Shown piece by piece: positions 1-64,000 of a DNA stretch of 64,000 bases. The stretch lies in assembly GCA_016782425.1 (NCBI GenBank), contig JADHYN010000005.1, forward strand, positions 6,502 to 70,501. The letters are read 5' to 3'. The position numbers and the translations under genes were made by a program. Source of the stretch: Candidatus Omnitrophota bacterium. Lineage in GTDB: Bacteria > Omnitrophota > Gorgyraeia > JABMRN01 > RBG-13-46-9. The notes below the pieces were generated by a model, which worked only from the letters and a program-made list of their open reading frames with translations, did no database searches and was not told where the DNA came from. Each line of letters begins with the position of its first letter. The stretch's first letter is position 1.

Positions 1-3000
1 AAAAGATGATCTTTTAGGCTTTAATACGCCTATACGGCAGTTTCCCGCTATAGTGAATGCCCTTGACTGCTACGGCCTTGGCCTCGGAACCGATGATTAC
101 CTTGCGTATGCTAAGGAACTGCTTGAGACACTGCCACCGGCTCTAAGACAGGAATATCTGTTCCATGAAGCGCTCTGTCATTATTTCCCTGAAAAAGCCG
201 GCCATCAGATCGCAAGACGCATCCAGATGATGTTATTTCCTGATAACTACAAAGATGTTACGCCACGGGTAGGGGACGAGAATCCAGAGTTAACCGGCCA
301 GCTTACGCTCGCCTTATATAAATTTATCGAATTCGGGCTGGATACAGCTACAGCTACGAAAAAGAAGCTAACCAAGGCGCCTTCTTATAAGTTCGGCTTA
401 GATGCAAAAGGCATGGGCAGCGAATACATAATATTAAGAAAGGATATGCTTAATATACATGCTGATTGGGCGCTAGATCAAACTGTGTTGGGACGCTTAA
501 GACTGGCCGAAACTATCGGCGAGAGAATCAAGATACTTCTGGAGGAAAGCGGATCAAGCTATGAAGAAATGGCTCAGCACACAGGAGTGAGGAAACTCCA
601 GTTAGAAAGGTGGATTGAAAAGCGGACAAGTGTTTATCCGCAATACATAAAAAAACTGGCTGCTTTTTTTGCCATAGATCCCTCTCTCATCATAGAGGGA
701 AAAACAACATGGCAAGCGCTCACTGACCAAACAAAAAATTGCGGCCAGAGAGTCGAGCTCTTGCGAATAGCCGCGGGAAAAGCTATCTACGATTTTAAGC
801 CAACGGGAATACCCGCTCCTGTCTTTTCGATGTGGAAAAACCGGCCCTATTATCCTGTCGAGCACCCGTATCTTAAGGCCTTCTGCGGCCATGTCGAAGT
901 CGGATGGAAAGATCCTGCAATGCTTTTATCCGGAAAACCGCTTTTGAATGCCCTTATTGACGCAGCAAATGATGCCGTGTTACACGCAAAAAGAATGAGG
1001 GATAGCGGTAAGTTGGAAGCCGCTTTAAAAGACAGGATTTTTATGGCACAGGCGCGAAAAGACTTATTACTTCTTGACGCAGAAGAAAATGGGAACACTG
1101 AAGGCGTTCACAAGTTGATTGCTGCCTTTAGATTGAAGCTTTTGAACGCCGACATAGGTAAAACAAAAGGCGCTGTTATTCAAGAAATTTCTGAAGAAAC
1201 GGGCATATCGATACAGCAGATCAGAAAACCTTTTAACGGAACAAATATTGGTAACGACAGCGTACGGCAGGCGATAAGTCAGTATTTTGATATTTCCGAA
1301 TCCCTTATCTTTGACGGGGAACCTCTTGAGTCCGATATAAATAAACTTGTCGGAATGAAATTTGTAAGGGTCCCTATAACACAAACCTCATATAGCAAAC
1401 GCATACAGTTCGTGCTGGCGTTTATAAATAAAAACTCCGAGTCACTACTTAAGCCCTCTCCGGAACTGGAAGAGGTGCTTGCGCGTCATGGCGTAAAAAT
1501 TGTTATAGCAAAACGTTCCGGGCGCAAGGGTACGACTGCAGCACTTGTAGATGCCTTCGTAGAGGAAAAGCCAAAACCCGAGGAACCTAAAGAAACACAC
1601 AAGCCTAAACCTTCAGCTAAAGAAGTTAGAGCTGCGGAAGATGTCTCGGATCTTCATCAAGCCCTGCTAAATGAAGTTAAGCGGCTAAGAAGAGAAGGCG
1701 GCCGGGCAATGACCCACAAGGATTATTTAGATGCACTATCATTATTTCATCGCGCTTTTGACATAGCTGAAGCAGCATTAGCGCAAGCCGAAAATAAAGG
1801 CTATGCTGCCTCTTTATCACGATTGATGGCAGCGCTTCAAAGTAGAATTGCTAGTGCAGAAAAACTCTGCTCTGCCGAAGATAGAAGAAGAGCTGATAAG
1901 GAAAGGGAAACAGCAAATCGAGAGTTCCGGCAAGGAATCGCGGACAAAGAAATAGCGCATCAGAATGAGGGCTGGGCTGCGACATTAAGCCTCCTGGATG
2001 AAGCAGCTCAAGAACGGAAACTAAAAGCACTAAAGGAGAAGGCAGCAAAAGAAGTGCAGCCTCAAAGAGTCAAATTACGCAATACTTCGCAAAGAATCAG
2101 AGAGGCCATGCGTTTGAGTTTGAAAAATGCTAGCAATAGGATTCATATTGTTGGACAAAGAATGAGAGAGTTCGGATCGTCTATAGAAGAAGTAAAAAGA
2201 CAAAGAGAGAGAGATGCCCTGGCAGGAAGAAATAAAGACACTCGACAAGAAGATGCGATTCTCCTGATAAACGCTGCGATAACCGCTTTAAAAAACCTTA
2301 TGGAAACTGAAAGGTTTGAGGGCATAAAGGATGCGGGGCTTTTGCCATCGGTTAGAAATGCATATTTCGAAGGTGCAAATTTCAAAGAAACATACGGCGA
2401 TGACGCGGAAATCGATTTGTTTTTTGAAGAACTATCCGAAACTATAGAGCTAGCCAATACGCGCAGGGAGGGATGGATAAGAAGAGAAGAAGAGCGCTCT
2501 CAAGCGCTTGCTTCAATCACTAAGAAACCTAGGGAATTAGCCAGAAGAATTGAGTCAGCGCGGAAAAAGCTCGCGTCAGGAACCGCTCTGAGTACCAGGG
2601 AAAGCCAAGCTTGCCTTGAAGCTTCATTTGCCGCTATGCGCGATTCGCTATCGCAAAAGATAGGTGCTGTTGACGGCAATCTTCCAAGGTCGCTTGAAGA
2701 TATGATGCAACACCTACAAGAAATACAGGAAGCATTACAAATCTTATTCCCTGAGGAAAAACAAAGGGGCGAAACATCGCCAAATACCGGCTCACCCGCC
2801 GGGCTTCTTGAATACCTGAGAGACAACACTGAGCTACTACGAGAAGCTTTAAATAAGAATGGGATAACTCTTAGAAAAGTAAATAAAACAAGGTTCAAAC
2901 CTAAAACAGATAAACAATATAAGGATAAAACAAAAAAATTAGAATTTCAGATCCTCATCGATCTCGGCATTTTCGAACCCATCAAGGGCGACCCTTATGA

Positions 3001-3754
3001 TTGTCGTTTTACCGAGATGATGAAAGGTAAGGATCTAAACTACACTGAAAGCCTTATTAACAGAATAATCGATATACGCTACAGAGTCGGGAAGCGGGGA
3101 GATAAGCCGTTATACAGATATGATTTTCGAAAAGAGGCACCTGCCGCACTTAAAACCGTTTATGAACTCGTAAAGATGGCTGCTCTGGAACATATATCCG
3201 TTACTTCAAAAGAGACAAAGACTTTGTGGCACATCATTGACGAGGATCTTCTTGCTTTTTCACAAAAGTCGCTCATCACTGAAATAAATAAAACTTTCAG
3301 AAATTCCAAAGCGCCTGAGCGGATAAGGATAGTCAGAGGTAACGAAATCGCCGGCACAATAGCAGAAATTAGCGGGAGAGATTCGAGTGCAGCTTTTGAT
3401 GTTGGATTGAGCAATGCGAACCTAATTAGCAAATTACCGGATGATGTTAAAATGCTTGTATTTAAGCGGAGCGGGGGAGACTTCGAACATCTGGAAGGTA
3501 TTATTGCCGCATTAAACGCGCTTCATCTCCCAAAAGAAAAGAAAATAGGCGCGCTCTTAAGGATCTACCGAATCCTGCATAACGGAAAAGAATACAAACT
3601 AAAAATCCCGGCACATGTGATGGCTGCGCTATTGGACGATTCCAAAGCGTTCGCGCAGCGCTTTATTTTTGATCTGCCAAGGACCGCTGTAACGAATTAC
3701 GATGAAAAGCGAAAGCTGAACGAGCGTCTTCTCAAAATCCTCCTCTCCGCCTAA
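1..3754 (+). CDS. Giant multidomain protein, N-terminus probably cut by the window edge
   Basis: The ORF track gives 53..3754 (1233 aa, GTG start). The same frame is open from nt 2 with no stop, so at least 1250 codons are visible. It has three XRE/Cro-like HTH modules: aa ~148-215 (EEMAQHTGVRKLQLERWIEKRTSVYPQYIKKLAAFFAIDPSLIIEG), a degenerate copy at ~232-294, and ~355-422 (ISEETGISIQQIRKPF...YFDISESLIFDG). A ~400-aa K/E/R/A-rich helical region follows, then modules shared with ORF 46603..52020. Confidence 0.8.
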   Translation, partial: KDDLLGFNTPIRQFPAIVNALDCYGLGLGTDDYLAYAKELLETLPPALRQEYLFHEALCHYFPEKAGHQIARRIQMMLFPDNYKDVTPRVGDENPELTGQLTLALYKFIEFGLDTATATKKKLTKAPSYKFGLDAKGMGSEYIILRKDMLNIHADWALDQTVLGRLRLAETIGERIKILLEESGSSYEEMAQHTGVRKLQLERWIEKRTSVYPQYIKKLAAFFAIDPSLIIEGKTTWQALTDQTKNCGQRVELLRIAAGKAIYDFKPTGIPAPVFSMWKNRPYYPVEHPYLKAFCGHVEVGWKDPAMLLSGKPLLNALIDAANDAVLHAKRMRDSGKLEAALKDRIFMAQARKDLLLLDAEENGNTEGVHKLIAAFRLKLLNADIGKTKGAVIQEISEETGISIQQIRKPFNGTNIGNDSVRQAISQYFDISESLIFDGEPLESDINKLVGMKFVRVPITQTSYSKRIQFVLAFINKNSESLLKPSPELEEVLARHGVKIVIAKRSGRKGTTAALVDAFVEEKPKPEEPKETHKPKPSAKEVRAAEDVSDLHQALLNEVKRLRREGGRAMTHKDYLDALSLFHRAFDIAEAALAQAENKGYAASLSRLMAALQSRIASAEKLCSAEDRRRADKERETANREFRQGIADKEIAHQNEGWAATLSLLDEAAQERKLKALKEKAAKEVQPQRVKLRNTSQRIREAMRLSLKNASNRIHIVGQRMREFGSSIEEVKRQRERDALAGRNKDTRQEDAILLINAAITALKNLMETERFEGIKDAGLLPSVRNAYFEGANFKETYGDDAEIDLFFEELSETIELANTRREGWIRREEERSQALASITKKPRELARRIESARKKLASGTALSTRESQACLEASFAAMRDSLSQKIGAVDGNLPRSLEDMMQHLQEIQEALQILFPEEKQRGETSPNTGSPAGLLEYLRDNTELLREALNKNGITLRKVNKTRFKPKTDKQYKDKTKKLEFQILIDLGIFEPIKGDPYDCRFTEMMKGKDLNYTESLINRIIDIRYRVGKRGDKPLYRYDFRKEAPAALKTVYELVKMAALEHISVTSKETKTLWHIIDEDLLAFSQKSLITEINKTFRNSKAPERIRIVRGNEIAGTIAEISGRDSSAAFDVGLSNANLISKLPDDVKMLVFKRSGGDFEHLEGIIAALNALHLPKEKKIGALLRIYRILHNGKEYKLKIPAHVMAALLDDSKAFAQRFIFDLPRTAVTNYDEKRKLNERLLKILLSA
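2942..3127 (+). other. Conserved module A (copy in the left giant ORF)
   Basis: aa 964-1025 EFQILIDLGIFEPIKGDPYDCRFTEMMKGKDLNYTESLINRIIDIRYRVGKRGDKPLYRYDF aligns without gaps to aa 729-790 of ORF 46603..52020. 36 of 62 positions are identical by hand count. Confidence 0.8.
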
Positions 3755-3789
3755 AGAATTCTCTCCGCCCCGGCCGCTTCGATTTTCAC

Positions 3790-3818
3790 TTGACAGGGGA
3801 GGCGAGTTCTGGTATAAA
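3790..3818 (+). promoter_or_regulatory. Sigma70-type promoter (TTGACA, 17 nt, TATAAA)
   Basis: TTGACA at 3790-3795 and TATAAA at 3813-3818, with an exact 17-nt spacer. It lies upstream of the DUF1846-guaA operon. Confidence 0.6.
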
Positions 3819-3845
3819 ATTATTACATGAGAAGACATCCAAGGC

Positions 3846-3888
3846 GGGGTGAAGGTTCATAGGAGAACTTTCACCCCGATTTGTTTTT
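3846..3888 (+). terminator. Intrinsic-terminator-like hairpin inside the operon leader (possible attenuator)
   Basis: GGGGTGAAGGTTC (3846-3858) pairs with GAACTTTCACCCC (3865-3877) with one mismatch, followed by TTTGTTTTT (3880-3888). It sits between the promoter and the start codon. Confidence 0.5.
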
Positions 3889-3900
3889 AGTAACCGTTTC

Positions 3901-5436
3901 ATGAAAGGGGCGCGCGTGAAACCAAAATCAATAGGGTTCGACAATGAAAAATACCTGAGAGAGCAAACCCATGCTATCCTTGAAAGGGTAAAGAAGTTTG
4001 ACAACAAGCTTTATCTCGAGTTCGGGGGCAAGCTCATCTTTGACTATCACGCCTCTAGGGTGCTGCCGGGTTTCGACCCAAACGTTAAAATACGCCTTTT
4101 ACAAAAGCTTAAAGACAAAGCCGATATAATACTCTGTATATACGCAGGGGACATAGAGAGGCGAAAAGTGAGAGCTGATTTCGGTATAACCTACGATGCC
4201 GACGCCTTTAAACTAATTGATGACTTAAGGGAATGGGGACTGGATATAACGGCTGTGGTGATTACGCGATTCGCTGATCAGCCGGCTGCAAAAATATTTA
4301 AGAACAAGCTCGAGCGGCGGAACATACGCGTATATACGCACGGATTCACCAAGGGCTACCCTCACGACGTAAACACGATAGTGAGTAACGCGGGCTACGG
4401 AAAAAACGATTACATAAAAACAAAAAAACCGCTGGTTGTGGTTACGGCGCCCGGGCCCGGAAGCGGAAAACTCGCCACGTGCCTCGCTCAGCTTTACCAT
4501 GAAAATAAGCGCGGTGTTAAAGCCGGTTACGCAAAATTTGAGACATTCCCCATATGGAACATCGCGCTCGACCACCCTGTAAACGTAGCGTACGAGGCCG
4601 CTACCGCGGATTTAAAAGATTTCAACCTGATTGACCCGCATCACATGAAAGCCTATAAAGAAGAGTCTATAAATTACAACCGCGATGTCGAGGCTTTCCC
4701 CGTACTAAAAAGCATATTAAAGAAGATAATGCGGTCGAAGGACATATATAACTCTCCGACTGACATGGGTGTTAACTGCGCCGGTTTCGGCATTATAAAC
4801 GACTCCGCTGTAAGAGAGGCCGCAAAACAGGAGATTGTCCGTCGGTACTTCAGATATTCGTGCGAATACATGATGGGGCTGGCTGATAAGGACACTGTAA
4901 AACACATAGAAGCTATAATGAAAAAGATGAAGCTCGATCCGTACAAAAGACGCGTTGTGAAGCCCGCGCGCCGTGCCGCGGAAGAGGCCGAGCGAAAGAA
5001 AAAAGGTAATGAAGGAATATTCTGCGGCGCTGCACTGGAACTTAAAAATGGCGCTCTTGTAACCGGAAAGAATTCGCCTCTCATGCACGCAGCTTCAAGC
5101 CTTGTGCTGAACGCAATCAAAACAATGGCCGGCATATCCGACAATATACACCTTCTTTCGCCGGCTACCATACAAACCATTGCAAATCTAAAGAAAAATA
5201 TTTTATCCGCCAAAACAGTGAGCCTGGACCTGGAAGAAACGCTAATTGCTCTAAGTATAAGCGCGGAAATAAATACCGTCGGGAAACTTGCCCTCGGTAA
5301 GCTCAAAGAACTCCAGGGTTGCGAAGCGCACATGACCTACATGCCCCTTCCGGGTGATGAAGCGGGTTTAAGAAAACTGGGCATAAACCTTACAACAGAT
5401 CCGAAATTTTCAACGCAGAGCCTCTTTGTCACATGA
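3901..5436 (+). CDS. UPF0371 / DUF1846 family protein
   Basis: The N-terminus ...SIGFDNEKYLREQTHAILERV...LYLEFGGKLIFDYHASRVLPGFDPN and a length of ~500 aa match my recollection of the UPF0371 family. The start could instead be GTG 3916, which is preceded by AAAGGGG. Confidence 0.8.
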   Translation: MKGARVKPKSIGFDNEKYLREQTHAILERVKKFDNKLYLEFGGKLIFDYHASRVLPGFDPNVKIRLLQKLKDKADIILCIYAGDIERRKVRADFGITYDADAFKLIDDLREWGLDITAVVITRFADQPAAKIFKNKLERRNIRVYTHGFTKGYPHDVNTIVSNAGYGKNDYIKTKKPLVVVTAPGPGSGKLATCLAQLYHENKRGVKAGYAKFETFPIWNIALDHPVNVAYEAATADLKDFNLIDPHHMKAYKEESINYNRDVEAFPVLKSILKKIMRSKDIYNSPTDMGVNCAGFGIINDSAVREAAKQEIVRRYFRYSCEYMMGLADKDTVKHIEAIMKKMKLDPYKRRVVKPARRAAEEAERKKKGNEGIFCGAALELKNGALVTGKNSPLMHAASSLVLNAIKTMAGISDNIHLLSPATIQTIANLKKNILSAKTVSLDLEETLIALSISAEINTVGKLALGKLKELQGCEAHMTYMPLPGDEAGLRKLGINLTTDPKFSTQSLFVT

Positions 5437-6977
5437 AGCATAAAAACTGGATTGCGATTCTGGACTTCGGCTCACAGTATACGCACCTCATCGCAAGGCG
5501 CGTAAGGGAATGCGGGGTATACTCCGAAATAGTCCCATATACGATAACCGCCAAAAGAATTGCCGCGCGAAAGCCAACGGGCATCATTCTCTCCGGCGGC
5601 CCCTCAAGCGTCACAAGCAGGAAGAGCCCTTTGTGTGACAGAAATATTTTCACACTCGGTATACCTGTGCTTGGCATTTGCTACGGCGCCCAACTCATCG
5701 CTAAATCCTTTGGCGGCAAAGTCGCAGCGTCAAAGAAAAGGGAATACGGAAGCGCCACGCTAAAAATCAGATCCCGCGGGAGCCTTTTTAAAAACCTCAA
5801 AATAATCGAAAAAGTCTGGATGAGCCATGGTGACAAAATTATAAAAGTTCCTAAGGGCTTTGCAGTGCTGGCGTCAACAAACTCATCACGCGTGGCAGCC
5901 ATGGAAAACAAGCGCCTCAAAGTCTTCGGCGTCCAGTTTCATCCGGAGGTTGTTCATACACCAAACGGAAAAAAAATAGTTTACAATTTCGTCCGCCGCA
6001 TTTCCGCATGTCCCAGAAGCTGGGACATGCGCTCTTTTGTTAAAAACGCGATAGATGACATAAGGCGACTTGTTGGAAAGGAAAAGGTTCTCTGCGCCTT
6101 AAGCGGCGGCGTCGATTCATCAGTGCTGGCAACATTGCTTTCGAAGGCAATAGGAAAGCGTCTTATCGCAATGTTTATTGACAATGGCCTTTTGCGAAAA
6201 AATGAACGCCGTGCCGTAGAAAAACGCTATAAACAGCATTATAGGATAAACCTTAAGACGGTCGGCGCGGAAGCGCTTTTTCTCAATGCCTTGCGAAAAA
6301 TAAAGGACCCTGAACGAAAAAGAAAAGTAATCGGCAAAACTTTTATAGATATTTTTGCGAAAGAATCTAAGGGGCTTGGCAGAATAAAGTTCCTTGCTCA
6401 AGGCACGCTATATCCGGACGTAATAGAGTCCCGTTCGGCCTTTGGCGGCCCATCGGCAACCATAAAGACCCACCATAACGTAGGGGGGCTTCCTAAAAAA
6501 ATGAAATTCAAGCTCATGGAACCGTTTAAAGAGCTTTTTAAAGATGAGGTGCGTCTGGTAGGTAAAGAGCTCGGCCTTCCGGATAAAATTATTTACCGCC
6601 AGCCGTTCCCCGGGCCGGGGTTGGCCGTGCGCATAATCGGAAACATAACAACCGAGCGGCTAAAAATTCTGCGGGAATCAGACGCAATACTTATAGAAGA
6701 AATAAAGCGCGCGGATGTTTACAAGAGCGTCTGGCAGTCCTTCTGCGTGCTTTTGCCCGTAAAAACCGTAGGGGTAATGGGCGATGAGCGCACCTACGAA
6801 CATACAATCGTAATTCGCGCCGTGACAAGCGCGGACGGAATGACCGCAGACTGGGCGAGGCTCCCTTACAAGTTTTTAAAAAATGTTTCGAACCGCATCG
6901 TAAACGAGGTAAAAGGCGTGAACAGAGTCGTATACGACGTCAGCTCAAAGCCGCCCGCTACGATCGAATGGGAATAG
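5433..6977 (+). CDS. guaA: GMP synthase (glutamine-hydrolysing)
   Basis: GATase N-terminus IAILDFGSQYTHLIARRVRE, ATP-PPase motif SGGVDSSV, C-terminal ...KPPATIEWE, 514 aa. The start overlaps the previous gene by 4 nt. Confidence 0.97.
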   Translation: MKHKNWIAILDFGSQYTHLIARRVRECGVYSEIVPYTITAKRIAARKPTGIILSGGPSSVTSRKSPLCDRNIFTLGIPVLGICYGAQLIAKSFGGKVAASKKREYGSATLKIRSRGSLFKNLKIIEKVWMSHGDKIIKVPKGFAVLASTNSSRVAAMENKRLKVFGVQFHPEVVHTPNGKKIVYNFVRRISACPRSWDMRSFVKNAIDDIRRLVGKEKVLCALSGGVDSSVLATLLSKAIGKRLIAMFIDNGLLRKNERRAVEKRYKQHYRINLKTVGAEALFLNALRKIKDPERKRKVIGKTFIDIFAKESKGLGRIKFLAQGTLYPDVIESRSAFGGPSATIKTHHNVGGLPKKMKFKLMEPFKELFKDEVRLVGKELGLPDKIIYRQPFPGPGLAVRIIGNITTERLKILRESDAILIEEIKRADVYKSVWQSFCVLLPVKTVGVMGDERTYEHTIVIRAVTSADGMTADWARLPYKFLKNVSNRIVNEVKGVNRVVYDVSSKPPATIEWE

Positions 6978-7666
6978 GAATGTACGACCGCGTTTCGCAT
7001 AAAGAGATCGTCGATACCTTTTTCAAAAGAACGTCTCTGGCACCGTCCAAAAAAACGCCCGTGACGGGCCGAAAAAAAAACCGTCTCCCGTTGTTATTTA
7101 CGGCGTTTTTACTTCTTGCATTCTTCTCATGTTTGGTTATAATAATACTAAATAGGGGGGGATATCTAAAGAGCGGTTTAGCCGGGTACGATGCCGCGCA
7201 AAGGGTAGAGAACCTCGTTGCCGACGGCGTTGCCAATCGCGCCATTATTGAGGAAGTCTGGTTCGAGGGAGACGCGGCAACTGAAAGTTCATTCTTAAAA
7301 AGCTCGATACGGCTTGTTAATCAGGGCCCCGAGGGAAGGGCCGCGCTTACGATCAGCCTTAAAGAGCGCCTGAACCTGAAGAATAAATCGATACTCATAA
7401 CAGCGAGAAGCGAAGGGGCCCTTGCAGGATTCAAGCTTCTTTTGCGGGATAAAAAGGGCGATTTTTTTACGGCGAAAGAAGTGGGCCTGGCGAGCCGCTG
7501 GAGCCGCGAACATATTTTTATTCAGGTAAAAAAGAACCGTAATTTTAATTTTGACGGGGTTTCCGCGCTTAAGATAGAATTCGGTTCAAAAACCGCTGGT
7601 AATCGACAGGGTGCAGTTATCTACATAAAAGACATCTTAATACGGGAAGGGGACGTAAGCAAATGA
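6968..7666 (+). CDS. Hypothetical single-pass membrane protein with a beta-rich C-terminal domain
   Basis: A basic N-terminus is followed by a TM helix ([22 protein letters not shown]) and a ~150-aa domain. It overlaps guaA at its start and ends in an ATGA overlap with the next gene. Confidence 0.6.
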
Positions 7667-8754
7667 AGATCATAGCATTGGCCAACCAGAAAGGCGGTTG
7701 TGGAAAAACGACTACTGCAATAAATCTAGCCGCGGGCCTGGCAGAACGCGGCCGGCGCGTACTCTTGATTGATAGCGACCCGCAGGCGCACGCCTCGATC
7801 GGTTTGGGCGCGTTAAAGACCGAGGTCTCCGAAACCATCTACGCCTTATTTACGGAAGAAATCCAAAATTCAAAAAAGATAAACGAGCTTAAAGTAAACA
7901 TCGACCGAAACTTCGACCTCGTGCCATCTCACATAATCCTTAGCACCATAGAACATGAGCTGAAAGAAAGAGAAGACGGACTTCTAATATTGAATAAAGC
8001 AATCAGCCATTCCGAATTGAACTACGACTACGTAATAATCGACTGCCCTCCTAATCTCGGGTTCCTGACCTTCAACGCGCTCAGGGCCGCAACCGACATA
8101 ATAATACCCGTCGAAACAAGCGTGTTCTCTGTTATCGGCGTAGGGAAATTGATAAGCATGGTAGAGCTAATAAAAATAAAGCTCCACCACGCCCCGCACA
8201 TTAAGGGCCTCGTTACGATGCACGACGAATTTTCTGATTTCTCCGTTAGGATGCTTCAAAAAATAAAATATGTTTTTAAGGACCGGCTGCTTAAAATTGT
8301 CGTCTCCTTTGACACGACACTCCGCGAAGCCCAGGAAAAATCTATCCATATTTTTAAAATGAACTCGCAGTCCCGCGCTGCGCACGACTACCTCGCGCTT
8401 GCCGATGAGCTGCTAGCCATGGATAAGGAAGAATCGGCCGAGAATATTTATCAGGAAATGCGCAAGATAATGCACGGCGTATACGGCAACGTGTACTCAA
8501 AGGAAAAAACCTTTAACTTTTACGCGCCGGTCGCAAAAGAGGTTTTCGTCGTAGGGAATTTTAACGACTGGAAAATAGACGATTTTAGCAAGTTGGATCG
8601 GCAGGAAAGCGGCCATTGGGAAAAATCGCTTTACCTTCTGCCCGGAAAATACCGCTATAAGTTCGTCGTTGACGGGCTCTGGTTCTGGGATCCCAAAAAC
8701 TCGGAAAAGGAACCTAATCCATACGGCGATTTCGATTCGGTCTTTCAGGTATAG
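7663..8754 (+). CDS. ParA/Soj-type ATPase fused to a C-terminal CBM48 (AMPK-beta-like glycogen-binding) domain
   Basis: Deviant Walker [23 protein letters not shown] and LLIDSDPQ. The C-terminal ~80 aa read [21 protein letters not shown]...[20 protein letters not shown]...GDFDSVFQV, matching the AMPK-beta GBD pattern (GSFNNW...LPEGEHQYKFFVDGQW..DP). Confidence 0.85.
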
Positions 8755-8769
8755 TAAGATTCCTTTAAA

Positions 8770-9639
8770 ATGAACTGGTTAGTCCTAGCTTGTGCGTGCG
8801 CTTTTTCAACCGCCACAGCAGCCGCCATTTCAAAACTTCTTCTCCGGACAAGAAATGAGTTTTTCGTAGGGTGGGTACGCTTTCTATTCGTCCTGCCTTT
8901 TTTTGCCTTCATGGTTTGGGCGCAACGTGCGGAATTCTGTTTAAGCGTTGCTTTCTGGAAAACCATAGCCGTAATGCTGCCGCTTGAGCTCGCCGCCTTT
9001 TTACTTTATCTCAACGCGCTTAAAGTTTCGCCTCTCTCGCTTACGTTTCCTTTTCTCGGTTTGACCCCTGTTTTTACTATAATAACGGCTTTTTTATTTC
9101 TAAACGAGACTATTTCGCTGCCCGGCGCGGCAGGGGTGGCGCTCGTTACGATAGGAGCTTACGTCCTGAATGCTGACACCGCAAAATACGGCTTCTGGGA
9201 ACCCTTGAAACGTATATACAAGGAAAAGGGATCCAGGTTCATGGTCCTGGTCGCCCTGATATTCGGCGTCACTTCAGCCCTGGGAAAAAGGGCGCTTCTC
9301 TTATCCGATCCTTTTTTATTTCCTTTTATATATTACAGTATCTTCTTCGCTATTTTAACCCCCATAGCGCTTGTAAAAAAAAGCATAACTTTCAGGCTGA
9401 ATAAAAAAGAGGCTTTCTTGTGTATCGTGCTGGGGCTGATATTCTCAGCGGCTATTTATTTCCATTTCGCAGCGCTTTCCATGGTCAAAGTCCCGTACTT
9501 TATGTCGGTAAAGCGCTTGAGCCTCGTAATAAGCATGATTTACGCATATACGGTATTTAAGGAAAGGCAGATAGGGTGGCGCTTTCTCGGGTCGCTTGTA
9601 ATTACCGGCGGGGTAATACTCCTGGCACTGACAGAATGA
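8770..9639 (+). CDS. EamA/DMT-family transporter
   Basis: 289 aa with about 10 hydrophobic segments in a two-halves organisation typical of EamA. Confidence 0.75.
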   Translation: MNWLVLACACAFSTATAAAISKLLLRTRNEFFVGWVRFLFVLPFFAFMVWAQRAEFCLSVAFWKTIAVMLPLELAAFLLYLNALKVSPLSLTFPFLGLTPVFTIITAFLFLNETISLPGAAGVALVTIGAYVLNADTAKYGFWEPLKRIYKEKGSRFMVLVALIFGVTSALGKRALLLSDPFLFPFIYYSIFFAILTPIALVKKSITFRLNKKEAFLCIVLGLIFSAAIYFHFAALSMVKVPYFMSVKRLSLVISMIYAYTVFKERQIGWRFLGSLVITGGVILLALTE

Positions 9640-9801
9640 GCAAAAGGCTGCGAAATCTTACGGTCTCGCAGCCTTGCCTAATAAGTCCAGCGGATGGCAA
9701 CAGCCTTTTTAGCTCGAAAGCTTGGACCAGACAACTGGTCAATGTGCCGTTGTCATCCAATATCTAGTATACCTAAAAAAACTTAAAAAATCAACCCTTC
9801 G

Positions 9802-9819
9802 GCCGGTAAAGAAACCGGC
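9802..9819. terminator. Hairpin with T/A runs on both sides (possible bidirectional terminator)
   Basis: GCCGG-taaagaaa-CCGGC is followed by CTTCTTTTC on the + strand and by a T-rich run on the - strand. Confidence 0.45.
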
Positions 9820-9828
9820 TTCTTTTCA

Positions 9829-9960
9829 TCAAGGGATAAATATAGGATACTTAGGAATCGGAATTTTATTAGGAATGGGGATGACTAGCCCGCAACCTGT
9901 AAGGGTTATTGCCAAAAAGACGATAAACAAAGCAATTATTATTACGCCTGTCTTGCGCAT
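9829..9960 (-). CDS. Small lipoprotein (43 aa), below the ORF-track cutoff
   Basis: My own translation is MRKTGVIIIALFIVFLAITLTGCGLVIPIPNKIPIPKYPIFIP, with lipobox LTGC. A hairpin lies downstream. The RBS is weak. Confidence 0.4.
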   Translation of the reverse strand: MRKTGVIIIALFIVFLAITLTGCGLVIPIPNKIPIPKYPIFIP

Positions 9961-10160
9961 AAATACCTACCAACTAAAAATTGATAACTAAAAACTGATA
10001 ATCAAACCATTATACCACGGTGGTTTGCCGGTATGAACAAAAAAAGAAAAGCTTAATTGTTAACCGCCTGTGCAATTAGTACGCAACTTTTGCCAAAACG
10101 TGACAGTTCTGTTACAAAAAGCGGCCCTACCTGTGGTATAATGCCTTTTTAATATAACGC

Positions 10161-10598
10161 ATGAAAACAATTAAGGTCCTTATAGCGTTTTTTCTTTTTT
10201 TTGAGTCGGTTGCCCTCTGCGAGGATATCGAAACGCTCGCCTTTTCCCTTAAAACCCCGGAAAGGCTCACGACGTGGATGGCCAACAACCTCTCCTTTCA
10301 GTGGACGCTCCCTGATAAGCCTAAAACCTCCGGCGAAATACTCGCATCAAGATCCGGTGATTGCGATGATTTCGCAAACCTTGCGTCCCTTATCCTCGAC
10401 CGTATGGGAATTTCAAACGATGTCATTATCATAAGATTTCACGGACTACGCATGGGACACGCCATATGCGCCTGGAAGCGTGCGGACAGATGCTACAGCT
10501 TTATCTCAAATCAAAAGCTCACGTACACGCGCTGCCGCACACGCGAAGAATTTCTTCTCAAATTCTATCCTGACTATCGCTCCTACCGCACTCTTTAG
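10161..10598 (+). CDS. Secreted transglutaminase-like cysteine-protease-fold protein
   Basis: A signal peptide, then a Cys...His arrangement in SGDCDDFANLASLIL...GHAICAW. An extended -10 promoter (TGGTATAAT) lies upstream. Confidence 0.55.
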   Translation: MKTIKVLIAFFLFFESVALCEDIETLAFSLKTPERLTTWMANNLSFQWTLPDKPKTSGEILASRSGDCDDFANLASLILDRMGISNDVIIIRFHGLRMGHAICAWKRADRCYSFISNQKLTYTRCRTREEFLLKFYPDYRSYRTL

Positions 10599-10666
10599 TC
10601 CGAACATCCAAACCTATTGATTTTTACGAATAATCGTGTACAATAAAGTATGAACGGAGTAAAAAA

Positions 10667-11062
10667 ATGCTTTTGCACATTAAATTGCCTATAGCTGTTT
10701 TTTTGGTGGTATTTCTTTCTGTTTCTCTCTGTGGAGTTTGTGCCTTTTCAGACAGCCTGGGAAACCTTATCAAAGTAGGAAAAAGCCAGGCACAGATGGA
10801 AAAGGCCCTCGCAAAGGAAACAAAGAGCTACAAGGCAGTAAAAAAAGCCGTGGAATCGGGCACTATCAAGGTAGGGGACGAGGCCAATTCCATAAAAAAA
10901 CGCTTCGGCAGCCCCCTGGTAATCATCCCCCAAAAGGATAACTCTGAGAAATGGGTATACAAGCCCGGTTACGCCACTCATTTTGACAACATAAAAATCT
11001 ATCTTTTCTTCGATTCGAATAACCGCCTTTCCGGAATAAAAACCCTTAATCAAAAAGAGTAA
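10667..11062 (+). CDS. Hypothetical secreted protein
   Basis: N-terminal signal-like hydrophobic segment. No recognisable motif. Confidence 0.5.
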   Translation: MLLHIKLPIAVFLVVFLSVSLCGVCAFSDSLGNLIKVGKSQAQMEKALAKETKSYKAVKKAVESGTIKVGDEANSIKKRFGSPLVIIPQKDNSEKWVYKPGYATHFDNIKIYLFFDSNNRLSGIKTLNQKE

Positions 11063-12096
11063 TGCCAAAAACAAAAATAATTGCCACCCTCGGCCCGGCA
11101 ACTGATTCCGGAGGGACTTTGCGCAAAATGTTCCGGAACGGCCTGCATGAAGTGCGCCTGAATTTTTCGCACGGGAAAGTAGAGGACCATAAAAGGCGGA
11201 TACGCATGGTTCGCGATCTCAATAAAAAAATGCGTCGCGCAGTAAAGATCATGCAGGACCTCGAGGGGCCGCGCATACGGGTGGGTAAGCTAAAAAGCGA
11301 TCTAAACCTGAAGAAAGGCGCGGAGTTCTACCTTACTCAAGACCGCGTAACCTCAAGCTCAAAAACAGTACCGTTTGATTATAAAGGGTCTCTAAAGCCC
11401 ATAAAAACGGGCTTTCTGATTTACGTCGACGACGGCAAAATCATCCTTGAGGTAAAAAAGGCAGGGAAAAAGAGCCTTAAAGTAAGATCCCTTGTATCAG
11501 GGCTCTTAAAAACACGCAAGGGGATTAACATCCCCGAGGCAAAACTGGACTTTGAGGCGCTTGACTCAAAAGATAGAGCAGACTTAAAAGTAGGCATGAG
11601 CGAAAAAGTAGACGTTATCGCGCAATCTTTCGTAAGAACCGCTGCTGACGTCAGGCATCTCAAAAAAGAAGTGCATTCGGCGCGGCCTTCATGTTTAGTG
11701 TGCGCGAAAATCGAGAGCCGCCAGGCGCTTCTTGACATTGATAACATAATCAATGAGGCTGACATGGTCATGATTGCGCGGGGGGACCTGGGGGTATGTA
11801 TTCCTATATACAAAGTGCCCGTCGTGCAAAAAGAAATAATCAAAAAATGCCGCCTAAAAAACAAGCCCGTCATCGTCGCGACCCAGATGCTCGAGAGTAT
11901 GATCGAAGAGCCTATTCCGACAAGGGCAGAGGTTAGCGACGTGGCAAATGCTATTCTTGACGGAGCAACGCATATGCTTCTTTCAGCGGAAACCTCAATA
12001 GGAAAGCACCCGCACAAGGTTGTTGAGATGATGGATAAAATCGCGAAAAACACCGAGGCCTACCAGTCCAAACTCCGCTCGTTCTTCTCCGTATAA
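11062..12096 (+). CDS. pyk: Pyruvate kinase, short form lacking the C-terminal domain
   Basis: MPKTKIIATLGPA...LNFSHG, ...MIARGDLGV..., ...ATQMLESM. It is only 344 aa, against roughly 470 aa for typical enzymes. Confidence 0.85.
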   Translation: MPKTKIIATLGPATDSGGTLRKMFRNGLHEVRLNFSHGKVEDHKRRIRMVRDLNKKMRRAVKIMQDLEGPRIRVGKLKSDLNLKKGAEFYLTQDRVTSSSKTVPFDYKGSLKPIKTGFLIYVDDGKIILEVKKAGKKSLKVRSLVSGLLKTRKGINIPEAKLDFEALDSKDRADLKVGMSEKVDVIAQSFVRTAADVRHLKKEVHSARPSCLVCAKIESRQALLDIDNIINEADMVMIARGDLGVCIPIYKVPVVQKEIIKKCRLKNKPVIVATQMLESMIEEPIPTRAEVSDVANAILDGATHMLLSAETSIGKHPHKVVEMMDKIAKNTEAYQSKLRSFFSV

Positions 12097-12185
12097 GCTT
12101 CCAGATTGCATCCAGCCTAAAATTTATCTTGCAATTATTTCACGATAAGATACAATATAGCCCGTATTGCAAAAGGAGGTAACAC

Positions 12186-12422
12186 ATGCCATACGATTCA
12201 GGTCTTGACGAGAAGTCATTTTCAAAGTCGACGGAAAGCGAAAGCGGAAAAATAACAGTGAGCATATACTCCTACAATAACGGCCCGAAAAAGCTTCAGA
12301 TAAGCCGGGAAAACCGCACCGGAGAGGGAGAATACAGGTTTGCTAAATTGGGCAGGATGACCAAGGACGAAGCAGAAGCGGTATTGCCTTTAATACAGGA
12401 AGCCACGAAACACATGGAATAG
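12186..12422 (+). CDS. Small protein, possibly PC4/YdbC-like ssDNA-binding fold
   Basis: Good RBS (AAAGGAGG) and a TTGCAA...TACAAT promoter. The pattern ITVSIYSYNNGPKKLQISRE...RFAKLGRMTKDEAEAV resembles YdbC/PC4-type proteins. The function call is tentative. Confidence 0.4.
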   Translation: MPYDSGLDEKSFSKSTESESGKITVSIYSYNNGPKKLQISRENRTGEGEYRFAKLGRMTKDEAEAVLPLIQEATKHME

Positions 12423-12442
12423 TGCTTCGTAATTCAAGATTT

Positions 12443-12479
12443 AGCCCTATGGCCAAAAGGCCTTGGGGCTTTATTTTTT
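12443..12479 (+). terminator. Rho-independent terminator
   Basis: AGCCCTATGGCC-aaaa-GGCCTTGGGGCT followed by TTATTTTTT. The T-run overlaps the last Lys codons of convergent gpmA. Confidence 0.6.
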
Positions 12480-13232
12480 CTTTTTGGCTTTGCCCTGACT
12501 CGCCACTGACTGCATTGCCTTTTTGACTTCCTCGGGATCACCTAAATAATAATGCTTAAGTGCCTTTAAATCCTTGTCTAGCTCATATACGAGCGGTATG
12601 CCCGTAGGTATGTTGAGGGAGGGTATTTCACTATCTGGGATATTGTCCAAGTACTTTACAAGGGCCCTCAGGCTGTTTCCGTGAGCCGCGATAATAACTT
12701 TCTTGCCTTCTTTGACCACCGGAGCTATTTTCTCGTGCCAGTAAGGTAAAAATCTTACTACTGTGTCCTTCAGGCACTCGGTCGCGGGCACGTCTTTCGG
12801 ATTCAGTCCCCTGTAACGCGGGTCGTGTATCGGGTTACGCTCATCGCTCTCTTTGAGAGGTGGCGGGGACACGTCATAGCTTCTCCGCCATTCATGAACC
12901 TGCTTTTCGCCGAACTTTTCCGCTGTTTCGGCCTTGTTGAGTCCCTGCAGCACCCCATAGTGCTTTTCGTTAAGCCTCCACGAGCGGTATACAGGTATCC
13001 ACATAAGGTCCATGCAATCGGTGACGATCCAAAGCGTTCTTATGGCGCGTTTAAGGACCGACGTAAATGCCACGTCGAATGAGTAGCCTTCTTTTTTTAA
13101 AACCTCACCTGAGGTCTTCGCCTCTTCTATGCCTTTCTGGGAAAGATCAACATCTGTCCACCCGGTAAAGCGGTTCTCTTTATTCCACACGCTTTCGCCG
13201 TGTCTTAGTAATACTAATTTTATTGGTGCCAT
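12471..13232 (-). CDS. gpmA: 2,3-bisphosphoglycerate-dependent phosphoglycerate mutase
   Basis: [26 protein letters not shown] (RHG catalytic motif), 253 aa. Confidence 0.95.
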
Positions 13233-13326
13233 ACCTTGGGCCTCCTTTTTATAGTATTTTACTGATATCCTGAGTTAAATCAATGAAAATATCAAAAGGT
13301 CGCTGGAGGTGAAGTTAAACTGCGAA

Positions 13327-13700
13327 CAGGTGTCCTTAAGGTGGCGTCTAGAATAAAGAGGGTTGCCTGCCTAGCGGCTCGCCTCGCGGCGAAGCCGCGG
13401 GCAAGGCCGCTGGCTTGGGCAGATGGAGGCGGTGTGGCCTTGAAGACAGAAAATTTTGTGTGCGAACAGCGTAATTGAGTAAACCCAGCACTTATTTTGA
13501 TAAAATAAGTGCTGGGGAGAAATCTTAAATACACCAATTGCCGTGAGCCACAAAATTCGTCTGAAACCGATTCTACTCTGAATTTCTACTATAGTCGGTT
13601 CCCCGAGCCGAAGGCGAAGGGAAAGGTCGCGCCGCATCCATCCTGCCTCTATGGCAATGCCCGTAACCCTCTAATAACCAAGCTGCCGGAAGGATGCCTG
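13327..13700 (-). repeat. Copy 1 of a ~0.4-kb GC-rich hairpin-dense element (structured ncRNA or MITE-like repeat)
   Basis: 13654-13693 is the reverse complement of 16520-16559, with 34 of 40 positions identical and the last 20 all identical. The ends are complementary: CAGGTGTCCTTAAGG at 13327-13341 against CCGGAAGGATGCCTG at 13686-13700. A second tier pairs AGAGGGTT (13358-13365) with AACCCTCT (13665-13672). There is an internal perfect 15-bp hairpin at 13484-13516. Confidence 0.6.
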
Positions 13701-13765
13701 CTTGCCGCCAGCTTCTACTTTATACCTTGTGTTTTCTTTTTACTTATATTATTATATTACCCATT

Positions 13766-15310
13766 ATGAAAGCAGGTATTCTTCTGGCACTACTACAGGC
13801 AGCAACCGAATTCTTGCCCGTATCATCTTCGGGGCACCTCGCGCTGGCAGCAAATATTATCTCCGAGCCAAATCTATTCTTTTTCACAGCGCTACATATG
13901 GCATCCCTGATAGCCGTTATCATATTTACCCGGAAGGAAATAGCAGAGCTTTTATCATTCAAAAAAGACTCCCGAACAATATGGCTCTACCTTGCTATCG
14001 CCACTCTGCCGGCTGCGGCCTTCGGATTTTTCTTCAGAAAAACAGTTGAATCGGCGTTCAGCTCTCTTACTGCTATCGGCATAGCGTTCATCATAACCGG
14101 GGCAATTCTTTTTCTCACAAAATTCGCAAGACGCCGCGCCGTGATTACCTCAAAAAGCGCATCTCTTATAGGTATCTCACAGGCCTTCGCATTGTTCCCG
14201 GGCATATCACGAAGTGGCATGACCATATCAGCCGGCCTTTTTCTCGGGATGGAACCTGGAAAAGCCGTGCGTTTTTCATTTCTTTTATATATCCCTCTTT
14301 CTTTAGGCGCTTTTATCCTGGAAGCGGAGAAGGGAGCCTATTTTAACGGAACTCTTCTGGTTTCTTTTCTGGTATGTCTTTTTGCAAGTTTATTTTTTCT
14401 TAAAGCTCTCTTGGCACTCGTAAAAAGGGGTCGACTCTGGATGTTTTCATTTTACTGCGTTCTCCTGGGGTGCGTTACGCTTTTTATGGCCCATTCCGAA
14501 AATATGGTGCCTATTAAAAAATCCGGCACTGCCTACGCCCAGACAGAAAAAAAACTAGAAAGGCAAGACCTGCTTATTGAAGTAAGCGACCGGACGTGGG
14601 AAATATTTGAGGACGTGCAAAGATTCGAGCCCATAAAAATGACGTTCGACCCCGGCCGCGGCAAAGGTAAAATATCGGAAAATATTTCCGCGCAATTTAT
14701 CTGCTCTCCGAAAACGTTTGATATCTATATAGTTCTTTACAGCCCTCACATTACGGAAGAGACGCTTCTTCACGAGGCGTTGCATGCCAAAAATATAGTG
14801 CAAGGCTTTCCCTTTCTTCTCGGCCGCGCTTTTCCGGAAAAGAACACGATGGCAAACCTTGAAAACCAGATAGAGCACATGAGGATATTTTCCGAAATGA
14901 GGGATATGGGTTTTGATCCCGAAGCCTATGCGCAAAAAAGATGGAAAAGCGGCATTGAAACAATCGGCACCGATGCGCTCAACAATATTCCTTCCGATAC
15001 AGAGCCTTACGTAATCCGGGCAATAGTGGCGACTTATGCCCTGGGGGGCCTCGTCGCCGGCATCAGCTCTGAAGAAATCAAAAAAAATATACCGCTGCAC
15101 TTCGCGGATTATGTCGATACCGGGAGCGAGATTTACGAGACATTAAAAAAATACGATCTTCGGAACAGGGCAGAAAATATGGAAGCGCGCATCAAGATAG
15201 GCTCACTTTTGCGCCTTGAGGATCGGGACGCTCTTCTTTGCGAGATGGACTTTAAAAACCGTAAACTGTCCTGCTACAACATAGAAACAGGGACGCCGCT
15301 CGGAGATTAA
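13766..15310 (+). CDS. uppP: Undecaprenyl-diphosphate phosphatase (UppP/BacA) fused to a ~265-aa C-terminal HEXXH domain
   Basis: UppP signature ATEFLPVSSSGHL and a multi-TM body up to about aa 270 of the track ORF, then a soluble region with LLHEALHAK (HEXXH at nt 14771-14785). The start was moved to ATG 13766 (MKAGILLALL...) because the upstream extension overlaps the repeat element. Confidence 0.8.
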   Translation: MKAGILLALLQAATEFLPVSSSGHLALAANIISEPNLFFFTALHMASLIAVIIFTRKEIAELLSFKKDSRTIWLYLAIATLPAAAFGFFFRKTVESAFSSLTAIGIAFIITGAILFLTKFARRRAVITSKSASLIGISQAFALFPGISRSGMTISAGLFLGMEPGKAVRFSFLLYIPLSLGAFILEAEKGAYFNGTLLVSFLVCLFASLFFLKALLALVKRGRLWMFSFYCVLLGCVTLFMAHSENMVPIKKSGTAYAQTEKKLERQDLLIEVSDRTWEIFEDVQRFEPIKMTFDPGRGKGKISENISAQFICSPKTFDIYIVLYSPHITEETLLHEALHAKNIVQGFPFLLGRAFPEKNTMANLENQIEHMRIFSEMRDMGFDPEAYAQKRWKSGIETIGTDALNNIPSDTEPYVIRAIVATYALGGLVAGISSEEIKKNIPLHFADYVDTGSEIYETLKKYDLRNRAENMEARIKIGSLLRLEDRDALLCEMDFKNRKLSCYNIETGTPLGD

Positions 15311-15312
15311 AA

Positions 15313-16062
15313 GTGGATAAGATAAGCGTAATTCAGGGGCTGATCGACGCTAAAAAGGCCCGAGTTTACCTTGAGATCGGCGTTGCCAGCGGCGATTGCT
15401 TCCTTAAGATCACCGCAGCAAATAAAATCGCCGTAGACCCGGAATTTACCATACCCTTCCGCCGCAAGGTAAAGCGCCATATGAAAAGATTGCGTTCGGT
15501 ATTCAACGCCAAGTCCCGGATGAATGAATATTATTACAGGATGCGAAGCGACAACTTTTTTGCGGGACAGAACTTGCCATTGCTCAAAGAAGGGCTCGAT
15601 GTAGTATTCGTTGATGGCCTGCACACTCACGAGCAATCTCTCTCTGACGTTAAAAATAGCCTTACCCGCCTGAGCCCGGGAGGCGTTATTGTTGTGCACG
15701 ATTGCAACCCGACCACGAGCGCCGCGGCATTTCCTGCTGCATCCTATGAGGAAGCCAGAGAAAGCAAACCGGAAGGCTGGCGAGGTGAATGGAGCGGAAA
15801 TGTCTGGAAAACGATACCCTACTTGAGGTCAACAAGAAGAGACCTTGATATTTTCGTCCTTGATTGCGACTGCGGACTTGGAATAATCACGAAAAGGGAA
15901 AATGCTCCCGCGCTTAACTGCAAAGCAGAAGCTATAAAGCTGATGGGCTATAAGGAGCTTGAAAATGAAAGGGAGTATCTTTTAAATCTGAAACCTGAAA
16001 ATTTTTTCCACAAGTTTCTAGGGGAATTAAAGAAAAGGAGTTCCGGTGAAAAGGCTAAGTAA
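15313..16062 (+). CDS. Class I SAM-dependent methyltransferase (Methyltransf_24-like)
   Basis: VYLEIGVASGDC...VVFVDGLHTHEQSLSDV...GGVIVVHD. It is paralogous to the N-terminal domain of 22058..23107. Confidence 0.7.
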   Translation: MDKISVIQGLIDAKKARVYLEIGVASGDCFLKITAANKIAVDPEFTIPFRRKVKRHMKRLRSVFNAKSRMNEYYYRMRSDNFFAGQNLPLLKEGLDVVFVDGLHTHEQSLSDVKNSLTRLSPGGVIVVHDCNPTTSAAAFPAASYEEARESKPEGWRGEWSGNVWKTIPYLRSTRRDLDIFVLDCDCGLGIITKRENAPALNCKAEAIKLMGYKELENEREYLLNLKPENFFHKFLGELKKRSSGEKAK

Positions 16063-16498
16063 GGCGCTTCTCTTTTTTGTCGCGTTGTTTGTTATAAGCG
16101 GGTGTTCTCAAGTGTCCTCGCAAGAGGTCTCCGGAGAGGATCAACCGCAGGATTTTATAACGGAGTATAAAGGTCTTGTTGATGAGGCGCTGGATGCATA
16201 TAACAGTGGGAACTCGAAAGACTTCTACAAAAACTTTTCCGGCCAGAGGCTCGGCCTCACTGATGAGGTATTCAGGGCCATCTGGATCGACGGCTACAAA
16301 GCGCAATTCGGCAACCTGCTTTCGAAAGAGCTCCTGCCGGACAAGTGCGATTTAAATACAATTTGCCCGCTTCTCACATACAGGGGAAAATTCGATAAAA
16401 ATCCCGATGTCATTATCAAGGTGACTTTCGTCAAAGACGAAGGCGCTTCTTCCTATAAGCTCTTCTATATCCGCTTCGACGCCGATCTCGAGTGGTAG
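16046..16498 (+). CDS. Hypothetical lipoprotein
   Basis: GTG start with AAGGAG 6 nt upstream. Signal plus lipobox FVISGCSQ. Confidence 0.6.
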   Translation: MKRLSKALLFFVALFVISGCSQVSSQEVSGEDQPQDFITEYKGLVDEALDAYNSGNSKDFYKNFSGQRLGLTDEVFRAIWIDGYKAQFGNLLSKELLPDKCDLNTICPLLTYRGKFDKNPDVIIKVTFVKDEGASSYKLFYIRFDADLEW

Positions 16499-16512
16499 GC
16501 TTCTTGCAGTAA

Positions 16513-16948
16513 ACCTTGTCCTTCCAGAGACTTGATTAATAGAGGGTTACGGGCATTGCTTTCGCTTGATGTTTCCGCCAGAGGCGGACCCGCCTCGGGC
16601 GGGCGCTCGGGGATGCGCGCCCCTCGCCCCGTACCAAAGCAAAGCTTGGTACGGGGCTCGCCGCTTAGGCAGGTGGGATCTAAAAGCTTTTGATACTTGG
16701 CGCGCATAAGGGTCGAAGCGGGTATCCTGGAGGCGATAAATAAAAAAGAAGGTTTCGGGTAATGCTGGAGCGAAGCTTGAAAAAGTGCTCATACAATTGG
16801 CGCCATTTAGCTGCATAATTTTTTATGCAGTAGGTCATGAGCGCTTTTTCACGCCAGCGACCGAGGAGGCGCCTATCCTCCGAGGGAGCGACGAGCGGAA
16901 GCACTGCCCGGAACCTTCTTACTACTCAGGTCGCCGGAAGGATGCCCG
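16513..16948 (+). repeat. Copy 2 of the GC-rich hairpin-dense element, in inverted orientation relative to copy 1
   Basis: The ends pair: GTCCTTCC at 16518-16525 with GGAAGGAT at 16936-16943. AGAGGGTTACGGGCATTGC (16541-16559) pairs with GCACTGCCCGGAACCTTCT (16901-16919) over 19 positions with 2 mismatches and 1 G:U. Internal perfect hairpins include CCCCGTACCAA/TTGGTACGGGG (16627-16656), GGGCGC/GCGCCC, CCCGCC/GGCGGG and CTGCATAA/TTATGCAG. Confidence 0.6.
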
Positions 16949-16972
16949 TTTGCAGCCTTATAGAATGCTCGA

Positions 16973-18133
16973 TTAGATAGTGATGATTTTAGCTGGCGGG
17001 AAGCCGTTGAAGTTAGGGACAGCGCTGGCGCACGAATAGGCGCCGATATTTTTTACATATACCACATCACCCACGTAGAGCTCGGGTATTTCCTCGTTCA
17101 TGGAAAGCGTGTCGAATGAGTCGCAAGTGGGCCCGGCGAGCGCGCTTAGAAACTTCTGTCCGCGCCTCAAGGTCTTGAACTCGTACCGGCAGTGATCAAA
17201 GATCATTCCTGAGAAGTCGCCGTAAATACCATCGTTCAGGTAATAATAATTTTTATTGTTACGGAAGGTCCGGCCTATTACCTGGGTGACGAGAATGCCC
17301 GCGGGCCCGACCAGGAATCTGCCCGGTTCCGCGATGAACTTCACGTTTCTATCAAAGATAGCCTTCATGCGCTGCCTTATCTGAGCCGCCATGCGCTCAA
17401 AGTTAATGCCGATCTCGTTATCGAAGTGCTCGATCGGAAAACCGCCGCCTATGTCCATTATCTTAAGCGGAAGCCCCGCTCCTTTTGCCTCATTAAATAT
17501 ATTCGCTGAAAGCTCGAGTGCCTGAAGGTAATTTTCCACGTTCTTTGACTGCGAGCCCACGTGGAAACTCACGCCCATGGGAACAAGGCCAAGCGCCTTT
17601 GCCTTGCGCAGAAGAAAAAAAGCCTGGTCAGGTTCTGCGCCGAACTTAAGAGATAGCTCCACGACACTTCCGGTGTTAGCAACCTTTATGCGGACGAGAA
17701 CGTGCGCTCCCGGGTAATGTTTTGCCAGCTTATAAAGCTCGGGCTCATTATCAAATGTAAGGAGCCTCACCCTGCGCCGTTTCGCGCACGTAATATCCTC
17801 CGGCGTTTTTATGGTATTGGCGAAAATAATCCTGGATGGGGAAGAGCCAAAACTAAGAACCCTTTTCATTTCGTTCGCGCTTGCCACGTCAAACGAAGTG
17901 CCTAGCTTTATGAATGTTTTGATAACGCCCGGAAGCGGGTTCGCCTTTATGGCATAATAGGGAGTAACCTCCGGCAGGCATCTACGGAAACGCTCAAGTT
18001 GTTTTTTAAGAGCGGCGCGCCTGATTATAAGAAAAGGAGTTTTATGCCTTTTTATTAATGAGCGTATAAGGCTTTCTATGCCGTGAACGCCCAAACAGGA
18101 ATTGTTCCCGTTCCTAGGCTTTTGTTGCTTCAA
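16973..18133 (-). CDS. PLP-dependent (alanine-racemase-fold) ornithine/basic-amino-acid decarboxylase
   Basis: YAIKANP (PLP lysine), IGGGFP, EPGRFLVGPAG, GAYSCA. 386 aa. It overlaps the upstream hss gene by 20 nt. Confidence 0.8.
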   Translation of the reverse strand: MKQQKPRNGNNSCLGVHGIESLIRSLIKRHKTPFLIIRRAALKKQLERFRRCLPEVTPYYAIKANPLPGVIKTFIKLGTSFDVASANEMKRVLSFGSSPSRIIFANTIKTPEDITCAKRRRVRLLTFDNEPELYKLAKHYPGAHVLVRIKVANTGSVVELSLKFGAEPDQAFFLLRKAKALGLVPMGVSFHVGSQSKNVENYLQALELSANIFNEAKGAGLPLKIMDIGGGFPIEHFDNEIGINFERMAAQIRQRMKAIFDRNVKFIAEPGRFLVGPAGILVTQVIGRTFRNNKNYYYLNDGIYGDFSGMIFDHCRYEFKTLRRGQKFLSALAGPTCDSFDTLSMNEEIPELYVGDVVYVKNIGAYSCASAVPNFNGFPPAKIITI

Positions 18134-19628
18134 TTTTTCTTGTTCCTTTATTTCTTATGTCTTGAGCATTTTGCCTTTCCTTATGGTCAACCAAAAACGT
18201 TGTGAACTGCCAGACGTCCTCACTTTTAGGCGGAGTGATGTCAAATTTCGTAAATTTAGTGTTCAGATTTTTTAGGGGCGTCCAGTCAACCGGCTTGGAA
18301 ATAAAAGGCTCGATATATGGCATGGAGGTTTTTAAGATATCCTCGTGGTCCACGTCATCGGGCATGAGAAAACCGCTCTTGGGATTCTTGATCATCCATA
18401 TGGCAGCTGATACTGCCGAAATTGCTACCTGAAGCGTGGTAGCCTGCTGATGCGGGACAAGCTGCCGCGCCTTATGTATATCCAAAATGCTTCCACACCA
18501 CCACGATTTAAAATCGTGTCCCATCAGAAGCACCCCGAGTTCGTCCCGGCCGTCTATAATCTCGTCGCTCATTATGCGCTGCTTCTCCTGCATCCTAAAC
18601 TGCCTCATCTCAAGTTCGTGGAGAGAATTAATGGCGGCATCCGTTGGGCAATATGCATAGTGTACGGTCGGCCGATAAATAGCTTTGTTGTTTTCCCAGA
18701 CCGTAAGCCGGTCAGATATGCTAAATGCCTCGCCGTGCCTTATTACCATGCCTGTTATTTCGCCGCACGGTACCCACGAGCGCACCCATGTCTTCATGCC
18801 TATCGAGTTAAGACAGATCTGGTTTCTTGGCCCTACTTTATGGAAAAACGCGCCTTTAGGCACGTAATACTCGTGTGTGCCCCAACCAAGCTCCGCAGGA
18901 GCAACGCCCTCTTCAAAAAATCCCTCTATGCTCCAAGTATTAACAAATTCGTTTAGCTCTTTCGGTCTGTTCGTGATCTGCGTATCGCGTTCACTTATGT
19001 GTATCGTCTTTACGCCGGTGAGCTGGGAGAGCTTCGCGAAATTTTTGTCTTTCAAGGCCTTTTCGAGGCCGACGCGGCGCTTATCGCGCGGTTTTTCTTT
19101 CAGGATTTTTTCCGCTATCTGGATCAATGCGTGTTTTGTAAAATGCGAAACGAGTCCTGGATTTGCCCCGTGGTCAACTATCGCTGTCGCATACCCCTTG
19201 TCGCGGGACATATCGATCTGGCTCCGAAGCTCCATGTGTCGTGAATACAGCGTATATCTCGTAGGGTCATTTCTCTCGCCGTCCTTGTATGGGTCCCATT
19301 CCTCTACAGAGGTGTTTACGTAAAGAACTTCGTTTTCCCTGCACCACTGAACAATGTCGCTGCACTCAATGTTCCATGCGAGATCTATTATCAAGTCTCC
19401 GCGCCCGGTGTATTTTTCGAGGAGCACTTTATAATTTTCCTTCGTTATCCGGTCGTTCACGTATTTCACTCCCTTTTGAAGGGCATCTTTTACGCGGGAA
19501 CGATTGTCCACAAAATCCATGATCGTGACCCGTTCGGCCGGCATGTCAATAAGCTCTAGGACAAGCGGCACAGCGCATTGCGAAACAGAGCCGCATCCTA
19601 TTATGAGTATTCTTCCGTTAAATTTCAT
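18114..19628 (-). CDS. hss: Homospermidine synthase
   Basis: Long blocks are shared with bacterial HSS as I remember it: ILIIGCGSV, VDHGANPGLVSHF, IHISERDTQ, FVNTWSIEGF..E....AELGWGT, YRPTVHYAY.P.D.A..SLHE, DELGVLLMGH, VDWTPL. Confidence 0.88.
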   Translation of the reverse strand: MKFNGRILIIGCGSVSQCAVPLVLELIDMPAERVTIMDFVDNRSRVKDALQKGVKYVNDRITKENYKVLLEKYTGRGDLIIDLAWNIECSDIVQWCRENEVLYVNTSVEEWDPYKDGERNDPTRYTLYSRHMELRSQIDMSRDKGYATAIVDHGANPGLVSHFTKHALIQIAEKILKEKPRDKRRVGLEKALKDKNFAKLSQLTGVKTIHISERDTQITNRPKELNEFVNTWSIEGFFEEGVAPAELGWGTHEYYVPKGAFFHKVGPRNQICLNSIGMKTWVRSWVPCGEITGMVIRHGEAFSISDRLTVWENNKAIYRPTVHYAYCPTDAAINSLHELEMRQFRMQEKQRIMSDEIIDGRDELGVLLMGHDFKSWWCGSILDIHKARQLVPHQQATTLQVAISAVSAAIWMIKNPKSGFLMPDDVDHEDILKTSMPYIEPFISKPVDWTPLKNLNTKFTKFDITPPKSEDVWQFTTFLVDHKERQNAQDIRNKGTRKIEATKA

Positions 19629-19747
19629 GACTCTTTTCTCCTCTATTAAACTTTTTCAAAAAAATTAATTTCGCTTTCAGTATAGCACATTTTTTATTTT
19701 TTAAAAAGAAAAAGTGATATTTTTTTTACCCTGAGCCTGTCGAGAGG

Positions 19748-21157
19748 TTACTTTCCCGCGGCTGCCAAATAAGCGATTTCGTTTTTCCTCGGCACGCAGG
19801 CCTTAACGTTCAGGGATTTAAGACTCTTTCTGAGCGCCTCCCGTTGCGAGGATTCGCCGTGAACTATGAAAACTTTTTTAAGTGTCTTCCCGCAATCCTT
19901 AACGTACCTCACGAGATCCGCATTGTCAGCGTGAGCGCTGAAGGCCTCGATCTCGACAATCTCCGCGCGCACCTGGTAGGGCCTTCCGAAAATATTTACG
20001 CTGGGGTTTCCCTCGCGTATTTTTCTTCCGAGCGTGTTTTTAGGCATGTATCCCACTGTAACTATCGTGTTGCGCGGGTTTTCTATGTTGTTTTTCAGGT
20101 GATGCAGTATCCTTCCGTTTTCGCACGTACCTGATGCCGATATGATTATCATGGGACCTGTCATGTCATTCAGTTTTTTTGATTTGGCAGGGTCTTTTAT
20201 ATATGTTATATGCTTATCCCCCAGAGGATCAACCTCCCGGTCTATAAGCTCGCGGGTTTCCTTGTCGAAATATTCAGAGTTTTGCCGGAAAACCTTTGTC
20301 ACGTTGACCGCCAGCGGGCTGTCCAGATATATAGGTATGTCCTTTATTTTCTTTTTCCTTAAAAGCCTGGAAAGAAAATAAAGAACCTCCTGGGACCTCT
20401 CGAGGGCAAACGACGGGATTATGACCTTACCGCCGCGCCGCGCTGTTTTTCGCACCGCGCGTAAAAGCTCCTCCTCGGCTTCCTCTATGGGCGGCCGTGA
20501 CCTCGCGCCGTAAGTGCTCTCGATTATAAGGTAGTCTATTCCTTTGGGAACCTCCGGGTTCTCGAGATACGGGAGATTTGGCCGGCCGAGGTCTACCGCA
20601 TAGGCAATGCGTGTAGTGCCTTTTCTGGTTTTTATATCGATCGCGGATATAGACGAGCCGAGTATGTGCCCCGCGTCGAAAAACGTAAGGCCTATGCCCG
20701 GCGCGATATCCATACGCTTGTGATACCCGAGCGTCCGTAAATATCTGAGCGCGGTTTCCGCCTCGGCTCTCGTGTAAAGCGGCCAGCGCGGGGGCAGGCC
20801 GCGGCGCTTATTGATTTTATTTACGTATTTTATATCTTCTTCCTGAACGTACCCGGAATCCGGAAGCATGTAGCGGCACAGGTCCCTTGTCGCGGGAGTC
20901 AGGTACGCCTTACCCCTGAATCCTTTTTTTACCAGTGTCGGAAAATTACCGCAGTGGTCTATGTGCGCGTGCGATATGATGCAGCTATCAAGGTTGGAAG
21001 GATTAAAAGGAAGTTGGGAATTGATCGCGAAAAATTCGTCTCTTTTTCCCTGAAAAAGCCCGGCGTCTATAAGCACCCTGGATCTCTCGGTAGCCAGAAG
21101 GTGCATCGATCCGGGAACCGTTTCGACCCCGCCGAAGAATTTAATTGTTATTGCCAT
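19748..21157 (-). CDS. MBL-fold / beta-CASP family metallo-hydrolase (RNA-processing-nuclease-like)
   Basis: HAHIDHCG motif, ~470 aa, C-terminal ...FSAHAD...VHGE typical of beta-CASP/RMMBL proteins. Confidence 0.8.
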   Translation of the reverse strand: MAITIKFFGGVETVPGSMHLLATERSRVLIDAGLFQGKRDEFFAINSQLPFNPSNLDSCIISHAHIDHCGNFPTLVKKGFRGKAYLTPATRDLCRYMLPDSGYVQEEDIKYVNKINKRRGLPPRWPLYTRAEAETALRYLRTLGYHKRMDIAPGIGLTFFDAGHILGSSISAIDIKTRKGTTRIAYAVDLGRPNLPYLENPEVPKGIDYLIIESTYGARSRPPIEEAEEELLRAVRKTARRGGKVIIPSFALERSQEVLYFLSRLLRKKKIKDIPIYLDSPLAVNVTKVFRQNSEYFDKETRELIDREVDPLGDKHITYIKDPAKSKKLNDMTGPMIIISASGTCENGRILHHLKNNIENPRNTIVTVGYMPKNTLGRKIREGNPSVNIFGRPYQVRAEIVEIEAFSAHADNADLVRYVKDCGKTLKKVFIVHGESSQREALRKSLKSLNVKACVPRKNEIAYLAAAGK

Positions 21158-21220
21158 ATGTCGTTTTATAATATACTATTACTCGGATTTTTACAATTAT
21201 TTTTTTATTATGGCAACAAC

Positions 21221-21346
21221 CCGTTGTGCGTCGGTCGATTGCGGTGGCGTCGCGCGAAACGTCGGGCGTCTGTCGGTTGTGCGTATTTACTTCATGCAAC
21301 CTATCGACGCAACCGTTTCCCGTGACGCAACCGACCCACGCAACCG
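21221..21346. repeat. Array of ACGCAACCG 9-mers with inverted CGGTTGYGCGT-type copies
   Basis: ACGCAACCG occurs at 21307, 21325 and 21338, with variant ATGCAACCT at 21294. Reverse-orientation variants lie at 21221-21231, 21236-21250 and 21274-21284. The array is just upstream of the mscS promoter (TTGCAC 21359, TGTGTATAAT). Confidence 0.6.
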
Positions 21347-21407
21347 CAGCCGAAACTATTGCACATACCAGCTTATATGTGTATAATATGGCCAAAAGGA
21401 GGCCACG

Positions 21408-22040
21408 ATGTCCCCTGTATCAAAAAAAATAAGCTGGGAGATCATAAAAAAAGCAATGCTCCCGGCTGTTTTTATCTTGGCGGTTGGCGGATTTTACTGG
21501 TATTACACCCTACGCATTGTCCCGAAAATTTCTCCCGAGATCTATGAGGCTTCAAAAAAATACATCATCACACTTTTTATTCTTTGCGGCACGTTCGCCG
21601 TTCACCGCGTATCCGGTGCGGTTTTTGGCTGGTATAAGCAGAATATCGCTTCAAAAACCGAGACCAAGCTCGACGACCAGTTGGTGCCTCTCTTACGCAG
21701 AACGTTTAACACGCTTCTCTGGATAGTGGCGCTTCTGGTAATCCTGCCTGTTTATAAAATAAACATAAGCGCTCTTGTTACGGCACTCGGCGTAGGCTCG
21801 CTCGCCATCGCGCTCGCAGCACAGGATACAATCGCGAATATCATAGCCGGGTTCCTAATAATGATAGATTCGCCGTTCACGGTGGGGGACAGCATAAAGC
21901 TGCCGTCCGGCGAAATGGTTAAGGTTCTTGATATCGGGGTGAGGCGGTCGAAATTCCTGGCTGAAGACAAAGCGATTGTCTTCGTGCCTAACGTTGATTT
22001 AAGCAAAAGCAAAATCGTAAACTATAGTTACCACCAATAA
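21408..22040 (+). CDS. MscS-family mechanosensitive channel, short form
   Basis: ALGVGSLAIALAAQDTIANIIAGFLIMIDSPFTVGDSIKL is a typical MscS TM3/beta-domain junction. At 210 aa it appears to lack the C-terminal alpha/beta domain. Confidence 0.75.
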   Translation: MSPVSKKISWEIIKKAMLPAVFILAVGGFYWYYTLRIVPKISPEIYEASKKYIITLFILCGTFAVHRVSGAVFGWYKQNIASKTETKLDDQLVPLLRRTFNTLLWIVALLVILPVYKINISALVTALGVGSLAIALAAQDTIANIIAGFLIMIDSPFTVGDSIKLPSGEMVKVLDIGVRRSKFLAEDKAIVFVPNVDLSKSKIVNYSYHQ

Positions 22041-22072
22041 AACCTGCCCTACTGTTTTTATTGGTGGTAACT
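22026..22072. terminator. Perfect 17-bp inverted repeat shared by two convergent gene ends (bidirectional terminator candidate)
   Basis: AGTTACCACCAATAAAA (22026-22042), a 13-nt loop, then TTTTATTGGTGGTAACT (22056-22072). Both stop codons lie inside the arms. Confidence 0.6.
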
Positions 22073-23107
22073 GCACTCCACGTTTCCGTTTTCGTCCGTT
22101 GAATAATCTCCCAACGCGCAACTAGGCATGCTTCTTAAGTAGGAAGGAACTGTTACTATCTCTATTTCCGCTGCGCTCAAATCCTCCGTAGAAACCGAGG
22201 GATCCAGCGCAACAGCCGTGCCAAGCGCCCCTTCGAGTTGTCTTATATTTGCGGCGCAAGCGCCTTCTCTGCCTTTATCCCGGGCTGTTTGATACCCGGG
22301 TATAGCAATAGCCCCTAGAATTCCTATAATGGCAACGACTATCATTATTTCAACAAGCGAAAAGCCCTTATCCCGCCGGGGAAATCTCTTTAAAATGCTC
22401 TCTTTCCGCTCATAAAACCTGAGCTTGAGCTTAAGAAACCATTCTAAAAAAATAAAAAATGTTCCTATGTTTTTTTTCTTTATGAGCACGCCCAGGCCCT
22501 CTCCTCTGTTATAGCAAAAGAAATAGTACCTGTGCCCGTAATTTTTTAGAAAATCCTCTATTGCCGTGAGCACGCCGTTTCTTGGGCCACCCTCATGCGT
22601 AGCATTATAGTGGCCGGCATTCATGCCGCCCGACTCCGAAAGCCCGCTCTTTCCGCGCATGATTCCTTTTTTTGCGTACGGATGTCTGTATTCTGCGGGA
22701 ATATCCAGAGGCGTATAATACATGTCGCGCCGCGCGTAGGGCCAGCGAACGTCATGCAAAAATATTGCGCCGCCTTTTTTTAGCAGTTTTTTTTCCTCTA
22801 TCAGGCGCAGTTCGTTATACACTGTAAACCAGTTATGGTCTCCGTCTATCAGTATAGAATCAAAATTGCTTTCAAGAGCGGGCAGAACTCCAAGGCTCTT
22901 TCCTTTATGTGCCGTGACATTTGAAAGTTTGCCGAATTCCTGGACAAGATCCTTGTCGAGGCAAGGGTCAATAACGGTAATTCGGGTATTATTAATTCCC
23001 GCAAGAAGCGCGGTATTCTCTCCCAGCGAAGCCCCTATTTCACATATACCCGGGAACCGGTTTTTTTGGATAAAAGGCTTTATGGCCTTATGAAAAAAGT
23101 ATTTCAT
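22058..23107 (-). CDS. SAM-methyltransferase domain fused in frame to a type IV prepilin/pseudopilin module
   Basis: aa 1-210 are Methyltransf_24-like (CEIGASLGENT...ILIDGDHNW...GGAIFLHD). aa 246-349 read DKG|FSLVEIMIVVAIIGILGAIAIPGY, the canonical prepilin cleavage/methylation motif with Glu at +5, followed by a small Cys-containing globular part. Confidence 0.75.
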   Translation of the reverse strand: MKYFFHKAIKPFIQKNRFPGICEIGASLGENTALLAGINNTRITVIDPCLDKDLVQEFGKLSNVTAHKGKSLGVLPALESNFDSILIDGDHNWFTVYNELRLIEEKKLLKKGGAIFLHDVRWPYARRDMYYTPLDIPAEYRHPYAKKGIMRGKSGLSESGGMNAGHYNATHEGGPRNGVLTAIEDFLKNYGHRYYFFCYNRGEGLGVLIKKKNIGTFFIFLEWFLKLKLRFYERKESILKRFPRRDKGFSLVEIMIVVAIIGILGAIAIPGYQTARDKGREGACAANIRQLEGALGTAVALDPSVSTEDLSAAEIEIVTVPSYLRSMPSCALGDYSTDENGNVECSYHQ

Positions 23108-23195
23108 GATTCTTTGCGTATAGTATAATCGAGAGAGCCTTTTTATTCAAGATTTATCTTGAGAGCAAAAATTTTTGAATATATAATAGTAAGCG

Positions 23196-23990
23196 ATGCT
23201 TAACGATAAAATGTATATACTGGACTTTGACGGCTCCGTAGTAAGGCAAAAGAGCCTCATGACGTACCGGGCCGCTCAGATTATAGACTGCAGGGATCTC
23301 TCCGGACCGGCGCGGTTCTGGGCCGATAGAAGCACCGAAGAAAAGATATGGGAACGCGTAAAGAAAATCCCGGAAAATAGCCTTGTCTTTCTGGGGTCAG
23401 GCGATTTTCACCACATGAGCTCGCTTCTTATAAGGCGCGTAAGAGAACCGGTATCTGTGATCCATTTTGATTCACACCACGATTTTACGCTACTCCCTTT
23501 GCCTCTCAATTGCGGTTCATGGGTCGCGCGGACCGTTTCGAATAGTTTTGTGAAAAAACATTTGATTATCGGCGCCCGGTTCTCTGTATTTTCCATGGCC
23601 TCTTACGCCTTGAAGTTCGCCCATAAAAGCAGCGTAGTTTCATACAAGGGCGATAGCGCGGTTATCGCGAATCTTCCGACAAAAAAAGTTTATATAACCA
23701 TAGACAAGGATTGCCTTACAAAAGACTACGCGCTCACAAACTGGAACGAAGGGAGCATGACGCTGCCCGGGATGCTAGGACTGTTAAGGATAATAAAAGA
23801 TAGCGCCGAGATCGTGGGCGTTGACATAACAGGGGAGTATTCTCCCGTAGCGCTTTCCGGAGCTTTTAAAAAAATATTATCATTCATAAACCGTCCTCGC
23901 GCGTTTTCAGCAAAAGGAAAAAGCAAGGATGAGATCTTGAATACTAACGAAAAAACGAACCTGGAAATTGTAAAAGCCCTGTTTTTGTAG
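23196..23990 (+). CDS. Arginase/ureohydrolase-fold family protein
   Basis: Motif series GSGDFHH, HFDSHHD, TIDKDCL and VDITGEYSP parallels the GGDHS / DAHxD / SxDxD / E..P metal-binding motifs of the arginase family. Confidence 0.55.
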   Translation: MLNDKMYILDFDGSVVRQKSLMTYRAAQIIDCRDLSGPARFWADRSTEEKIWERVKKIPENSLVFLGSGDFHHMSSLLIRRVREPVSVIHFDSHHDFTLLPLPLNCGSWVARTVSNSFVKKHLIIGARFSVFSMASYALKFAHKSSVVSYKGDSAVIANLPTKKVYITIDKDCLTKDYALTNWNEGSMTLPGMLGLLRIIKDSAEIVGVDITGEYSPVALSGAFKKILSFINRPRAFSAKGKSKDEILNTNEKTNLEIVKALFL

Positions 23991-24007
23991 TATACTTGGT
24001 ATTTAAT

Positions 24008-25672
24008 ATGAATATTGCACCCGTCATCGTAAAACTTCTGGAGCCAATAGCAAAGGATTTTGAAAAAGCCACAAAAAATCCTGTCGAGGCCCAGAAAAAA
24101 ATACTATTAGCTTATTTAAGCCGTAACAAGGGCACCGAATACGGCAAAAAATACTGTTTTTCTTCCATAAAATCCATAAAAGAATACCGGGAAAAAGTCC
24201 CCCTCTCGAACTGCGAAACCATGCGCCCTTTCATAGAAAGAATGGCCGCCGGCGAACGCAATGTCCTGACTAAGGATGAGCCTACTTTTTTCGGGATCAC
24301 AAGCGGCACCTCCGGAAAGTCGAAGCTTATTCCGAGCACAAAATATTCGCAGAAAAAAAAGACCGATGTGATGAACATCTGGTCCTACTATATCACTAAA
24401 AAATACCCACGGATACTTAATGGTAAGATATTCGCGGTAATGAGCCCGGAACTTGAGGAAAAGACAAAATCCGGGCTTCCTTGCGGCGCTGAAAGCGGGC
24501 ACGGATACAGGCAGCTTTCAGGCGCGATCCGCCGTTTTTACGCGATACCGTATGAAGCATTCGACATAAAGGACTTCGACTCCAGATATTACACCCTGCT
24601 GCGCATAGGCATGGGGGAAAACATAACAACGCTGGCCACATTAAACCCGAGCACCATAATACTTCTTTGCCAGAAAATTGAAAAATGGCAACAAGCCATA
24701 ATCGAAGATATAAGAGAAGGTTCTCTTAATAAGAATCTCATAATCCACAACACCATACGGAAAAAAGTTGAAAAAACTCTCCGGCCCAACCCCGGGAGGG
24801 CCGCGTTCCTTGAAAAAATACTGGAAGAAAAAAAAGAGCTCCTCCCTAAAGATTTCTGGCCGGGCCTGCAGTTGATCGAATGCTGGAAAGGCGGCACCAT
24901 GCGGCTCTACCTGAAAGAGTTTCCGCGTTATTTCGGCGATACGCCCATACGGGATATAGGGTGCCTTTCCACGGAAGCCCGTAGTTCCATACCTATGAGC
25001 AATAAGGGCGCCGACGGAGCGCTGGCAATAAACGCGAATTTCTACGAATTCATTCCGAAGGAGGATATAGAGAAAGACAAAAAACGCTTGTTATCATGCG
25101 AAGAAGTCATCCCCGGCAAAGAGTATTACTTAATAATAACAACGCCGGGCGGCTTATATAGGTATAATATTGATGACATCGTAAAGGTAAACTCTTTCTT
25201 CAACAAGGTCCCTGTTATTGAATTCGTGCAAAAGGGCCGTAGCGCCGTTTCCCTCGCGGGCGAAAAACTGTATGAGTCACAGGTAAGCGAAGCGGTCATA
25301 AGGGCCCTTGATAAACACAACCTTTCCGTAAAGTTTTTTACGGCCGGCATACAGTGGGAGCAGCCTCCCCGGTACGTATTTCTGACTGAATTCGAGGGAG
25401 ACCCTTCTTTGGAAGACAAAAAGGCGTTGCTTTTGTCCGTTGAACAGGAACTATACATAGAAAACCGGGAATACGAGTACACCCGCACTGCTGGGCTTTT
25501 AAACACACCTATATTAAAGATCCTTGAGAAGGGGGAGTTTGAAAAATACCGCATAAAGAAGGTAGCCGAAGGCGCCCACGACAGCCAGTTCAAAGTGCCT
25601 GAGCTTATCGGTGACGTTGATTTCCAGAAGAATTTCTCCATACAGGAGGAAATACCCTTGATTTCCGGGTAA
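24008..25672 (+). CDS. GH3-family acyl-acid amido synthetase-like protein
   Basis: The N-terminal region (...KNPVEAQKKILLAYLSRNKGTEYGKKY...) and the P-loop-like ITSGTSGKSKLIPST match the GH3 family as I recall it. The start was moved to ATG 24008. Confidence 0.75.
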   Translation: MNIAPVIVKLLEPIAKDFEKATKNPVEAQKKILLAYLSRNKGTEYGKKYCFSSIKSIKEYREKVPLSNCETMRPFIERMAAGERNVLTKDEPTFFGITSGTSGKSKLIPSTKYSQKKKTDVMNIWSYYITKKYPRILNGKIFAVMSPELEEKTKSGLPCGAESGHGYRQLSGAIRRFYAIPYEAFDIKDFDSRYYTLLRIGMGENITTLATLNPSTIILLCQKIEKWQQAIIEDIREGSLNKNLIIHNTIRKKVEKTLRPNPGRAAFLEKILEEKKELLPKDFWPGLQLIECWKGGTMRLYLKEFPRYFGDTPIRDIGCLSTEARSSIPMSNKGADGALAINANFYEFIPKEDIEKDKKRLLSCEEVIPGKEYYLIITTPGGLYRYNIDDIVKVNSFFNKVPVIEFVQKGRSAVSLAGEKLYESQVSEAVIRALDKHNLSVKFFTAGIQWEQPPRYVFLTEFEGDPSLEDKKALLLSVEQELYIENREYEYTRTAGLLNTPILKILEKGEFEKYRIKKVAEGAHDSQFKVPELIGDVDFQKNFSIQEEIPLISG

Positions 25673-25694
25673 TTAACGGATAAACTGTACTTAT

Positions 25695-26162
25695 ATGAAA
25701 AAAATTTTAAAGGCTTGTTTTGTAGCGCTCCTTTGCCTTTGCCTTCTTGGTTGCGGCACCCTGTGGTGTGACAGCATGAAATCCGTAAGGGCCCATAATA
25801 AAGAAAATCTCCAAAAACTCAAGCCCGGCATGAGTATACACGAGGTCCTGGAAATAATGGGCACTGAGTCGCGGGGTTCCTCGTTCCCCCTTGTTGAGGA
25901 AGTAGGGGAAACCATCACTGACATAGGTTTTTCCTTTCTAACCTCGTCCCAGGCGGTACGTAACCCGTATAAGACCAAGGTGCTGCAAGAAGGACGCACG
26001 ACAACCGAGGTTTTTTATTATTACACGGACATGAAGAATAGAGACGGCAAGATTACGGACAGCGAGTTGACGCCTGTAGTGTTCAGAAACGGCGTTCTTG
26101 TCGGATGGGGAAAAGATTTCCTGAAAAAACACCTGAGGGAAACCGGATTTTTCGCCGAATAA
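25695..26162 (+). CDS. Hypothetical lipoprotein
   Basis: Signal plus lipobox LLGCGT. Confidence 0.6.
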   Translation: MKKILKACFVALLCLCLLGCGTLWCDSMKSVRAHNKENLQKLKPGMSIHEVLEIMGTESRGSSFPLVEEVGETITDIGFSFLTSSQAVRNPYKTKVLQEGRTTTEVFYYYTDMKNRDGKITDSELTPVVFRNGVLVGWGKDFLKKHLRETGFFAE

Positions 26163-26176
26163 AAAAGGAGACGCAT

Positions 26177-26515
26177 ATGGACAAAAAGGATCTGGGCAAA
26201 ACTTCCTGCGGCATACAACCTAACGCGGCAGCACTTTTAAGCTACCTTCTCGGATTCGTCAGCGGAATCGTATTCTATTTAGTAGAGAAAGAAAACAAGT
26301 TCGTCCGGTTCCACGCAATGCAGTCAATCGTGGTTTTCGGATTTCTCTTCGTCCTGGGCATTATTTTGCCTTTTATACCCGTAGTAGGGTGCATCCTGGT
26401 TCCGGCGCTCTGGATACTAAATCTCGTCCTGTGGATCGTGCTCATGATGAAAGCCTACCAGGGTGAGCGCTTCAAAGTGCCGATAGCAGGCGACATAGCA
26501 GAGCAAAACTCATAA
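26177..26515 (+). CDS. DUF4870-like small membrane protein
   Basis: The start was moved to ATG 26177 (RBS AAAGGAG). AALLSYLLGFVSGIVFYLVEKENKFVRFHAMQS is the typical DUF4870 pattern. Confidence 0.6.
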   Translation: MDKKDLGKTSCGIQPNAAALLSYLLGFVSGIVFYLVEKENKFVRFHAMQSIVVFGFLFVLGIILPFIPVVGCILVPALWILNLVLWIVLMMKAYQGERFKVPIAGDIAEQNS

Positions 26516-26534
26516 AATAACAAGGAGGTGTCTG

Positions 26535-26816
26535 ATGAAGAAGTTTCTCGTACTACTAGTAGTAGCGGCTTTTGTTGTTTCCTCATGGGGCTGCGCGTCA
26601 AAAAGCGAATACGACAAGCTCGTAGAGCAGAAAAAGGTCGCGGAGAAAAAAGTTACAGAGCTTAATGCGGAAAAAGCGAAGCTGAAGCAAACCATCATAA
26701 GCCGTGAAATGCAGATTAAGGACCTCAAAAGCGAAGTAGCGAAGACAAGCACAGCTGTAAACCAGATGGAAAAAGAGCTGACGTCGCTTAAATCGCAGCT
26801 TGGATCGAAGAAATAA
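26535..26816 (+). CDS. Coiled-coil lipoprotein (Lpp-like architecture)
   Basis: RBS AAGGAGG. Signal plus lipobox SSWGCAS, then heptad-like K/E-rich sequence. Confidence 0.6.
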   Translation: MKKFLVLLVVAAFVVSSWGCASKSEYDKLVEQKKVAEKKVTELNAEKAKLKQTIISREMQIKDLKSEVAKTSTAVNQMEKELTSLKSQLGSKK

Positions 26817-27762
26817 CCCTTAAAAGTTCTCTTTGGTTCTTTGAACGGCACAGTCTGTCGCGTATACTCGCTGCATCCGGTATGCCCTTTAAATACCACA
26901 TCGAGACTTTCCGCATAGATCCTATTTTGCCTCCCGGCGAAATATTCTTGTAGCGCTCTATGAGGGAAAGGTGCTTTTTAAGGACAGCTTTCCTGATATT
27001 AAGCGGGGTGGGCAGCGGCGCTCCTCCGGGAGAGCCTTCAAGATTCTTGAATATCCATGGATTACCACAAGCGCCTCTCGCGACCAGTATTCCGTCCGTG
27101 CTTGTTTCATCCAGCATTTTCTTTGCAAGGGGCGCGTTAAATACGTTTCCACTACCGAAAACCGGTATAGAGACGCACTTTTTCACCCTGGCGATCATGC
27201 GATAATCAACGGGACCTGAATACCCGGCTCTCTTCGTCCTGCCATGAACAAAAATCATGGAGACGCCTGCGTCCTCGCAGGCTCTCGCAAACATCTCTGC
27301 TTCTTTTTCGTCTGCATTTTCGTAGCCGATGCGCATTTTTACGGTTACGGGTATTTTTATCGATGATTTGATTTTTTTAATTATAAGCGCCGCCCTTTTT
27401 CTGTCCGTAAGAAGCGCGGCGCCTGCTTTTTTCTTTATGACTTTTTTAGCCGGGCATGCGCAATTTATGTCGAGAAATGATATCTCTCGAAGGCTTATAA
27501 GCTTGAGTGCCGCATCCTGCATGGTATCCGGGTCAGCGCCTAAAAGCTGGGCCGCGATCGGCTTATCAAGTTTTGTCGTTTTAAGTATTTCGATGTTATT
27601 ATCTTTTCTGTATAGAAGGGCCTTTGTGTCCAACATTTCAAAAAAGCAAAATTTAGCGCCGTGTTCTCTCGCGATCAAACGGAAGGAAAGATCCGTAACC
27701 CCGGACATCGGCGCTAAAAATACATTGGTATTAAGGGCAATTCCATTTAGCTTAAAATTCAT
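26788..27762 (-). CDS. tRNA-dihydrouridine synthase
   Basis: LAPMSGVTDLSFR, DINCACP, VTVKMRIG, HGRT motifs. The start was trimmed to Met62 of the track ORF (MNFKLNG...). The 3' end overlaps the convergent lipoprotein gene by 29 nt. Confidence 0.85.
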   Translation of the reverse strand: MNFKLNGIALNTNVFLAPMSGVTDLSFRLIAREHGAKFCFFEMLDTKALLYRKDNNIEILKTTKLDKPIAAQLLGADPDTMQDAALKLISLREISFLDINCACPAKKVIKKKAGAALLTDRKRAALIIKKIKSSIKIPVTVKMRIGYENADEKEAEMFARACEDAGVSMIFVHGRTKRAGYSGPVDYRMIARVKKCVSIPVFGSGNVFNAPLAKKMLDETSTDGILVARGACGNPWIFKNLEGSPGGAPLPTPLNIRKAVLKKHLSLIERYKNISPGGKIGSMRKVSMWYLKGIPDAASIRDRLCRSKNQRELLRVISSIQAAI

Positions 27763-27849
27763 ACTGCTATTATATGACATCAACTCTAAAACAACACTAA
27801 TTAAATTATGTCTCGTTTGATGCTCGAATCTGGTATCTAGGCGCTGGCT

Positions 27850-27976
27850 GCTGGTATGGAAACTAGAAGCTGAAAACTTGAAGCTGGTATAAACGCCTAT
27901 ACTAGATTCTCGCTTCAAGCTTCCGGCTTCCATACCAGCTGCCATAGCCCAGGTCCTAGCTTCCGGTTTCCATAGT
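27850..27976. repeat. Four copies (two direct, two inverted) of a TATGGAARCYRGAAGCT-like motif
   Basis: Copies at 27850-27870, 27881-27895, 27918-27938 (inverted) and 27959-27976 (inverted), in the divergent dus/greA intergenic region. Confidence 0.55.
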
Positions 27977-28006
27977 AACCCCCCTATATATAATATAAGA
28001 TATGCC

Positions 28007-28035
28007 TTGAGACAAGCTATTTTTAAGAGTATAAT
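28007..28035 (+). promoter_or_regulatory. Promoter (TTGAGA, 17 nt, TATAAT) for greA
   Basis: TTGAGA at 28007-28012 and TATAAT at 28030-28035. Confidence 0.65.
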
Positions 28036-28057
28036 CTATAAAATTAAGGAGACTTGA

Positions 28058-28528
28058 ATGAGTGACATATATCTGACCCCGGAAGGATATGAGAAAATAC
28101 GAAAAGAGCTTGAACGCCTTAAAGGGCCCAAAAGAAGAGAACTTTCAAAAGCCATCGGGAAAGCCAGGGATTACGGCGACATAAGCGAAAACGCCGAATA
28201 CGATGCGGCGAAAGACGCGCAGGGGCACAATGAAGCAAGGATCGCCAAGCTTGAAGAAAAGCTCGCGCGCGGGCAAATCATAGACGATTCGAAGATAGCA
28301 AAAGACGAGGCCCTCATAGGCGCCACGGTAAAGCTTAAAGACATGGCCACGAAAGAAGAAGTTGATTACACCCTCGTGTCCGAGCTTGAAGCGGATATAA
28401 TGGAGGGCAAGATATCAGTGACCTCACCGATAGGGCAAGGGCTTCTCGGCCACAAAAAAAATGAGGTAGTGGAAATCAGCGTGCCGGCAGGGAAGATCAA
28501 ATACAAAATATTAAAAATCTCCCGATGA
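28058..28528 (+). CDS. greA: Transcription elongation factor GreA
   Basis: LTPEGYEKIRKELERLK...ISENAEYDAAKD, 156 aa. RBS AAGGAG. Confidence 0.95.
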   Translation: MSDIYLTPEGYEKIRKELERLKGPKRRELSKAIGKARDYGDISENAEYDAAKDAQGHNEARIAKLEEKLARGQIIDDSKIAKDEALIGATVKLKDMATKEEVDYTLVSELEADIMEGKISVTSPIGQGLLGHKKNEVVEISVPAGKIKYKILKISR

Positions 28529-29388
28529 TACCACCATTACTTTCCCTTATTTCCCCTTATCGCCCCTTATTTTCCCTTATTTCCCCTTATCGCCCCTTAT
28601 TTTCCCTTATTTCCCCTTATCGCCCCTTATTTTCCCTTATCACTCTTTTTCTCCTCATCTCTTTTACGCACATAGCACTCGCGGACGATCCCCATAAACC
28701 CATAGAGACCTCCACGAGAGCCCATCTTTACAAATACCCCATGCACTCGAAAGTAGTGAGAACCATAAAGCTCCCGAAGCAAGGATACCCCGAGGGAATT
28801 TTGGTCGGAAAATACGAGATTCTCCTGAATAACGGCTCGGGCGGGGCGACTTACGCCATAGACATCGCCTCGGGAAAAATAACCTCCTACATAGAGCCGG
28901 TCGCTACGTTCTCGGAAGGAATTACAGGGGACAATAAGGGAAACTACTGGGTAACTGACTGGGACACGAAAAAGATCTACAGGGTGAGAATAGAAAAAAG
29001 TAAAATGGTTCCCGAGTCAGGGTTTTCTTTCGAGCCCGCTCACCCCGCAGGAGTCGTCTGGGTAAGCCCCTACCTTTATGTGATCACGTGGACGCGCGGC
29101 CTCGGCACAAAATACCACATCGTCAAGCTGGACAGGGATTTCAGCATAATAAAGCGCGAGCGACTCAAGGGCATTTCAGAGCCCTCACAGATCGCGTGGG
29201 ACGGGAAAAACTTCTGGGTATCAAGCTGGTTCAACCAATGCGTCTACAAGCTCGATCCGGTTACGTTTAAAATAAAAAGCTTCTTCAAAACGCCTATCAA
29301 AAAGGTTACGGGCGTTGCCTGGGACGGAAAAAACTTCTGGGTCACAGGCACCGACGACGACCTCTACGAAATCGAAGTCAAGCAATAA
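28525..29388 (+). CDS. Secreted beta-propeller protein, glutamine-cyclotransferase-like, with a repeat-encoded N-terminus
   Basis: ATGA overlap with greA. The N-terminus carries 3 x (SLISPYRPLF) before a signal-like LITLFLLISFTHIALA. The body has FSEGITGDNKGNYWVTDWDTKKIY, GKNFWVSSW and GKNFWVTG blades. Confidence 0.55.
   Translation: MIPPLLSLISPYRPLFSLISPYRPLFSLISPYRPLFSLITLFLLISFTHIALADDPHKPIETSTRAHLYKYPMHSKVVRTIKLPKQGYPEGILVGKYEILLNNGSGGATYAIDIASGKITSYIEPVATFSEGITGDNKGNYWVTDWDTKKIYRVRIEKSKMVPESGFSFEPAHPAGVVWVSPYLYVITWTRGLGTKYHIVKLDRDFSIIKRERLKGISEPSQIAWDGKNFWVSSWFNQCVYKLDPVTFKIKSFFKTPIKKVTGVAWDGKNFWVTGTDDDLYEIEVKQ
28545..28644 (+). repeat. Tandem repeat: 30-bp unit x3 plus a partial unit, each unit built of three YNYCCCTTAT decamers
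   Basis: TTTCCCTTAT TTCCCCTTAT CGCCCCTTAT is repeated head to tail, in frame inside the CDS. Confidence 0.9.
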
Positions 29389-29396
29389 CAAATCCC

Positions 29397-29425
29397 TTGA
29401 GACTTGTTGCTCTTCAGGGTATAAT
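29397..29425 (+). promoter_or_regulatory. Promoter (TTGAGA, 17 nt, TATAAT)
   Basis: TTGAGA at 29397-29402 and TATAAT at 29420-29425. The ATG at 29435 is only 9 nt downstream. Confidence 0.6.
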
Positions 29426-29434
29426 TTCTAAACA

Positions 29435-29722
29435 ATGGATAGCGTAATATACCAGAATCACCTTAAGGACGAGTTTCTCAAATACGAGGCCATGTGTGCA
29501 CAATGCGGGCAGTGTTGCGGCGCAAATACCAATGACCCCTGCGCAAACCTCGAAGCGCTCGGAAACGGTAAATACGCGTGCCGCGCGTATGAGACGAGGC
29601 TCGGCATTCAGAAGACAGTCAAGGGCAATATCTTCATCTGCGTCTCTATAAAAGATAATATTCAAAAAGGTTTCTACAGTTCAAAGTGCACTTATATAAC
29701 TACAAAGCAAGAGGCCGAATAA
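29435..29722 (+). CDS. YkgJ/UPF0153-like cysteine-cluster protein
   Basis: CAQCGQCCG...C...C matches the CxxCGxCC motif of the putative zinc/iron-chelating domain. Confidence 0.5.
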   Translation: MDSVIYQNHLKDEFLKYEAMCAQCGQCCGANTNDPCANLEALGNGKYACRAYETRLGIQKTVKGNIFICVSIKDNIQKGFYSSKCTYITTKQEAE

Positions 29723-29723
29723 T

Positions 29724-30080
29724 ATGCTGGCAAAAATACTAGGAACACTTTGGATCGCTTTTGGGCTTTTCTGGCTCATAAAGCCTGCTTCCTTAAAAAT
29801 GCGTCTTGAGAAAAAAATAGGGCGCAAGATAAAACTCATTGTATACATATTTATCCTCGTATTCGGAATATTGATTTTAGCAAGCGTCATAAGGGCCCCC
29901 GGCTGGCTTCCAAAGCTCGTCGGGCTATTGGGCATAGCCATAACCATATACGCCATACGGCTCCTAACCACCAGGACCTCCGAAAAAATTCTTCTTTGGC
30001 TGGGCAGCAAACCCCTGCCTTTTTTCAGGATTCTTGCGCTGGCCATAACCGGCATCGGAATCATGCTAATGCTTGCTTAG
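29724..30080 (+). CDS. Hypothetical membrane protein
   Basis: Four hydrophobic segments. No motif recognised. Confidence 0.5.
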   Translation: MLAKILGTLWIAFGLFWLIKPASLKMRLEKKIGRKIKLIVYIFILVFGILILASVIRAPGWLPKLVGLLGIAITIYAIRLLTTRTSEKILLWLGSKPLPFFRILALAITGIGIMLMLA

Positions 30081-30112
30081 CAAAAAGGTATACGATATAA
30101 TACAACGTAATC

Positions 30113-30652
30113 ATGATACCTTTTATATCTCTGCCAGCAAAAATAATTAGACTTCTTGAATCAAACGTATCGCCGGCTGAAATAGCCGGCGGCGTGTGTC
30201 TGGGTATGTTTATCGGGTTTACCCCGTTTAACGGCCCCATGATGATCGTCCTTATCGGGCTCTTCCTCATTTTAAAATTCAACCGGCTCTCAACGCTTAT
30301 TACTCTGCCCATATTTAAACTTTTTTACGTTCTGGGGATAAGCTCGTTCACAAACACCCTCGGAGAATACGCTCTCATTAACGCCGAATACCTTACTTAT
30401 TTCTGGAGGTTTATTACGAGCCTGCCGGTCATAGCTTATTTTGGGCTTAATAATACCCTGGTAGCCGGGGGGCTTTTGCTATCGGCGATATTATCTATTC
30501 CCGTATTTTTTGTGTCAAAAAAATTAGCTTTTGAGATAAAGTCAAGATACGGAGAAAAAATAAAAAATATTAAGTTTTTCAAATGGGTAAAAAGTCTCCC
30601 AATAGTAAGCCACCTTTTAAAAGCGATAAATAAATTAAAGAGTATGGGATAA
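30113..30652 (+). CDS. DUF2062 / TIGR03546-like membrane protein
   Basis: SPAEIAGGVCLGMFIGFTPFNGPMMIVLIGLFLILKFN is the typical DUF2062 core. Confidence 0.55.
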   Translation: MIPFISLPAKIIRLLESNVSPAEIAGGVCLGMFIGFTPFNGPMMIVLIGLFLILKFNRLSTLITLPIFKLFYVLGISSFTNTLGEYALINAEYLTYFWRFITSLPVIAYFGLNNTLVAGGLLLSAILSIPVFFVSKKLAFEIKSRYGEKIKNIKFFKWVKSLPIVSHLLKAINKLKSMG

Positions 30653-30656
30653 CGCC

Positions 30657-32018
30657 GTGTTTACGCGAATAAATATACCCGGGATAATTATACTGGTCAT
30701 CGTTCTTTGCGCAATTCAGCTGGGCGTGGGGTATTTTTTAAGTCCCGCCCTTAAAACGGTAATAGTAAAAACTATAAACGAAAGAACCTCGGCCAAAATA
30801 GAGCTTGACGTAGCGCGCATCTGGCCGCTTACGCTTTCCTGTTCGGTAAACGGGCTCAAGATCTACGATAAAGCCGGCAGGGAGAACTTGGCAAACATAG
30901 GCAACGCCTCTTTGCGGCTAAGCCCTTGGGCGCTTCTTTCAAAGCGCGTAGTCCTGTCAAAAGTAAGCGTAAAAAACGCTGAAGTTTTCCTGAAAAAGCG
31001 TCCTGACGGCAGCTTTAACATAGAGCAAATTGGCCAGAGTAGGGAAGAGGCCGGAAAACCTTTTTATACCGCTGCGCTGGACCGGTTTAAGGGAAAAAAA
31101 GACTGGTTTAGTATTGTCTATTCGACCCTTCAGAAGGTATCTTCAAAAAAAGCCACGGAAAAAAAGAATGAGGAACGCAAAGAGGAGAAAAAGGTAACGC
31201 GGGAAGTCACCGAACTTCCGAGGGGAAAAATCGTAAGATTCAAGACTGTAAGGGATGATTACCTTTTTGAGATCCGTTCGCTTAGCATAAAAAATGCCAT
31301 GATACACATGGAAGCAAGCCCGAGCAATGATGTGGATATCAAAAAAGCGTCCATAAGATTACAAAAGGTAGTGATGGACCCGTTAAAAGGGGCGCGGTTC
31401 GATGGTTTTTCGGCAAGCGGGAGCCTGAAAAAAGGTAAAAAGAAAGCCGGTTCTTTCTCGCTCAAATACGCGCAAAAATACGGCCGCGGTTCATTGAAAA
31501 CCGAATTTAACTTCTCAGGAAAGAATATCGATATGGCCGCGCTTTCTTTTATATACCGGGATTCGCTTCCTGCCGTAACAATAAAGAAAGGTATTCTTAG
31601 CCTAAGCTCAAAAACCGATATTACAAACGGCAAGCTTAATTCGCGGAACTCTCTTTCGCTTAGAAATCAGGAAGTGGAAGCGAAAAGCCCCCGACAAAAC
31701 ATATTTGACCAGTTCGGAGGTTCATTTATCGCGGCAGCGCTCAACAAGATCGATCCGTTTAACATTAAATTTAAGATAGGCGGAACAATTGAAAGCCCTG
31801 AGTTTAGCGGGTTTCAGGAATCCTTTAAGAAAATTGTCACGCCATACATAGAAGATTTGAAAGCGCAGGCCGTAAGCTCCACAAAAAACTTTATCAAGGA
31901 AAAAGTTAGAGATGCTATGGGCGGCACCACTCAAGATAACGGAAAAAACGCTTCCGAAAAAGCGCAGGAAGCGGTAGATTCCATCAAATCGTTCTTCCAG
32001 AGTAAAGAACCCAAATAA
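30657..32018 (+). CDS. AsmA-like / TIGR03545-like membrane-anchored protein
   Basis: GTG start, an N-terminal TM helix, then a long beta-rich region. Adjacency to a DUF2062 gene matches the TIGR03545/TIGR03546 pairing as I recall it. Confidence 0.45.
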   Translation: MFTRINIPGIIILVIVLCAIQLGVGYFLSPALKTVIVKTINERTSAKIELDVARIWPLTLSCSVNGLKIYDKAGRENLANIGNASLRLSPWALLSKRVVLSKVSVKNAEVFLKKRPDGSFNIEQIGQSREEAGKPFYTAALDRFKGKKDWFSIVYSTLQKVSSKKATEKKNEERKEEKKVTREVTELPRGKIVRFKTVRDDYLFEIRSLSIKNAMIHMEASPSNDVDIKKASIRLQKVVMDPLKGARFDGFSASGSLKKGKKKAGSFSLKYAQKYGRGSLKTEFNFSGKNIDMAALSFIYRDSLPAVTIKKGILSLSSKTDITNGKLNSRNSLSLRNQEVEAKSPRQNIFDQFGGSFIAAALNKIDPFNIKFKIGGTIESPEFSGFQESFKKIVTPYIEDLKAQAVSSTKNFIKEKVRDAMGGTTQDNGKNASEKAQEAVDSIKSFFQSKEPK

Positions 32019-32030
32019 AAAGGAGAAAAA

Positions 32031-32981
32031 ATGTTTAGGGAAAAAATTAAAGTGCTCGATTGTACCGTGCGTGACGGCGGGCTTATGAATAAGCATGACT
32101 TTGACCGAAGGTTTGTCCGGGCGGTTTATAAAGCTGTTTCCGAAACCGGGGTGGACTATATAGAGTTGGGCTATAAAAATTCAAAAAAGCTATTTTCCAC
32201 AAAGGAATACGGCCTCTGGAAATTCTGCGATGATGATGAAATAAAAAAAGTTATCGAAGGCATTGAATCAAAGACAAAGGTATCTGTCATGGTGGACGTG
32301 GACAGAGTTGATCTGGAAGACGTAAAACCGGCTCAAGAAAGCCCGGTGGATATGATACGCACTGCAAGCTATGTCAAAGACATAGATAAGGCGATACATA
32401 TGGCTAATCACTTTTCAGAAAAGGGCTACGAAGCCACGATAAACATCATGGCCATATCAAGGGATCAGGGGAAAGAACTTGAGGAGGCCCTTCATCAGAT
32501 AGAAGAAGAAGCAAAAATATGCGCCCTTTACATAGTTGACTCTTTCGGCGCATTATACCAGGAGCCGGTAGAGCGGCTCGTAAAACTTTTTAGAAACATA
32601 GTAAAAACAAAAGAAGTAGGCTTTCACGGGCACAACAACCAGCAGCTCGCTTTTGGCAACACCATAGAGGCGATTATACACGATGCAAACTACCTTGATG
32701 GCACTGTTTACGGGATAGGCCGCGCCGCGGGAAATTGCCCGCTTGAGCTTCTAATAGGTTTTTTAAAGAACCCGAAGTTCGACATCAGGCCTATACTTGA
32801 TCTTATATCAACGGAATTTATCCCGCTTAGTAAAAAAATCGAATGGGGATACGTCATACCATACGCCATATCAGGCATGATGAACGAGCATCCAAAAGCT
32901 GCTATGGCGCTTAGAAAAACTCTCAAGAAGGAAAACTATAGAGAGTTCTACGAGAGCCTCCTGGCAACAGATCTTGATTAA
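32031..32981 (+). CDS. HMGL-like (DRE-TIM metallolyase) aldolase-family protein
   Basis: KVLDCTVRDGG...DYIELGY...GFHGHNNQQLA are pyruvate-carboxyltransferase-domain motifs. Confidence 0.65.
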   Translation: MFREKIKVLDCTVRDGGLMNKHDFDRRFVRAVYKAVSETGVDYIELGYKNSKKLFSTKEYGLWKFCDDDEIKKVIEGIESKTKVSVMVDVDRVDLEDVKPAQESPVDMIRTASYVKDIDKAIHMANHFSEKGYEATINIMAISRDQGKELEEALHQIEEEAKICALYIVDSFGALYQEPVERLVKLFRNIVKTKEVGFHGHNNQQLAFGNTIEAIIHDANYLDGTVYGIGRAAGNCPLELLIGFLKNPKFDIRPILDLISTEFIPLSKKIEWGYVIPYAISGMMNEHPKAAMALRKTLKKENYREFYESLLATDLD

Positions 32982-33602
32982 ATGAATCTCAAGTCCTTCA
33001 AAAAGCTCCCTGTGATGGGCATATTGCGCGGCATCAAAAAAGATGCCGTATCAGGCCTTGTCGAAACCATGACAGGATCCGGCCTCCGGACAGTCGAAAT
33101 CGCCATGAACACAAAGGCTGCCCCGGAGCTTATCAAGGCCATGCGTAAAAAAGCAGGTTCGCAGCTTACAGTAGGCGCAGGCACTGTCCTCACCTTAGAA
33201 AGCTTAAAAAAAGCCCTTGATGCAGGGGCAAGCTTCATAGTGCTGCCCGTACTTGCAGATGAGGTTGTAGCGGCCTGCCGGAAGCGCAAAATTCCGGTAT
33301 TTCCGGGCGCTTTTACGCCGCAGGAGATATATAGGGCCTGGCAAGCCGGGGCTACAATGGTAAAAGTCTTTCCGGCCAAGTTTTTCGGGCCCGCGTACTT
33401 CAAAGAAATAAAGGGCCCTTTTAATGATATTGAACTTCTCGCGTGCGGGGGTATAACACCGGAAACAGTGCGCGAATTCCTCTCAAGCGGCGCCTCAGCA
33501 GTGGCCTTTGGGGCAAGTATATTCAAAAAAGAATGGCTAAAGGCACGCGATTATACTCGTATAGGCGAATGTATTAAAAATCTCCTGAAAGCATCCGCCT
33601 GA
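32982..33602 (+). CDS. eda: KDPG / 4-hydroxy-2-oxoglutarate aldolase
   Basis: VMGILRG...VEIAMNT...VGAGTVLT...FPGAFTPQEI...VKVFPA. 206 aa. Confidence 0.85.
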   Translation: MNLKSFKKLPVMGILRGIKKDAVSGLVETMTGSGLRTVEIAMNTKAAPELIKAMRKKAGSQLTVGAGTVLTLESLKKALDAGASFIVLPVLADEVVAACRKRKIPVFPGAFTPQEIYRAWQAGATMVKVFPAKFFGPAYFKEIKGPFNDIELLACGGITPETVREFLSSGASAVAFGASIFKKEWLKARDYTRIGECIKNLLKASA

Positions 33603-33659
33603 CCTTGCAAAACATACCATAAGCAGGTATACTTACTAACGCTAAAAAGGAGGTGTTTT

Positions 33660-33806
33660 ATGAGTGGTAAAATGTTTTTTCAGGTCATTCTTTTAATTAT
33701 AATAGCTGCTGTAGTAATGAGCGCTACGAAGATCGCCATGAAGTATGCGTATTGTTCATACACCGGCAAAACGCCCGGCTATAAGATGCAGAGCGTACAG
33801 AAATAA
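33660..33806 (+). CDS. Small membrane protein (48 aa), below the track cutoff
   Basis: My own translation is MSGKMFFQVILLIIIAAVVMSATKIAMKYAYCSYTGKTPGYKMQSVQK. It has a strong RBS (AAAGGAGG), an upstream CTTGCA...TATACT promoter and a clean terminator downstream. Confidence 0.55.
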   Translation: MSGKMFFQVILLIIIAAVVMSATKIAMKYAYCSYTGKTPGYKMQSVQK

Positions 33807-33844
33807 TCGAATTCGTGCGCGCAAATGCAAGCACGTAATGAAAG

Positions 33845-33870
33845 CCCCGGTTAAATCCGGGGTTTTTATT
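33845..33870 (+). terminator. Rho-independent terminator
   Basis: CCCCGG-ttaaat-CCGGGG followed by TTTTTATT. Confidence 0.8.
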
Positions 33871-33896
33871 AAGAATAGGTTCTTACAGGAGGAATA

Positions 33897-34322
33897 ATGG
33901 AGAAGAAAAGATTGACCGGTGTAATAGCGATAAGCTTATACAGCCTGCTTCTTGCCGCAGCGTTGCTGAGCATGTTTATAGTGCGTTTATTTGCCTATAG
34001 CGCAGTAGGAAGTTTTGACCAAAAAGTTATTTATTTTCTTTATATGCTGATTCAAGTAATGCCTTTAGCCTTCGCAGGCATGCTGATGCTTAAGCTAAGA
34101 AGATGGGGAAGGGTGCTAAGCTTAATTATGCACGGATATGTTTTTTTGCTCTCTTTTCAAACGCTCATTACTCTGACAAATTATTATCTTATCAAAGAAA
34201 GTCTCGCGCAATTCACTCCCGGAAAACTCTCTCTTATGCTGTTAGCCGCTGCCGGAGTGCTGGTTTCATCAGTTATTATTTACTATTTAACGCGCCCTAA
34301 AGTAAGGGAAATGTTTACCTAG
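33897..34322 (+). CDS. Hypothetical membrane protein (4 TM)
   Basis: RBS AGGAGG. Hydrophobic profile only. Confidence 0.5.
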   Translation: MEKKRLTGVIAISLYSLLLAAALLSMFIVRLFAYSAVGSFDQKVIYFLYMLIQVMPLAFAGMLMLKLRRWGRVLSLIMHGYVFLLSFQTLITLTNYYLIKESLAQFTPGKLSLMLLAAAGVLVSSVIIYYLTRPKVREMFT

Positions 34323-34330
34323 GAGGAAAA

Positions 34331-34564
34331 ATGAAACTACCTACAAAACAAGTCTTAGTCAGAGAAGGACTCATATTGCTTGGTATCGTGCTGATATCCG
34401 CCATTATCATATTTTCCCTGACCACAACCGAGTTCGCGATAGTCGGCGAGCAAACCGGCCAAAAAATAGTTACGCTTGCTTTTATTTTAATGTTTCTCGG
34501 CTATCCCATTTACTTCCTCTTCCGCCTCATAATCCGGGCCATAACAACAATGAAGAGCCAATAG
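34331..34564 (+). CDS. Hypothetical membrane protein (2 TM)
   Basis: RBS AGGAGG directly upstream. Confidence 0.5.
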   Translation: MKLPTKQVLVREGLILLGIVLISAIIIFSLTTTEFAIVGEQTGQKIVTLAFILMFLGYPIYFLFRLIIRAITTMKSQ

Positions 34565-34719
34565 TACCAAAAGGCTTCATGTTAAACATTTCCGCAGGCC
34601 GCTCTATCGATAAAAACTGAAGAGTCGGAATATTACATTACTATTACAAAATTTTTTTGCAATCTGTGATAACATTAAAGTTGTAGTTTGGAATAATTGT
34701 AACTTATAAAGGAGAGAGC

Positions 34720-35061
34720 ATGCCACCGGTAGACGAGAGGCGAGAATATAGAAGAAAAAAAGCTTCTTTCCCTGTCAGATGTAAAAAGATATACGGCGAC
34801 AGGTTTATAGAAAAAGACACTCTGACAAAGAATATAGGCGAAAAAGGCGCTTGCATAGAATGCGACGGCGTCTTGCCCTTGAACAGCAGATTGTTTGTAG
34901 AAATACAACTTTCCCCTTTGTCTAAAACATTGCGCGCGCTTTCACGTATAGTATGGATAAAAAAGCTTCGGCGGGAAAACGGATACGAATTAGGCGTCGA
35001 GTTTATTTCGTTAAAGGAAGGACAGGACTCAGATCTTTCCGAATGTATTAACCTGCTATAG
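34720..35061 (+). CDS. PilZ-domain protein (c-di-GMP receptor type)
   Basis: RREYRR (RxxxR) followed by ...TKNIGEKGA, a D/NxSxxG-like motif. 113 aa. Confidence 0.7.
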   Translation: MPPVDERREYRRKKASFPVRCKKIYGDRFIEKDTLTKNIGEKGACIECDGVLPLNSRLFVEIQLSPLSKTLRALSRIVWIKKLRRENGYELGVEFISLKEGQDSDLSECINLL

Positions 35062-35404
35062 ATTTATAATTTTTGCAGGGCGATTCCTTTTCCGCGGCCA
35101 TTTTCGTAGGATCGCAGCTTATCGTGGTATCCGGAAGCATTCTTTCTATGTCAACAAGGTATCCGGCCTTTTCTCCGGCCTCAAGCTCATCGCAAGCCTC
35201 ATTTAAAACCCTGACGGTGGTTTCATATTTTTTGATTACACAGTTATTTTGTATGCAAACGGACAGGAGTTGGGTTTTTTCATGGCTTAGAACCGTGTTA
35301 GTTTCCATTTTGCTTGAACCGAATAGAACCCCGGCCTTTTCCTCGGCTTCAGTTTTATTAAAGGCTTTTTGCATTACTTTGATTACGGTCTCATATTTTT
35401 TCAT
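35048..35404 (-). CDS. Hypothetical protein made of two ~50-aa internal repeats
   Basis: KKYETVIKVMQKAFNKTEAEEKAGVLF... and KKYETTVRVLNEACDELEAGEKAGYLV... Confidence 0.5.
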   Translation of the reverse strand: MKKYETVIKVMQKAFNKTEAEEKAGVLFGSSKMETNTVLSHEKTQLLSVCIQNNCVIKKYETTVRVLNEACDELEAGEKAGYLVDIERMLPDTTISCDPTKMAAEKESPCKNYKSIAG

Positions 35405-35514
35405 CGCTTGCTCCTTCTATTATAACTACTATTAAGTGGGTAGGTATTAATAACGTAACCGGAAGTTCCATATAATATAGCAAAATATTTTTTTTGTCAA
35501 GTAATTATATAAGA

Positions 35515-35552
35515 CAAAACTTCTTTTCCAAAGCTCCATTTAAGGGTATAAT
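35515..35552 (+). promoter_or_regulatory. Conserved 38-bp promoter block ending in TATAAT (copy 1, upstream of typA)
   Basis: CAAAACTTCTTTTCCAAAGCTCCATTTAAGGGTATAAT. 35 of 38 positions are identical to 62971-63008. Confidence 0.6.
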
Positions 35553-35590
35553 CTCAGGGTGCATTATCCTGTGTAGATCGACAAGAAAAA

Positions 35591-35611
35591 GCCTGCCTAC
35601 CGGCAGGCAGG
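35591..35611. repeat. REP-like palindrome GCCTGCCTACCGGCAGGCAGG
   Basis: CCTGCC/GGCAGG arms. Related copies lie at 60275-60325 (expanded) and 63204-63220. Confidence 0.6.
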
Positions 35612-35626
35612 AAAAATTGAAATAAC

Positions 35627-37450
35627 ATGCCGAATCAAAAAAGAAGAAAAGACGTTCGAAACCTCGCGATTATAGCGCACGTTGACCATGGGAAAACTAC
35701 GCTTGTCGATGCCCTTCTTAAATATACAGGCGCCTATGAGTTTAAAGATGGTGAGGTTGCCATAATGGACTCGAATCCTCTTGAGAAAGAAAGAGGCATT
35801 ACGATCCTCTCTAAAAACGCTTCCCTCCAGTATAAAGGAGTGCAGTTCAATCTTGTTGATACGCCCGGGCACGCTGATTTTGGCAGTGAGGTCGAGCGCA
35901 TTCTTAAGATGGTTGATGGCGTGCTTCTTCTTGTTGACGCTTTTGAAGGGCCCATGCCGCAGACTAAATTTGTTTTGAAGAAGTCTCTCGAGTTACACTT
36001 AAAACCGATACTTGTAATAAATAAACTTGATCGCCCTCATGCCCGCCCGAATGAAGTGGCAGATGCGACATTTGATCTTTTTTGCGAACTGAACGCAACT
36101 GACGAACAGCTTGATTTCCCGATTTGTTACGCCTCGGGTAAAGACGGTTACGCGACCCTTGATCTTGATGAGCCAAGAAACTCTATGAAGCCTCTTTTAG
36201 AGACTATCCTGCATAGGGTGTTGCCGCCGATAGCTAACCCTGATCTACCTTTTCAGATGCTGGTTACAATGCTTGATTATGACTCTTATACCGGACGAAT
36301 AGCCATAGGACGGGTTTTTCATGGCGGTATTCGTGTCGGGGATCCTGTGGCGCTTGTAAAGCGTAATGGAACCGTTATCAAGAACAAGGTAACTAAGATC
36401 ATGAAGTATCGCGGGCTGATCCGGGTTGAGGCCAATGAGGCCATAGCAGGAGATATTATATTAATCTCCGGGATAGAGGATGTGGAGGTGGGAGAGACGC
36501 TTGCGTGCATTGATACGCCAAAAGGATTGCCTGCTATTAAGATAGATGAGCCCACGATCTCTATGAACTTTTCTCATAACACAAGCCCTCTCTCGGGCAA
36601 GGATGGAGGCAGATTTTTAACTTCACGGCACATACGAGAACGGCTTCTACACGAAGCCATGATCAATGTCGGCATCAAGGTCGAGGAGGTCGCGGGAACC
36701 GAAAGGTTAAAGGTTTCAGGCCGCGGCGAGCTGCATCTTGCCATTCTTATTGAAACGATGCGGCGTGAAGGGTATGAGGTGGAAGTCTCGAAGCCCAGGG
36801 TTATTTTAAAAGAAATGGGCGATCAAACACTTGAGCCTGTTGAAGAAGTGGTGATCGAGGTGGAAAGCAGGTACCAGGGCGCTGTTATGCAGGCGCTCGG
36901 AGCCCGCAAGGCCCAGATGCGCGATCTAAAGACAACATCTTCCGGCACTAACCGCATGGAGTTTATTATTGCCACAAGGGCGCTGATCGGGTTCAGGAGC
37001 GAGTTCCTTATGATGACCCGGGGCAGTGGTATTATGTACCAGAATTTCCTCGAATATCAGACCTATAAAGGAGATATGCCCGGCCGTCAAAGCGGTGTTA
37101 TGGTTTCGCACGGGGCCGGTGATGCAGTGGCGTACGCGCTTTACAACTTGCAGCCGCGCGGCGAGATTTTTGTTAGTCCGGGAGATAAGCTATACGAGGG
37201 AATGATCGTTGGCGTGAGCAATAAGGGCAGCGACCTTGTTGTGAACGCCTTACGCGGAAAGAAATTAACTAATATGCGCGCTTCAGGTAGTGATGACGCG
37301 ATTCTACTTATACCTCCCCGGCAAATGACCCTTGAGTTCGCTCTTGAGTTTATTGAGGACGATGAACTGGTTGAGATAACCCCCAAACATATAAGGCTCA
37401 GGAAATTGCATTTACAAGAAGTGGTCCGAAAGCGGGCGGGCCGCAAATAG
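35627..37450 (+). CDS. typA: Translational GTPase TypA/BipA
   Basis: IRNLAIIAHVDHGKTTLVD, DTPGHADF, NKLD. 607 aa. Confidence 0.95.
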   Translation: MPNQKRRKDVRNLAIIAHVDHGKTTLVDALLKYTGAYEFKDGEVAIMDSNPLEKERGITILSKNASLQYKGVQFNLVDTPGHADFGSEVERILKMVDGVLLLVDAFEGPMPQTKFVLKKSLELHLKPILVINKLDRPHARPNEVADATFDLFCELNATDEQLDFPICYASGKDGYATLDLDEPRNSMKPLLETILHRVLPPIANPDLPFQMLVTMLDYDSYTGRIAIGRVFHGGIRVGDPVALVKRNGTVIKNKVTKIMKYRGLIRVEANEAIAGDIILISGIEDVEVGETLACIDTPKGLPAIKIDEPTISMNFSHNTSPLSGKDGGRFLTSRHIRERLLHEAMINVGIKVEEVAGTERLKVSGRGELHLAILIETMRREGYEVEVSKPRVILKEMGDQTLEPVEEVVIEVESRYQGAVMQALGARKAQMRDLKTTSSGTNRMEFIIATRALIGFRSEFLMMTRGSGIMYQNFLEYQTYKGDMPGRQSGVMVSHGAGDAVAYALYNLQPRGEIFVSPGDKLYEGMIVGVSNKGSDLVVNALRGKKLTNMRASGSDDAILLIPPRQMTLEFALEFIEDDELVEITPKHIRLRKLHLQEVVRKRAGRK

Positions 37451-37453
37451 CTA

Positions 37454-37951
37454 ATGAAAAAGATCATACTGGACGGCTACAACGTAATATACAAAATACC
37501 GGCACTTACCCGGAAGTTAGATGAAAGTCTGGAGGCAGGGCGGATAGCCCTCGCGCATTTTTTATCCGGGTGGCGCAAACGATATAGCAACGCAGATATA
37601 TGCATAGTTTTTGACGGAAAAGATCACGAGATTCTCGACGCCTCACCCTTAAAGATCGCCGGCATAGAGTGCATCTTTACGCGAACAGGCGAAACAGCTG
37701 ATAATCGTATCATAAAAATTGTGCATGATTCGGAAAACCCGCGCGATATACTGGTAATATCAGAGGATAACAGCGTCGGAAACTCATGCTGCGCTCATGG
37801 CGCAGAAGTCAAGCCGTCAAGTTTTTTAATGCCACGGAATAAAAAAAAGGAAAGAGTCTCCGAAGATAAAGATAAAGCAATCTCCGCTACGAATTCAACC
37901 CGCATAACAAATTCTTACAAAAACTATCTGGAAGACACGGGAAAAATTTGA
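37454..37951 (+). CDS. NYN-domain (YacP/Rae1-like) ribonuclease family protein
   Basis: The N-terminal MKKIILDGYNVIYKIP... and ...IVFDG...TADNRI pattern matches the YacP-like NYN domain. Confidence 0.65.
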   Translation: MKKIILDGYNVIYKIPALTRKLDESLEAGRIALAHFLSGWRKRYSNADICIVFDGKDHEILDASPLKIAGIECIFTRTGETADNRIIKIVHDSENPRDILVISEDNSVGNSCCAHGAEVKPSSFLMPRNKKKERVSEDKDKAISATNSTRITNSYKNYLEDTGKI

Positions 37952-39171
37952 AATACAAAAAACCGGAATTAATAGCGCCCGCGGGAAGCTGGTGCGCCCT
38001 AAACACAGCCGTAGAATCAGGGGCTGATTCTGTTTATTTTGGCATAAAGAATCTGAACATGAGACACTGGGCAGTAAACTTTGATATGCTTGAGATAAAA
38101 AAGATAATGGCCTCTCTTCACAAAAGCGGGAAAAAGGGGTACCTGGCATTAAATACTATCATGTACAACAAGGATCTCGTGAAGATCAAAAAGATTTTAA
38201 GGCTGGCCAAAAAGGCTAAGGTAGACGCTATTATACTCTGGGACATGGCAGTGCTTAGGTACGCAAAGGCGCTGGGCCTAAAAATACATCTATCGACCCA
38301 GGCAAGCGTTTCAAACTTCACAGCTCTTAAGTTTTACAATTCATTAGGCGTTAAAAGAATCGTGCTTGCCAGAGAGTGCAGCCTAACCGACATAAAAAAC
38401 ATATCTAACCGGGTAAAGAAAGAAAAACTGGACTGCGAGATAGAGGTTTTTGCCCATGGAGCGCTATGTGTCAGCATATCAGGAAGGTGCTTTCTTTCGC
38501 ACGATTCATTTTCACAATCAGCCAATAGAGGCAAGTGCCTGCAGCCATGCAGGCGTAAGTTTCTAATAAGAGATATTCAGGAGCCTGACAATGAATACGC
38601 AATAGGCGAGGATTACGTATTGAGCGCAAAGGATCTCTGCACAGTGGATTTTCTTGATAAGCTGGTAGAATCCCGCATAAATGCCTTCAAAATAGAAGGC
38701 AGGATGCGCTCTGCCGAATATGTAGGAGAGGTTACTAGTGTTTACAGGGAAGCCATAGATTCTTTCTTCGAAGGCAAGCTTGGCCCCGGTAAGAAAAAAT
38801 CCCTGAAAAAAAGACTTTCGCTTACTTACAACAGGGGTTTTACAGATGGGTTCTTTTTTTCGCAGCCCGAGGATACAGGCAGTAAGATAGGTACAAGCGC
38901 TTATGATAAATCCTATATCGGAAAAGTAGTCAACTTTTATAATAAAGTAGCTGCTGCGAGCGTACTCTTGACAAACGGAGATTTAAGAAAGGGTCAGAAT
39001 ATACTGATCTACGGAAAAACTACTCCTGCCAGGGTTATAAAAGTGGGTCAGATGCATAAGGAAAATGCTTCTATAGATTATGCAAAAAGGGGAGAGGCGA
39101 TTGGCCTGAAGCTACCGTTCAGGGTTCGGCGCAACGATAAGATCTTCCTCTACGAACTTAGTAAAAACTAA
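37948..39171 (+). CDS. Peptidase U32 family protein
   Basis: KPELIAPAGS...AVESGADSVYFG...FKIEGRMRS. TTG start overlapping the previous gene. Confidence 0.85.
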   Translation: MKYKKPELIAPAGSWCALNTAVESGADSVYFGIKNLNMRHWAVNFDMLEIKKIMASLHKSGKKGYLALNTIMYNKDLVKIKKILRLAKKAKVDAIILWDMAVLRYAKALGLKIHLSTQASVSNFTALKFYNSLGVKRIVLARECSLTDIKNISNRVKKEKLDCEIEVFAHGALCVSISGRCFLSHDSFSQSANRGKCLQPCRRKFLIRDIQEPDNEYAIGEDYVLSAKDLCTVDFLDKLVESRINAFKIEGRMRSAEYVGEVTSVYREAIDSFFEGKLGPGKKKSLKKRLSLTYNRGFTDGFFFSQPEDTGSKIGTSAYDKSYIGKVVNFYNKVAAASVLLTNGDLRKGQNILIYGKTTPARVIKVGQMHKENASIDYAKRGEAIGLKLPFRVRRNDKIFLYELSKN

Positions 39172-39173
39172 CC

Positions 39174-40421
39174 CTATTTATGTAAATCATGGTCAAAGAG
39201 GCTTTTCATCGAGTCCCAATATCTTACGTGCGGCTTGACCTTCAGGATCCCGAATTCTTTCATTATTTCAAGCCCAAACAATCCGGAAAATAATAGCAAG
39301 ATCAGGACGCAGAATATCCGGCTGATCATCCTCTTCGCCTTCATTAATGCGATTATGCACGGAAGAATGCCGAATAGAATGACTATTCCAACACCGCCTA
39401 CAATGTCCAAAGCCTTAAGGAAGACATTCGGATAGATAAGGCTGATAACAAGCGGCGGGATAAAAGAAGACACGATGACAAAATATTTATTTTTAACATG
39501 AAAGTGATTTACCGCCAGGTCCTTGATGAAAGCCATGAGCCCGAGGCCGCAGGCAATGTAAGAAGTCGTGATCGCAAAAAGCGCAAAGATGAGTGAACCG
39601 TAAGTAAATAACGGCAAATTAATTCTTTGTGAAAGTGGTATGGTTGCAGGGTAGTTGTGGTTGAATGCGTACATCAGGCTGTACTGTTCGCCTTCAAGGG
39701 GTAGCGCTCCGACAGCAAGATAGACCCAAACAGCATACATAATAAAACCGATCAAAATTCCTACCAGAAGCGTGATCCGGATCGTTCGATAATCCCAGTT
39801 TACGGCCTTGCAACATGACGGGATAATATTGTGGAAGTAAAAAGCCGTAACGATCAGCGGAATCGAAGCCGGTAGATAGCTCCAATCTGTATAGAGGAGG
39901 TTTTTCGTTTCAACGTAGCCTGCCGTTAAATAAGCTATTAAAGCGAATGCACCCCACAAAATTACCATTAAAACCGCGTTGTATTTTCTGATAATACTGA
40001 TCCCCGCAAGTAAAAGCGAAGTCATGAGAAGGAAAAATGCGAGGAGGACCCAGTCGCTTGTAACTTCGAAGTTGAAAAATTTGGAAATTACCGTTGCCGC
40101 GCCGGTCAAATATGCGGTAAGGAGGCCGTAGAGCACGATCAGGTTTGCGAAAATAGCTATCCATTTTCCAAAAGGGCCAAGATATTTTTTATACATCGTC
40201 GCATAGTGAAAATTAGGATCTTTCGATTCGGTTGCTTCGCGGGCAAGTATAGTAGCCGTAAAAAGCATTGCGGCGCAGATTACAGCCATTCCACAAAGAG
40301 ACGGGATGAAACCGGAAAGCCCGGTCTTGATCGGCAACGCTAAAATGCCGGCGCCGATTAAGCTGCCGGTGACGAGCGATGCAACGGTTAGTGTGAGTAG
40401 TATAGAGTTTTTTTGTTTCAT
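39174..40421 (-). CDS. Amino-acid permease (aromatic amino acid / TyrP-Mtr-TnaB-like family)
   Basis: About 11 TM segments, with N-terminal GSLIGAGILALPIKTGLSG. Confidence 0.75.
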   Translation of the reverse strand: MKQKNSILLTLTVASLVTGSLIGAGILALPIKTGLSGFIPSLCGMAVICAAMLFTATILAREATESKDPNFHYATMYKKYLGPFGKWIAIFANLIVLYGLLTAYLTGAATVISKFFNFEVTSDWVLLAFFLLMTSLLLAGISIIRKYNAVLMVILWGAFALIAYLTAGYVETKNLLYTDWSYLPASIPLIVTAFYFHNIIPSCCKAVNWDYRTIRITLLVGILIGFIMYAVWVYLAVGALPLEGEQYSLMYAFNHNYPATIPLSQRINLPLFTYGSLIFALFAITTSYIACGLGLMAFIKDLAVNHFHVKNKYFVIVSSFIPPLVISLIYPNVFLKALDIVGGVGIVILFGILPCIIALMKAKRMISRIFCVLILLLFSGLFGLEIMKEFGILKVKPHVRYWDSMKSLFDHDLHK

Positions 40422-40466
40422 ATTTTTTTGTTGGTTAACGGTGTGAGTTACACTAACATACTGGTA

Positions 40467-41027
40467 TTAATCAGCAAGTATCTCGTCGAGCTTTTTGGAA
40501 ACAACCTTGTAGTAAGTGTGCCAGAACAACATTGCGGGAGTTTGAAAATCCTTGAAGTCCGAATGAATGTAATCCTCGTCCTCTAAAACTATCCCTTTTT
40601 CTGCGGTATCATAGAAAAGAATGCCCGGGGTCTTGTCCAAGCCGTATAATTTTTCTAATTCAATAGCTATAACCTTGTCCGGCTTTCCTTTTTCTGCCGT
40701 TTCAACGACTATGAAAAAGATTTCTTCTTTATAATCGTGAGATACATATTTAAGAAGCGACGCTAGGCGCTGGGATTCCGGGTCAATGTTTGAATAAAAG
40801 AACGCTATAACCGGTTTATTGGTTTCCCGGTCCGCTTTTAAAACCGTATGATAATTATCCACGCTGACGTGCCTTACGGGGGCGTCTTTGAGGGTCTGCT
40901 TGACGGGAAGTTTCGCGAGCTCACGAACTTCTTTCATTTTGACTTTTTCCTTTTGAGCGTGCGCAAAAACCGCTGCGCCGCACAAAAACACCGCAAAAAA
41001 TACAAAGCCTTTCATGCCTTTCCCCAT
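40467..41027 (-). CDS. Secreted thioredoxin-fold-like protein without a CxxC motif
   Basis: Trimmed to MGKGMKGFVFFAVFLCGAAVFAHA..., which has a signal peptide. The longer track ORF would run through the divergent promoter at 41071-41099. Confidence 0.45.
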   Translation of the reverse strand: MGKGMKGFVFFAVFLCGAAVFAHAQKEKVKMKEVRELAKLPVKQTLKDAPVRHVSVDNYHTVLKADRETNKPVIAFFYSNIDPESQRLASLLKYVSHDYKEEIFFIVVETAEKGKPDKVIAIELEKLYGLDKTPGILFYDTAEKGIVLEDEDYIHSDFKDFQTPAMLFWHTYYKVVSKKLDEILAD

Positions 41028-41070
41028 GCTAAAATCATAGCAAGTTTTGCTCCCCTCGTCAACTTTTATC

Positions 41071-41099
41071 TTGAGGCGTCTGGTTTTTAGCTGTATAAT
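41071..41099 (+). promoter_or_regulatory. Promoter (TTGAGG, 17 nt, TATAAT), 7 nt before the ATG
   Basis: TTGAGG at 41071-41076, TATAAT at 41094-41099, ATG at 41107. Confidence 0.6.
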
Positions 41100-41106
41100 C
41101 CCATGC

Positions 41107-41985
41107 ATGAATTGCTCGGATAATATTCTTATTACAGGTATCACATCTATACATGGATGGCCGATCTTTTCTTCGTTTAGGAAGAAATACGGAGAACGCG
41201 TATATGGAGTTTCTCCGGATAATATGTCCCGCTTTTTTAAAAATGATAAAAAAGTATTTTTTTGCAATATGGAAAACTTTTCTGTGATGGGAAAGATATT
41301 CGATAAGGTTGAGCCTAAGGCGGTCGTGCATGCCGGAGGGGTATGCGATCTCGACAGGTGTGAAAATTCACCTGATTTTGCTTACGAGGTGAACGTTTTA
41401 GGCACACGCAACATTGTCGGTTTATCAAAAAATAGCTATTTTTTATATATTAGCACAGATTTAGTTTTTTCAGGGAATGACCTCCTGGATTGCGGATATC
41501 GGGAATTATCGAGGTGTGATCCTGTTAGTGTAGTCGGCAAAACTTTCAGGAATGCGGAAAATGAAGTATTAAAACACGCGATGAGCGGTATAATACGCTT
41601 GGGATTACCCATAGGTCCGTCGATTTCAGACGAAAAAGGAGCCATAGATTTTATCGCGAAAAGACTAAAAACAGAGAGAAAAATGACACTTTTCCATGAT
41701 GAAATAAGGTCTTTGATCACAACAGACGATCTGGCTAAGGCAGTCATTCATTTTTTTGATAAAAAAGGGCAGGGCGTGTTTCATTGCGGCGGGCCTCAGG
41801 AATATAGCTTATACGATATCGGGGCACATCTTGTTGAAACGCGCGGATATAAAAAGAAATTTTTAATAAGATCTTCCCGTTTCGACGAAAAAAACGGCCC
41901 GCCCCGGATCGGCAGGACAACGCTTGATTCTACTAAGTTTTATGAATTTACAGGTTTTACGCCTTCTGACGCTTTGCAAAAATAA
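41107..41985 (+). CDS. NAD(P)-dependent sugar epimerase/reductase (SDR, RmlD-like)
   Basis: ILITGITSIHGWP (a degenerate Rossmann GxxGxxG motif). ~290 aa. The start was trimmed to Met21 of the track ORF. Confidence 0.65.
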   Translation: MNCSDNILITGITSIHGWPIFSSFRKKYGERVYGVSPDNMSRFFKNDKKVFFCNMENFSVMGKIFDKVEPKAVVHAGGVCDLDRCENSPDFAYEVNVLGTRNIVGLSKNSYFLYISTDLVFSGNDLLDCGYRELSRCDPVSVVGKTFRNAENEVLKHAMSGIIRLGLPIGPSISDEKGAIDFIAKRLKTERKMTLFHDEIRSLITTDDLAKAVIHFFDKKGQGVFHCGGPQEYSLYDIGAHLVETRGYKKKFLIRSSRFDEKNGPPRIGRTTLDSTKFYEFTGFTPSDALQK

Positions 41986-42003
41986 CCCGTGCACAACTCA
42001 CTT

Positions 42004-42504
42004 CTATCTATAATTACAAAAAGTAAGTTCTATCGGGAAGTTTATTTTTCGTAGGTGCCCTATTACGAGTTGAAGGTCGTCTTTTTTCGGAGAAACTACC
42101 CGTAGCTTCTCTCCCTCTATCCGGACCTGGACCTTGAGCCCCAGTTTTTTTATTATTGCGGTGATCTCCTTTGCTTTTTCGTGGGGTATTCCCGTTACAA
42201 GATCAGCCGTCTGCTGAATGCAGCCCCCGAAAACCGTCTGCTGTTCTTTAAATATCAGGAGCTTTATAGAAACCCCCCTTTTAGCAAGCTTAGAGGCAAA
42301 AATGTCTTTAAGGGCTCGCAATTTAAAGTCATTATCCCCGACCAGCGTTATCTTCTTTTCGTCGCGGTTATATTCTATCGAGGCCTTACTTCCCTTAAAA
42401 TCGTATCTCTGTAAAAGCTCCTTCTTTGTCTGATTGACGGCGTTGTCCACTTCTTGAAGGTTCGCTTCCGCTACAATATCGAACGATGAATTTTCTTTGG
42501 CCAT
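42004..42504 (-). CDS. yajQ: YajQ-family (UPF0234) nucleotide / c-di-GMP-binding protein
   Basis: SFDIVAEANLQEVDNAVNQTKKELLQRYDFKGS. 166 aa. Confidence 0.9.
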   Translation of the reverse strand: MAKENSSFDIVAEANLQEVDNAVNQTKKELLQRYDFKGSKASIEYNRDEKKITLVGDNDFKLRALKDIFASKLAKRGVSIKLLIFKEQQTVFGGCIQQTADLVTGIPHEKAKEITAIIKKLGLKVQVRIEGEKLRVVSPKKDDLQLVIGHLRKINFPIELTFCNYR

Positions 42505-42531
42505 TTTCTTTCTCCTTTTTAGTCGCTGTTT

Positions 42532-43278
42532 CTATTTTTTAAAATTCTTACATTTTTCGCATTCTTTTTGAAGAAGGGTGTTTTCCGTTCCGCAATTATT
42601 ACACACCCAGAATCCTTCGGGAGGATTTTTTATAAGCTGCTGTTTTTTAATATACGGCAGACCCTTATAAACCACCGCGAAATACCCTGCCCCTATTATG
42701 AAAAATATGATCAGATATTTTAGAAAAGGCAGGACAGTATAAATAGGCCGGACCCTGGCCAGGTCTATACCGTATCTCTTTAACCTTTCTTCAACAAGCA
42801 TATATGCGTCGTTATAGTTCTCTACTTTGTAAGGGGTTGTAGCCTCTATAAACTTTTCGGAAAACCTATATTCCCCGGTGAAAAAAGATTTTAGTTTATT
42901 TAAATAACTTTTGTAAAATCTGGCTGCCAGGGCGTAACGGGCCTCGTCTTCATTTACACGCGCCAAAAGGAAATCCGTGCCGAAATATTCCGGCCAGATT
43001 ACCCGCGCTTTTAAAAGTTTTGCCTCTGCTTTTTTAAGTTTTCCCGCGGATATGGCGTATATGCCGTCTGAATAATTTTGCAGAAAATCACTTATGTTGG
43101 CCTGCACTATGCCGTCGCGGGGCGGATCTTTTATCACACCTGCCTGAAGATAGAACCTTTCATATGAAAAAAATATATTCTCTTCCCGGGATTCCTGCGC
43201 AAAAAGCCATAGGGAACACCATGCGCATGCAAGAGTAAAAAACACCGATATAATAAGAACCTTTTTCCTTAAAATCAT
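42532..43278 (-). CDS. Hypothetical membrane protein with a C-terminal zinc-ribbon
   Basis: Signal/TM at the N-terminus, a TM helix near aa 185-205, and a C-terminal CNNCGTEN...CEKC. Confidence 0.5.
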   Translation of the reverse strand: MILRKKVLIISVFFTLACAWCSLWLFAQESREENIFFSYERFYLQAGVIKDPPRDGIVQANISDFLQNYSDGIYAISAGKLKKAEAKLLKARVIWPEYFGTDFLLARVNEDEARYALAARFYKSYLNKLKSFFTGEYRFSEKFIEATTPYKVENYNDAYMLVEERLKRYGIDLARVRPIYTVLPFLKYLIIFFIIGAGYFAVVYKGLPYIKKQQLIKNPPEGFWVCNNCGTENTLLQKECEKCKNFKK

Positions 43279-43471
43279 TGATATTCCTTTTCTTATCTAG
43301 CAATTATTATATCATAGACTGCATTTTTAGAGCAGGTATTTAAGCGCGGGCTTTGAGTCGTGCCTTTGCTCGGCAGGCGGACAACCCTCTCTGCCCGTGC
43401 TTAATAGCCAAAATATCCCCTTGCTTTCCCGCCTCTTACACCTTAAAATACCTCATTAAGGAGAAGTTTAG

Positions 43472-43753
43472 ATGATAAGAATAATATTAGTTCTAATGCG
43501 AATAGCAGTATTTATAGTGTTATTTTACATTATTTATTCTGTCTATAAATCATTCCGGAAGCCTGATGAAAAAAAGACACCTAGGAAAATTACGCTCTGC
43601 CCGTCTCCAAAGATCTTCATAGATTACACGGAAGGAAGAATAAAAGGTAGCAGGAAGAAAGCGTTAGACAGCCATATAGCTCATTGTAAAAATTGTCAGG
43701 ACGCCTTGAGGGATGTGTTTGACATACCAAAAAACAAAGGAGGTACCTCATGA
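43472..43753 (+). CDS. Small membrane protein with a zf-HC2 (anti-sigma-like) motif
   Basis: N-terminal TM helix, then DYTEGRIKGSRKKALDSHIAHCKNCQDAL (H-x3-C-x2-C). Confidence 0.45.
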   Translation: MIRIILVLMRIAVFIVLFYIIYSVYKSFRKPDEKKTPRKITLCPSPKIFIDYTEGRIKGSRKKALDSHIAHCKNCQDALRDVFDIPKNKGGTS

Positions 43754-43992
43754 CACTTGAAACGATACGTGCTGCGCTTGGTTGGTGCGCTGTAATAAAT
43801 ATGGGGTTGCTCCTGTGGTGGTTTTTTGCTATTACAGTGTTACATGATCTAGTGTATCGGTGGCACAGTAAATGGTTTAAGCTATCAGTAGAAAAGTTTG
43901 ATGAGATTCATTATGCGGGCATAGCGTTCTTCAAGATAGCTATATTCTTTTTTAATATTGTACCATATTTCGCATTACGCATTGTCGGGTGA
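43750..43992 (+). CDS. Hypothetical 2-TM protein
   Basis: ATGA overlap with the previous gene. Confidence 0.5.
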   Translation: MTLETIRAALGWCAVINMGLLLWWFFAITVLHDLVYRWHSKWFKLSVEKFDEIHYAGIAFFKIAIFFFNIVPYFALRIVG

Positions 43993-43998
43993 GAAGAA

Positions 43999-45345
43999 GT
44001 GTATCGAAAGCTTTTAATCGCGATCTGTTTAATATTCGCCACGGCAGCCGCGCATGCGGCAGAGCCTGCAAGTCACAGAGAGGATCTTCCTTTCCTGGAA
44101 TCATGGTTTAGGCAGGAAGAAGCTACCGGCGACTGGTATGGCTTACGCAATAAGCTTGACGATCGCGGCATAACCATTAGCTCAAATTATACTACTGATA
44201 TCGGCGGCAACCCTGTCGGCGGCTTGAATCAAGTCGTGAGATATTCCGGGTTCCTGGATGTTTCTGTAACGTTGGACCTCGAGAAAATCGCCTCTCTGAA
44301 AGGCGTGGCCCTTAGTGTCGGCAATTATTGGGCCTCGGGAAGGAACCTCTCCGAAGCGATCGGCAACTTCTTCCTAGTGCAGGAAATTTACGTTCCCGGA
44401 AATTATTTTTTAGGGGAAATCGAGCTATCTTTAGAGTCTCCGGATGAGACGATGACAGTGGAAGTGGGCCGCTTATTTGCCGGCGATGTTTTTGCTACGT
44501 CCGATCTCTGGAAATACTATGTCAACGCCGGAATTAACAGCAACATGAACTCAATCTCGGCCAACATTTTCTTCCCGTCTTTTAATATAGCCGCGTGGGC
44601 CACGCGGGTCAATTTTCAGCCAAATAGAGAATGGCACCTTGACGCTGCCATCTATGACGCAAATCCGCGTGTTTTTAAAAATGACAACCACGGTGCCTGC
44701 ATGAGCTTTGAGATGGATAGCGGCTATCTCGCCATGGGGCAACTCTCCTATAAGCATCACCAGCGTCCTGAAGATAACGGCAATCCCGGGAGCACAACTT
44801 TCGGCTGCTACTACCAGTCGAGCAGATTCCAGGACCTTACTGATCCAACTAAACGCTGGCACGGAAATTACGGCTATTATTTCATATTTGACCAGATGCT
44901 TTTTCGCGGTGACTGGCCGGTATTTGAGGGCCCGGACTATATGAGCTCGGACGCCACAAACGCCCAACGGATTGAAGAAGCACATGGTCCGCGCACGGCT
45001 GTAAGCGCGGACCGGCCCAAAGGCCTGACCGCCTGGTTTGCAGCGTATATTGCCCCGCAAGTACATATCAATACACAAGCATATCAGATCGCAAGCGGGC
45101 TGACATACCAGGGATTACCCCTAAACCGTGATCATGACGTAACCGCGTTTTGTGTCATTCTGGGCAAATTCAGCGACCAGCTGGATGGACAGGGCATTGA
45201 GACAGTGCTCGAATTAAACCACAGGTTCCAGATCAGCCAGTGGCTCTACGTTACTCCGGACATCCAGTACATCATAGAACCCAATGGCCGGTCAGGCATC
45301 GATGATGCCTTAGTTTTAGGAGTAGAGATCAGCACTAACTTTTAG
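43999..45345 (+). CDS. OprB-family carbohydrate-selective porin
   Basis: Signal peptide, W..GDWYGLRNKLDDRGI...TTDIGGNPVGG (typical OprB N-terminal pattern), and a C-terminal ...ISTNF. Confidence 0.7.
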   Translation: MYRKLLIAICLIFATAAAHAAEPASHREDLPFLESWFRQEEATGDWYGLRNKLDDRGITISSNYTTDIGGNPVGGLNQVVRYSGFLDVSVTLDLEKIASLKGVALSVGNYWASGRNLSEAIGNFFLVQEIYVPGNYFLGEIELSLESPDETMTVEVGRLFAGDVFATSDLWKYYVNAGINSNMNSISANIFFPSFNIAAWATRVNFQPNREWHLDAAIYDANPRVFKNDNHGACMSFEMDSGYLAMGQLSYKHHQRPEDNGNPGSTTFGCYYQSSRFQDLTDPTKRWHGNYGYYFIFDQMLFRGDWPVFEGPDYMSSDATNAQRIEEAHGPRTAVSADRPKGLTAWFAAYIAPQVHINTQAYQIASGLTYQGLPLNRDHDVTAFCVILGKFSDQLDGQGIETVLELNHRFQISQWLYVTPDIQYIIEPNGRSGIDDALVLGVEISTNF

Positions 45346-45406
45346 CATAAAAGTCCACCGCCGCGGTGGAACAGGTTCCCAGTTAAAAAAATCCATAGGA
45401 GGAATC

Positions 45407-45535
45407 ATGGAATGGACATGGACGCACAAAGTAATAGAGAGATTATTTGAGTTTATCTGGCTACATCCGGCGTGGACAATCATTATACTTGTATTAGTAT
45501 TTTCGTGTCCGCATATGTGTAGCAGATGTAAATAG
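45407..45535 (+). CDS. Small hydrophobic/Cys-rich peptide (42 aa), below the track cutoff
   Basis: My own translation is MEWTWTHKVIERLFEFIWLHPAWTIIILVLVFSCPHMCSRCK. RBS TAGGAGG lies 5 nt upstream. Confidence 0.35.
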   Translation: MEWTWTHKVIERLFEFIWLHPAWTIIILVLVFSCPHMCSRCK

Positions 45536-45587
45536 TCCCGCGAGTGTGATTCTGATACAAAACCATTAGTAAAAGGAGGGCAGTGGC

Positions 45588-46049
45588 ATGAAAAGTAAAT
45601 ATGCAGTCACGTTAGCTTGTATGTTAATGACGTGTCTTGTTCTGACTACTTCATATGCGGGTAATCACCCGGGAAAAAAAGATAAGCTTTATAATATGAG
45701 CGACAAAGTTTCCAAGAAAGTCCTCAAGATACTAAACAACAGGGGCAAGTTAAATCTTTCTGATGCGCAGATTGCAGAGCTTAAGGATCTGAAGGCTAGC
45801 ATGAAAAAGCAAGGGGTAGAGGATCAGGCGAACATCGATTCAGTCACAGCGGATATAAAAGCAAAGATGCTGGAAGAGCCGATGGACGCAGTAGCCGTAA
45901 ATGCGCTCATCGATAAAAAGTATGACCTGGAGAAAAATAGGACCAAATCCGAGATCAAGTCATACCTCGCGCTTAAGAACATTTTAACGGACGAGCAAGA
46001 AATAAAGCTTAAAGATCTCTATAAAAAATATAAGAAAAGAAAAAAATAG
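45588..46049 (+). CDS. Periplasmic Spy/CpxP-like (LTxxQ-motif) protein
   Basis: Signal peptide, with LSDAQIAELKDL and LTDEQEIKLKDL motifs. Confidence 0.55.
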   Translation: MKSKYAVTLACMLMTCLVLTTSYAGNHPGKKDKLYNMSDKVSKKVLKILNNRGKLNLSDAQIAELKDLKASMKKQGVEDQANIDSVTADIKAKMLEEPMDAVAVNALIDKKYDLEKNRTKSEIKSYLALKNILTDEQEIKLKDLYKKYKKRKK

Positions 46050-46094
46050 TCATCCAACCTGGAAGGCTTTCGCGCTACACAATAAGGAAAAGAC

Positions 46095-46505
46095 ATGAGA
46101 TTCAGTGTAGGAACAGGCAAAGAGAGCGCCTTGAAGGCAAAGATGGATTCGTTGGGAATAAAAGAAACGGATCTAAGGGAGAAATTTATACGCTCGGGTA
46201 AAGCGGGTGGACAGAATGTTAACAAGACGTCCACGTGCGTTTATATCAAACACAAGCCTACGGGCATCGAGGTCAAGTGTCAAAAAGAACGCTCTCAGGC
46301 CCTGAACCGGTTTTTTGCGAGAAGAATACTCGTTAACAAGATCGAATCTCTTGTACTGGGTAGAGAGGCAGGAGAGCGAAAGAAAATAGAAAAGATACGC
46401 CGTCAGAAACGAAAGCGTTCAAGAAGAGCCAAAGAAAAAATGCTTAAGTTTAAAAAAATGCGTTCCGAAAAGAAAAACCTGCGCAAACTTCCCACCACAG
46501 AATGA
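46095..46505 (+). CDS. arfB: ArfB-like peptidyl-tRNA hydrolase (GGQ-domain ribosome-rescue factor)
   Basis: GKAGGQNVNKTSTCVYIKHKPTGIEVKCQKERSQ plus a basic C-terminal tail. 136 aa. Confidence 0.75.
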   Translation: MRFSVGTGKESALKAKMDSLGIKETDLREKFIRSGKAGGQNVNKTSTCVYIKHKPTGIEVKCQKERSQALNRFFARRILVNKIESLVLGREAGERKKIEKIRRQKRKRSRRAKEKMLKFKKMRSEKKNLRKLPTTE

Positions 46506-46602
46506 TTAAGCGTGCCTAAGTAACCATATCACCTCTGTTAAGCGATAAAATTGTTACCTTCCTGTGACATCTAGCCTTTTATTTTATGCTATAGTCTAAA
46601 AT

Positions 46603-49600
46603 ATGTTAAAGAATAGGTATAGATATAGCATATGGATTAAATCTATAGCGATGGTACTGGTGTGCCTATTTTTCTTCAATAGCATTTCATGGTCCCTGCC
46701 CGAATCTACCCTTGCCGCATACACAAATCTCACGGAAAATGAATTTAAGGAAATGTTCAAGGCTAAAGAGTTTCTTTTGGCAAAAGAGGGTGTGCATGAA
46801 TACATAAGAACACAAGTAGATGAAGAAAAGGGAATATGTAAAAAAGACTGGAAAAAGCGCAGGACAGAGGTCGTAAACCTTGATGATTTAAGAATAAGAG
46901 GCCGCATTGGATATGATGTAAGAGGATTACACTCGGCAGTATTCATAAGAGTTGCGGGCTTCTTAGCAAGCACCGGCCAGCCTGCTTATGTGGAGTTAAA
47001 CGGCGAGGAAGAAGAATTTGAAGGCATGCTTACAGTATACATCGACAGCATGCTTACTAACACTCCGGACAAAGCCATACAGAAACACGAAATAGACGAG
47101 ATTCTTCAATGGGAAAACCTAAGGATTAATATTCTTCATATATCAACAAGAGAAAAGATGTACGAATGGATCGTGAAGAATATTGATAAATTAGACCTTG
47201 ATGACGATATTAGCGGCAGGTTACTCGAAGAATCAGAATACGCAGAATGTAAATCATCCCGCCAAATAGCAAAAAAGATCCATAAAAATTCCTATCCTTT
47301 GGATTTTCTTTATGATAACGAATTTGTGGATAGCTTAGATTTTGATTATTCGTATATCGGTAAAATGTTGTCGCTTTACGGTACCGATGAAAGAAGCGGG
47401 CATTTAAATATTGCGGCGAAAAAGACGAGCAAGGGACAAGGCACAGGGGCAAAGGAGCCGGTTTCTGTTTCACCTCTAGGTGTTCGGGCTTTGCTGACAT
47501 CGTTATCCCGACGAAGCGTTTTAAGGTTGCTTTTCATAGCCATGTCCAACAGGTTCGTGGCTTTTTCGGCTTATGGCAAAGAAAGGGCTTCGGCTGTGGT
47601 CCGGAAAAACTGGGGCGTAGATTATATGGAAACGCAAGTTCCCGTTGTCAACCTTGTCCACTTGGTGGATCAGGCAAAGAAAAATAAATTATTACACGAA
47701 TCACTAGTCTTTATGGAGGTCCCTTTTGACCTTAATAAGTTGCAAATGAAGATTGTAGCGAGTGGCAAGCCATTAGAACTCGACAAGGGGCTCATTTATC
47801 ATGGAACGGCAAATTTAGATGAAGCGCTATTGCATGGCTCTCTTAAAGGAGAATGTCTTTTTACGCGGGTGGCCCATGAATGGGCAATAGGCCCGTTTGC
47901 TTTTGCAAAAGAGTCAAAGAAAAAGAAAGACACGCCTGCGATACTCATGGTTCATACGGACGATTTCAATCGCTTAGTGACAGACGGAAAAGCTAAATTC
48001 ACTGCTCAACTTCAGGGTAGGGAAAAATGGATAGAGCCTTATCCAAAAATAGATGATCTTTCTTTGGACATTGTAAGAGAGACATGGGTTAGCGAGGAAG
48101 ATTATGCCCGGTATCAGAGGATCGCAAATGCGAAACCCGATTCAGGGTTGTCCGAAATGGACAAAGCCTTACTCCCTGCCCGGGCTAAATTAAGAGTGAT
48201 GCTTGAAAACGGAAAATTAATAAAAATCCCCGGGTTACGCAAGGAATACTATGTTAATAAATCCGACGACCTTAGACTTCTTTCTTATGCAGACGTGCAT
48301 CGCGCTGTTGGGCTTTACATGAAAAGCCGCAATCTATTCCGGCACTATATGCCATACTTTAAGATTGTAGGAGAGGAGAGCCCGTTTAAGAAGCCTCGCA
48401 CGAGGATTCTTTCAACCAAGATAGCAAAAATTGCGAATGTATCAATATACACGATTCTTGGCACAGCCGTTTTTGCAGCAATAGCGATACCTTTAAGGAG
48501 CCGCATAAAGGATATTCAAAATGCCAGAAGAGCAGCTTTTAAAAAAAGAAATCGAAAAAGGACTCAGCCTGCGCAAAAGAAAGGAAAGAGGCGTAGAAGG
48601 GGTAAGGCCGGCCGGGGCAGGACAGTGAAAAAAGGAACTTCCAAAGGCTGCGCAGCAGAGCTTCTTAACGTGCTGAAAGACAAAAGAAATTACCGGCTCT
48701 TGAAAAAAGCGCTAAGCAACAAAGGCGTTACCGTAGACGATGCAGAAGGCTTGCGCAAACCCCATGTCAGAAAAACCGTGCAAAAAGAGTTTAAAATATT
48801 AGTGGCCCTTGGTATTTTTATCCCAATCAAGGGAAACCCTTACCATTGCCGCATGTCAAAAACATTAAAAGGTCCGAACCTACGATATACGAGGGATCTT
48901 ATTGATGCCATAAATGACATAGAATACCTCGTAGGCATAAGGGGCAGGTGGCCTCTGTGGCGATATGACATTCCCGAAGAAAAAATACCCACTGTAAAAG
49001 AACTTGTTAAAAACACTATAAGGAATATCGTGGCAAGCTCAAGGAAAATAATCGAAGATACAACTAAGAAAAAAAACGTAGGCGATATTGTGCGGCTTGG
49101 TAGAGCCAGATATCGAATAGTGCGTTCGCGCCATAACACTTTTCATACCAAAAAAGCCCGGAGGCTGGATACAAACGAATATGTATGGCTTAAGTTTCAC
49201 CTTGCTGGAGCCCAAATGGGCAAAATGGAAGCAAGGAGAATTAAAAAACTCCAAGAACGCCCCATCGACCATTTTGTTAATGGTCAAACCTTCGAGGACT
49301 CAAAAGGAAATATAGTAAACATATTTGAACATATTGAAGGTGAGACGCTGCATGAAGTTATCCAGGGCATTAAAGTTGGCCATCGCGAATACTTCAAAGA
49401 TCACTTTCCGGATCTCGCACTGAAGTTATTAGATCTGGCAAGGGCACTGCAAGAATTGCACGAAAGACTTAAAATAACCCATAGCGACATACATCTCAAG
49501 AACATCATAATCCAAGACGGAACGAGAAAACCATTCTTAATTGATTACGACTTCCCGATAATGAGCGAGAGATATAGCGATATTGAAGAATTAGGCTTAT

Positions 49601-52020
49601 CATTATTAGATTTAGCATTAAAAAGTACATGCGCTGAGGGTAGTCACACCCTTTATGATTTTCCTAAATTGGAGTTTACCGGGGGAGAATTATGGGATGA
49701 AGAAGTCATCCTCAATGCGAGAAAAATCTACAGTTACATACCGGAAGACATTAATAATATTTTGCTACGCTTTGCCGATGACTGTGAGAATCGCTATAAA
49801 ACAGCTTCTGAATTTGCGGATGACCTGGAAAAGGCGCTTCGCAATATGACGGCCCTCCCGGTGAAAAAGCATGGCAAAAAAACATTGCGCATTATCGCAA
49901 AGGTTGAAGAGGTAAAAAAAGTTCTCGAGATATATTCCAATTGGAAATTTCGTGATTATGAAAAAGGGGAGTGGTATCATGCAAATGTTTTAAACGAAGA
50001 GGGGCAAGCGCTCTTAGAAGAACTTGAAGCAGCCTACCAAGCCCTGCAAAAACGAAAACCCACTGCAAAAGAAATAAAAGCAATTAAAGGCCTTATCAAC
50101 AGGGTGCCTTCCGTAAAAAACCCTCACCCGGAGTTATTCGTTGACATATTACCCGGGGTTCCTAAAAAAATACGGAAACGTATTTTTAAAACAATTTGCG
50201 ATATGGGTACTACCGGGAAGTGTTTTAACGTGTTGGTGACTCGCGGGTGTTACAACCAATGCGCATTTTGTCAATTTGAAGCTCCTCTGCAAATAAGCCA
50301 TATGCCCTTTCCTCTCTTCATTAAAATACTGGATGAGTACGTAAAATACAACGATGTCGAACCTATACTTCACCGGGATAGCGATCCATTTCATTATCGA
50401 GATCGCGCCATAGGCGCTAATCTTGCGGATTTATACAAGGCCATTAAAAAAAGAGGGCTAGAATATTCAGCTTTAACAGGTGGCTGGAATAAAACGAATA
50501 AAATAGCACAAACGGCCGCGGAGAGACTGGCGCGCAGCGACATAGAAGTTGAAGTAAGTTTTAATCTCTTTAAGAAATCTTTGATGGAGGCCGTAAAACA
50601 AAATGATAAAGATAAAATAAAAGCTGCTTACAAAAAATGCAAAAAGAGATATAAAAATATTCTAGAAACACTTCGGCCTGTTATACGTATTGTCCGTCTT
50701 GAATTTAGCGGAAGAACAAAAGACAGGAAGATAAACAAGCTAACTAGAAAAATGTATGACGAACTAAAGGAAGAACTTGAGCTTCCGAATGCGTTTGAAG
50801 ACAATGAATGCCCTATAAGTTGGCTTCCGGAAAAGAAAGGGAGTAGCATTGATTCTTCAATCGATGAAGTTCTGTCTGTTGGATATGCTATTTTACCGCC
50901 ATATGACGGAAATATTGAGATTGGCTATGCTGGCGATGGAGTAATAGAACTAAAAAAATTGGTTGAATCAGGCACGCTAAATAGAGACGCTTTATTATTT
51001 TTGATGAACACAATACTGCTTTCGCATAAAAAAGGCCATCGCGATATTGAAATAAAATTAGCGTCACTGCCAAAAAGCATGCGCGCGTATTTGCATAAAA
51101 AAGGCATCAAAAAGAAAAAAATAAGGCTGTTGGGTTTAAATAAATCTGCACGGCTATTTTTTAAAGAGTATTATAGATTGTTTTACTCTGAATTTACGGA
51201 GTATCTGGAGTCAAAAGAAGAAATTACAGCCCGCGACATAGACGAAATAGTGCAGAGATTTGGGTATGTCCCTGTCCTAAATGGCATGAAATACAAAAGA
51301 AAAAAGCTTATTAAGAAATTATGGATCAGGAACCCCAATCAATGCTTTAAATCTGAAATAGTTCTTTACGAAGCAGCAAAAGTTCAAAGAGATATTGATT
51401 CTGTGCCTAGTCGAGAAAGCAATAAAGAGACAACTAATGCCTTAAAAATAATGACTGATTTCATCCTACCCGGACTTAAAAAAGGTGAAGTGTATGAAAT
51501 ACGTTACAATAAACTTAAGTTTGATGAGTATCAAAGAAGCGCAAACTTAGACGCAAAGAAAAACTCACCCCGAGCCCTGCTTCAGACATATATAGACCTC
51601 TTGCGTATGGGGGCGCCTAAAGGAAGTATTAAGATAATCCCATGCTATAGGGATGACAGGCCGCTTATTTCTGTGTCGCGCTATGCTTCAAGGGATTCCG
51701 TAAAACCGGTTGGCGTGGGTAATGTTGATATGGCCGGAGACATAAGAGGGCAGCCACTAAGGATAGTAGGCATGCTTAACATGGCCTTTGCAGCGTCACA
51801 TATCCCGAATGACGTATTCCCGGATGAAATACACAAATACACAAGCTTACTGAACTTTATTAAAAATCAATATAAAGACATAACTGGCAAAATATTAAAA
51901 GCGGATAATCTATTGGAAGCTATACGCTGGATAACGCTACCCGCAGCAAAGCCCATACCCGTACAAAACCTCGCAGACTACTACCGCTTGACCATAGAGC
52001 AACTTCGCCAAGCCGCATAA
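46603..52020 (+). CDS. Giant (1805 aa) two-TM protein with a protein-kinase-like domain, a radical-SAM core and modules shared with the left-edge giant ORF
   Basis: TM1 at aa ~10-30 and TM2 at aa 611-631, followed by a K/R-rich stretch (aa 641-679). Module A at aa 729-790. Kinase-like region at aa ~826-1085 (HSDIHLKN, DYDF). CYNQCAFC at aa 1216-1223. C-terminal module at aa ~1610-1805. No SD sequence is present. An extended -10 (TGCTATAGT, 46587-46595) lies 7 nt before the ATG. Confidence 0.85.
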   Translation: MLKNRYRYSIWIKSIAMVLVCLFFFNSISWSLPESTLAAYTNLTENEFKEMFKAKEFLLAKEGVHEYIRTQVDEEKGICKKDWKKRRTEVVNLDDLRIRGRIGYDVRGLHSAVFIRVAGFLASTGQPAYVELNGEEEEFEGMLTVYIDSMLTNTPDKAIQKHEIDEILQWENLRINILHISTREKMYEWIVKNIDKLDLDDDISGRLLEESEYAECKSSRQIAKKIHKNSYPLDFLYDNEFVDSLDFDYSYIGKMLSLYGTDERSGHLNIAAKKTSKGQGTGAKEPVSVSPLGVRALLTSLSRRSVLRLLFIAMSNRFVAFSAYGKERASAVVRKNWGVDYMETQVPVVNLVHLVDQAKKNKLLHESLVFMEVPFDLNKLQMKIVASGKPLELDKGLIYHGTANLDEALLHGSLKGECLFTRVAHEWAIGPFAFAKESKKKKDTPAILMVHTDDFNRLVTDGKAKFTAQLQGREKWIEPYPKIDDLSLDIVRETWVSEEDYARYQRIANAKPDSGLSEMDKALLPARAKLRVMLENGKLIKIPGLRKEYYVNKSDDLRLLSYADVHRAVGLYMKSRNLFRHYMPYFKIVGEESPFKKPRTRILSTKIAKIANVSIYTILGTAVFAAIAIPLRSRIKDIQNARRAAFKKRNRKRTQPAQKKGKRRRRGKAGRGRTVKKGTSKGCAAELLNVLKDKRNYRLLKKALSNKGVTVDDAEGLRKPHVRKTVQKEFKILVALGIFIPIKGNPYHCRMSKTLKGPNLRYTRDLIDAINDIEYLVGIRGRWPLWRYDIPEEKIPTVKELVKNTIRNIVASSRKIIEDTTKKKNVGDIVRLGRARYRIVRSRHNTFHTKKARRLDTNEYVWLKFHLAGAQMGKMEARRIKKLQERPIDHFVNGQTFEDSKGNIVNIFEHIEGETLHEVIQGIKVGHREYFKDHFPDLALKLLDLARALQELHERLKITHSDIHLKNIIIQDGTRKPFLIDYDFPIMSERYSDIEELGLSLLDLALKSTCAEGSHTLYDFPKLEFTGGELWDEEVILNARKIYSYIPEDINNILLRFADDCENRYKTASEFADDLEKALRNMTALPVKKHGKKTLRIIAKVEEVKKVLEIYSNWKFRDYEKGEWYHANVLNEEGQALLEELEAAYQALQKRKPTAKEIKAIKGLINRVPSVKNPHPELFVDILPGVPKKIRKRIFKTICDMGTTGKCFNVLVTRGCYNQCAFCQFEAPLQISHMPFPLFIKILDEYVKYNDVEPILHRDSDPFHYRDRAIGANLADLYKAIKKRGLEYSALTGGWNKTNKIAQTAAERLARSDIEVEVSFNLFKKSLMEAVKQNDKDKIKAAYKKCKKRYKNILETLRPVIRIVRLEFSGRTKDRKINKLTRKMYDELKEELELPNAFEDNECPISWLPEKKGSSIDSSIDEVLSVGYAILPPYDGNIEIGYAGDGVIELKKLVESGTLNRDALLFLMNTILLSHKKGHRDIEIKLASLPKSMRAYLHKKGIKKKKIRLLGLNKSARLFFKEYYRLFYSEFTEYLESKEEITARDIDEIVQRFGYVPVLNGMKYKRKKLIKKLWIRNPNQCFKSEIVLYEAAKVQRDIDSVPSRESNKETTNALKIMTDFILPGLKKGEVYEIRYNKLKFDEYQRSANLDAKKNSPRALLQTYIDLLRMGAPKGSIKIIPCYRDDRPLISVSRYASRDSVKPVGVGNVDMAGDIRGQPLRIVGMLNMAFAASHIPNDVFPDEIHKYTSLLNFIKNQYKDITGKILKADNLLEAIRWITLPAAKPIPVQNLADYYRLTIEQLRQAA
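48787..48972 (+). other. Conserved module A (copy in the 1805-aa ORF)
   Basis: EFKILVALGIFIPIKGNPYHCRMSKTLKGPNLRYTRDLIDAINDIEYLVGIRGRWPLWRYDI. See 2942..3127. Confidence 0.8.
49078..49857 (+). other. Protein-kinase-like domain
   Basis: Candidate beta3 Lys in VWLKF (K864), hinge FEHIEGETL, catalytic loop HSDIHLKN (nt 49480-49503), DYDF in the DFG position, and a C-lobe ending RYKTASEFADDLEKAL. Confidence 0.6.
50215..50802 (+). other. Radical-SAM core
   Basis: NVLVTRGCYNQCAFCQFE carries CxxxCxxC (nt 50248-50271) preceded by the usual beta-strand. The downstream pattern is TIM-barrel-like. Confidence 0.6.
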
Positions 52021-52025
52021 CCGCA

Positions 52026-52057
52026 CCTCAAGATAACGCTTGAGGCTTTTTGTTTTT
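52026..52057 (+). terminator. Rho-independent terminator after the giant ORF
   Basis: CCTCAAG-ataacg-CTTGAGG followed by CTTTTTGTTTTT. The 3' arm doubles as the -35 of the next promoter. Confidence 0.7.
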
Positions 52058-52068
52058 CAGAGTATAAT
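52040..52068 (+). promoter_or_regulatory. Promoter (TTGAGG, 17 nt, TATAAT), 7 nt before the ATG
   Basis: TTGAGG at 52040-52045, TATAAT at 52063-52068, ATG at 52076. Confidence 0.6.
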
Positions 52069-52075
52069 CCCACTT

Positions 52076-52858
52076 ATGAAAACATCGCGGCCTTTAGTAG
52101 TGCTGGATCTTGAAACAACCGGCACCTGGATAGAAAAAGACAAGATCGTTGAAATAGGCATGGTAAAGCACTTATCCGATGGCTCGACAGAAATCTTTGT
52201 AAAGCGGGTAAATCCGGGTATGCCTATACCGGAAGCTGTAAGTAAAATTACAGGCATACGGGATGAAGATGTTAAGAATGAACCGCCCTTTAGTGAAATA
52301 GCCCAAGAGGTTGTTGCCTTTTTAGGAGATTGCGATATAGGCGGTTTTAATATTGAGCGGTTTGATATACCCGTGCTTGAGCGCGAGCTGATAGCCATGG
52401 GCCTTAAATTTGAGCTTGGGAACAGAGTGATCTATGATGCGCAAAAGATTTATAACGTACATGAAAAAAGAAATCTTACAGCAGCATACAAGTTCTACTG
52501 CAACAAGCCCCTTGAAAACGCGCATTCAGCGCTTGATGATGCGCAGGCTACCCTTGAAATACTATCCGCGCAAACCGATAAATACGGAAGCCCTGAAGAG
52601 GGTCTCCAGTCGCTTCGCGGGATCGATTACGAAAGATCTTTGGACTACTTTGATAAAGAGCGTAAATTCAGGTGGTGGAATGGCAGGCTTTATCCGATGT
52701 TTGGTAAGCATGCTAGGCGCACCAGCATAAAAGAGCTTCAAGAGAAATATCCTGATTATCTTCAGTGGATCCTTTCCAAGGATTTTAGTGAAGAAGTAAA
52801 GACCATGATAAAAGCCGCACTTGCCGGAAATTTGCCCAAGCCACCAAAACAATCATAA
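52076..52858 (+). CDS. DEDDh 3'-5' exonuclease (DnaQ-like) with a C-terminal DUF3820-like extension
   Basis: VVLDLETTG, ...NIERFDIPVL, ...HSALDDAQAT. The start was trimmed to MKTSRPL... Confidence 0.8.
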   Translation: MKTSRPLVVLDLETTGTWIEKDKIVEIGMVKHLSDGSTEIFVKRVNPGMPIPEAVSKITGIRDEDVKNEPPFSEIAQEVVAFLGDCDIGGFNIERFDIPVLERELIAMGLKFELGNRVIYDAQKIYNVHEKRNLTAAYKFYCNKPLENAHSALDDAQATLEILSAQTDKYGSPEEGLQSLRGIDYERSLDYFDKERKFRWWNGRLYPMFGKHARRTSIKELQEKYPDYLQWILSKDFSEEVKTMIKAALAGNLPKPPKQS

Positions 52859-52880
52859 TAAAAAATGGAGGATTTAAAGA

Positions 52881-53540
52881 ATGAAGTATAAGTTGAAGTC
52901 AAAGTCACTCGCAAACATTGAAGAAAAAATGGAAAGCATGGATGAATCAAGCCTGCGGTATCAGGTGCTGAAAGAGGCAAAATCCTTCAAAACCTCATGG
53001 GTAGGCTTAGGGCAGATGCTGTGCACCGTGTGGAAAGATAAGCATTATAAAGAATGGGGATTTAGCACCTTTGATACGTATACTTTAAAGGAAATAGGCA
53101 TTAAAAAACCCACGGCATTAAAGCTCCTTAAATCCTATCACTTTATGGAACAAAAAGAGCCTACATACATAAGCCGGGAATATTTGAACAGCGCGCAGCC
53201 CGGGAACCTCCCAACCTACGAATCAGTGAATGCATTGAGGCTTGCAGGCACTAAAAAAGCTCTGGATGAACAGGATTATAAAGAAATAAAAGAAAGCGTC
53301 CTTGGCAAAGGAAGAGATGCCACAGATGTCCGAAAAGCCATCACAAGTCTCATAAAACAGCGCGAGGAACTCGAGCCCCAGGAAGCCAGAAAGCGCAAAA
53401 GAGAGGCTGTTTTAAAACGATTTATAGGCACCTTAAGATCCATTAACAGAGAAGCCAAGATAACCAAGATCCTGCCTGAAAATCTAATAAGCGAAACCGA
53501 TAAGCTCATCGGTAAATTAGAGCGCGAGATCAACAGTTAA
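52881..53540 (+). CDS. Hypothetical protein (helical, basic C-terminus)
   Basis: RBS GGAGGA. No motif recognised with confidence. Confidence 0.5.
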   Translation: MKYKLKSKSLANIEEKMESMDESSLRYQVLKEAKSFKTSWVGLGQMLCTVWKDKHYKEWGFSTFDTYTLKEIGIKKPTALKLLKSYHFMEQKEPTYISREYLNSAQPGNLPTYESVNALRLAGTKKALDEQDYKEIKESVLGKGRDATDVRKAITSLIKQREELEPQEARKRKREAVLKRFIGTLRSINREAKITKILPENLISETDKLIGKLEREINS

Positions 53541-53543
53541 TCC

Positions 53544-53572
53544 TTGAGCCGAGTTTTTTTTAGAGGTATAAT
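53544..53572 (+). promoter_or_regulatory. Promoter (TTGAGC, 17 nt, TATAAT)
   Basis: TTGAGC at 53544-53549 and TATAAT at 53567-53572. Confidence 0.6.
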
Positions 53573-53591
53573 CAACGAAAAGGAGGGTGTT

Positions 53592-53942
53592 ATGCGAAAT
53601 GTTGCAAAAATACTTTTACCGGTTGTCTTCCTGAGCCTTGCATTGACCGGATGCGGAGGCGGGGTAAACGAAAACAAGCCCATAGCTCAAGTAAAGACAG
53701 AGGCCCAGGGAATGTCTCTTGATCAGCTTAAAGCCACGATTAGTAAATACCAGGCAGTAATTCAATCCAAAAGAAATCAAATGACTAAGCTGACTACGGC
53801 GTTTCAAAAAATCCCCGTAACCCAAATGATGGGAGACGAGGCAAAAAAGCTTAAAGGCGATATCCAAAATGTAATGACTTCCATAAGAGCTCTTTCGGAA
53901 AGACTAAACATCTATGCGCAGGAACTAAGACGCAAGATGTAG
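53592..53942 (+). CDS. Hypothetical lipoprotein
   Basis: The start was trimmed to ATG 53592 (RBS AAGGAGGG). Lipobox LTGCGG. Confidence 0.6.
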   Translation: MRNVAKILLPVVFLSLALTGCGGGVNENKPIAQVKTEAQGMSLDQLKATISKYQAVIQSKRNQMTKLTTAFQKIPVTQMMGDEAKKLKGDIQNVMTSIRALSERLNIYAQELRRKM

Positions 53943-53981
53943 CTCGAACATGCTTTTATATTTCGGATTAAGGAGGAGAGC

Positions 53982-54269
53982 ATGAAGAAACTGGTTTTAC
54001 TGATGGCGTTATTTCTTTTTACGATTCCGGCTATTACTTGTAGCGCCGATGAAATTAAGGGGAGAATCGAATCAGTCAGCGCCGCGGACAATAAATTGAC
54101 TATAAGCGGTGTAACTATAAATGTTTCCCCGAATGCATGGGTGGAAGGGCATAATGATATGCAGATCTCAATTAGAGAACTTGCCGTGGGCAACTATATC
54201 GAGTGCAAGGGCAACTGGAGTGGCTCGGCTGAATTCACGGCAAACAAAGTAGAACTGGAAACGCCATGA
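53982..54269 (+). CDS. Secreted DUF5666-like small protein
   Basis: RBS AAGGAGGAG and a signal peptide. IKGRIESVSAADNKLTISGVTINV is an OB-like repeat pattern. Confidence 0.45.
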   Translation: MKKLVLLMALFLFTIPAITCSADEIKGRIESVSAADNKLTISGVTINVSPNAWVEGHNDMQISIRELAVGNYIECKGNWSGSAEFTANKVELETP

Positions 54270-54317
54270 AAATTTTAGCTTTTAGCCTTATTATGGGTAT
54301 AATTGCCTGTGTTTGTT

Positions 54318-54794
54318 ATGCAAAAACAGGCAATTAGCAAACAGGAAATTCTCGACGCGCAGAAAGCCTGGGGTGATGGTATTGTCGCTATCGGCAAATC
54401 TTATTCGAATGGCGGAGATTACCGAAAAGTCGCCGAAGAACACATTGACAACCTTTACGCATACCAGTTTGTCGAAGTCCTGTTTGCCCCCACAAAAGCC
54501 TCCGAGAAACAATTTCGGCTTACGAAAGAGGGGGCGCTATCCTACTTCGTAGGCGGCAATAAGAATTTTTCCGAAGATAAAGGCTTTGCGCTCCAGCCCT
54601 GGACGAATGTCCGCTTTGAGAACGCGGGCACGTCTCTCCATGGTAATTACGCGATAGCTATGGGAAATTACTTCTTTACTCCGGAGCAAGGTGAAGACGT
54701 AAAAGTTGAGTACGCATTTGAGTACATCAAAGATAAGGATGGGAAGCTAAGGATCGATATGCATCACTCTTCCCTGCCATACGCTAATAATTAA
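54318..54794 (+). CDS. NTF2-like (SnoaL/DUF4440-type) protein; a possible lipoprotein signal peptide lies in another frame upstream
   Basis: ISKQEILDAQKAWGDGIVAIG... The 23-codon ORF 54266..54337 (MKILAFSLIMGIIACVCYAKTGN) overlaps the start in the -1 frame. See findings. Confidence 0.55.
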   Translation: MQKQAISKQEILDAQKAWGDGIVAIGKSYSNGGDYRKVAEEHIDNLYAYQFVEVLFAPTKASEKQFRLTKEGALSYFVGGNKNFSEDKGFALQPWTNVRFENAGTSLHGNYAIAMGNYFFTPEQGEDVKVEYAFEYIKDKDGKLRIDMHHSSLPYANN

Positions 54795-54818
54795 GGGAAC
54801 ACAAAAAGGAGGAAGACA

Positions 54819-55061
54819 ATGAAAAAACTTATATCAGGGCTTGTTTTTCTTGCAGTGTTTTTTTTCACAGTAACTGCATTTGCTGAATTAACCGAAGCAC
54901 AGAAAACTGAACAGCGAAGACAGCAGGAAGCAGCGAAAAGGGCATACCAAGCAAGCGCGCGTCAGCACAATGAAGTTGCTGACCAGGCGGAAGTATATAA
55001 GGAAGGGGCTGAATTTATACGCGATACAGCGAAAAAAGGCGCAAAAGCCGCGACAAGATAA
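54819..55061 (+). CDS. Small secreted protein
   Basis: RBS AAGGAGGAAG and a signal peptide ending AFAE. Confidence 0.5.
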   Translation: MKKLISGLVFLAVFFFTVTAFAELTEAQKTEQRRQQEAAKRAYQASARQHNEVADQAEVYKEGAEFIRDTAKKGAKAATR

Positions 55062-55147
55062 CTATACTCGTAAAATCTAGAGGAGGTATAAAGATGAAGA
55101 AGTTAGTGGTAATAAGCATTATGGCAGCATCGCTATAAAATACCCTT

Positions 55148-55387
55148 ATGAACCCCGGTCGTCTTATTCATGTAAAAGTAATCACTAAAGCCGGCAGGAA
55201 CTCCGTAACAAAATTCGGAGATGGCTTTAAGGCACACCTTACAGCGCCTCCGGCAGACGGCAAAGCCAATAAGGCTCTCGTAAAACTTTTATCAGAATAT
55301 TTTAATCTCAAAAAGTCGCAGGTAACCATCGTAAGCGGCAAAAAATCAAAAGATAAACTCATTAAACTTAAAGAAGGAGCAGTTTAA
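55148..55387 (+). CDS. DUF167 (YggU/UPF0235) family protein
   Basis: VKVITKAGRNSV...HLTAPPADGKANKALVKLLSEYF...V.IVSGKKSKDKLI. Confidence 0.8.
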   Translation: MNPGRLIHVKVITKAGRNSVTKFGDGFKAHLTAPPADGKANKALVKLLSEYFNLKKSQVTIVSGKKSKDKLIKLKEGAV

Positions 55388-55417
55388 AAAGTGGTAGGCG
55401 ACAATTAATGGGACGAG

Positions 55418-55879
55418 CTACTCTTCATTGACCGTTATATCGCCGGTATCAAATTCGATCCTGATTTCTTTTCTGTACGGGAGGCCCGATACCTCGAGAT
55501 TAAAGGCGTTATCAGATGCCCTCTCAAGGGAATCCACGTATTTCTTTCCGCTTTTTATGGCAGGCTCTGCTTTGATAGAGTCCGCTGATTTAATCGAATA
55601 CTCGCCTTTGGCAAAAAGGAACCCATCATTCGTTATCGATAAAACACTTGATTGGGTCGATGTTTGGGAAACCGTAGCGCTTAAATCGGGCGGCAGCATG
55701 TGAAATGCAAAAAGCGCCAGCACGGCGGCGATCAACAGTTCCGCTATGAATTCCGCAACGATAGCGTAGGAAAAAGGATGACGTTCCACGAAATTATTTT
55801 CCCATCTTGAGATTTTTGACCTTCGGCCTGTTTTATTCTGCTCATCCATTTTTATCCCCTTTTCCGGTTTAATTATCAT
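55418..55879 (-). CDS. Hypothetical single-TM protein
   Basis: 4-nt overlap with the upstream gene. TM helix FIAELLIAAVLALFAF. Confidence 0.45.
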   Translation of the reverse strand: MIIKPEKGIKMDEQNKTGRRSKISRWENNFVERHPFSYAIVAEFIAELLIAAVLALFAFHMLPPDLSATVSQTSTQSSVLSITNDGFLFAKGEYSIKSADSIKAEPAIKSGKKYVDSLERASDNAFNLEVSGLPYRKEIRIEFDTGDITVNEE

Positions 55880-56475
55880 TGCTCTTTTTTAGGTTGATCT
55901 ATTCTTATTACAAACGGTATCTCCAGTTTTTGTCTGTCCCTGGCACTTATGGAGCAGATAACTCTATAATTTCCTGGCTTATTACACTTGATAAGCATCG
56001 GTTCCATGCGCAAGTTATCGCTTGAGTGCAAGTCATCGTCAGATTTAAAGTCATACCTTTCATTTGGTTCTGTTTCCCGCCAGCCATTTTCTACTGTATT
56101 TACAGAATCTATATCCATTTTATCTACAAAATGGATAAATATTACCGGATTTACGTAAGTTTCGTTTTTACTAAAATTATACAATCCCAACCAGAAATTT
56201 TCGTAATCCGGGGAATATTCTAAAACAGCGGGTTTTAGTTCTAGATTTATGAAATTTTCGCGGCTAGAAGTATCAGGCGAATATTCTTGTGTAATTAAAA
56301 GCTTGGGAATTGTAAAATGCAAATTTATAATATAAAGTATTACCGCAAAAGCAACAATGATTGAGGTAAGAGATACTTTTAGTTTTAAGGACCTTGAAGA
56401 TAGGAAAAGATTCATCATGCCGGCTAAGGACGCGACAGCGAGCAAACTTGTTAAAAGCAATTTAAAATAAAACAT
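55876..56475 (-). CDS. Hypothetical 2-TM protein with a beta-rich C-terminal domain
   Basis: Hydrophobic N-terminus. No motif recognised. Confidence 0.45.
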   Translation of the reverse strand: MFYFKLLLTSLLAVASLAGMMNLFLSSRSLKLKVSLTSIIVAFAVILYIINLHFTIPKLLITQEYSPDTSSRENFINLELKPAVLEYSPDYENFWLGLYNFSKNETYVNPVIFIHFVDKMDIDSVNTVENGWRETEPNERYDFKSDDDLHSSDNLRMEPMLIKCNKPGNYRVICSISARDRQKLEIPFVIRIDQPKKEQ

Positions 56476-56618
56476 TATTCAGCTTTCTCTCTTTGCGCTA
56501 AATTATACCCTAAAAGTAACCTCGCCTCAAGAAGATACTTGAAGAAAATGCTTGAAGAAGTAAGCGTAGTCCCGGAACCCTCCCCAAGTCATTGGCCTAC
56601 ATTGGCCAAATTAAACCC

Positions 56619-56647
56619 TTGAGACGGTTTTGTTTTGGGGGTATAAT
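56619..56647 (+). promoter_or_regulatory. Promoter (TTGAGA, 17 nt, TATAAT) for the tiny-peptide locus
   Basis: TTGAGA at 56619-56624 and TATAAT at 56642-56647. Confidence 0.6.
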
Positions 56648-56672
56648 TAAACACATATAAAAACAGCGCCTT

Positions 56673-56889
56673 AGCTAAATACTAGCGACTATCGACTAAC
56701 GACTATAAATAGGAGGAATGATGGGAACAGTTATAATTGCTCTGGTTGTTGCAATAATCGCCGGCGTAATATACTTTTTTAATAAGAATAAATCCGCCCC
56801 AAGGTAACGGAGCAGTTTAAGTAGTGAATAGTCGTTAGTGAATAGTATTTAGTGACGAGCTAAATACTAACGACTATCGACTAGCGACC
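56673..56889. repeat. Direct (A, C) and inverted (B) ~33-nt repeats built from NNGACTA/NNCACTA heptamers around a tiny ORF
   Basis: A at 56673-56705 is AGCTAAATACTAGCGACTATCGACTAACGACTA. C at 56858-56889 is AGCTAAATACTAACGACTATCGACTAGCGACC. B at 56821-56854 is an imperfect reverse complement of both. Confidence 0.8.
56718..56807 (+). CDS. 29-aa hydrophobic peptide (candidate type I toxin)
   Basis: My own translation is MMGTVIIALVVAIIAGVIYFFNKNKSAPR. RBS TAGGAGG lies directly upstream. Confidence 0.45.
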   Translation: MMGTVIIALVVAIIAGVIYFFNKNKSAPR

Positions 56890-56894
56890 ATCCT

Positions 56895-56960
56895 ACCGCC
56901 ACCGCCTCTTACCGTCCCATATCGCCCCTTATCATCCCAATCTCCCCGCACGCCCCCGCA
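56895..56960. repeat. Phased C-tract decamers (CNNCCCNTAT-like), non-coding copy
   Basis: CGCCTCTTAC CGTCCCATAT CGCCCCTTAT CATCCCAATC TCCCCGCACG CCCCCGCATT. Related to 28545-28644 and 60247-60276. Confidence 0.6.
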
Positions 56961-56975
56961 TTTTTCTGCTGTGTG

Positions 56976-58220
56976 CTACCGTTTCCTGTTAGCGGTTCCC
57001 TGGCCAATAACCGTTGCAATCTTTGATCTAACAAGGATATTTGTCGACTCAAGCCCCGGCGTTTGTCCGTGCAGGTCAAACTCAAGTCTCACTCCCGGCT
57101 GAAAGATCATACAGTAAGTAGAGCCTCCGAAGTGAAACATGCCAAGTTGATCTCCTTTTGTTACATGCTGCCCTTCGTAAACCGTGATCTCGTTTGATGA
57201 CACGTCTGCCATGCCCACAAACAATAAAGCCATGAGCCCGATATCAGGATTGTCCGCTTCAATTAAGATCAACGCCCTGGCTGCCACTTCTGTCAGATAG
57301 CCCTGCGATTCGTTAGGCCCGACAGGATCAAATCCCACCGATTGCGCTTGCGCATAATAAGACCCGTCAATGAGTTTCGTTTTGACAATTCTGCCGCTGA
57401 CAGGAGTATGCCAGCGATGATAGCTAAACGCGCTGAGATAAGCCTGGTAAATGGTTCCCCCGATAAATTGTTCCGTGCGAGGGTCCCCGTCCAGCATATG
57501 AAAAAGAGAGTAAGGCTGTTCTTTTATCCAAAACCGGTCCTTGAGCTGAACATTGGTTGCAATGTTATATGGCGCTGATTCGCATGCACTGGCAAGCACT
57601 GCATCATTTTTCGGGTCTGCGACAGGCCGCGCCCCTTCGCGCAATTCCCTGGTAAAGAAATCGTCCCAGGAGGTAAATCCGTAATATGGAGCTTTAGGGT
57701 CGCATTTAAAATCCTCCGCGAAACCGGGCATAGTCTCAAGTGCATTAGCGCCAAACCATCCTGTTTCAGGATCATCACTTAATACATATCTGGAATCGGG
57801 AGAACTCAAAAAAACACCCCATTCATTCAGGATTTTTTTTAGCTGTTGATTGACTTTGGGATCTAAGAAAGCAATAGCTCCCGCGGGGGTAGCCATAACT
57901 CCGATCAGCGCATCGTTGATAGGAGCGCCGGCATTTCCCGTCATGTTAAATTCCGGCGCCTGGGTCAAGGCTTGACTCAAACAGGAAAGCATCTCGTGAT
58001 AGTCCTTGATCTCTTTTGCGCTTTCAGGATAACCGAATTTGTCGGTTGCTTGATTCGCCTCTTCAAACATTTTATTGAACAACATGTAGAGTTCCGAATC
58101 GCCTTCGATTATTAATTTAAGATCGTTAACAAGAGGGGACAGCGACTTTGTTTCCTGTTGGGCGAAAAGCGGAAAAGAAAGAACTAAGAGAAGAGCCATG
58201 GTAATAATATATTTTTTCAT
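56976..58220 (-). CDS. Secreted long-form phosphatidylserine-decarboxylase-family (pyruvoyl) enzyme
   Basis: Signal peptide MKKYIITMALLLVLSFPLFA. C-terminal GMFHFGGSTYCMIF contains the G-S-T self-cleavage motif of the PSD family. 414 aa. Confidence 0.7.
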   Translation of the reverse strand: MKKYIITMALLLVLSFPLFAQQETKSLSPLVNDLKLIIEGDSELYMLFNKMFEEANQATDKFGYPESAKEIKDYHEMLSCLSQALTQAPEFNMTGNAGAPINDALIGVMATPAGAIAFLDPKVNQQLKKILNEWGVFLSSPDSRYVLSDDPETGWFGANALETMPGFAEDFKCDPKAPYYGFTSWDDFFTRELREGARPVADPKNDAVLASACESAPYNIATNVQLKDRFWIKEQPYSLFHMLDGDPRTEQFIGGTIYQAYLSAFSYHRWHTPVSGRIVKTKLIDGSYYAQAQSVGFDPVGPNESQGYLTEVAARALILIEADNPDIGLMALLFVGMADVSSNEITVYEGQHVTKGDQLGMFHFGGSTYCMIFQPGVRLEFDLHGQTPGLESTNILVRSKIATVIGQGTANRKR

Positions 58221-58452
58221 ATATTTCTCCTTTTGTTTTAACAGATTTTTATTCTTCGCTTTGCTGCTCTAATTCTTAATGCATAAATTATACCCTCAAA
58301 AAAAACTACTTCAAGGAAAATTGTGAACTTTCCTTGCATTCCCCGCACCTACCCCGTAAAATACCCCTTTGAACCCCCGCCTCGGGGTGAAAAAGCAGTT
58401 TCTTTGGCACTATTGCATTGCAGGGTTAAGATATGATATACTACGATTTATA

Positions 58453-58989
58453 ATGAAATATTCTACAGTTTTTCATTTAATGTCTGCCGTATCAGAAAAA
58501 AATGCCGTCTCTTGTATTTTAATAGGTGGCTTTGCTATTAACTACTACAAGGTAACGCGCCAAACGCTAGATGTGGATTTTCTCATTACAAAAGAAGACT
58601 TTAAAAAAATACTTCCCTCATTAGAAAGGGAAGGCTACAAAAAAGATTATTCCCAAGAAGTGGTTACCAGGCTCCAAGCTAATTCTTTGTATCTGATGGA
58701 TCTTGATTTCATGTTTGTTGATAAAGACACTCTGGATAAAATTATCTCCGAGGGCAAGAAAATAACCATAGCTAAGCAAGAGTTTATCGTGCCATCCATA
58801 GAGCATCTGATCGCATTAAAATTACATTCTATAAAGAACAACCCCGATATAAGAAAAAATAAGGACTTACCGGATATTGTTAACTTGATAAAGGTTAATA
58901 AAGTAAATGTTAAAAATGAGGAATTTAAAAAAATGTGCTTGAAATACGGTAACGCAGAATTATACAACGAGATCTTAAAAGAGGCATAG
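58453..58989 (+). CDS. Nucleotidyltransferase-fold protein (toxin-antitoxin-associated type)
   Basis: CILIGGFAINYY...LDVDFLI... is a minimal-NTase-like pattern. The start was trimmed from the track's TTG to ATG 58453, downstream of TTGCAT...TATACT. Confidence 0.45.
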   Translation: MKYSTVFHLMSAVSEKNAVSCILIGGFAINYYKVTRQTLDVDFLITKEDFKKILPSLEREGYKKDYSQEVVTRLQANSLYLMDLDFMFVDKDTLDKIISEGKKITIAKQEFIVPSIEHLIALKLHSIKNNPDIRKNKDLPDIVNLIKVNKVNVKNEEFKKMCLKYGNAELYNEILKEA

Positions 58990-59160
58990 ATGAAAGACAT
59001 TGATCTACCTATTATAAAAAAACAACTGCCACGGGAGAGACATTTACCCATGGATGATTACCTAAGATTTATCTATTTAAATTTAAAGTACACTGCAGAC
59101 ATAACGGCAAGTAGAAAGCTCAAAAGACTCTTGTCAGTAAATAAGGCATTCTCGCTTTAA
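58990..59160 (+). CDS. 56-aa partner ORF abutting the previous stop (TAGATG)
   Basis: My own translation is MKDIDLPIIKKQLPRERHLPMDDYLRFIYLNLKYTADITASRKLKRLLSVNKAFSL. Confidence 0.35.
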   Translation: MKDIDLPIIKKQLPRERHLPMDDYLRFIYLNLKYTADITASRKLKRLLSVNKAFSL

Positions 59161-59223
59161 CCCTATAACATAGGGACACATCCGAATATATGAACCCCCG
59201 CCACAGCATAAGTTCGTGAATAC

Positions 59224-59252
59224 TTGACAGAGGCGGTGTAATATGTTACACT
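59224..59252 (+). promoter_or_regulatory. Promoter (TTGACA, 17 nt, TACACT)
   Basis: TTGACA at 59224-59229 and TACACT at 59247-59252. Confidence 0.5.
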
Positions 59253-59275
59253 TATCGGTGTAAAAGGTGGTTCAA

Positions 59276-59824
59276 ATGATTTCACTAAAATCTAAGGTAA
59301 CGGGCAGTATATTAAATTATTTTTTCATTAACCCGGGTTCGTCTCTTTATGTTAATGAACTTTCGGAAAAGTTGAGTTTAGATAAGAGAAATCTTGTTAA
59401 AAAGCTCAAAGAACTGGAAAAAGAGGGCCTCTTAAAAAGTGAACCAAAAGGAAATCTTAAGTTATATTCCGGCGATAAAAAATACCCCTTATACAATGAA
59501 TACAAAAAAATTATTCTGAAAACATTGGGCTTTGAGAAAAAATTGGCTGACTTACTTAAAGATGTTAAAGGCATTGAGACAGTTTACATATATGGATCTT
59601 ACGCGGAAAACAGACTAAGTGTTCACAGCGACATAGATTTATTAGTCATAGGAAATCATAAGATTATATCGCTTCAAAAAAAGGTAAGCCGCTTACAAAA
59701 AGAAATAGACAGGGAAATAAATGCCGTAAGCATGGCTAAAAACGATTTTAATAAAAGAAAGAGATCCGGTGATCCATTCATAAAAGGCGTGTTGAAAAAA
59801 AAATATATCGAGATAGCGCTATGA
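59276..59824 (+). CDS. wHTH + minimal nucleotidyltransferase (MNT-type antitoxin-like)
   Basis: The N-terminal winged-helix-like region (...YVNELSEKLSLDKRNLVKKLKELEKEGLL) is followed by YIYGSYAENRLSVHSDIDLLVIG. The ATG at 59276 is preceded by AAAGGTGG. Confidence 0.7.
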   Translation: MISLKSKVTGSILNYFFINPGSSLYVNELSEKLSLDKRNLVKKLKELEKEGLLKSEPKGNLKLYSGDKKYPLYNEYKKIILKTLGFEKKLADLLKDVKGIETVYIYGSYAENRLSVHSDIDLLVIGNHKIISLQKKVSRLQKEIDREINAVSMAKNDFNKRKRSGDPFIKGVLKKKYIEIAL

Positions 59825-60246
59825 AATTTGATGATAGATATTTTAAGCGCTTTGACTTCAGCAAAGAGCAGATTGAAAAGAATCTGCAAAATGCCTTTAA
59901 AGACTTCGATATTGCGGTGAAGGATAATATCCTGGAGGTAAAATTCAATTACGCCTATACTTCTTTAATTAAAGCCGGAATAACACTGCTCAGTTTTTAC
60001 AAATTGAAAATAAAGAGTGTTCCCGGACACCACATAAAAATAATAGACAAGATGTCGGATATTTTAAAAAATGATACTATTAATGAAATCGGAAATGCAA
60101 TGCGGTCAAAAAGAAATTTAGATTTTTATTCAGGTGGCATAGAAGTCACAGAGAAAGAGTGCCATGAATATATTGCTTTTGTCAAAAAAGCGCTGAAGGA
60201 TATTCAAAAACATATTAAAGGTAATCCCGAACCATCTTCGTACTAA
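59821..60246 (+). CDS. HEPN-domain protein (toxin-like partner of the MNT)
   Basis: 4-nt overlap with the MNT gene. All-helical, ~140 aa, with a ...MRSKRNLDFY... Rx4-6H-like region. Confidence 0.6.
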   Translation: MKFDDRYFKRFDFSKEQIEKNLQNAFKDFDIAVKDNILEVKFNYAYTSLIKAGITLLSFYKLKIKSVPGHHIKIIDKMSDILKNDTINEIGNAMRSKRNLDFYSGGIEVTEKECHEYIAFVKKALKDIQKHIKGNPEPSSY

Positions 60247-60274
60247 ACGCCCCTTATCGTCCCTTATCGCCCTT

Positions 60275-60325
60275 TACCTGCCTACCGCCTGCCATGCCTA
60301 TCGGCAGGTAAACCGGCAGGCAGGG
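60275..60325. repeat. Expanded REP-like palindrome (CCTGCC / GGCAGG arms)
   Basis: TACCTGCCTACCGCCTGCC-atgcctatc-GGCAGGTAAACCGGCAGGCAGG. Confidence 0.6.
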
Positions 60326-60539
60326 ATGTGTCCCTAATTAAAAAAAGTAAAAGCCGTCACCGACGACGTAGCTTCTAAGAGGCTGGAGACAGGTTTCCGC
60401 AGCATCGAACGAGTGGTGTTGTTGCTGAAGCAAGATTGAAAAGACACCTCCGAGGTGACCCACAGCAGTGGGGCTCCTCGGAGGTGGAAATGGTTCCCCT
60501 AAATGGCTCCCCGCATTGTTTCACCCCGCATTGTTTCAC

Positions 60540-60568
60540 TTGACAAAACAACTATTTGGTTGTATACT
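60540..60568 (+). promoter_or_regulatory. Promoter (TTGACA, 17 nt, TATACT) preceded by a tandem 15-mer
   Basis: TTGACA at 60540-60545 and TATACT at 60563-60568. CCCCGCATTGTTTCA x2 at 60509-60538 abuts the -35. Confidence 0.6.
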
Positions 60569-60591
60569 TGTTTTAGCAGGAAAGGCTAATA

Positions 60592-60954
60592 TTGAAAGTA
60601 GTAGAATGTAGTTATTTAGTAAAAGGCAAGCGAAAACCGGCTAAAGAATTTATTGATTCTTTAGATTTATGGACACAGAGAAAGTTCTTTGATAAAAAGG
60701 ACCTTTTAGAAGAATTTGGACATAGGCTTCCGGAGCCACATGCTAAGTACCTTACAGATGGTATATTTGAATTAAGATTCAGCGGGAAAGAAGGAAAAAT
60801 AAGGGTTCTTTATTTTTTCTTTCATAAAAACAAAGCAATATTTACCAACGGCTTTATTAAAAAGACTCAAAAGACACCAAAACAACAGTTACGACTCGCG
60901 ATTAAAGATAGAAAAAGTTTTTTAGAGAAATATAAAAAAGGAGGCGCAGGATGA
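60592..60954 (+). CDS. RelE/HigB-superfamily toxin (phage Gp49-like, DUF891-type)
   Basis: TTG start with AGGAAAGG upstream. ...GIFELRFSGKEGKIRVLYFFFHKNKAIFTNGFIKKTQKTP is typical of Gp49-like toxins. Confidence 0.7.
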   Translation: MKVVECSYLVKGKRKPAKEFIDSLDLWTQRKFFDKKDLLEEFGHRLPEPHAKYLTDGIFELRFSGKEGKIRVLYFFFHKNKAIFTNGFIKKTQKTPKQQLRLAIKDRKSFLEKYKKGGAG

Positions 60955-61292
60955 AATATAAAATAGAAAGTGTAGACGAACACATAAAAGAGAAATTAAA
61001 AGACCCGTATTTTAAAGAACTGCATGAACTTGAACATCAAAAGCTTGGATTGGTGAAGAAGATTATAAGCTATAGAGTGAATAACAATATTACACAGGAC
61101 GAGCTGGCCGATCAAGTGGGTGTTACGCAACAGCATATCTCTAAGATTGAGAACTGTGAATTTACCGATCCTGTTACGCTTGCGAAGGTCCTGCTTTTTG
61201 TCGGTTTTAGAGTTCATATGAAAGCAGAGCCCATTAGGCCTGTAACAAGAAAAAAGATAAGGCGTGTAATCCAAAAGTTAGCAATGGCGTAG
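60951..61292 (+). CDS. XRE-family HTH antitoxin
   Basis: 4-nt overlap with the toxin gene. ITQDELADQVGVTQQHISKIENCE. Confidence 0.8.
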   Translation: MKYKIESVDEHIKEKLKDPYFKELHELEHQKLGLVKKIISYRVNNNITQDELADQVGVTQQHISKIENCEFTDPVTLAKVLLFVGFRVHMKAEPIRPVTRKKIRRVIQKLAMA

Positions 61293-61369
61293 AAGCATAA
61301 TCCCGAAACCTTTTCGCAACTAACACACCACCGATCACCGATAGACGCAAACAAAAGGAGCACCCAATT

Positions 61370-61413
61370 CCCCCCGGAACAACAAAAATCGAGCTCGAGT
61401 TGGAGGGGTAGGG
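61370..61413 (+). repeat. Dispersed ~45-50-bp repeat, copy 1
   Basis: CCCCCCGGAACAACAAAAATCGAGCTCGAGTTGGAGGGGTAGGG. Confidence 0.8.
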
Positions 61414-61441
61414 AAAAGGTTTAGATGAGGAGGAAAAAATA

Positions 61442-62086
61442 GTGAAGAGATTCTCATATTTATCACTTTTAGTAATTCTTCTGGCTTTTTGTTCCGGTTG
61501 CAGCGGAAAGGTTCCTATTAACGAAATGCCAATGTATGGCAATGTTCCGAAAACCCCTTACCAGAAGGAAATGGACGAGCAATTCATTAAAAAAGTTATC
61601 GAACAATTTGGTAGCAGAAAAGCTGCGGCTAAAGAGCATGTGGCGTTTGCCTGGTATTATTACAACAAGGGCGACTTAAAAACTGCAATGAAAAGATTTA
61701 ACCAGGCGTGGTTACTTGACCCGAACAATGAAGAAGTGTTTTCTGGATTTGGTCTTCTTATGAGCAAGAGAAGGCAATACGACGATACGAAAGCAATGTA
61801 TGATAAAGCCATTCAAATAAATCCTAATTATGCCGATGCCTACCATAATCGAGGACTCGCTTATGCTGGTATGGGCAATTATGAAAAGGCAATCTCTGAT
61901 TTTACTAAAGTAATAGAAATTGTCCCTAACAGTTCCCAAGCTTACAATGATAGAGCTGTCGCATACTACAGGATCAAGGAATACAATAAAAGCCGGGATG
62001 ACGTGGAAAAAGCAAAAGAATTAGGATATGAGGTTAGTCCGGGATTTATTAAGGCACTAAGCGGTTCATTAGAAAGGGAAAAGTAA
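61442..62086 (+). CDS. TPR-repeat lipoprotein
   Basis: GTG start with GAGGAGG upstream. Lipobox FCSGCSG. TPR units include AYHNRGLAYAGMGNYEKAISDFTKVIEIVPN. Confidence 0.8.
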   Translation: MKRFSYLSLLVILLAFCSGCSGKVPINEMPMYGNVPKTPYQKEMDEQFIKKVIEQFGSRKAAAKEHVAFAWYYYNKGDLKTAMKRFNQAWLLDPNNEEVFSGFGLLMSKRRQYDDTKAMYDKAIQINPNYADAYHNRGLAYAGMGNYEKAISDFTKVIEIVPNSSQAYNDRAVAYYRIKEYNKSRDDVEKAKELGYEVSPGFIKALSGSLEREK

Positions 62087-62135
62087 CCCGCCCCCGGGAA
62101 CAACAAAAATCGAGCTCGAGTTGGAGGGGTAGGGG
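62087..62135 (+). repeat. Dispersed ~45-50-bp repeat, copy 2
   Basis: CCCGCCCCCGGGAACAACAAAAATCGAGCTCGAGTTGGAGGGGTAGGGG. It starts at the first base after the TPR gene's stop. Confidence 0.8.
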
Positions 62136-62294
62136 AGAGGGCACTCTCGTCTTTGCGAGGGCGCGAAGCGCCCGAAGCAACCCCTTACTATTTTAGCGCC
62201 TCAACCACCACCCAAACAACAAGCCCCACCAGCTCTGAAATAAACTTGCTTTTGTCGAATATATGATATACTTTTGTATACACAAAAGTATTAT

Positions 62295-62555
62295 ATGAAA
62301 AGCATTACGTGGAACTTATTAAAGAGTGAGCGCTTGAAACGCACAAGAGGTGCTTCTTTTGAAGATATAATAGGCTCTCAGCTTATTGCTGTTAAAAAGC
62401 ACCACAAAAAAGAGCACCAGAATATAATGCTTTTTAGTTATAAAAGATACATTTGGGTAGTGCCTTATGTGGAAACGGATAAGGAAATTTTTCTTAAAAC
62501 ATTATATCCGAGCCGTAAATATACAAGGTTTTATAAGGAGGGAAAGATAAAATGA
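62295..62555 (+). CDS. BrnT-like (DUF497-type) toxin
   Basis: ITWNLLKSERLKRTRGASFEDI...IFLKTLYPSRKYTRFY. The start was trimmed to ATG 62295. The promoter region contains the near-palindrome CTTTTGTATACACAAAAG. Confidence 0.55.
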   Translation: MKSITWNLLKSERLKRTRGASFEDIIGSQLIAVKKHHKKEHQNIMLFSYKRYIWVVPYVETDKEIFLKTLYPSRKYTRFYKEGKIK

Positions 62556-62803
62556 GCAGAATTAAATTAACGAAACAAGAAAAAGCTATTGAGAATGCAT
62601 TGCTAGAGGGCAGCTATAAAGACACTCCAAGGAATGAATTTAGTTCGATAGCAGAGGCCCTCGCGGCCCGAAAAAAAGATGCTGTTTTAAATATCCGCAT
62701 TAATAGTAAGGATTTGGCCAGCATCAGACAAAAAGCTAAGAGGTTTGGCATTAAATACCAGACCTTCATTGCCGAACTGATTCATAGAGTAGCCAGGACT
62801 TAA
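62552..62803 (+). CDS. BrnA-like (CopG/RHH) antitoxin
   Basis: 4-nt overlap with the toxin gene. LNIRINSKDLASIRQKAKRFGIKYQTFIAELIHRVA. Confidence 0.65.
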   Translation: MSRIKLTKQEKAIENALLEGSYKDTPRNEFSSIAEALAARKKDAVLNIRINSKDLASIRQKAKRFGIKYQTFIAELIHRVART

Positions 62804-62851
62804 GACTCAACCCGAACCCCTCCCGTGCTAAACTCACACCGTCTCAAGCTT

Positions 62852-62897
62852 ACCCCGTTAGACACTACGAGATACCCCGCGCTGTGTCTAACGGGGT
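62852..62897 (+). other. Perfect 14-bp inverted repeat with an 18-nt loop
   Basis: ACCCCGTTAGACAC (62852-62865) and GTGTCTAACGGGGT (62884-62897), followed by TTTACCTT. Possibly a terminator for the brnTA-like pair. Confidence 0.5.
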
Positions 62898-62970
62898 TTA
62901 CCTTGAAGCGGTTTTGTTTCGCCTACGCCACAGAAGAAGTTCATAGTAGGTCGGCTTCGGCGGATGTCGC

Positions 62971-63008
62971 CAAAACTTCTTTTCTAGAGCTCCATTTAGG
63001 GGTATAAT
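62971..63008 (+). promoter_or_regulatory. Conserved 38-bp promoter block (copy 2), 5 nt before the ATG
   Basis: CAAAACTTCTTTTCTAGAGCTCCATTTAGGGGTATAAT. 35 of 38 positions are identical to 35515-35552. Confidence 0.6.
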
Positions 63009-63013
63009 TAAGC

Positions 63014-63178
63014 ATGATGAAAATAGTTATAGGCATGCTAATAGGCGGAGCGATTGGCTTTGCGATAGGGTATTTTGGCAGGTGCGCCTCCGGTGCATGT
63101 CCTCTTACAAGTAATCCGGTAACAAGCACCATAATTTTCGCTCTTATTGGCGGTCTTATAGCCGTCATGAATAGATAA
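63014..63178 (+). CDS. DUF6132-like small membrane protein (54 aa), below the track cutoff
   Basis: My own translation is MMKIVIGMLIGGAIGFAIGYFGRCASGACPLTSNPVTSTIIFALIGGLIAVMNR. The G-rich TM / C-x4-CPLTSNP / TM pattern matches my recollection of DUF6132. Confidence 0.5.
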   Translation: MMKIVIGMLIGGAIGFAIGYFGRCASGACPLTSNPVTSTIIFALIGGLIAVMNR

Positions 63179-63203
63179 CAAGGCATTCTAACCTGGTTAT
63201 CTG

Positions 63204-63220
63204 TCTGCCGGCAGGCAGGG
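63204..63220. repeat. REP-like palindrome fragment TCTGCCGGCAGGCAGGG
   Basis: Shares CCGGCAGGCAGGGA with 60311-60326 and 35600-35611. Confidence 0.5.
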
Positions 63221-63268
63221 ATTTGGTAGATTAAAAGTGAGCTTGTAAGAACTGAAGGGAATATCAAA

Positions 63269-63742
63269 ATGATAAAAAGATGCAAGTATTGCTTAAAGCC
63301 GCTTAAGGAAACTAGTGATATATGCACCTTCTGCAAAATAGATAACAAAAAATCAAAGAGAGACCTTGCGAAACATGAAAAATTGGTCGCTTATTTTTGC
63401 TGGGGCATCAGGATAATCGGTTTTCTTGTAACGCTTTACGGAATACTTATGGCGCTTTCTTTTGTGGGGCTTTTGCTTCCGACTATAGGAAAAAATATAA
63501 CCACTACTCCTGTCGTAGTTTTCGCCTGTACTATGTCTCTTTTTGGTATATTTTCTATTTTTCTCGGGGTCGGGTTGAGGCGATACTACAAATGGTCATT
63601 TTGGGGAGGCGCGATCCTATTTTCACTATCCCTGATACTAAGCGTTTTATCCTTGAATATTATCGGCCTCTTATTCAACAGCCTGTTTTTATACTATACT
63701 GTAAACCGCACTTCAAGGAAAATATTACTACACGAACTTTAA
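63269..63742 (+). CDS. Zinc-ribbon plus 4-TM membrane protein
   Basis: N-terminal CKYC...CTFC, then four hydrophobic segments. Confidence 0.5.
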   Translation: MIKRCKYCLKPLKETSDICTFCKIDNKKSKRDLAKHEKLVAYFCWGIRIIGFLVTLYGILMALSFVGLLLPTIGKNITTTPVVVFACTMSLFGIFSIFLGVGLRRYYKWSFWGGAILFSLSLILSVLSLNIIGLLFNSLFLYYTVNRTSRKILLHEL

Positions 63743-63780
63743 AAAAGGCATAAAGCTCCGAAACGCTTTCGCACTGAACG

Positions 63781-63833
63781 CCCGGCACAACCAAAATCGA
63801 CCTCGAGTTGGAGAGGCAGGAAAGAGGGTTGCC
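63781..63833 (+). repeat. Dispersed ~45-50-bp repeat, copy 3 (diverged)
   Basis: CCCGGCACAACCAAAATCGACCTCGAGTTGGAGAGGCAGGAAAGAGGGTTGCC. Confidence 0.7.
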
Positions 63834-63855
63834 CAAAATAAAAGCGTAAGGGCTA

Positions 63856-63884
63856 TTGACTTTTAGTAAGGTATGTTGTATACT
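63856..63884 (+). promoter_or_regulatory. Promoter (TTGACT, 17 nt, TATACT) followed by TTGTATA/TACAA operator-like repeats
   Basis: TTGACT at 63856-63861 and TATACT at 63879-63884. Confidence 0.55.
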
Positions 63885-63929
63885 TATATACAAAGAGTTG
63901 TATAAATAGATACAATAAATTGTATGATT

Positions 63930-64000
63930 ATGAAATACCGAATAGATAAAGACACACTGCTAAATACTTTATCCGTCTGGAATAGTCTTCTTAAGAAAAA
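63930..64000 (+). CDS. 5' end of a gene cut by the window edge (possibly another TA-type nucleotidyltransferase)
   Basis: MKYRIDKDTLLNTLSVWNSLLKK... remains open to the window end. The family guess is weak. Confidence 0.3.
   Translation, partial: MKYRIDKDTLLNTLSVWNSLLKK

Follow-up and report, generated by a model that had tools for sequence, protein, structure and literature searches.

Within a 64-kb stretch of DNA from a Candidatus Omnitrophota MAG (the window), two GC-rich, hairpin-dense sequences, here called c1 and c2, lie on either side of a three-gene operon. The original prediction took them for inverted copies of one element and left three readings: (a) a structured non-coding RNA (ncRNA) family, (b) a MITE-like non-autonomous element and (c) the inverted repeats of an invertible or composite segment. 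The locus therefore raises the question of what kind of sequence these copies are and whether they have any bearing on the genes between them.

The copies are intergenic, as predicted, and gene callers placed no gene over them in four assemblies, independent ones included. Only mechanical ORFs of 50-90 aa cover them, on both strands, and a six-frame peptide query found no protein relative. They are also richer in GC than their surroundings, at 0.53 (c1) and 0.55 (c2) against 0.44 for the window. Because independent ENA and Logan assemblies carry identical copies, c1 and c2 are not an assembly artefact. Assembly breaks do fall within the elements: the ENA contig L003 begins at 13512, inside the 15-bp hairpin of c1, and L002 terminates at 16625, immediately ahead of the 11-bp hairpin of c2. 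Two further Omnitrophota species from the same samples carry related modules, 81-94% identical, at intergenic sites unrelated to these. One is Omnitrophota BS750m-G79 (L042), with copy A at 11214-11985 (L042-A) and copy B at 7760-7965 (L042-B); the other is L055. The features of the window are as follows.

13319..13709, + strand: c1, whole element (~390 nt; 391 nt as delimited), its limits set by the extent of end complementarity and by the right-end conservation common to c2 and L042-A.
13334..13382, + strand: left arm of c1, diverged, holding AGAGGGTT (13357) and the word CCTGCCTAGCGGC.
13484..13516, no strand assigned: AT-rich perfect 15-bp hairpin of c1 (inverted repeat I5, 100% complementary).
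13546..13635, + strand: module B of c1, an interior block common to another species (93% over 90 nt to L042 7871-7959, same strand).
13654..13709, + strand: right arm of c1 (type I) with the conserved tail GCCGGAAGGATGCCTGCTT, 93% identical to L042 11920-11974.
13766..16498, + strand: bracketed three-gene operon (uppP-HEXXH, Methyltransf_24 and a 150-aa lipoprotein-like gene), GC 0.467; context, not element.
16503..16957, + strand: c2, whole element (~455 nt).
16519..16566, + strand: left arm of c2 (type I), 45/48 to the reverse complement of the L042-A right arm.
16570..16602, no strand assigned: hairpin H1 (CCGCCAGAGGCGG...), a module common to L042-A and L042-B.
16627..16656, no strand assigned: GC-rich perfect 11-bp hairpin of c2.
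16657..16684, - strand: module C (GCCGCTTAGGCAGGTGGG...), reversed relative to L042-A (93% over 28 nt to L042 11521-11548, opposite strand).
16735..16925, + strand: U unit, a complete ~185-nt sub-element (inverted repeat I3; homologue at L055 912-1096) with the 5' box TGCTGGAGCGA.
16716-16766: the U unit's own left arm.
16775-16854: central hairpin of the U unit.
16865-16881: 3' box of the U unit with the small hairpin GGAGG-CGCCTAT-CCTCC; the unit also has a right arm.
16893..16957, + strand: right arm of c2 (type II) with the tail GCCGGAAGGATGCCCGTTT, 86% over 91 nt to L042 11885-11974.

The c1 element has the divergent His_Phos_1 gene (12471-13232, -) on its left and uppP-HEXXH (13766-15310, +) on its right; the nearest UppP homologue found anywhere is just 54% identical. 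The c2 element occupies the gap between the convergent genes for the lipoprotein (end 16498, +) and an Orn/DAP decarboxylase (end 16973, -). The inner tiers of complementary ends that had been predicted, AGAGGGTT with AACCCTCT (13665, in the right arm) for c1 and AGAGGGTTACGGGCATTGC (16541) with GCACTGCCCGGAACCTTCT (16901) for c2, are all present. So are the perfect stems of 15 bp at 13484-13516 and 11 bp at 16627-16656, and the shared word GCCGCT(T)AGGCAGG was located at 16660 (+) and 13366 (-).

The match that led to the inverted interpretation is real. The segment 13654-13693 is identical to the reverse complement of 16520-16559 at 34 of 40 positions, and the match extends to 41 nt at 85%. 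Its 20-nt identical core, TAGAGGGTTACGGGCATTGC, occurs nowhere else in the 64 kb, even when up to 3 mismatches are tolerated, and was matched in none of 100 shuffles. The elements as wholes, however, run in the same direction. Their right ends are repeated directly (13654-13709 against 16901-16957, 77% over 57 nt), and a global alignment of c1 with c2 scores higher in direct (z 7.8) than in inverted orientation (z 5.9). L042-B bridges the two, with a same-strand match to the left part of c2 and to the interior of c1, and the right ends of both align to L042 11885-11974, again on one strand. Taken together, these alignments indicate that c1 and c2 are direct (+) repeats, each carrying its own imperfect inverted arms of ~45-60 nt, and not the inverted pair first described. 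Since each copy has its own inverted arms, the 41-nt inverted match is that of the c1 right arm with the c2 left arm. It is the terminal inverted repeat of the family seen across neighbouring copies, and no device acting on the three genes between them.

This bears directly on the proposal of an invertible cassette or composite transposon, in which the inverted arms (13654-13694 and 16519-16559) would bound the three-gene segment, and which we consider very improbable. The 41-nt repeat with its perfect core does enclose 13695-16518, and a Logan contig recovered identically from three samples covers 13644-16558, with one end in each arm; its ends are nevertheless asymmetric about the repeat, the left one 10 nt outside the core and the right one 1 nt inside it. 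Besides the direct orientation of the elements themselves, an invertible cassette has against it that the window contig and the three ENA assemblies that reach a flank (L001 both, L002 the left, L003 the right; three samples) show a single orientation, although assemblies report the majority form alone. Neither the Pfam annotation of some 10 kb to each side nor the 30 window proteins scanned include a recombinase or transposase. As to a composite transposon, the flanking copies are non-coding and encode no transposase. In L042 an analogous pair encloses an acyl-CoA dehydrogenase/ETF operon which is present at the same place, without any element, in four relatives; therefore the elements were added around a resident operon. 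The invertible gene cassette is not supported, and the family is an example of an already known kind of genomic "junk" element.

The L042 locus also provides the comparison of an occupied with an empty site. The spacer from ETF-alpha to MerR measures 870 nt in L042 versus ~105-140 nt in L046, L047, L053 and L055, in which ETF-alpha is 83-85% identical. A TTGACA-N17-TATACT promoter is kept at this site, and the extra ~770 nt of L042 sits between the stop codon and the conserved promoter. The L042-A site is thus empty in the four related species, a comparison between species and not strains, so that the relatives may formally have lost the element. No direct repeat that would be a target-site duplication (TSD) is recognisable where c1, c2 and L042-A end, a weak negative as the exact termini are uncertain. 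The empty site that the original prediction had named as a mark of a MITE is therefore present between species, without the duplication named beside it.

With c1 and c2 included, the copies recovered number just five or six in three species. Two are present in ~80 kb of the window genome, 2.8 kb apart, two plus a solo tail (1071-1089) in 21 kb of L042, and one and a half in L055, the half being a partial unit at 2070-2114. Alignments between the window and L042 give identities of 93% over both 90 and 55 nt, 90% over 48 nt, 86% over 91 nt and 81% over 73 nt; the U unit of L055 (912-1096) is 89% identical over 55 nt. Elsewhere in the 64-kb window, comparison with these loci gave one marginal translated match (35% over 37 aa) and nothing more at the DNA or translated level. 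In what was sampled, the modules alone are the DNA common to these genomes at the nucleotide level. A search of JGI metagenomes with an 18-mer of the arm returned chance matches alone, and the tail motif, sought in GTDB genomes, led to a single genuine locus. A duplication or accidental likeness restricted to the window locus, with no wider family, would account for two copies so close together in ~80 kb. Given the homologous modules at unrelated loci of two other species, and the shuffles in which the core never arose, such an origin has next to no probability and was rejected.

Aligned with one another, the copies resolve into a small set of shared modules: arms of ~45-60 nt (two subtypes, inverted, with the tail GCCGGAAGGATGCCYGYTT), hairpin H1, module B, module C and the ~185-nt U unit. 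Each copy has its own combination of them, with truncations, inversions and nesting. L042-B has no right arm, module C is present three times in L042-A, the block C-H1 is inverted between c2 and L042-A, and the two arm subtypes face each other. H1 is 82-91% identical to L042 11567-11600 and 87% to L042 7842-7871, the copies within L042 being 97% alike. The arms match better between species (45/48, 94%) than within an element (39/49 and 32/41, 78-80%). Thus the c2 left arm agrees with its own partner at 39/49 and with the reverse complement of the c1 right arm at 39/48, and the c2 right arm agrees with the reverse complement of the L042-B left arm at 41/47. The c1 left arm has 31-32 matches across 41-45 aligned positions to type I arms, and the minimum-energy fold of c1 pairs it with the right arm. 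The arms of the U units are 86-88% complementary over 21-26 nt.

On the + strand of the window c1 and c2 are the strongest folding outliers, at -184 kcal/mol (z -9.7) and -218 kcal/mol (z -10.7), compared with -166 (z -7.3) and -189 (z -7.3) on the - strand. For c1, c2 and both U units the + strand folds better by 10-29 kcal/mol, whereas L042-A folds equally well on either strand and L042-B also lacks a preference. Counts of G:U pairs on the + and - strands are 13/11 in c1, 19/21 in L042-A, 4/6 in L042-B and 23/6 in c2; c2 alone is skewed, and a family-wide asymmetry is absent. The original argument from G:U pairs for a DNA-level element arrived at the outcome favoured here, from a wrong assignment of orientation. 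Between the U units of c2 and L055, 11 of 16 pairs of the central hairpin are changed on both sides and still paired, one U:G pair is conserved and both arms carry a matched 6-nt insertion. All cells (100%) are paired versus 40-54% in slid controls, and 0 of 500 shuffles reach the observed values; this covariation is that of two sequences, from which the tested structure was itself derived. Three species share the hairpin loop CGCCUAU unchanged, and a change in its stem is compensated. In the 3' tail a small hairpin reads CAAGC/GCUUG in one form and CAGGU/GUUUG in the other, three transitions that all give G:U on the + strand, as read from the sequence.

Could the ~185-nt U unit alone, or whole ~400-nt copies, then be a structured ncRNA family transcribed from the + strand? 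The strong folds, the + strand preference, the G:U skew of c2 and the compensated hairpins all point that way, as does the co-orientation of L042-A, L042-B and the L055 U unit, all three copies whose neighbours run in one direction, with both adjoining genes. Such an RNA might serve, for instance, as a UTR element that stabilises, terminates or processes the transcript of the adjoining operon, or as a guide-like RNA of an unrecognised mobile system. We nevertheless regard this reading as unlikely. The copies are non-syntenic, and four related species have none at the L042-A site. Their architecture is mosaic, truncated and partly inverted, and two of them fold without strand preference. A co-evolving closing helix predicts arms nearest to their pairing partner, and these are nearer to the arms of other genomes. 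Nothing resembling a promoter or a terminator was found within the copies or at their edges. The Rfam search suggested in the original prediction was run, and c1 and c2 match no family: the 64-kb window has no match at the gathering threshold, and the 4227 families of Rfam 15 gave no covariance-model match at E up to 10 across the c1-c2 region or up to 1 in the related loci, and no E value under 0.06 arose for the elements in the window, L055 or L042. As a conserved RNA gene this reading is not supported; what survives of it is the sub-unit that keeps its hairpins, with the + strand favoured. The 11 double changes with the conserved + strand G:U, the folding bias and the co-orientation fit selection on a single-stranded form, and an RNA would show the same. 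The U unit, its hairpins apparently kept by compensatory change, may therefore have a role as RNA or single-stranded DNA.

The MITE-like reading is the best supported of the three, by occurrence in three species at unrelated sites, the empty site, the mosaic copies and the pattern of arm similarity. We consider it probable that c1 and c2, which run in the same direction, are copies of a repeat, non-coding and non-autonomous, palindromic and mosaic, of the MITE, BIME-REPIN or BOX kind in Black Sea Candidatus Omnitrophota. The repeat family is common to several Black Sea Omnitrophota genomes and is probably mobile. Such elements would spread at the DNA level, mobilised in trans by an enzyme whose gene lies elsewhere, perhaps an arm-binding transposase or an enzyme of HUH/RAYT type with specificity for single-stranded DNA hairpins. 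The spread would take place within genomes and between co-occurring Omnitrophota, and copies would persist where harmless, after a stop codon and/or ahead of the next promoter. Transcripts that read through them would form long hairpins and could incidentally affect mRNA ends. In ~80 kb of the window genome and ~20 kb of each of the others we found no transposase, RAYT or other recombinase with these arms, and the Pfam annotation of the sampled loci contains no HUH or Y1 transposase.

Bacterial MITEs, such as Correia/CREE of Neisseria, ERIC/IRU of enterobacteria and Nezha of cyanobacteria, are small (about 0.2-0.8 kb) and non-coding. The elements described here resemble them in size (391 and 455 nt), intergenic position, lack of coding capacity, imperfect terminal inverted repeats, which bound c1 and c2 as well as the U units, filled versus empty sites in relatives, and strong hairpin potential if transcribed. 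Like MITEs they may also occur in several copies per genome, two having been seen in the sampled DNA of the window genome and two in that of L042. They differ in that neither a TSD nor a parent insertion sequence with the same ends was found here, in the unusually long arms (~45-60 nt) of two subtypes matching at 78-80% within a copy, and in being mosaics of exchangeable modules instead of length variants of one sequence.

REP/BIME and REPIN elements of gamma-proteobacteria, reportedly mobilised by RAYT (HUH tyrosine) transposases, are similar in their mosaic palindromic units of alternating orientation with interspersed motifs, in their location after stop codons and between transcription units, and perhaps in hairpins kept by compensatory change, as the comparison of two U units suggests. 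A TSD is not expected for them. REP units are 20-40 nt long with hundreds of copies, whereas the present modules are 30-190 nt with few copies seen; no RAYT gene lies in the DNA examined here, and the conserved GTAG-type 5' motif was not identified. The BOX elements of Streptococcus pneumoniae (boxA-boxB(n)-boxC), for which we know of no mobilising enzyme, are likewise modular, intergenic and non-coding, with partly complementary end modules that make the whole element one long stem. They are unrelated in sequence and phylum, and their A-B-C order is fixed, whereas the modules here are also inverted, nested and truncated. The large structured bacterial ncRNAs GOLLD, ROOL, OLE, HEARO/omega RNA and raiA, known from Rfam, share the size range, the very negative fold z-scores and the three-way-junction-like form of the U unit with conserved boxes; the present family, in contrast, has no Rfam match, is non-syntenic and mosaic and has no IscB/TnpB-type gene alongside.

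A different MITE was also observed in L055, where it is nested beside the U unit and present in two 100% identical copies, which suggests that MITEs have recently been active in these genomes.

The original prediction described two inverted copies of a GC-rich element that bracket a segment of the genome. These copies, c1 and c2, belong to a family of modular repeats that form hairpins, do not code for protein and end in inverted arms; the family occupies unrelated intergenic sites in three co-occurring Omnitrophota species. At one of these sites a single species carries the element and its relatives lack it. We consider it fairly probable that c1 and c2 represent a mobile non-coding repeat family with DNA-level spread, and they are best explained as selfish or neutral repeats of an ordinary class. 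The features discussed are the following.

Window 13319-13709: copy c1, GC-rich and hairpin-dense
Window 13766-16498, plus strand: three-gene uppP operon between the copies
Window 16503-16957: copy c2, GC-rich and hairpin-dense
Window 16735-16925: U unit, a sub-element of c2
L042 (Omnitrophota BS750m-G79) 11214-11985: copy A, ~770 nt, after the stop codon of ETF-alpha and before the MerR promoter
L042 7760-7965: copy B, ~200 nt, upstream of the acyl-CoA dehydrogenase promoter
L055 (a third co-occurring species) 912-1096: U unit, with a partial second unit

The window region was read directly and scanned for repeats. The inverted match behind the prediction is real (13654-13694 vs 16519-16559, 41 nt at 85%; 34/40 over the coordinates first reported). 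Its 20-nt core has only two sites in the 64 kb with up to 3 mismatches allowed, and 0/100 shuffles gave a match. The two-tier complementarity of the copy ends, the perfect hairpins at 13484-13516 and 16627-16656 and the word GCCGCT(T)AGGCAGG are present as described. The GC content is raised (0.53 and 0.55 in the two copies vs 0.44 in the window), and the intergenic position stands, with no gene placed on either copy by the gene callers in independent assemblies. Both elements are identical in several ENA and Logan assemblies, with no sequence variation among those copies, and so are not artefacts.

The opposite orientation given to the copies was wrong. The inverted match is between the right arm of c1 and the left arm of c2; the right ends are also direct repeats (13654-13709 vs 16901-16957, 77% over 57 nt in the repeat scan). 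Because arms are found at both ends of each copy, the ends alone cannot give the orientation. We conclude that c1 and c2 are direct copies, because the global alignment is better in the direct sense (z 7.8) than in the inverted sense (z 5.9), because both fold better on the plus strand (c1, -184 kcal/mol vs -166 on the minus strand; c2, -218 vs -189), and because the matches in L042 are on the same strand. Copy B (7760-7965) matches the left part of c2 (16529-16600) and the interior of c1 (13546-13635) on one strand, and L042 11885-11974 is a same-strand match to the right ends of both. These matches are the most decisive of the three results, and with this bridging copy the picture of inverted copies bracketing a segment fails. 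A third arm-like sequence inside c2 (16716-16766) pairs with the c2 right arm, so c2 consists of a left arm and hairpins followed by a complete U unit of ~185 nt.

Further copies exist beyond the window locus, in the two other co-occurring species. Among the GTDB species representatives, which do not include the window's own species, a scan with the tail motif GCCGGAAGGATGCCNGNTTGC, the conserved end motif of the family, returned 20 loci. One is real (L021, extended as L042) and 19 are chance matches, mostly in Firmicutes. By protein look-ups, BS750m-G79 shares ENA samples with the window organism. The modules are 81-94% identical between species over 43-91 nt. The rest of the 64-kb window gave one marginal translated match to these loci (35% over 37 aa) and otherwise none at the DNA or translated level. 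The nearest homologue of UppP is only 54% identical among the matches listed; at this homologue, reached by synteny via uppP-HEXXH, the genomic context is different and there is no element.

Other searches gave no additional copy. A JGI metagenome scan with AATGCCCGTAACCCTCTA returned five matches, all chance, the best of them (L029) inside a 610-aa ORF. Viral contig scans with two patterns gave nothing, or chance matches in seemingly one recurring phage sequence, and blastn against plasmids and phages gave no match. A six-frame peptide concatenate of the conserved modules, which could reveal copies via spurious ORFs, had no match among 5.8 billion proteins. There is no additional copy in the 10 kb to the right and 6 kb to the left of the window. 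Only the known copies were returned by nhmmer with the 3' box (0.58 Mb of loci) and by a covariance model of the U unit (0.24 Mb of loci).

The insertion of copy A can be read from related species. The spacer between ETF-alpha and MerR is 105-140 nt in L046, L047, L053 and L055 (ETF-alpha 83-85% identical), and a TTGACA-N17-TATACT promoter before MerR is conserved in all four. In L042 the spacer is 870 nt, and the extra ~770 nt are hairpin-dense and lie exactly between the stop codon and the promoter. Four of the five copies are downstream of a stop codon, and both L042 copies are also upstream of the next gene's promoter. Copy c1 sits between two divergent gene starts; c2 fills the gap of two convergent genes. 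No target-site duplication is visible at the family copies. In two genomes the copies cluster round an operon, for which the simplest explanation is a scarcity of permissive gaps between transcription units, or local transposition.

The copies are mosaics of arms and interior modules (H1, B and C). Copy B lacks a right arm and consists of a left arm, H1 and module B; c1 combines module B with a right arm, and its left arm is decayed. The block C-H1 is inverted in c2 relative to copy A. Assemblies break inside the elements again and again (L003 starts at 13512, L002 ends at 16625, and L044 and L045 end in copy A), and these break points hint at further copies in the samples. The Logan contig L004, identical in three samples, ends in both arms (13644 and 16558). 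Neither an inversion nor a 33-nt identity with copy A predicts its exact break points.

The gap 3' of the Inositol_P gene (L042 963-1675, L047 2858-3799, L055 877-2272) resembles a hot spot for insertions, occupied by an rve-family transposase in L047 and by a MITE nest together with the U unit in L055. In L042 it contains an unrelated 88-nt near-perfect hairpin followed by a solo tail motif, GCCAGAAGGATGTCCGCTT (1071-1089). The other MITE of L055 is 290 nt long, ends in terminal inverted repeats of 33 nt (TACGATACGGAACCTGTGTTGTGTAAGAGCCTT) and has TA on either side. Its two copies (1174-1463 and 1782-2071) are 100% identical and lie nested next to the U unit. This identity suggests recent MITE activity in these genomes.

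The U units of c2 and L055, two sequences, align in a common architecture. It is made up of a closing helix, the 5' box TGCTGGAGCGA and a central hairpin of 16 bp, and of a 3' hairpin, invariant in its loop CGCCUAU, followed by the box GAGGGAGCGRCRAGCGGAAG. In the central hairpin both sides have changed in 11/16 pairs, all of them still paired, and one U:G pair is conserved. A matched 6-nt insertion in the closing arms (CTTTGC/GCAAAG) distinguishes the two units. The pairing values were reached by 0/500 shuffles and slid controls were only 40-54% paired, for a structure derived from the same two sequences on which it was tested. The hairpins of the U unit appear to be under selection.

We regard it as unlikely that an RNA-level function is the primary explanation of the family. 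The copies c1 and c2 are the strongest plus-strand folding outliers when the whole window is folded in sliding stretches of 200 nt (whole-unit fold z -9.7 and -10.7). The double-changed pairs, the matched arm insertion and the plus-strand fold of both U units, better by 10-14 kcal/mol, all favour an RNA or single-strand role. Against it, copy A folds equally on either strand, and the G:U counts on the plus and minus strands of four copies (13/11, 23/6, 19/21 and 4/6) have no consistent asymmetry across the family. The arms point the same way. The left arm of c2 agrees with the reverse complement of the right arm of copy A at 45/48 positions and with its own partner at only 39/49; the c1 arms agree at 32/41. 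Such an arm pattern is the opposite of what a co-evolving RNA closing helix would produce and exactly what would be expected of copies of a family-wide consensus. REPINs move as single-stranded DNA and their hairpins are also maintained by compensatory change, so the U unit evidence fits an RNA and a hairpin-dependent mobile element alike and does not separate the two. No Rfam family was found in the whole window at the gathering threshold or in the elements of three genomes at permissive E-values. Within the copies there is no promoter-like or terminator-like site, and the scan totals do not exceed those of shuffles.

It is distinctly improbable that the U unit would be a functional single-stranded nucleic acid carried by the mobile element. 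It might be a new structured RNA, guide-like or regulatory, from a transposition system that has yet to be recognised. Alternatively, RNA 'brackets' would stand at both ends of operons, and their complementary arms would pair across the transcript for processing. Such brackets would agree with the pairing of the c1 right arm with the c2 left arm (34/40 positions) across the uppP operon, and with the placement of copies B and A of L042 on either side of the acyl-CoA dehydrogenase/ETF operon. Of the whole family, only the U unit could gain interest and is worth follow-up.

Under the favoured explanation, a mobile DNA repeat, the family would spread as DNA through a trans-acting enzyme, either a TIR-binding transposase or a HUH/RAYT-type hairpin enzyme, and would be exchanged horizontally among the co-occurring species. 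The elements would be transcribed passively as parts of UTRs. Neither a recombinase nor a transposase appears among the 30 window proteins scanned or in the Pfam annotation of ~10 kb to either side. The invertible three-gene segment that had been proposed is not supported, as the window orientation occurs in every assembly reaching a flank. A composite transposon in L042 is ruled out, since relatives carry the bracketed operon in place without the elements. Integron attC sites, considered for the CTTAGGC/GCCTAAG words and the bracketing of genes, are 57-141 nt long; this reading was rejected because the copies are of the wrong size and GTTRRRY core sites are absent. IS5-like ends, considered for GGAAGG, were rejected as well: that motif points away from the element, and the likeness extends over 7 nt only. 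In c1 the tail motif (GGAAGGATG) contains an ATG, at window 13694, that is in frame with uppP, and the resulting mechanical ORF (13694-15310) exceeds the called gene by 24 codons. We treat this ATG as non-coding and its frame as most likely coincidental, because in c2 and copy A it starts frames of no more than 12-13 codons.

The closest kinds of element are bacterial MITEs, REP/BIME/REPIN and pneumococcal BOX. The likeness is one of features and we claim membership in none of them. Like these, the family is small, non-coding, modular and intergenic, with inverted ends and hairpin potential. It differs in its long arms of two types, its large individual modules, the lack of a visible target-site duplication and the few copies recovered. 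The Omnitrophota are an uncultured phylum of mostly ultra-small bacteria. To our knowledge such elements have not been described in it, and a literature search gave nothing relevant on repeats. If correct, this would be the first description of a mosaic palindromic repeat family in the Omnitrophota. There are signs of the same non-coding modules moving between co-occurring species of the sulfidic Black Sea water column, which matters as a marker of horizontal exchange and as a cause of contig breaks in MAGs. The general understanding of such elements is unchanged by this family. The family further cautions against taking intergenic blocks of these genomes for ncRNA genes or invertible switches when they are GC-rich and dense in hairpins.

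Several other features of the window were observed. A ~140-nt imperfect palindrome lies between dus and greA (27822-27966; arms of 66 nt with 73% complementarity; fold z -7.5 on one strand and -7.8 on the other). Its sequence is unrelated to c1 and c2 and it is probably another palindromic intergenic repeat. It also suggests that the start of the mechanical dus ORF, at 27945, has been set too far upstream, as the Dus domain starts at residue 77. A dense group of toxin-antitoxin genes and defence-like genes extends over 58369-64000 and L049 10475-20474, the 10 kb past the right end of the window (two AbiEii, NTP_transf_2/Polbeta, Gp49 with an HTH partner, ParE, Fic and several family-less proteins). 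On the minus strand 62151-62350 and 62801-63000 are folding outliers (z about -4.5 after GC correction), with a perfect 14-bp hairpin at 62852-62897. They have no Rfam match, and small genes of 83-86 aa are called there in other assemblies. The uppP gene itself (13766-15310) encodes UppP (BacA domain) fused to a C-terminal region of ~260 aa with HEXXH and no Pfam match on record. Among the 120 homologues listed, nearly all are confined to the UppP half (48% of the query or less; one covers 57%), and the UppP-HEXXH fusion appears specific to this lineage.

Follow-up and report, generated by a model that had tools for sequence, protein, structure and literature searches.

Type IV prepilins are inserted into the membrane with the N-terminus inside via SRP/Sec and are cleaved after Gly-1 on the cytoplasmic side, and the leaders described so far comprise 6 to 26/30 aa (PMC4471445). 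In type IVb/Tad prepilins, whose leaders reach ~26-30 aa, a hydrophilic cytoplasmic leader ends in Gly before alpha1N (PMC4471445). An extension of ~160 aa precedes the conserved pseudopilin processing site in the mitochondrial GspG of Naegleria and relatives, and in that report GspG peptides were detected only downstream of the site; the extension is given there as an organelle-targeting sequence of a eukaryotic protein, with no GspO homologue (PMC8134430). PilB and PilC of Streptococcus sanguinis are described as modular pilins that combine a pilin module with a functional domain (PMC8179133, PMC9934059); the exported pilin carries the extra module, which is shown on the filament surface. 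T4aP genes are common across all classes of the Omnitrophota (PMC10066038).

We analysed a 64-kb stretch of DNA from a Candidatus Omnitrophota bacterium (64,000 nucleotides, hereafter the window) that contains a gene in which an enzyme precedes a pilin. Orphan type IV pilins of Omnitrophota/PVC bacteria (P0121, 110 aa, and an Omnitrophica pilin in L023) are 48-56% identical to the pilin half over the whole mature pilin. They share with it the G↓F(S/T)LVEIMIVVA signal, the ACxxN, YL(K/R)xxPxC and C...H motifs and the size, but each of those whose N-terminal residues were read has its own Met and a basic leader of 5-12 residues, whereas the fusion lacks this Met and most of the leader and has a 245-residue enzyme in their place. 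The enzyme half is collinear over residues 1-245 with free-standing Methyltransf_24 enzymes of ~250 aa such as P0003 (68% identity), all invariant residues being common to both. These enzymes end 4-25 residues past the point at which the pilin starts in the fusion, and the gene of P0003 is convergent with an orthologous MscS gene, as in the fusion locus. The fusion resembles the type IVb/Tad prepilins in the hydrophilic stretch that ends in Gly before alpha1N, but its 'leader' exceeds theirs eight- to tenfold in length and consists of a folded, conserved enzyme, which also sets it apart from the targeting sequence of mitochondrial GspG. In modular pilins the extra module is grafted C-terminally, whereas the extra domain of the fusion lies N-terminal to the signal and, under an N-in topology, would be cytoplasmic and removed on processing; the C-terminal, exported extra domain that characterizes modular pilins is absent.

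A methyltransferase and a pilin in one reading frame

The fusion ORF occupies positions 22058..23107 on the minus strand and consists, according to the ORF list and the sequence, of 349 codons plus a TAA stop. It starts with ATG and, as an earlier note on this DNA had stated, has no break in its reading frame. The single frame encodes a complete Methyltransf_24 methyltransferase (residues 1-~245), then the signal DKG↓FSLVE and then a 101-residue pilin, which supports at the DNA level the in-frame fusion of a methyltransferase to a prepilin signal and pilin that the note had proposed. Methyltransf_24 (Pfam PF13578) is matched at residues 23-120 (E 9e-11, 43 bits against a cutoff of 26.3), N_methyl (Pfam PF07963) at residues 244-269 (E 1e-8, above the cutoff) and IV_pilin_GFxxxE (NCBIfam TIGR02532) at residues 247-269 (30.9 bits against a cutoff of 16.3). 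NCBI labels the identical protein P0001, encoded in a Candidatus Omnitrophica MAG, a class I SAM-dependent methyltransferase; because the public annotation names the methyltransferase only, the pilin is invisible to annotation-based surveys. In a consensus scan, a sigma-70-like promoter (TTGAAT-17-TATACT) was located at 23122..23150 on the minus strand, 14 nt 5' of the ATG, and no sigma-70-like site was found upstream of the pilin junction.

The class I SAM-methyltransferase domain (PF13578) extends over residues 1-230 (22418..23107, minus strand) and is followed by a basic C-terminal tail, residues 231-245 (...YERKESILKRFPRR; 22373..22417, minus strand), which is now the proximal 'leader'. 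This tail aligns without gaps to that of the free-standing P0003 (...YERKESVRKRLPPR-FYPL and stop), and its KRFPRR residues are homologous to the methyltransferase tail and not to a pilin leader. The enzyme had previously been recognized as complete but was taken to end at residue 210; since the ~250-aa family is collinear with residues 1-~245, it reaches right up to the pilin signal. Approximately 2,900-2,960 homologues span residues 1-~245, the best ones being 47-68% identical, and among the matches listed PF07963 is absent from those other than P0002. All family-invariant columns of a 42-sequence alignment are kept (29/29). The mean AF2 pLDDT is 85-98 in most 10-residue blocks, with 71 for residues 121-130, and in Foldseek the matching folds, 14-18% identical, were those of cation-dependent O-methyltransferase, CCoAOMT and TrmR, with E 1e-8 for the O-methyltransferase folds; no solved structure has a closely similar sequence. 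The methyltransferase half looks like a functional SAM-dependent class I enzyme, its activity being predicted. Peptidase_A24 or a related domain was not matched in the fusion, and its domain content marks the enzyme as a soluble methyltransferase of class I, not a bifunctional peptidase/N-methyltransferase of the PilD/GspO kind. The gene at 15313..16062, previously named as a paralogue, belongs to the same Pfam family and its DGDH/DGLH and GG.I..HD motifs align, but it is a distant member rather than close kin (BLASTP, 33% identity over 48 aa, E 0.002).

The core of the class III signal, composed of DKG (residues 246-248), Glu253(+5) and the hydrophobic alpha1N (residues 249-270), lies at 22298..22372 on the minus strand. 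Gly248(-1), Phe249(+1) and Glu253(+5) are all present around the predicted cleavage site G248↓F249, and the matches to PF07963 and TIGR02532 confirm the prepilin signal noticed earlier; the number of residues preceding the site is 248, in place of the short leader of class III signals. According to AF2 and homology, the remaining pilin (residues 271-349; 22061..22297, minus strand) completes the alpha1 helix and forms a small head carrying Cys284, Cys330, Cys345 and His348. A pilin-like globular part had been anticipated correctly, but with two Cys, where we count three conserved ones (284, 330, 345). The invariant columns of two pilin family alignments are all kept (Gly-1, Phe1, Glu5, Arg, three Cys, Tyr and His). 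AF2 modelling of the pilin half with a 65-sequence alignment (pLDDT 91.7) yielded a 51-residue alpha1 helix (positions 14-64) and a small beta head, a confident model with the long helix and beta head of the pilin fold, and the best PDB folds were PilJ and PilE, both weak matches (E 0.13-0.36). The pilin is of the type IVa/pseudopilin kind and is 56% identical to the free-standing P0121. Judged by these sequence features, both halves look functional.

Authenticity and distribution of the fusion

The earlier note had offered three readings of the locus, one of them being an indel that merged two genes. A sequencing or assembly error could have joined a methyltransferase gene to a downstream pilin gene through a homopolymer indel, as A8 and T6-7 runs lie 100-130 nt upstream of the junction and one added T would provide a 17-aa leader to an out-of-frame ATG, which otherwise opens a 7-codon ORF, as the note had said. 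The gene is, however, identical in seven independently assembled contigs from different runs. A second lineage (P0002 in L001; 85% identical in amino acids, its gene diverging by ~13% in nucleotides) shares both frame and junction and reads ACG in place of the out-of-frame ATG, which rules out the 17-aa leader. The difference to the sister locus is also a clean insertion of exactly 330 nt, equalling 110 codons. We regard the artefact as refuted by the seven identical assemblies and by the frame kept in the diverged L001, its remaining probability being practically negligible.

A separate short-leader pilin gene at this position was found in none of the related genomes: one relative contains the same fusion and the next relative contains no pilin. 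In the latter, the sister locus L002, a methyltransferase of 249 aa (68% amino acid identity) stands alone beside the same convergent MscS neighbour (76% identical). Upstream, L002 has a neighbour with no relation to the arginase-family gene of the window, and synteny on the 5' side was rejected on account of these different neighbours.

When 1.84 billion cluster representatives were scanned exhaustively with HMMER, P0001 was recovered and the fusion architecture turned up in one 50%-identity cluster only. Eight further matches with an internal motif (P0307, P0308, P0340, P0342, P0343, P0356, P0390 and P0394) are not precedents; they look like pilins in tandem or ORFs that were called too long and, where checked, have a Met within ~25 residues of the cleavage site. 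The scan of GTDB genomes contained no full-length fusion among the matches listed. A first DNA-pattern scan of JGI metagenome contigs for the junction gave no match, a weak negative, and the JGI collection apparently lacks the L001 contig, because a pattern fitting the L001 junction returned nothing. The second JGI scan with a junction pattern yielded unrelated pilins only (leader MNINKEITEPSRDKG, beside a large ATPase ORF).

Origin of the pilin half

Relative to the sister locus, the window has an insertion of 330 nt (22043..22372, minus strand) that comprises DKG, the 101-aa mature pilin, TAA and 15 nt, with a 2-nt GG microhomology at its ends. With positions 22043-22372 excised, the sequence across the junction aligns to L002 without a gap, and because the removal restores this alignment, we interpret the segment as a clean insertion of a 5'-truncated pilin cassette. 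The 330-nt fragment entered in frame after codon 245 of a conserved ~250-aa Methyltransf_24 gene and displaced the last four codons and the stop of the enzyme. It is a small orphan type IV pilin gene without a start codon and without most of its leader, which kept the pilin stop and 15 nt of 3' flank. A related contig, L005, has the pilin P0121 upstream of Dus, but nothing pilin-like occurs upstream of the Dus gene in the window; a transfer of the pilin from that position was rejected as a source and is speculation. As far as sequence comparison can establish it, the locus is a real, lineage-restricted gene fusion, with its origin, its rarity and the intactness of its halves demonstrated, and a genuine enzyme-pilin fusion is the best-fitting of the three earlier readings.

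Translation start of the pilin

The third of those readings, initiation of the pilin at a non-canonical codon, is weakly supported. The nearest in-frame ATG, GTG or TTG upstream of Gly248 is a GTG at codon 207, 41 codons away, in agreement with the earlier statement that none occurs within ~20 codons of the signal, and L001 has no ATG, GTG or TTG within 80 codons upstream of Gly-1. GTG207, with an SD-like GAGGAG upstream, was rejected as an internal start, as it is confined to the window, L001 having GTT and a degraded SD; the stretch encodes the conserved NRGEGLGV motif of the enzyme. The rare ATT named before as the sole near candidate corresponds to codon 238 (22394..22396, minus strand).

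Initiation at ATT238 would produce a separate pilin with an 11-residue leader (M-LKRFPRRDKG), and the long ORF would then be no more than two overlapping genes that share a frame. ATT238 and the surrounding 26 nt are identical in both lineages, and the leader would be similar to genuine leaders, for example MKLFRKVRGEKG and MKIFRQLSKRG. Against this, ATT starts are very rare in bacteria, the consensus scan gave no internal promoter, and ILKRFPRR is inherited from the methyltransferase tail. The site also lacks a Shine-Dalgarno sequence, its pairing energy of -3.5 kcal/mol ranking at the 45th percentile of the in-gene background (median of real starts, -5.25), although this is not decisive, because in ~40% of the window genes checked SD pairing is weak or missing (dG above -4 kcal/mol). 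Since no stop codon intervenes in the upstream frame, ribosomes from the upstream ATG read through into the pilin. An internal pilin start is, on these sequence grounds, poorly supported, and we consider initiation at ATT238 very unlikely.

Selection and proposed processing

In comparisons of the window with L001, which involve two lineages and have low comparative power, dN/dS is 0.14 for the methyltransferase half, 0.30 for alpha1N, where every change is conservative and hydrophobic, and ~0.7 for the pilin head, a value not distinguishable from neutrality (P = 0.58). Synonymous divergence between the same two lineages amounts to 0.21 in the pilin half versus 0.50 in the enzyme (P = 0.006), and a single old fusion does not account for the lower value. 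The 19 pilin differences spare all 20 conserved columns (hypergeometric P = 0.008), and across ~100 pilin codons with ~35 substitutions neither lineage has acquired a stop or frameshift.

These data bear on the possibility that the pilin module is a functionless passenger of recent insertion that is slowly decaying, tolerated because the enzyme still works. The restriction of the architecture to a single cluster, the dN/dS of the head and the missing T4P context would be consistent with such a passenger. The intact reading frames and the spared family-conserved columns speak against it, and one would expect the deletion bias of bacteria to wear away 330 nt of no use over a dS of 0.2-0.5. We therefore rate a neutral passenger as quite unlikely.

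The reading that we favour is a single precursor. Transcription would start at the methyltransferase promoter, and one polypeptide of 349 aa would be translated from the methyltransferase ATG. The hydrophobic alpha1N would act as an internal signal-anchor that inserts with the N-terminus inside, so that the folded enzyme would stay in the cytoplasm, needing no translocation, and the 80-aa pilin head would be exported. A prepilin peptidase would cut after Gly248 on the cytoplasmic face, freeing an enzyme of 248 aa, nearly the 249 aa of its free-standing relatives, together with a normal mature pilin beginning with Phe1. The enzyme would in effect be a 248-residue leader, and the pair a two-protein polyprotein. 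Translation as one polypeptide, topology and cleavage are what we infer; we see an even chance that an N-in/C-out precursor can be split by prepilin peptidase into near-native enzyme and mature pilin. Somewhat more doubtful, yet still possible, is that the internal class III signal yields, through one peptidase cut, free methyltransferase and assembly-competent pilin in equal amounts. An extension in which the pilin is modified in cis, prior to its release, by the methyltransferase to which it is fused appears much less likely, to the point of being far-fetched.

Among the points against cleavage, the folded enzyme domain ends only 7-17 residues from the predicted scissile bond, and no prepilin peptidase (PilD) or other T4P/T2SS gene was found within the 64-kb window and ~18 kb of extra flank. 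Both fit an uncleaved protein in which alpha1N holds the methyltransferase at the inner membrane, on its cytoplasmic side, and the periplasmic head is a passenger or has a new role, as do the reality and conservation of the fusion and the purifying selection on alpha1N alongside a relaxed head (dN/dS 0.30 and 0.70). Both lineages nevertheless retain Gly-1, Phe1 and Glu5, which a plain anchor could dispense with, as well as the head invariants (Arg, three Cys, Tyr and His), and ~2,900 homologous methyltransferases function without a transmembrane anchor. We judge a permanent tether unlikely, though worth keeping in mind.

Implications for prepilin processing and gene birth

The fusion offers a test of whether the N-terminal leader of 6-30 residues is a mechanistic requirement or an evolutionary habit. 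If the precursor is cleaved, prepilin peptidases tolerate, and could release, whole folded proteins, which bears on models of substrate recognition, on pilin prediction software, which inspects N-termini only, and on engineering, where the signal could be used as a membrane-coupled protease site that releases cytoplasmic cargo. It would be the first natural bacterial enzyme acting as a prepilin leader; leader length and fold would be essentially unconstrained for prepilin peptidases, and the peptidase would be a polyprotein-processing enzyme here. The locus is also an unusually clean case of gene birth, in which a promoterless, startless fragment was rescued when a housekeeping-type gene captured it in frame at its 3' end; a sister lineage still has the ancestral state, and the limits of the 330-nt insertion are known to the nucleotide.

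The 3' end of the fusion gene

A perfect inverted repeat of 16 bp with a 13-nt loop (22027..22071) covers the stop codons of both the fusion gene and the MscS gene convergent with it and has a predicted RNA folding energy of -30.8 kcal/mol (z -6.4). It was rejected as an integron attC-like site, as the core motifs do not fit, and as a repeated element, as the 64-kb window holds no further copies. The fusion ORF and the convergent MscS ORF both terminate in ...SYHQ followed by the stop.

Authenticity and rarity of the fusion gene

The stretch 22058..23107(-) is a single ATG-started ORF of 349 codons with no interruption, in which, as the earlier note had recognized, a methyltransferase is fused in frame to a prepilin signal. 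Pfam matches above the curated cutoffs were obtained for Methyltransf_24 (residues 23-120, E 9e-11) and the prokaryotic N-terminal methylation motif (residues 244-269, E 1e-8), and NCBIfam added TIGR02532 (IV_pilin_GFxxxE) along with partial matches to the N-termini of PilA, GspG and ComGC. The cleavage site reads ...YERKESILKRFPRRDKG|FSLVEIMIVVAIIGILGAIAIPGY..., with Gly248 at -1, Phe249 at +1 and Glu253 at +5.

The fusion is not an artefact. NCBI lists the identical protein (P0001) under a Candidatus Omnitrophica MAG, and the gene is identical at every nucleotide, 3' hairpin included, in seven contigs independently assembled from different runs (SPAdes nodes at 5-9x coverage and Logan assemblies). 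A JGI sample supplied a second lineage, whose locus L001 encodes a protein (P0002) with 85% identity; frame and junction are the same, and so is the length except for the last two codons. The seven contigs and L001 speak against an indel having merged two genes, as had been considered, and a sequencing or assembly error is hardly credible.

The fusion is also rare. With residues 171-349 (enzyme end plus pilin) as the query, 1.84 billion cluster representatives were scanned exhaustively by HMMER. P0001 matched the query along its full length (399 bits) and no other enzyme-pilin fusion was found, the remaining matches covering the pilin part only (<=109 bits). Matches with an internal pilin motif were rejected as precedents; they are apparently tandem pilins or over-extended ORF calls, and where checked, a Met lies no more than about 25 residues from the site. 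No further fusion was present among the matches listed in a GTDB genome scan or, as a weak negative, in the JGI metagenome contigs scanned for the junction DNA pattern. A word-indexed protein search was left out of this census because its positive control failed (P0001 and P0002 were missed by their own C-terminal halves), and its sub-sequence negatives are untrustworthy without such a control. Prepilin leaders are 6-26 or 15-30 residues long (PMC4471445), and the only long extension that we found described in the literature is the targeting extension of ~160 aa in mitochondrial GspG (PMC8134430). Here, at least at the gene level, a class III signal stands behind a whole enzyme.

Origin of the two halves

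In a family alignment of 42 sequences, the enzyme half retains 29/29 invariant columns, and the family is collinear with residues 1-~245 rather than with residues 1-210 as first proposed. Its model reaches pLDDT 85-98 over residues 1-230 (10-residue block averages), except 71 for residues 121-130, and the fold is like those of cation-dependent O-methyltransferases, CCoAOMT and TrmR (14-18% identity); no solved structure close in sequence was found. Among the matches listed from ~2,960 enzyme homologues, all but P0001 and P0002 are free-standing, mostly 230-290 aa long (range 210-316).

The closest free-standing homologue among these matches is P0003 (68% identity, 249 aa). The MscS convergent to its gene is 76% identical to the window MscS, so the 3' side of this locus (L002) is orthologous to the window; the 5' neighbour of the methyltransferase differs. 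Related loci might have held two separate genes with a short-leader pilin; instead, L001 carries the same fusion, and at L002 the pilin is absent and the methyltransferase stop overlaps the MscS end. The P0003 tail reads ...YERKESVRKRLPPR-FYPL* versus ...YERKESILKRFPRR-DKG|FSLVE... in the window. With window 22043-22372 (330 nt, 110 codons) deleted, the gene aligns to L002 without gaps through the junction. The insert comprises DKG, the 101-residue mature pilin and TAA, then 15 nt, and its ends share only GG microhomology with the target. This alignment and the insert's content thus reconstruct a clean gene capture: the enzyme gene acquired, in frame at its 3' end, a piece of a pilin gene that lacked the start codon and most of the leader. 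By the same comparison, ILKRFPRR, which now resembles a pilin leader, is inherited from the basic tail of the enzyme itself.

The pilin family is large and free-standing (about 100-135 aa) and occurs in Omnitrophota, Verrucomicrobiota, Planctomycetia and their relatives. Its nearest free-standing member, P0121 (110 aa, 56% identity), is encoded by an orphan gene and has MKVNAKG as its leader. All free-standing relatives whose N-terminus was read have Met-started leaders of 5-12 residues, whereas 248 residues precede the site in the fusion. A model of the pilin half built on a 65-sequence alignment (pLDDT 91.7) shows an alpha1 helix of 51 residues and a small head; its best PDB matches are, weakly, type IV pilins. 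Family alignments show three conserved Cys, not the two noted earlier. P0332 (604 aa), a match from the HMMER scan, contains three tandem heads of this family (ARxxxxxxxC..N...YLRS.P.C...G.Y...C.(V/I)H), so the small head domain is reused outside pilins; its third copy still has, in the N-terminal part, a hydrophobic stretch like the pilin's N-terminal helix (alpha1N), without the G/F/E motif.

Expression and proposed processing

A sigma-70-like TTGAAT-17-TATACT ends 14 nt upstream of the fusion ATG. As read earlier, ATT (codon 238) is the sole close near-cognate start before the pilin site, and an out-of-frame ATG opens only a 7-codon ORF; the nearest upstream in-frame ATG/GTG/TTG in the window is GTG codon 207. 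In L001 GTG207 reads GTT and the out-of-frame ATG reads ACG, so that the 80 codons before the cleavage site contain no canonical in-frame start. Good SD pairing (dG <= -4 kcal/mol) was seen for over half of the window genes checked, typically through an AAGGAG-like sequence some 9-12 nt ahead of the start; the median over 32 starts is -5.25 kcal/mol. Internal initiation at ATT238 is quite improbable: pairing before it (-3.5 kcal/mol, 45th percentile) is no better than at positions inside the fusion gene, and no promoter-like site was found before the enzyme-pilin junction.

We posit that the enzyme start codon gives one polypeptide in which alpha1N, preceded by the positive charges KRFPRRDK, would serve as an internal signal-anchor inserted N-in, so that the folded enzyme would stay cytoplasmic and never have to cross the membrane. 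Prepilin peptidase cuts on the cytoplasmic face, after Gly-1 (PMC4471445), which makes cleavage of the fusion topologically possible; the products would be a 248-aa enzyme (free form 249 aa) and a standard mature pilin. This single-polypeptide, N-in, peptidase-cleaved fusion is the mechanism we hold most likely, with about even confidence. No prepilin peptidase or assembly gene was found in the 64-kb window or about 18 kb of extra flank; T4aP genes are reportedly common in all classes of Omnitrophota (PMC10066038). An uncleaved fusion, tethering the enzyme to the membrane, is a minor though realistic alternative.

Selection on the fusion

Between the window and L001, dS and dN/dS are 0.50 and 0.14 for the enzyme (residues 1-248), 0.40 and 0.30 for alpha1N, where all changes are conservative hydrophobic ones, and 0.14 and 0.70 for the pilin head. 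The latter ratio is indistinguishable from neutrality (P = 0.58), as would be expected of a neutral passenger. We consider a passenger role for the pilin part unlikely: none of the 19 pilin amino-acid differences falls in the 20 family-conserved columns (P = 0.008), Gly-1, Phe1, Glu5, Arg, three Cys, Tyr and His are retained in both lineages, and neither has a stop or frameshift in this part.

Synonymous divergence is lower in the pilin half than in the enzyme (0.21 versus 0.50, P = 0.006), possibly through later recombination between the two lineages. It is uneven along the gene, at ~0.54 in the enzyme core versus 0.14 in the pilin head (window 22364-23107 versus 22061-22363, against L001); the first 30 codons show few third-position differences, and in the alignment hardly any differences are seen in the intergenic region upstream. 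This pattern suggests mosaic recombination between lineages or RNA-level constraints.

The 3' hairpin and neighbouring genes

Between the convergent fusion and MscS genes lies a perfect 16-bp inverted repeat with a 13-nt loop (22027-22071; arms 22027-22042 and 22056-22071, GTTACCACCAATAAAA / TTTTATTGGTGGTAAC), extended imperfectly to 22006-22042 and 22056-22092, with an RNA fold energy of -30.8 kcal/mol (z -6.4). The arms contain both stop codons, and therefore both proteins end ...SYHQ*. Since the sister-locus MscS ends ...SYKG*, the window's MscS C-terminus appears to have been remodelled as a mirror of the pilin 3' end. At the same place in L001 (about 1120-1193) there is a 36-nt perfect palindrome of different sequence (...SYHSA*), which takes in what is loop in the window. 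It runs to the end of the contig and could therefore be a fold-back artefact of assembly; a genuine palindrome would mean concerted evolution of its two arms.

Elsewhere in the window, 13694-15310(+) is a 538-aa ORF with a BacA/UppP domain only at residues 29-261 and ~270 C-terminal residues without a Pfam match. Two nt after it follows a second Methyltransf_24 gene, 15313-16062(+), previously called a paralogue of the fusion enzyme; the shared Pfam family stands, but it is a distant member only (33% identity over 48 aa, E 0.002). The gene at 7663-8754(+) combines, unusually, a ParA/MinD-type ATPase (AAA_31, CbiA) with a C-terminal glycogen-binding module (CBM_48 / AMPK1_CBM). Very long ORFs at 46603-52020(+) (1805 aa), 53-3754(+) (at least 1233 aa) and in the left flank (L100 3333-9854, 2173 aa) are nearly without Pfam signal, with just sub-threshold radical-SAM, kinase and HTH matches, and fit giant proteins of the kind reported for Omnitrophota. 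At and past the window's right end (58369-62086 and flanking contig L097 7039-18394), a cluster of toxin-antitoxin or abortive-infection type includes AbiEii, nucleotidyltransferase pairs, Gp49/HTH, ParE and Fic.
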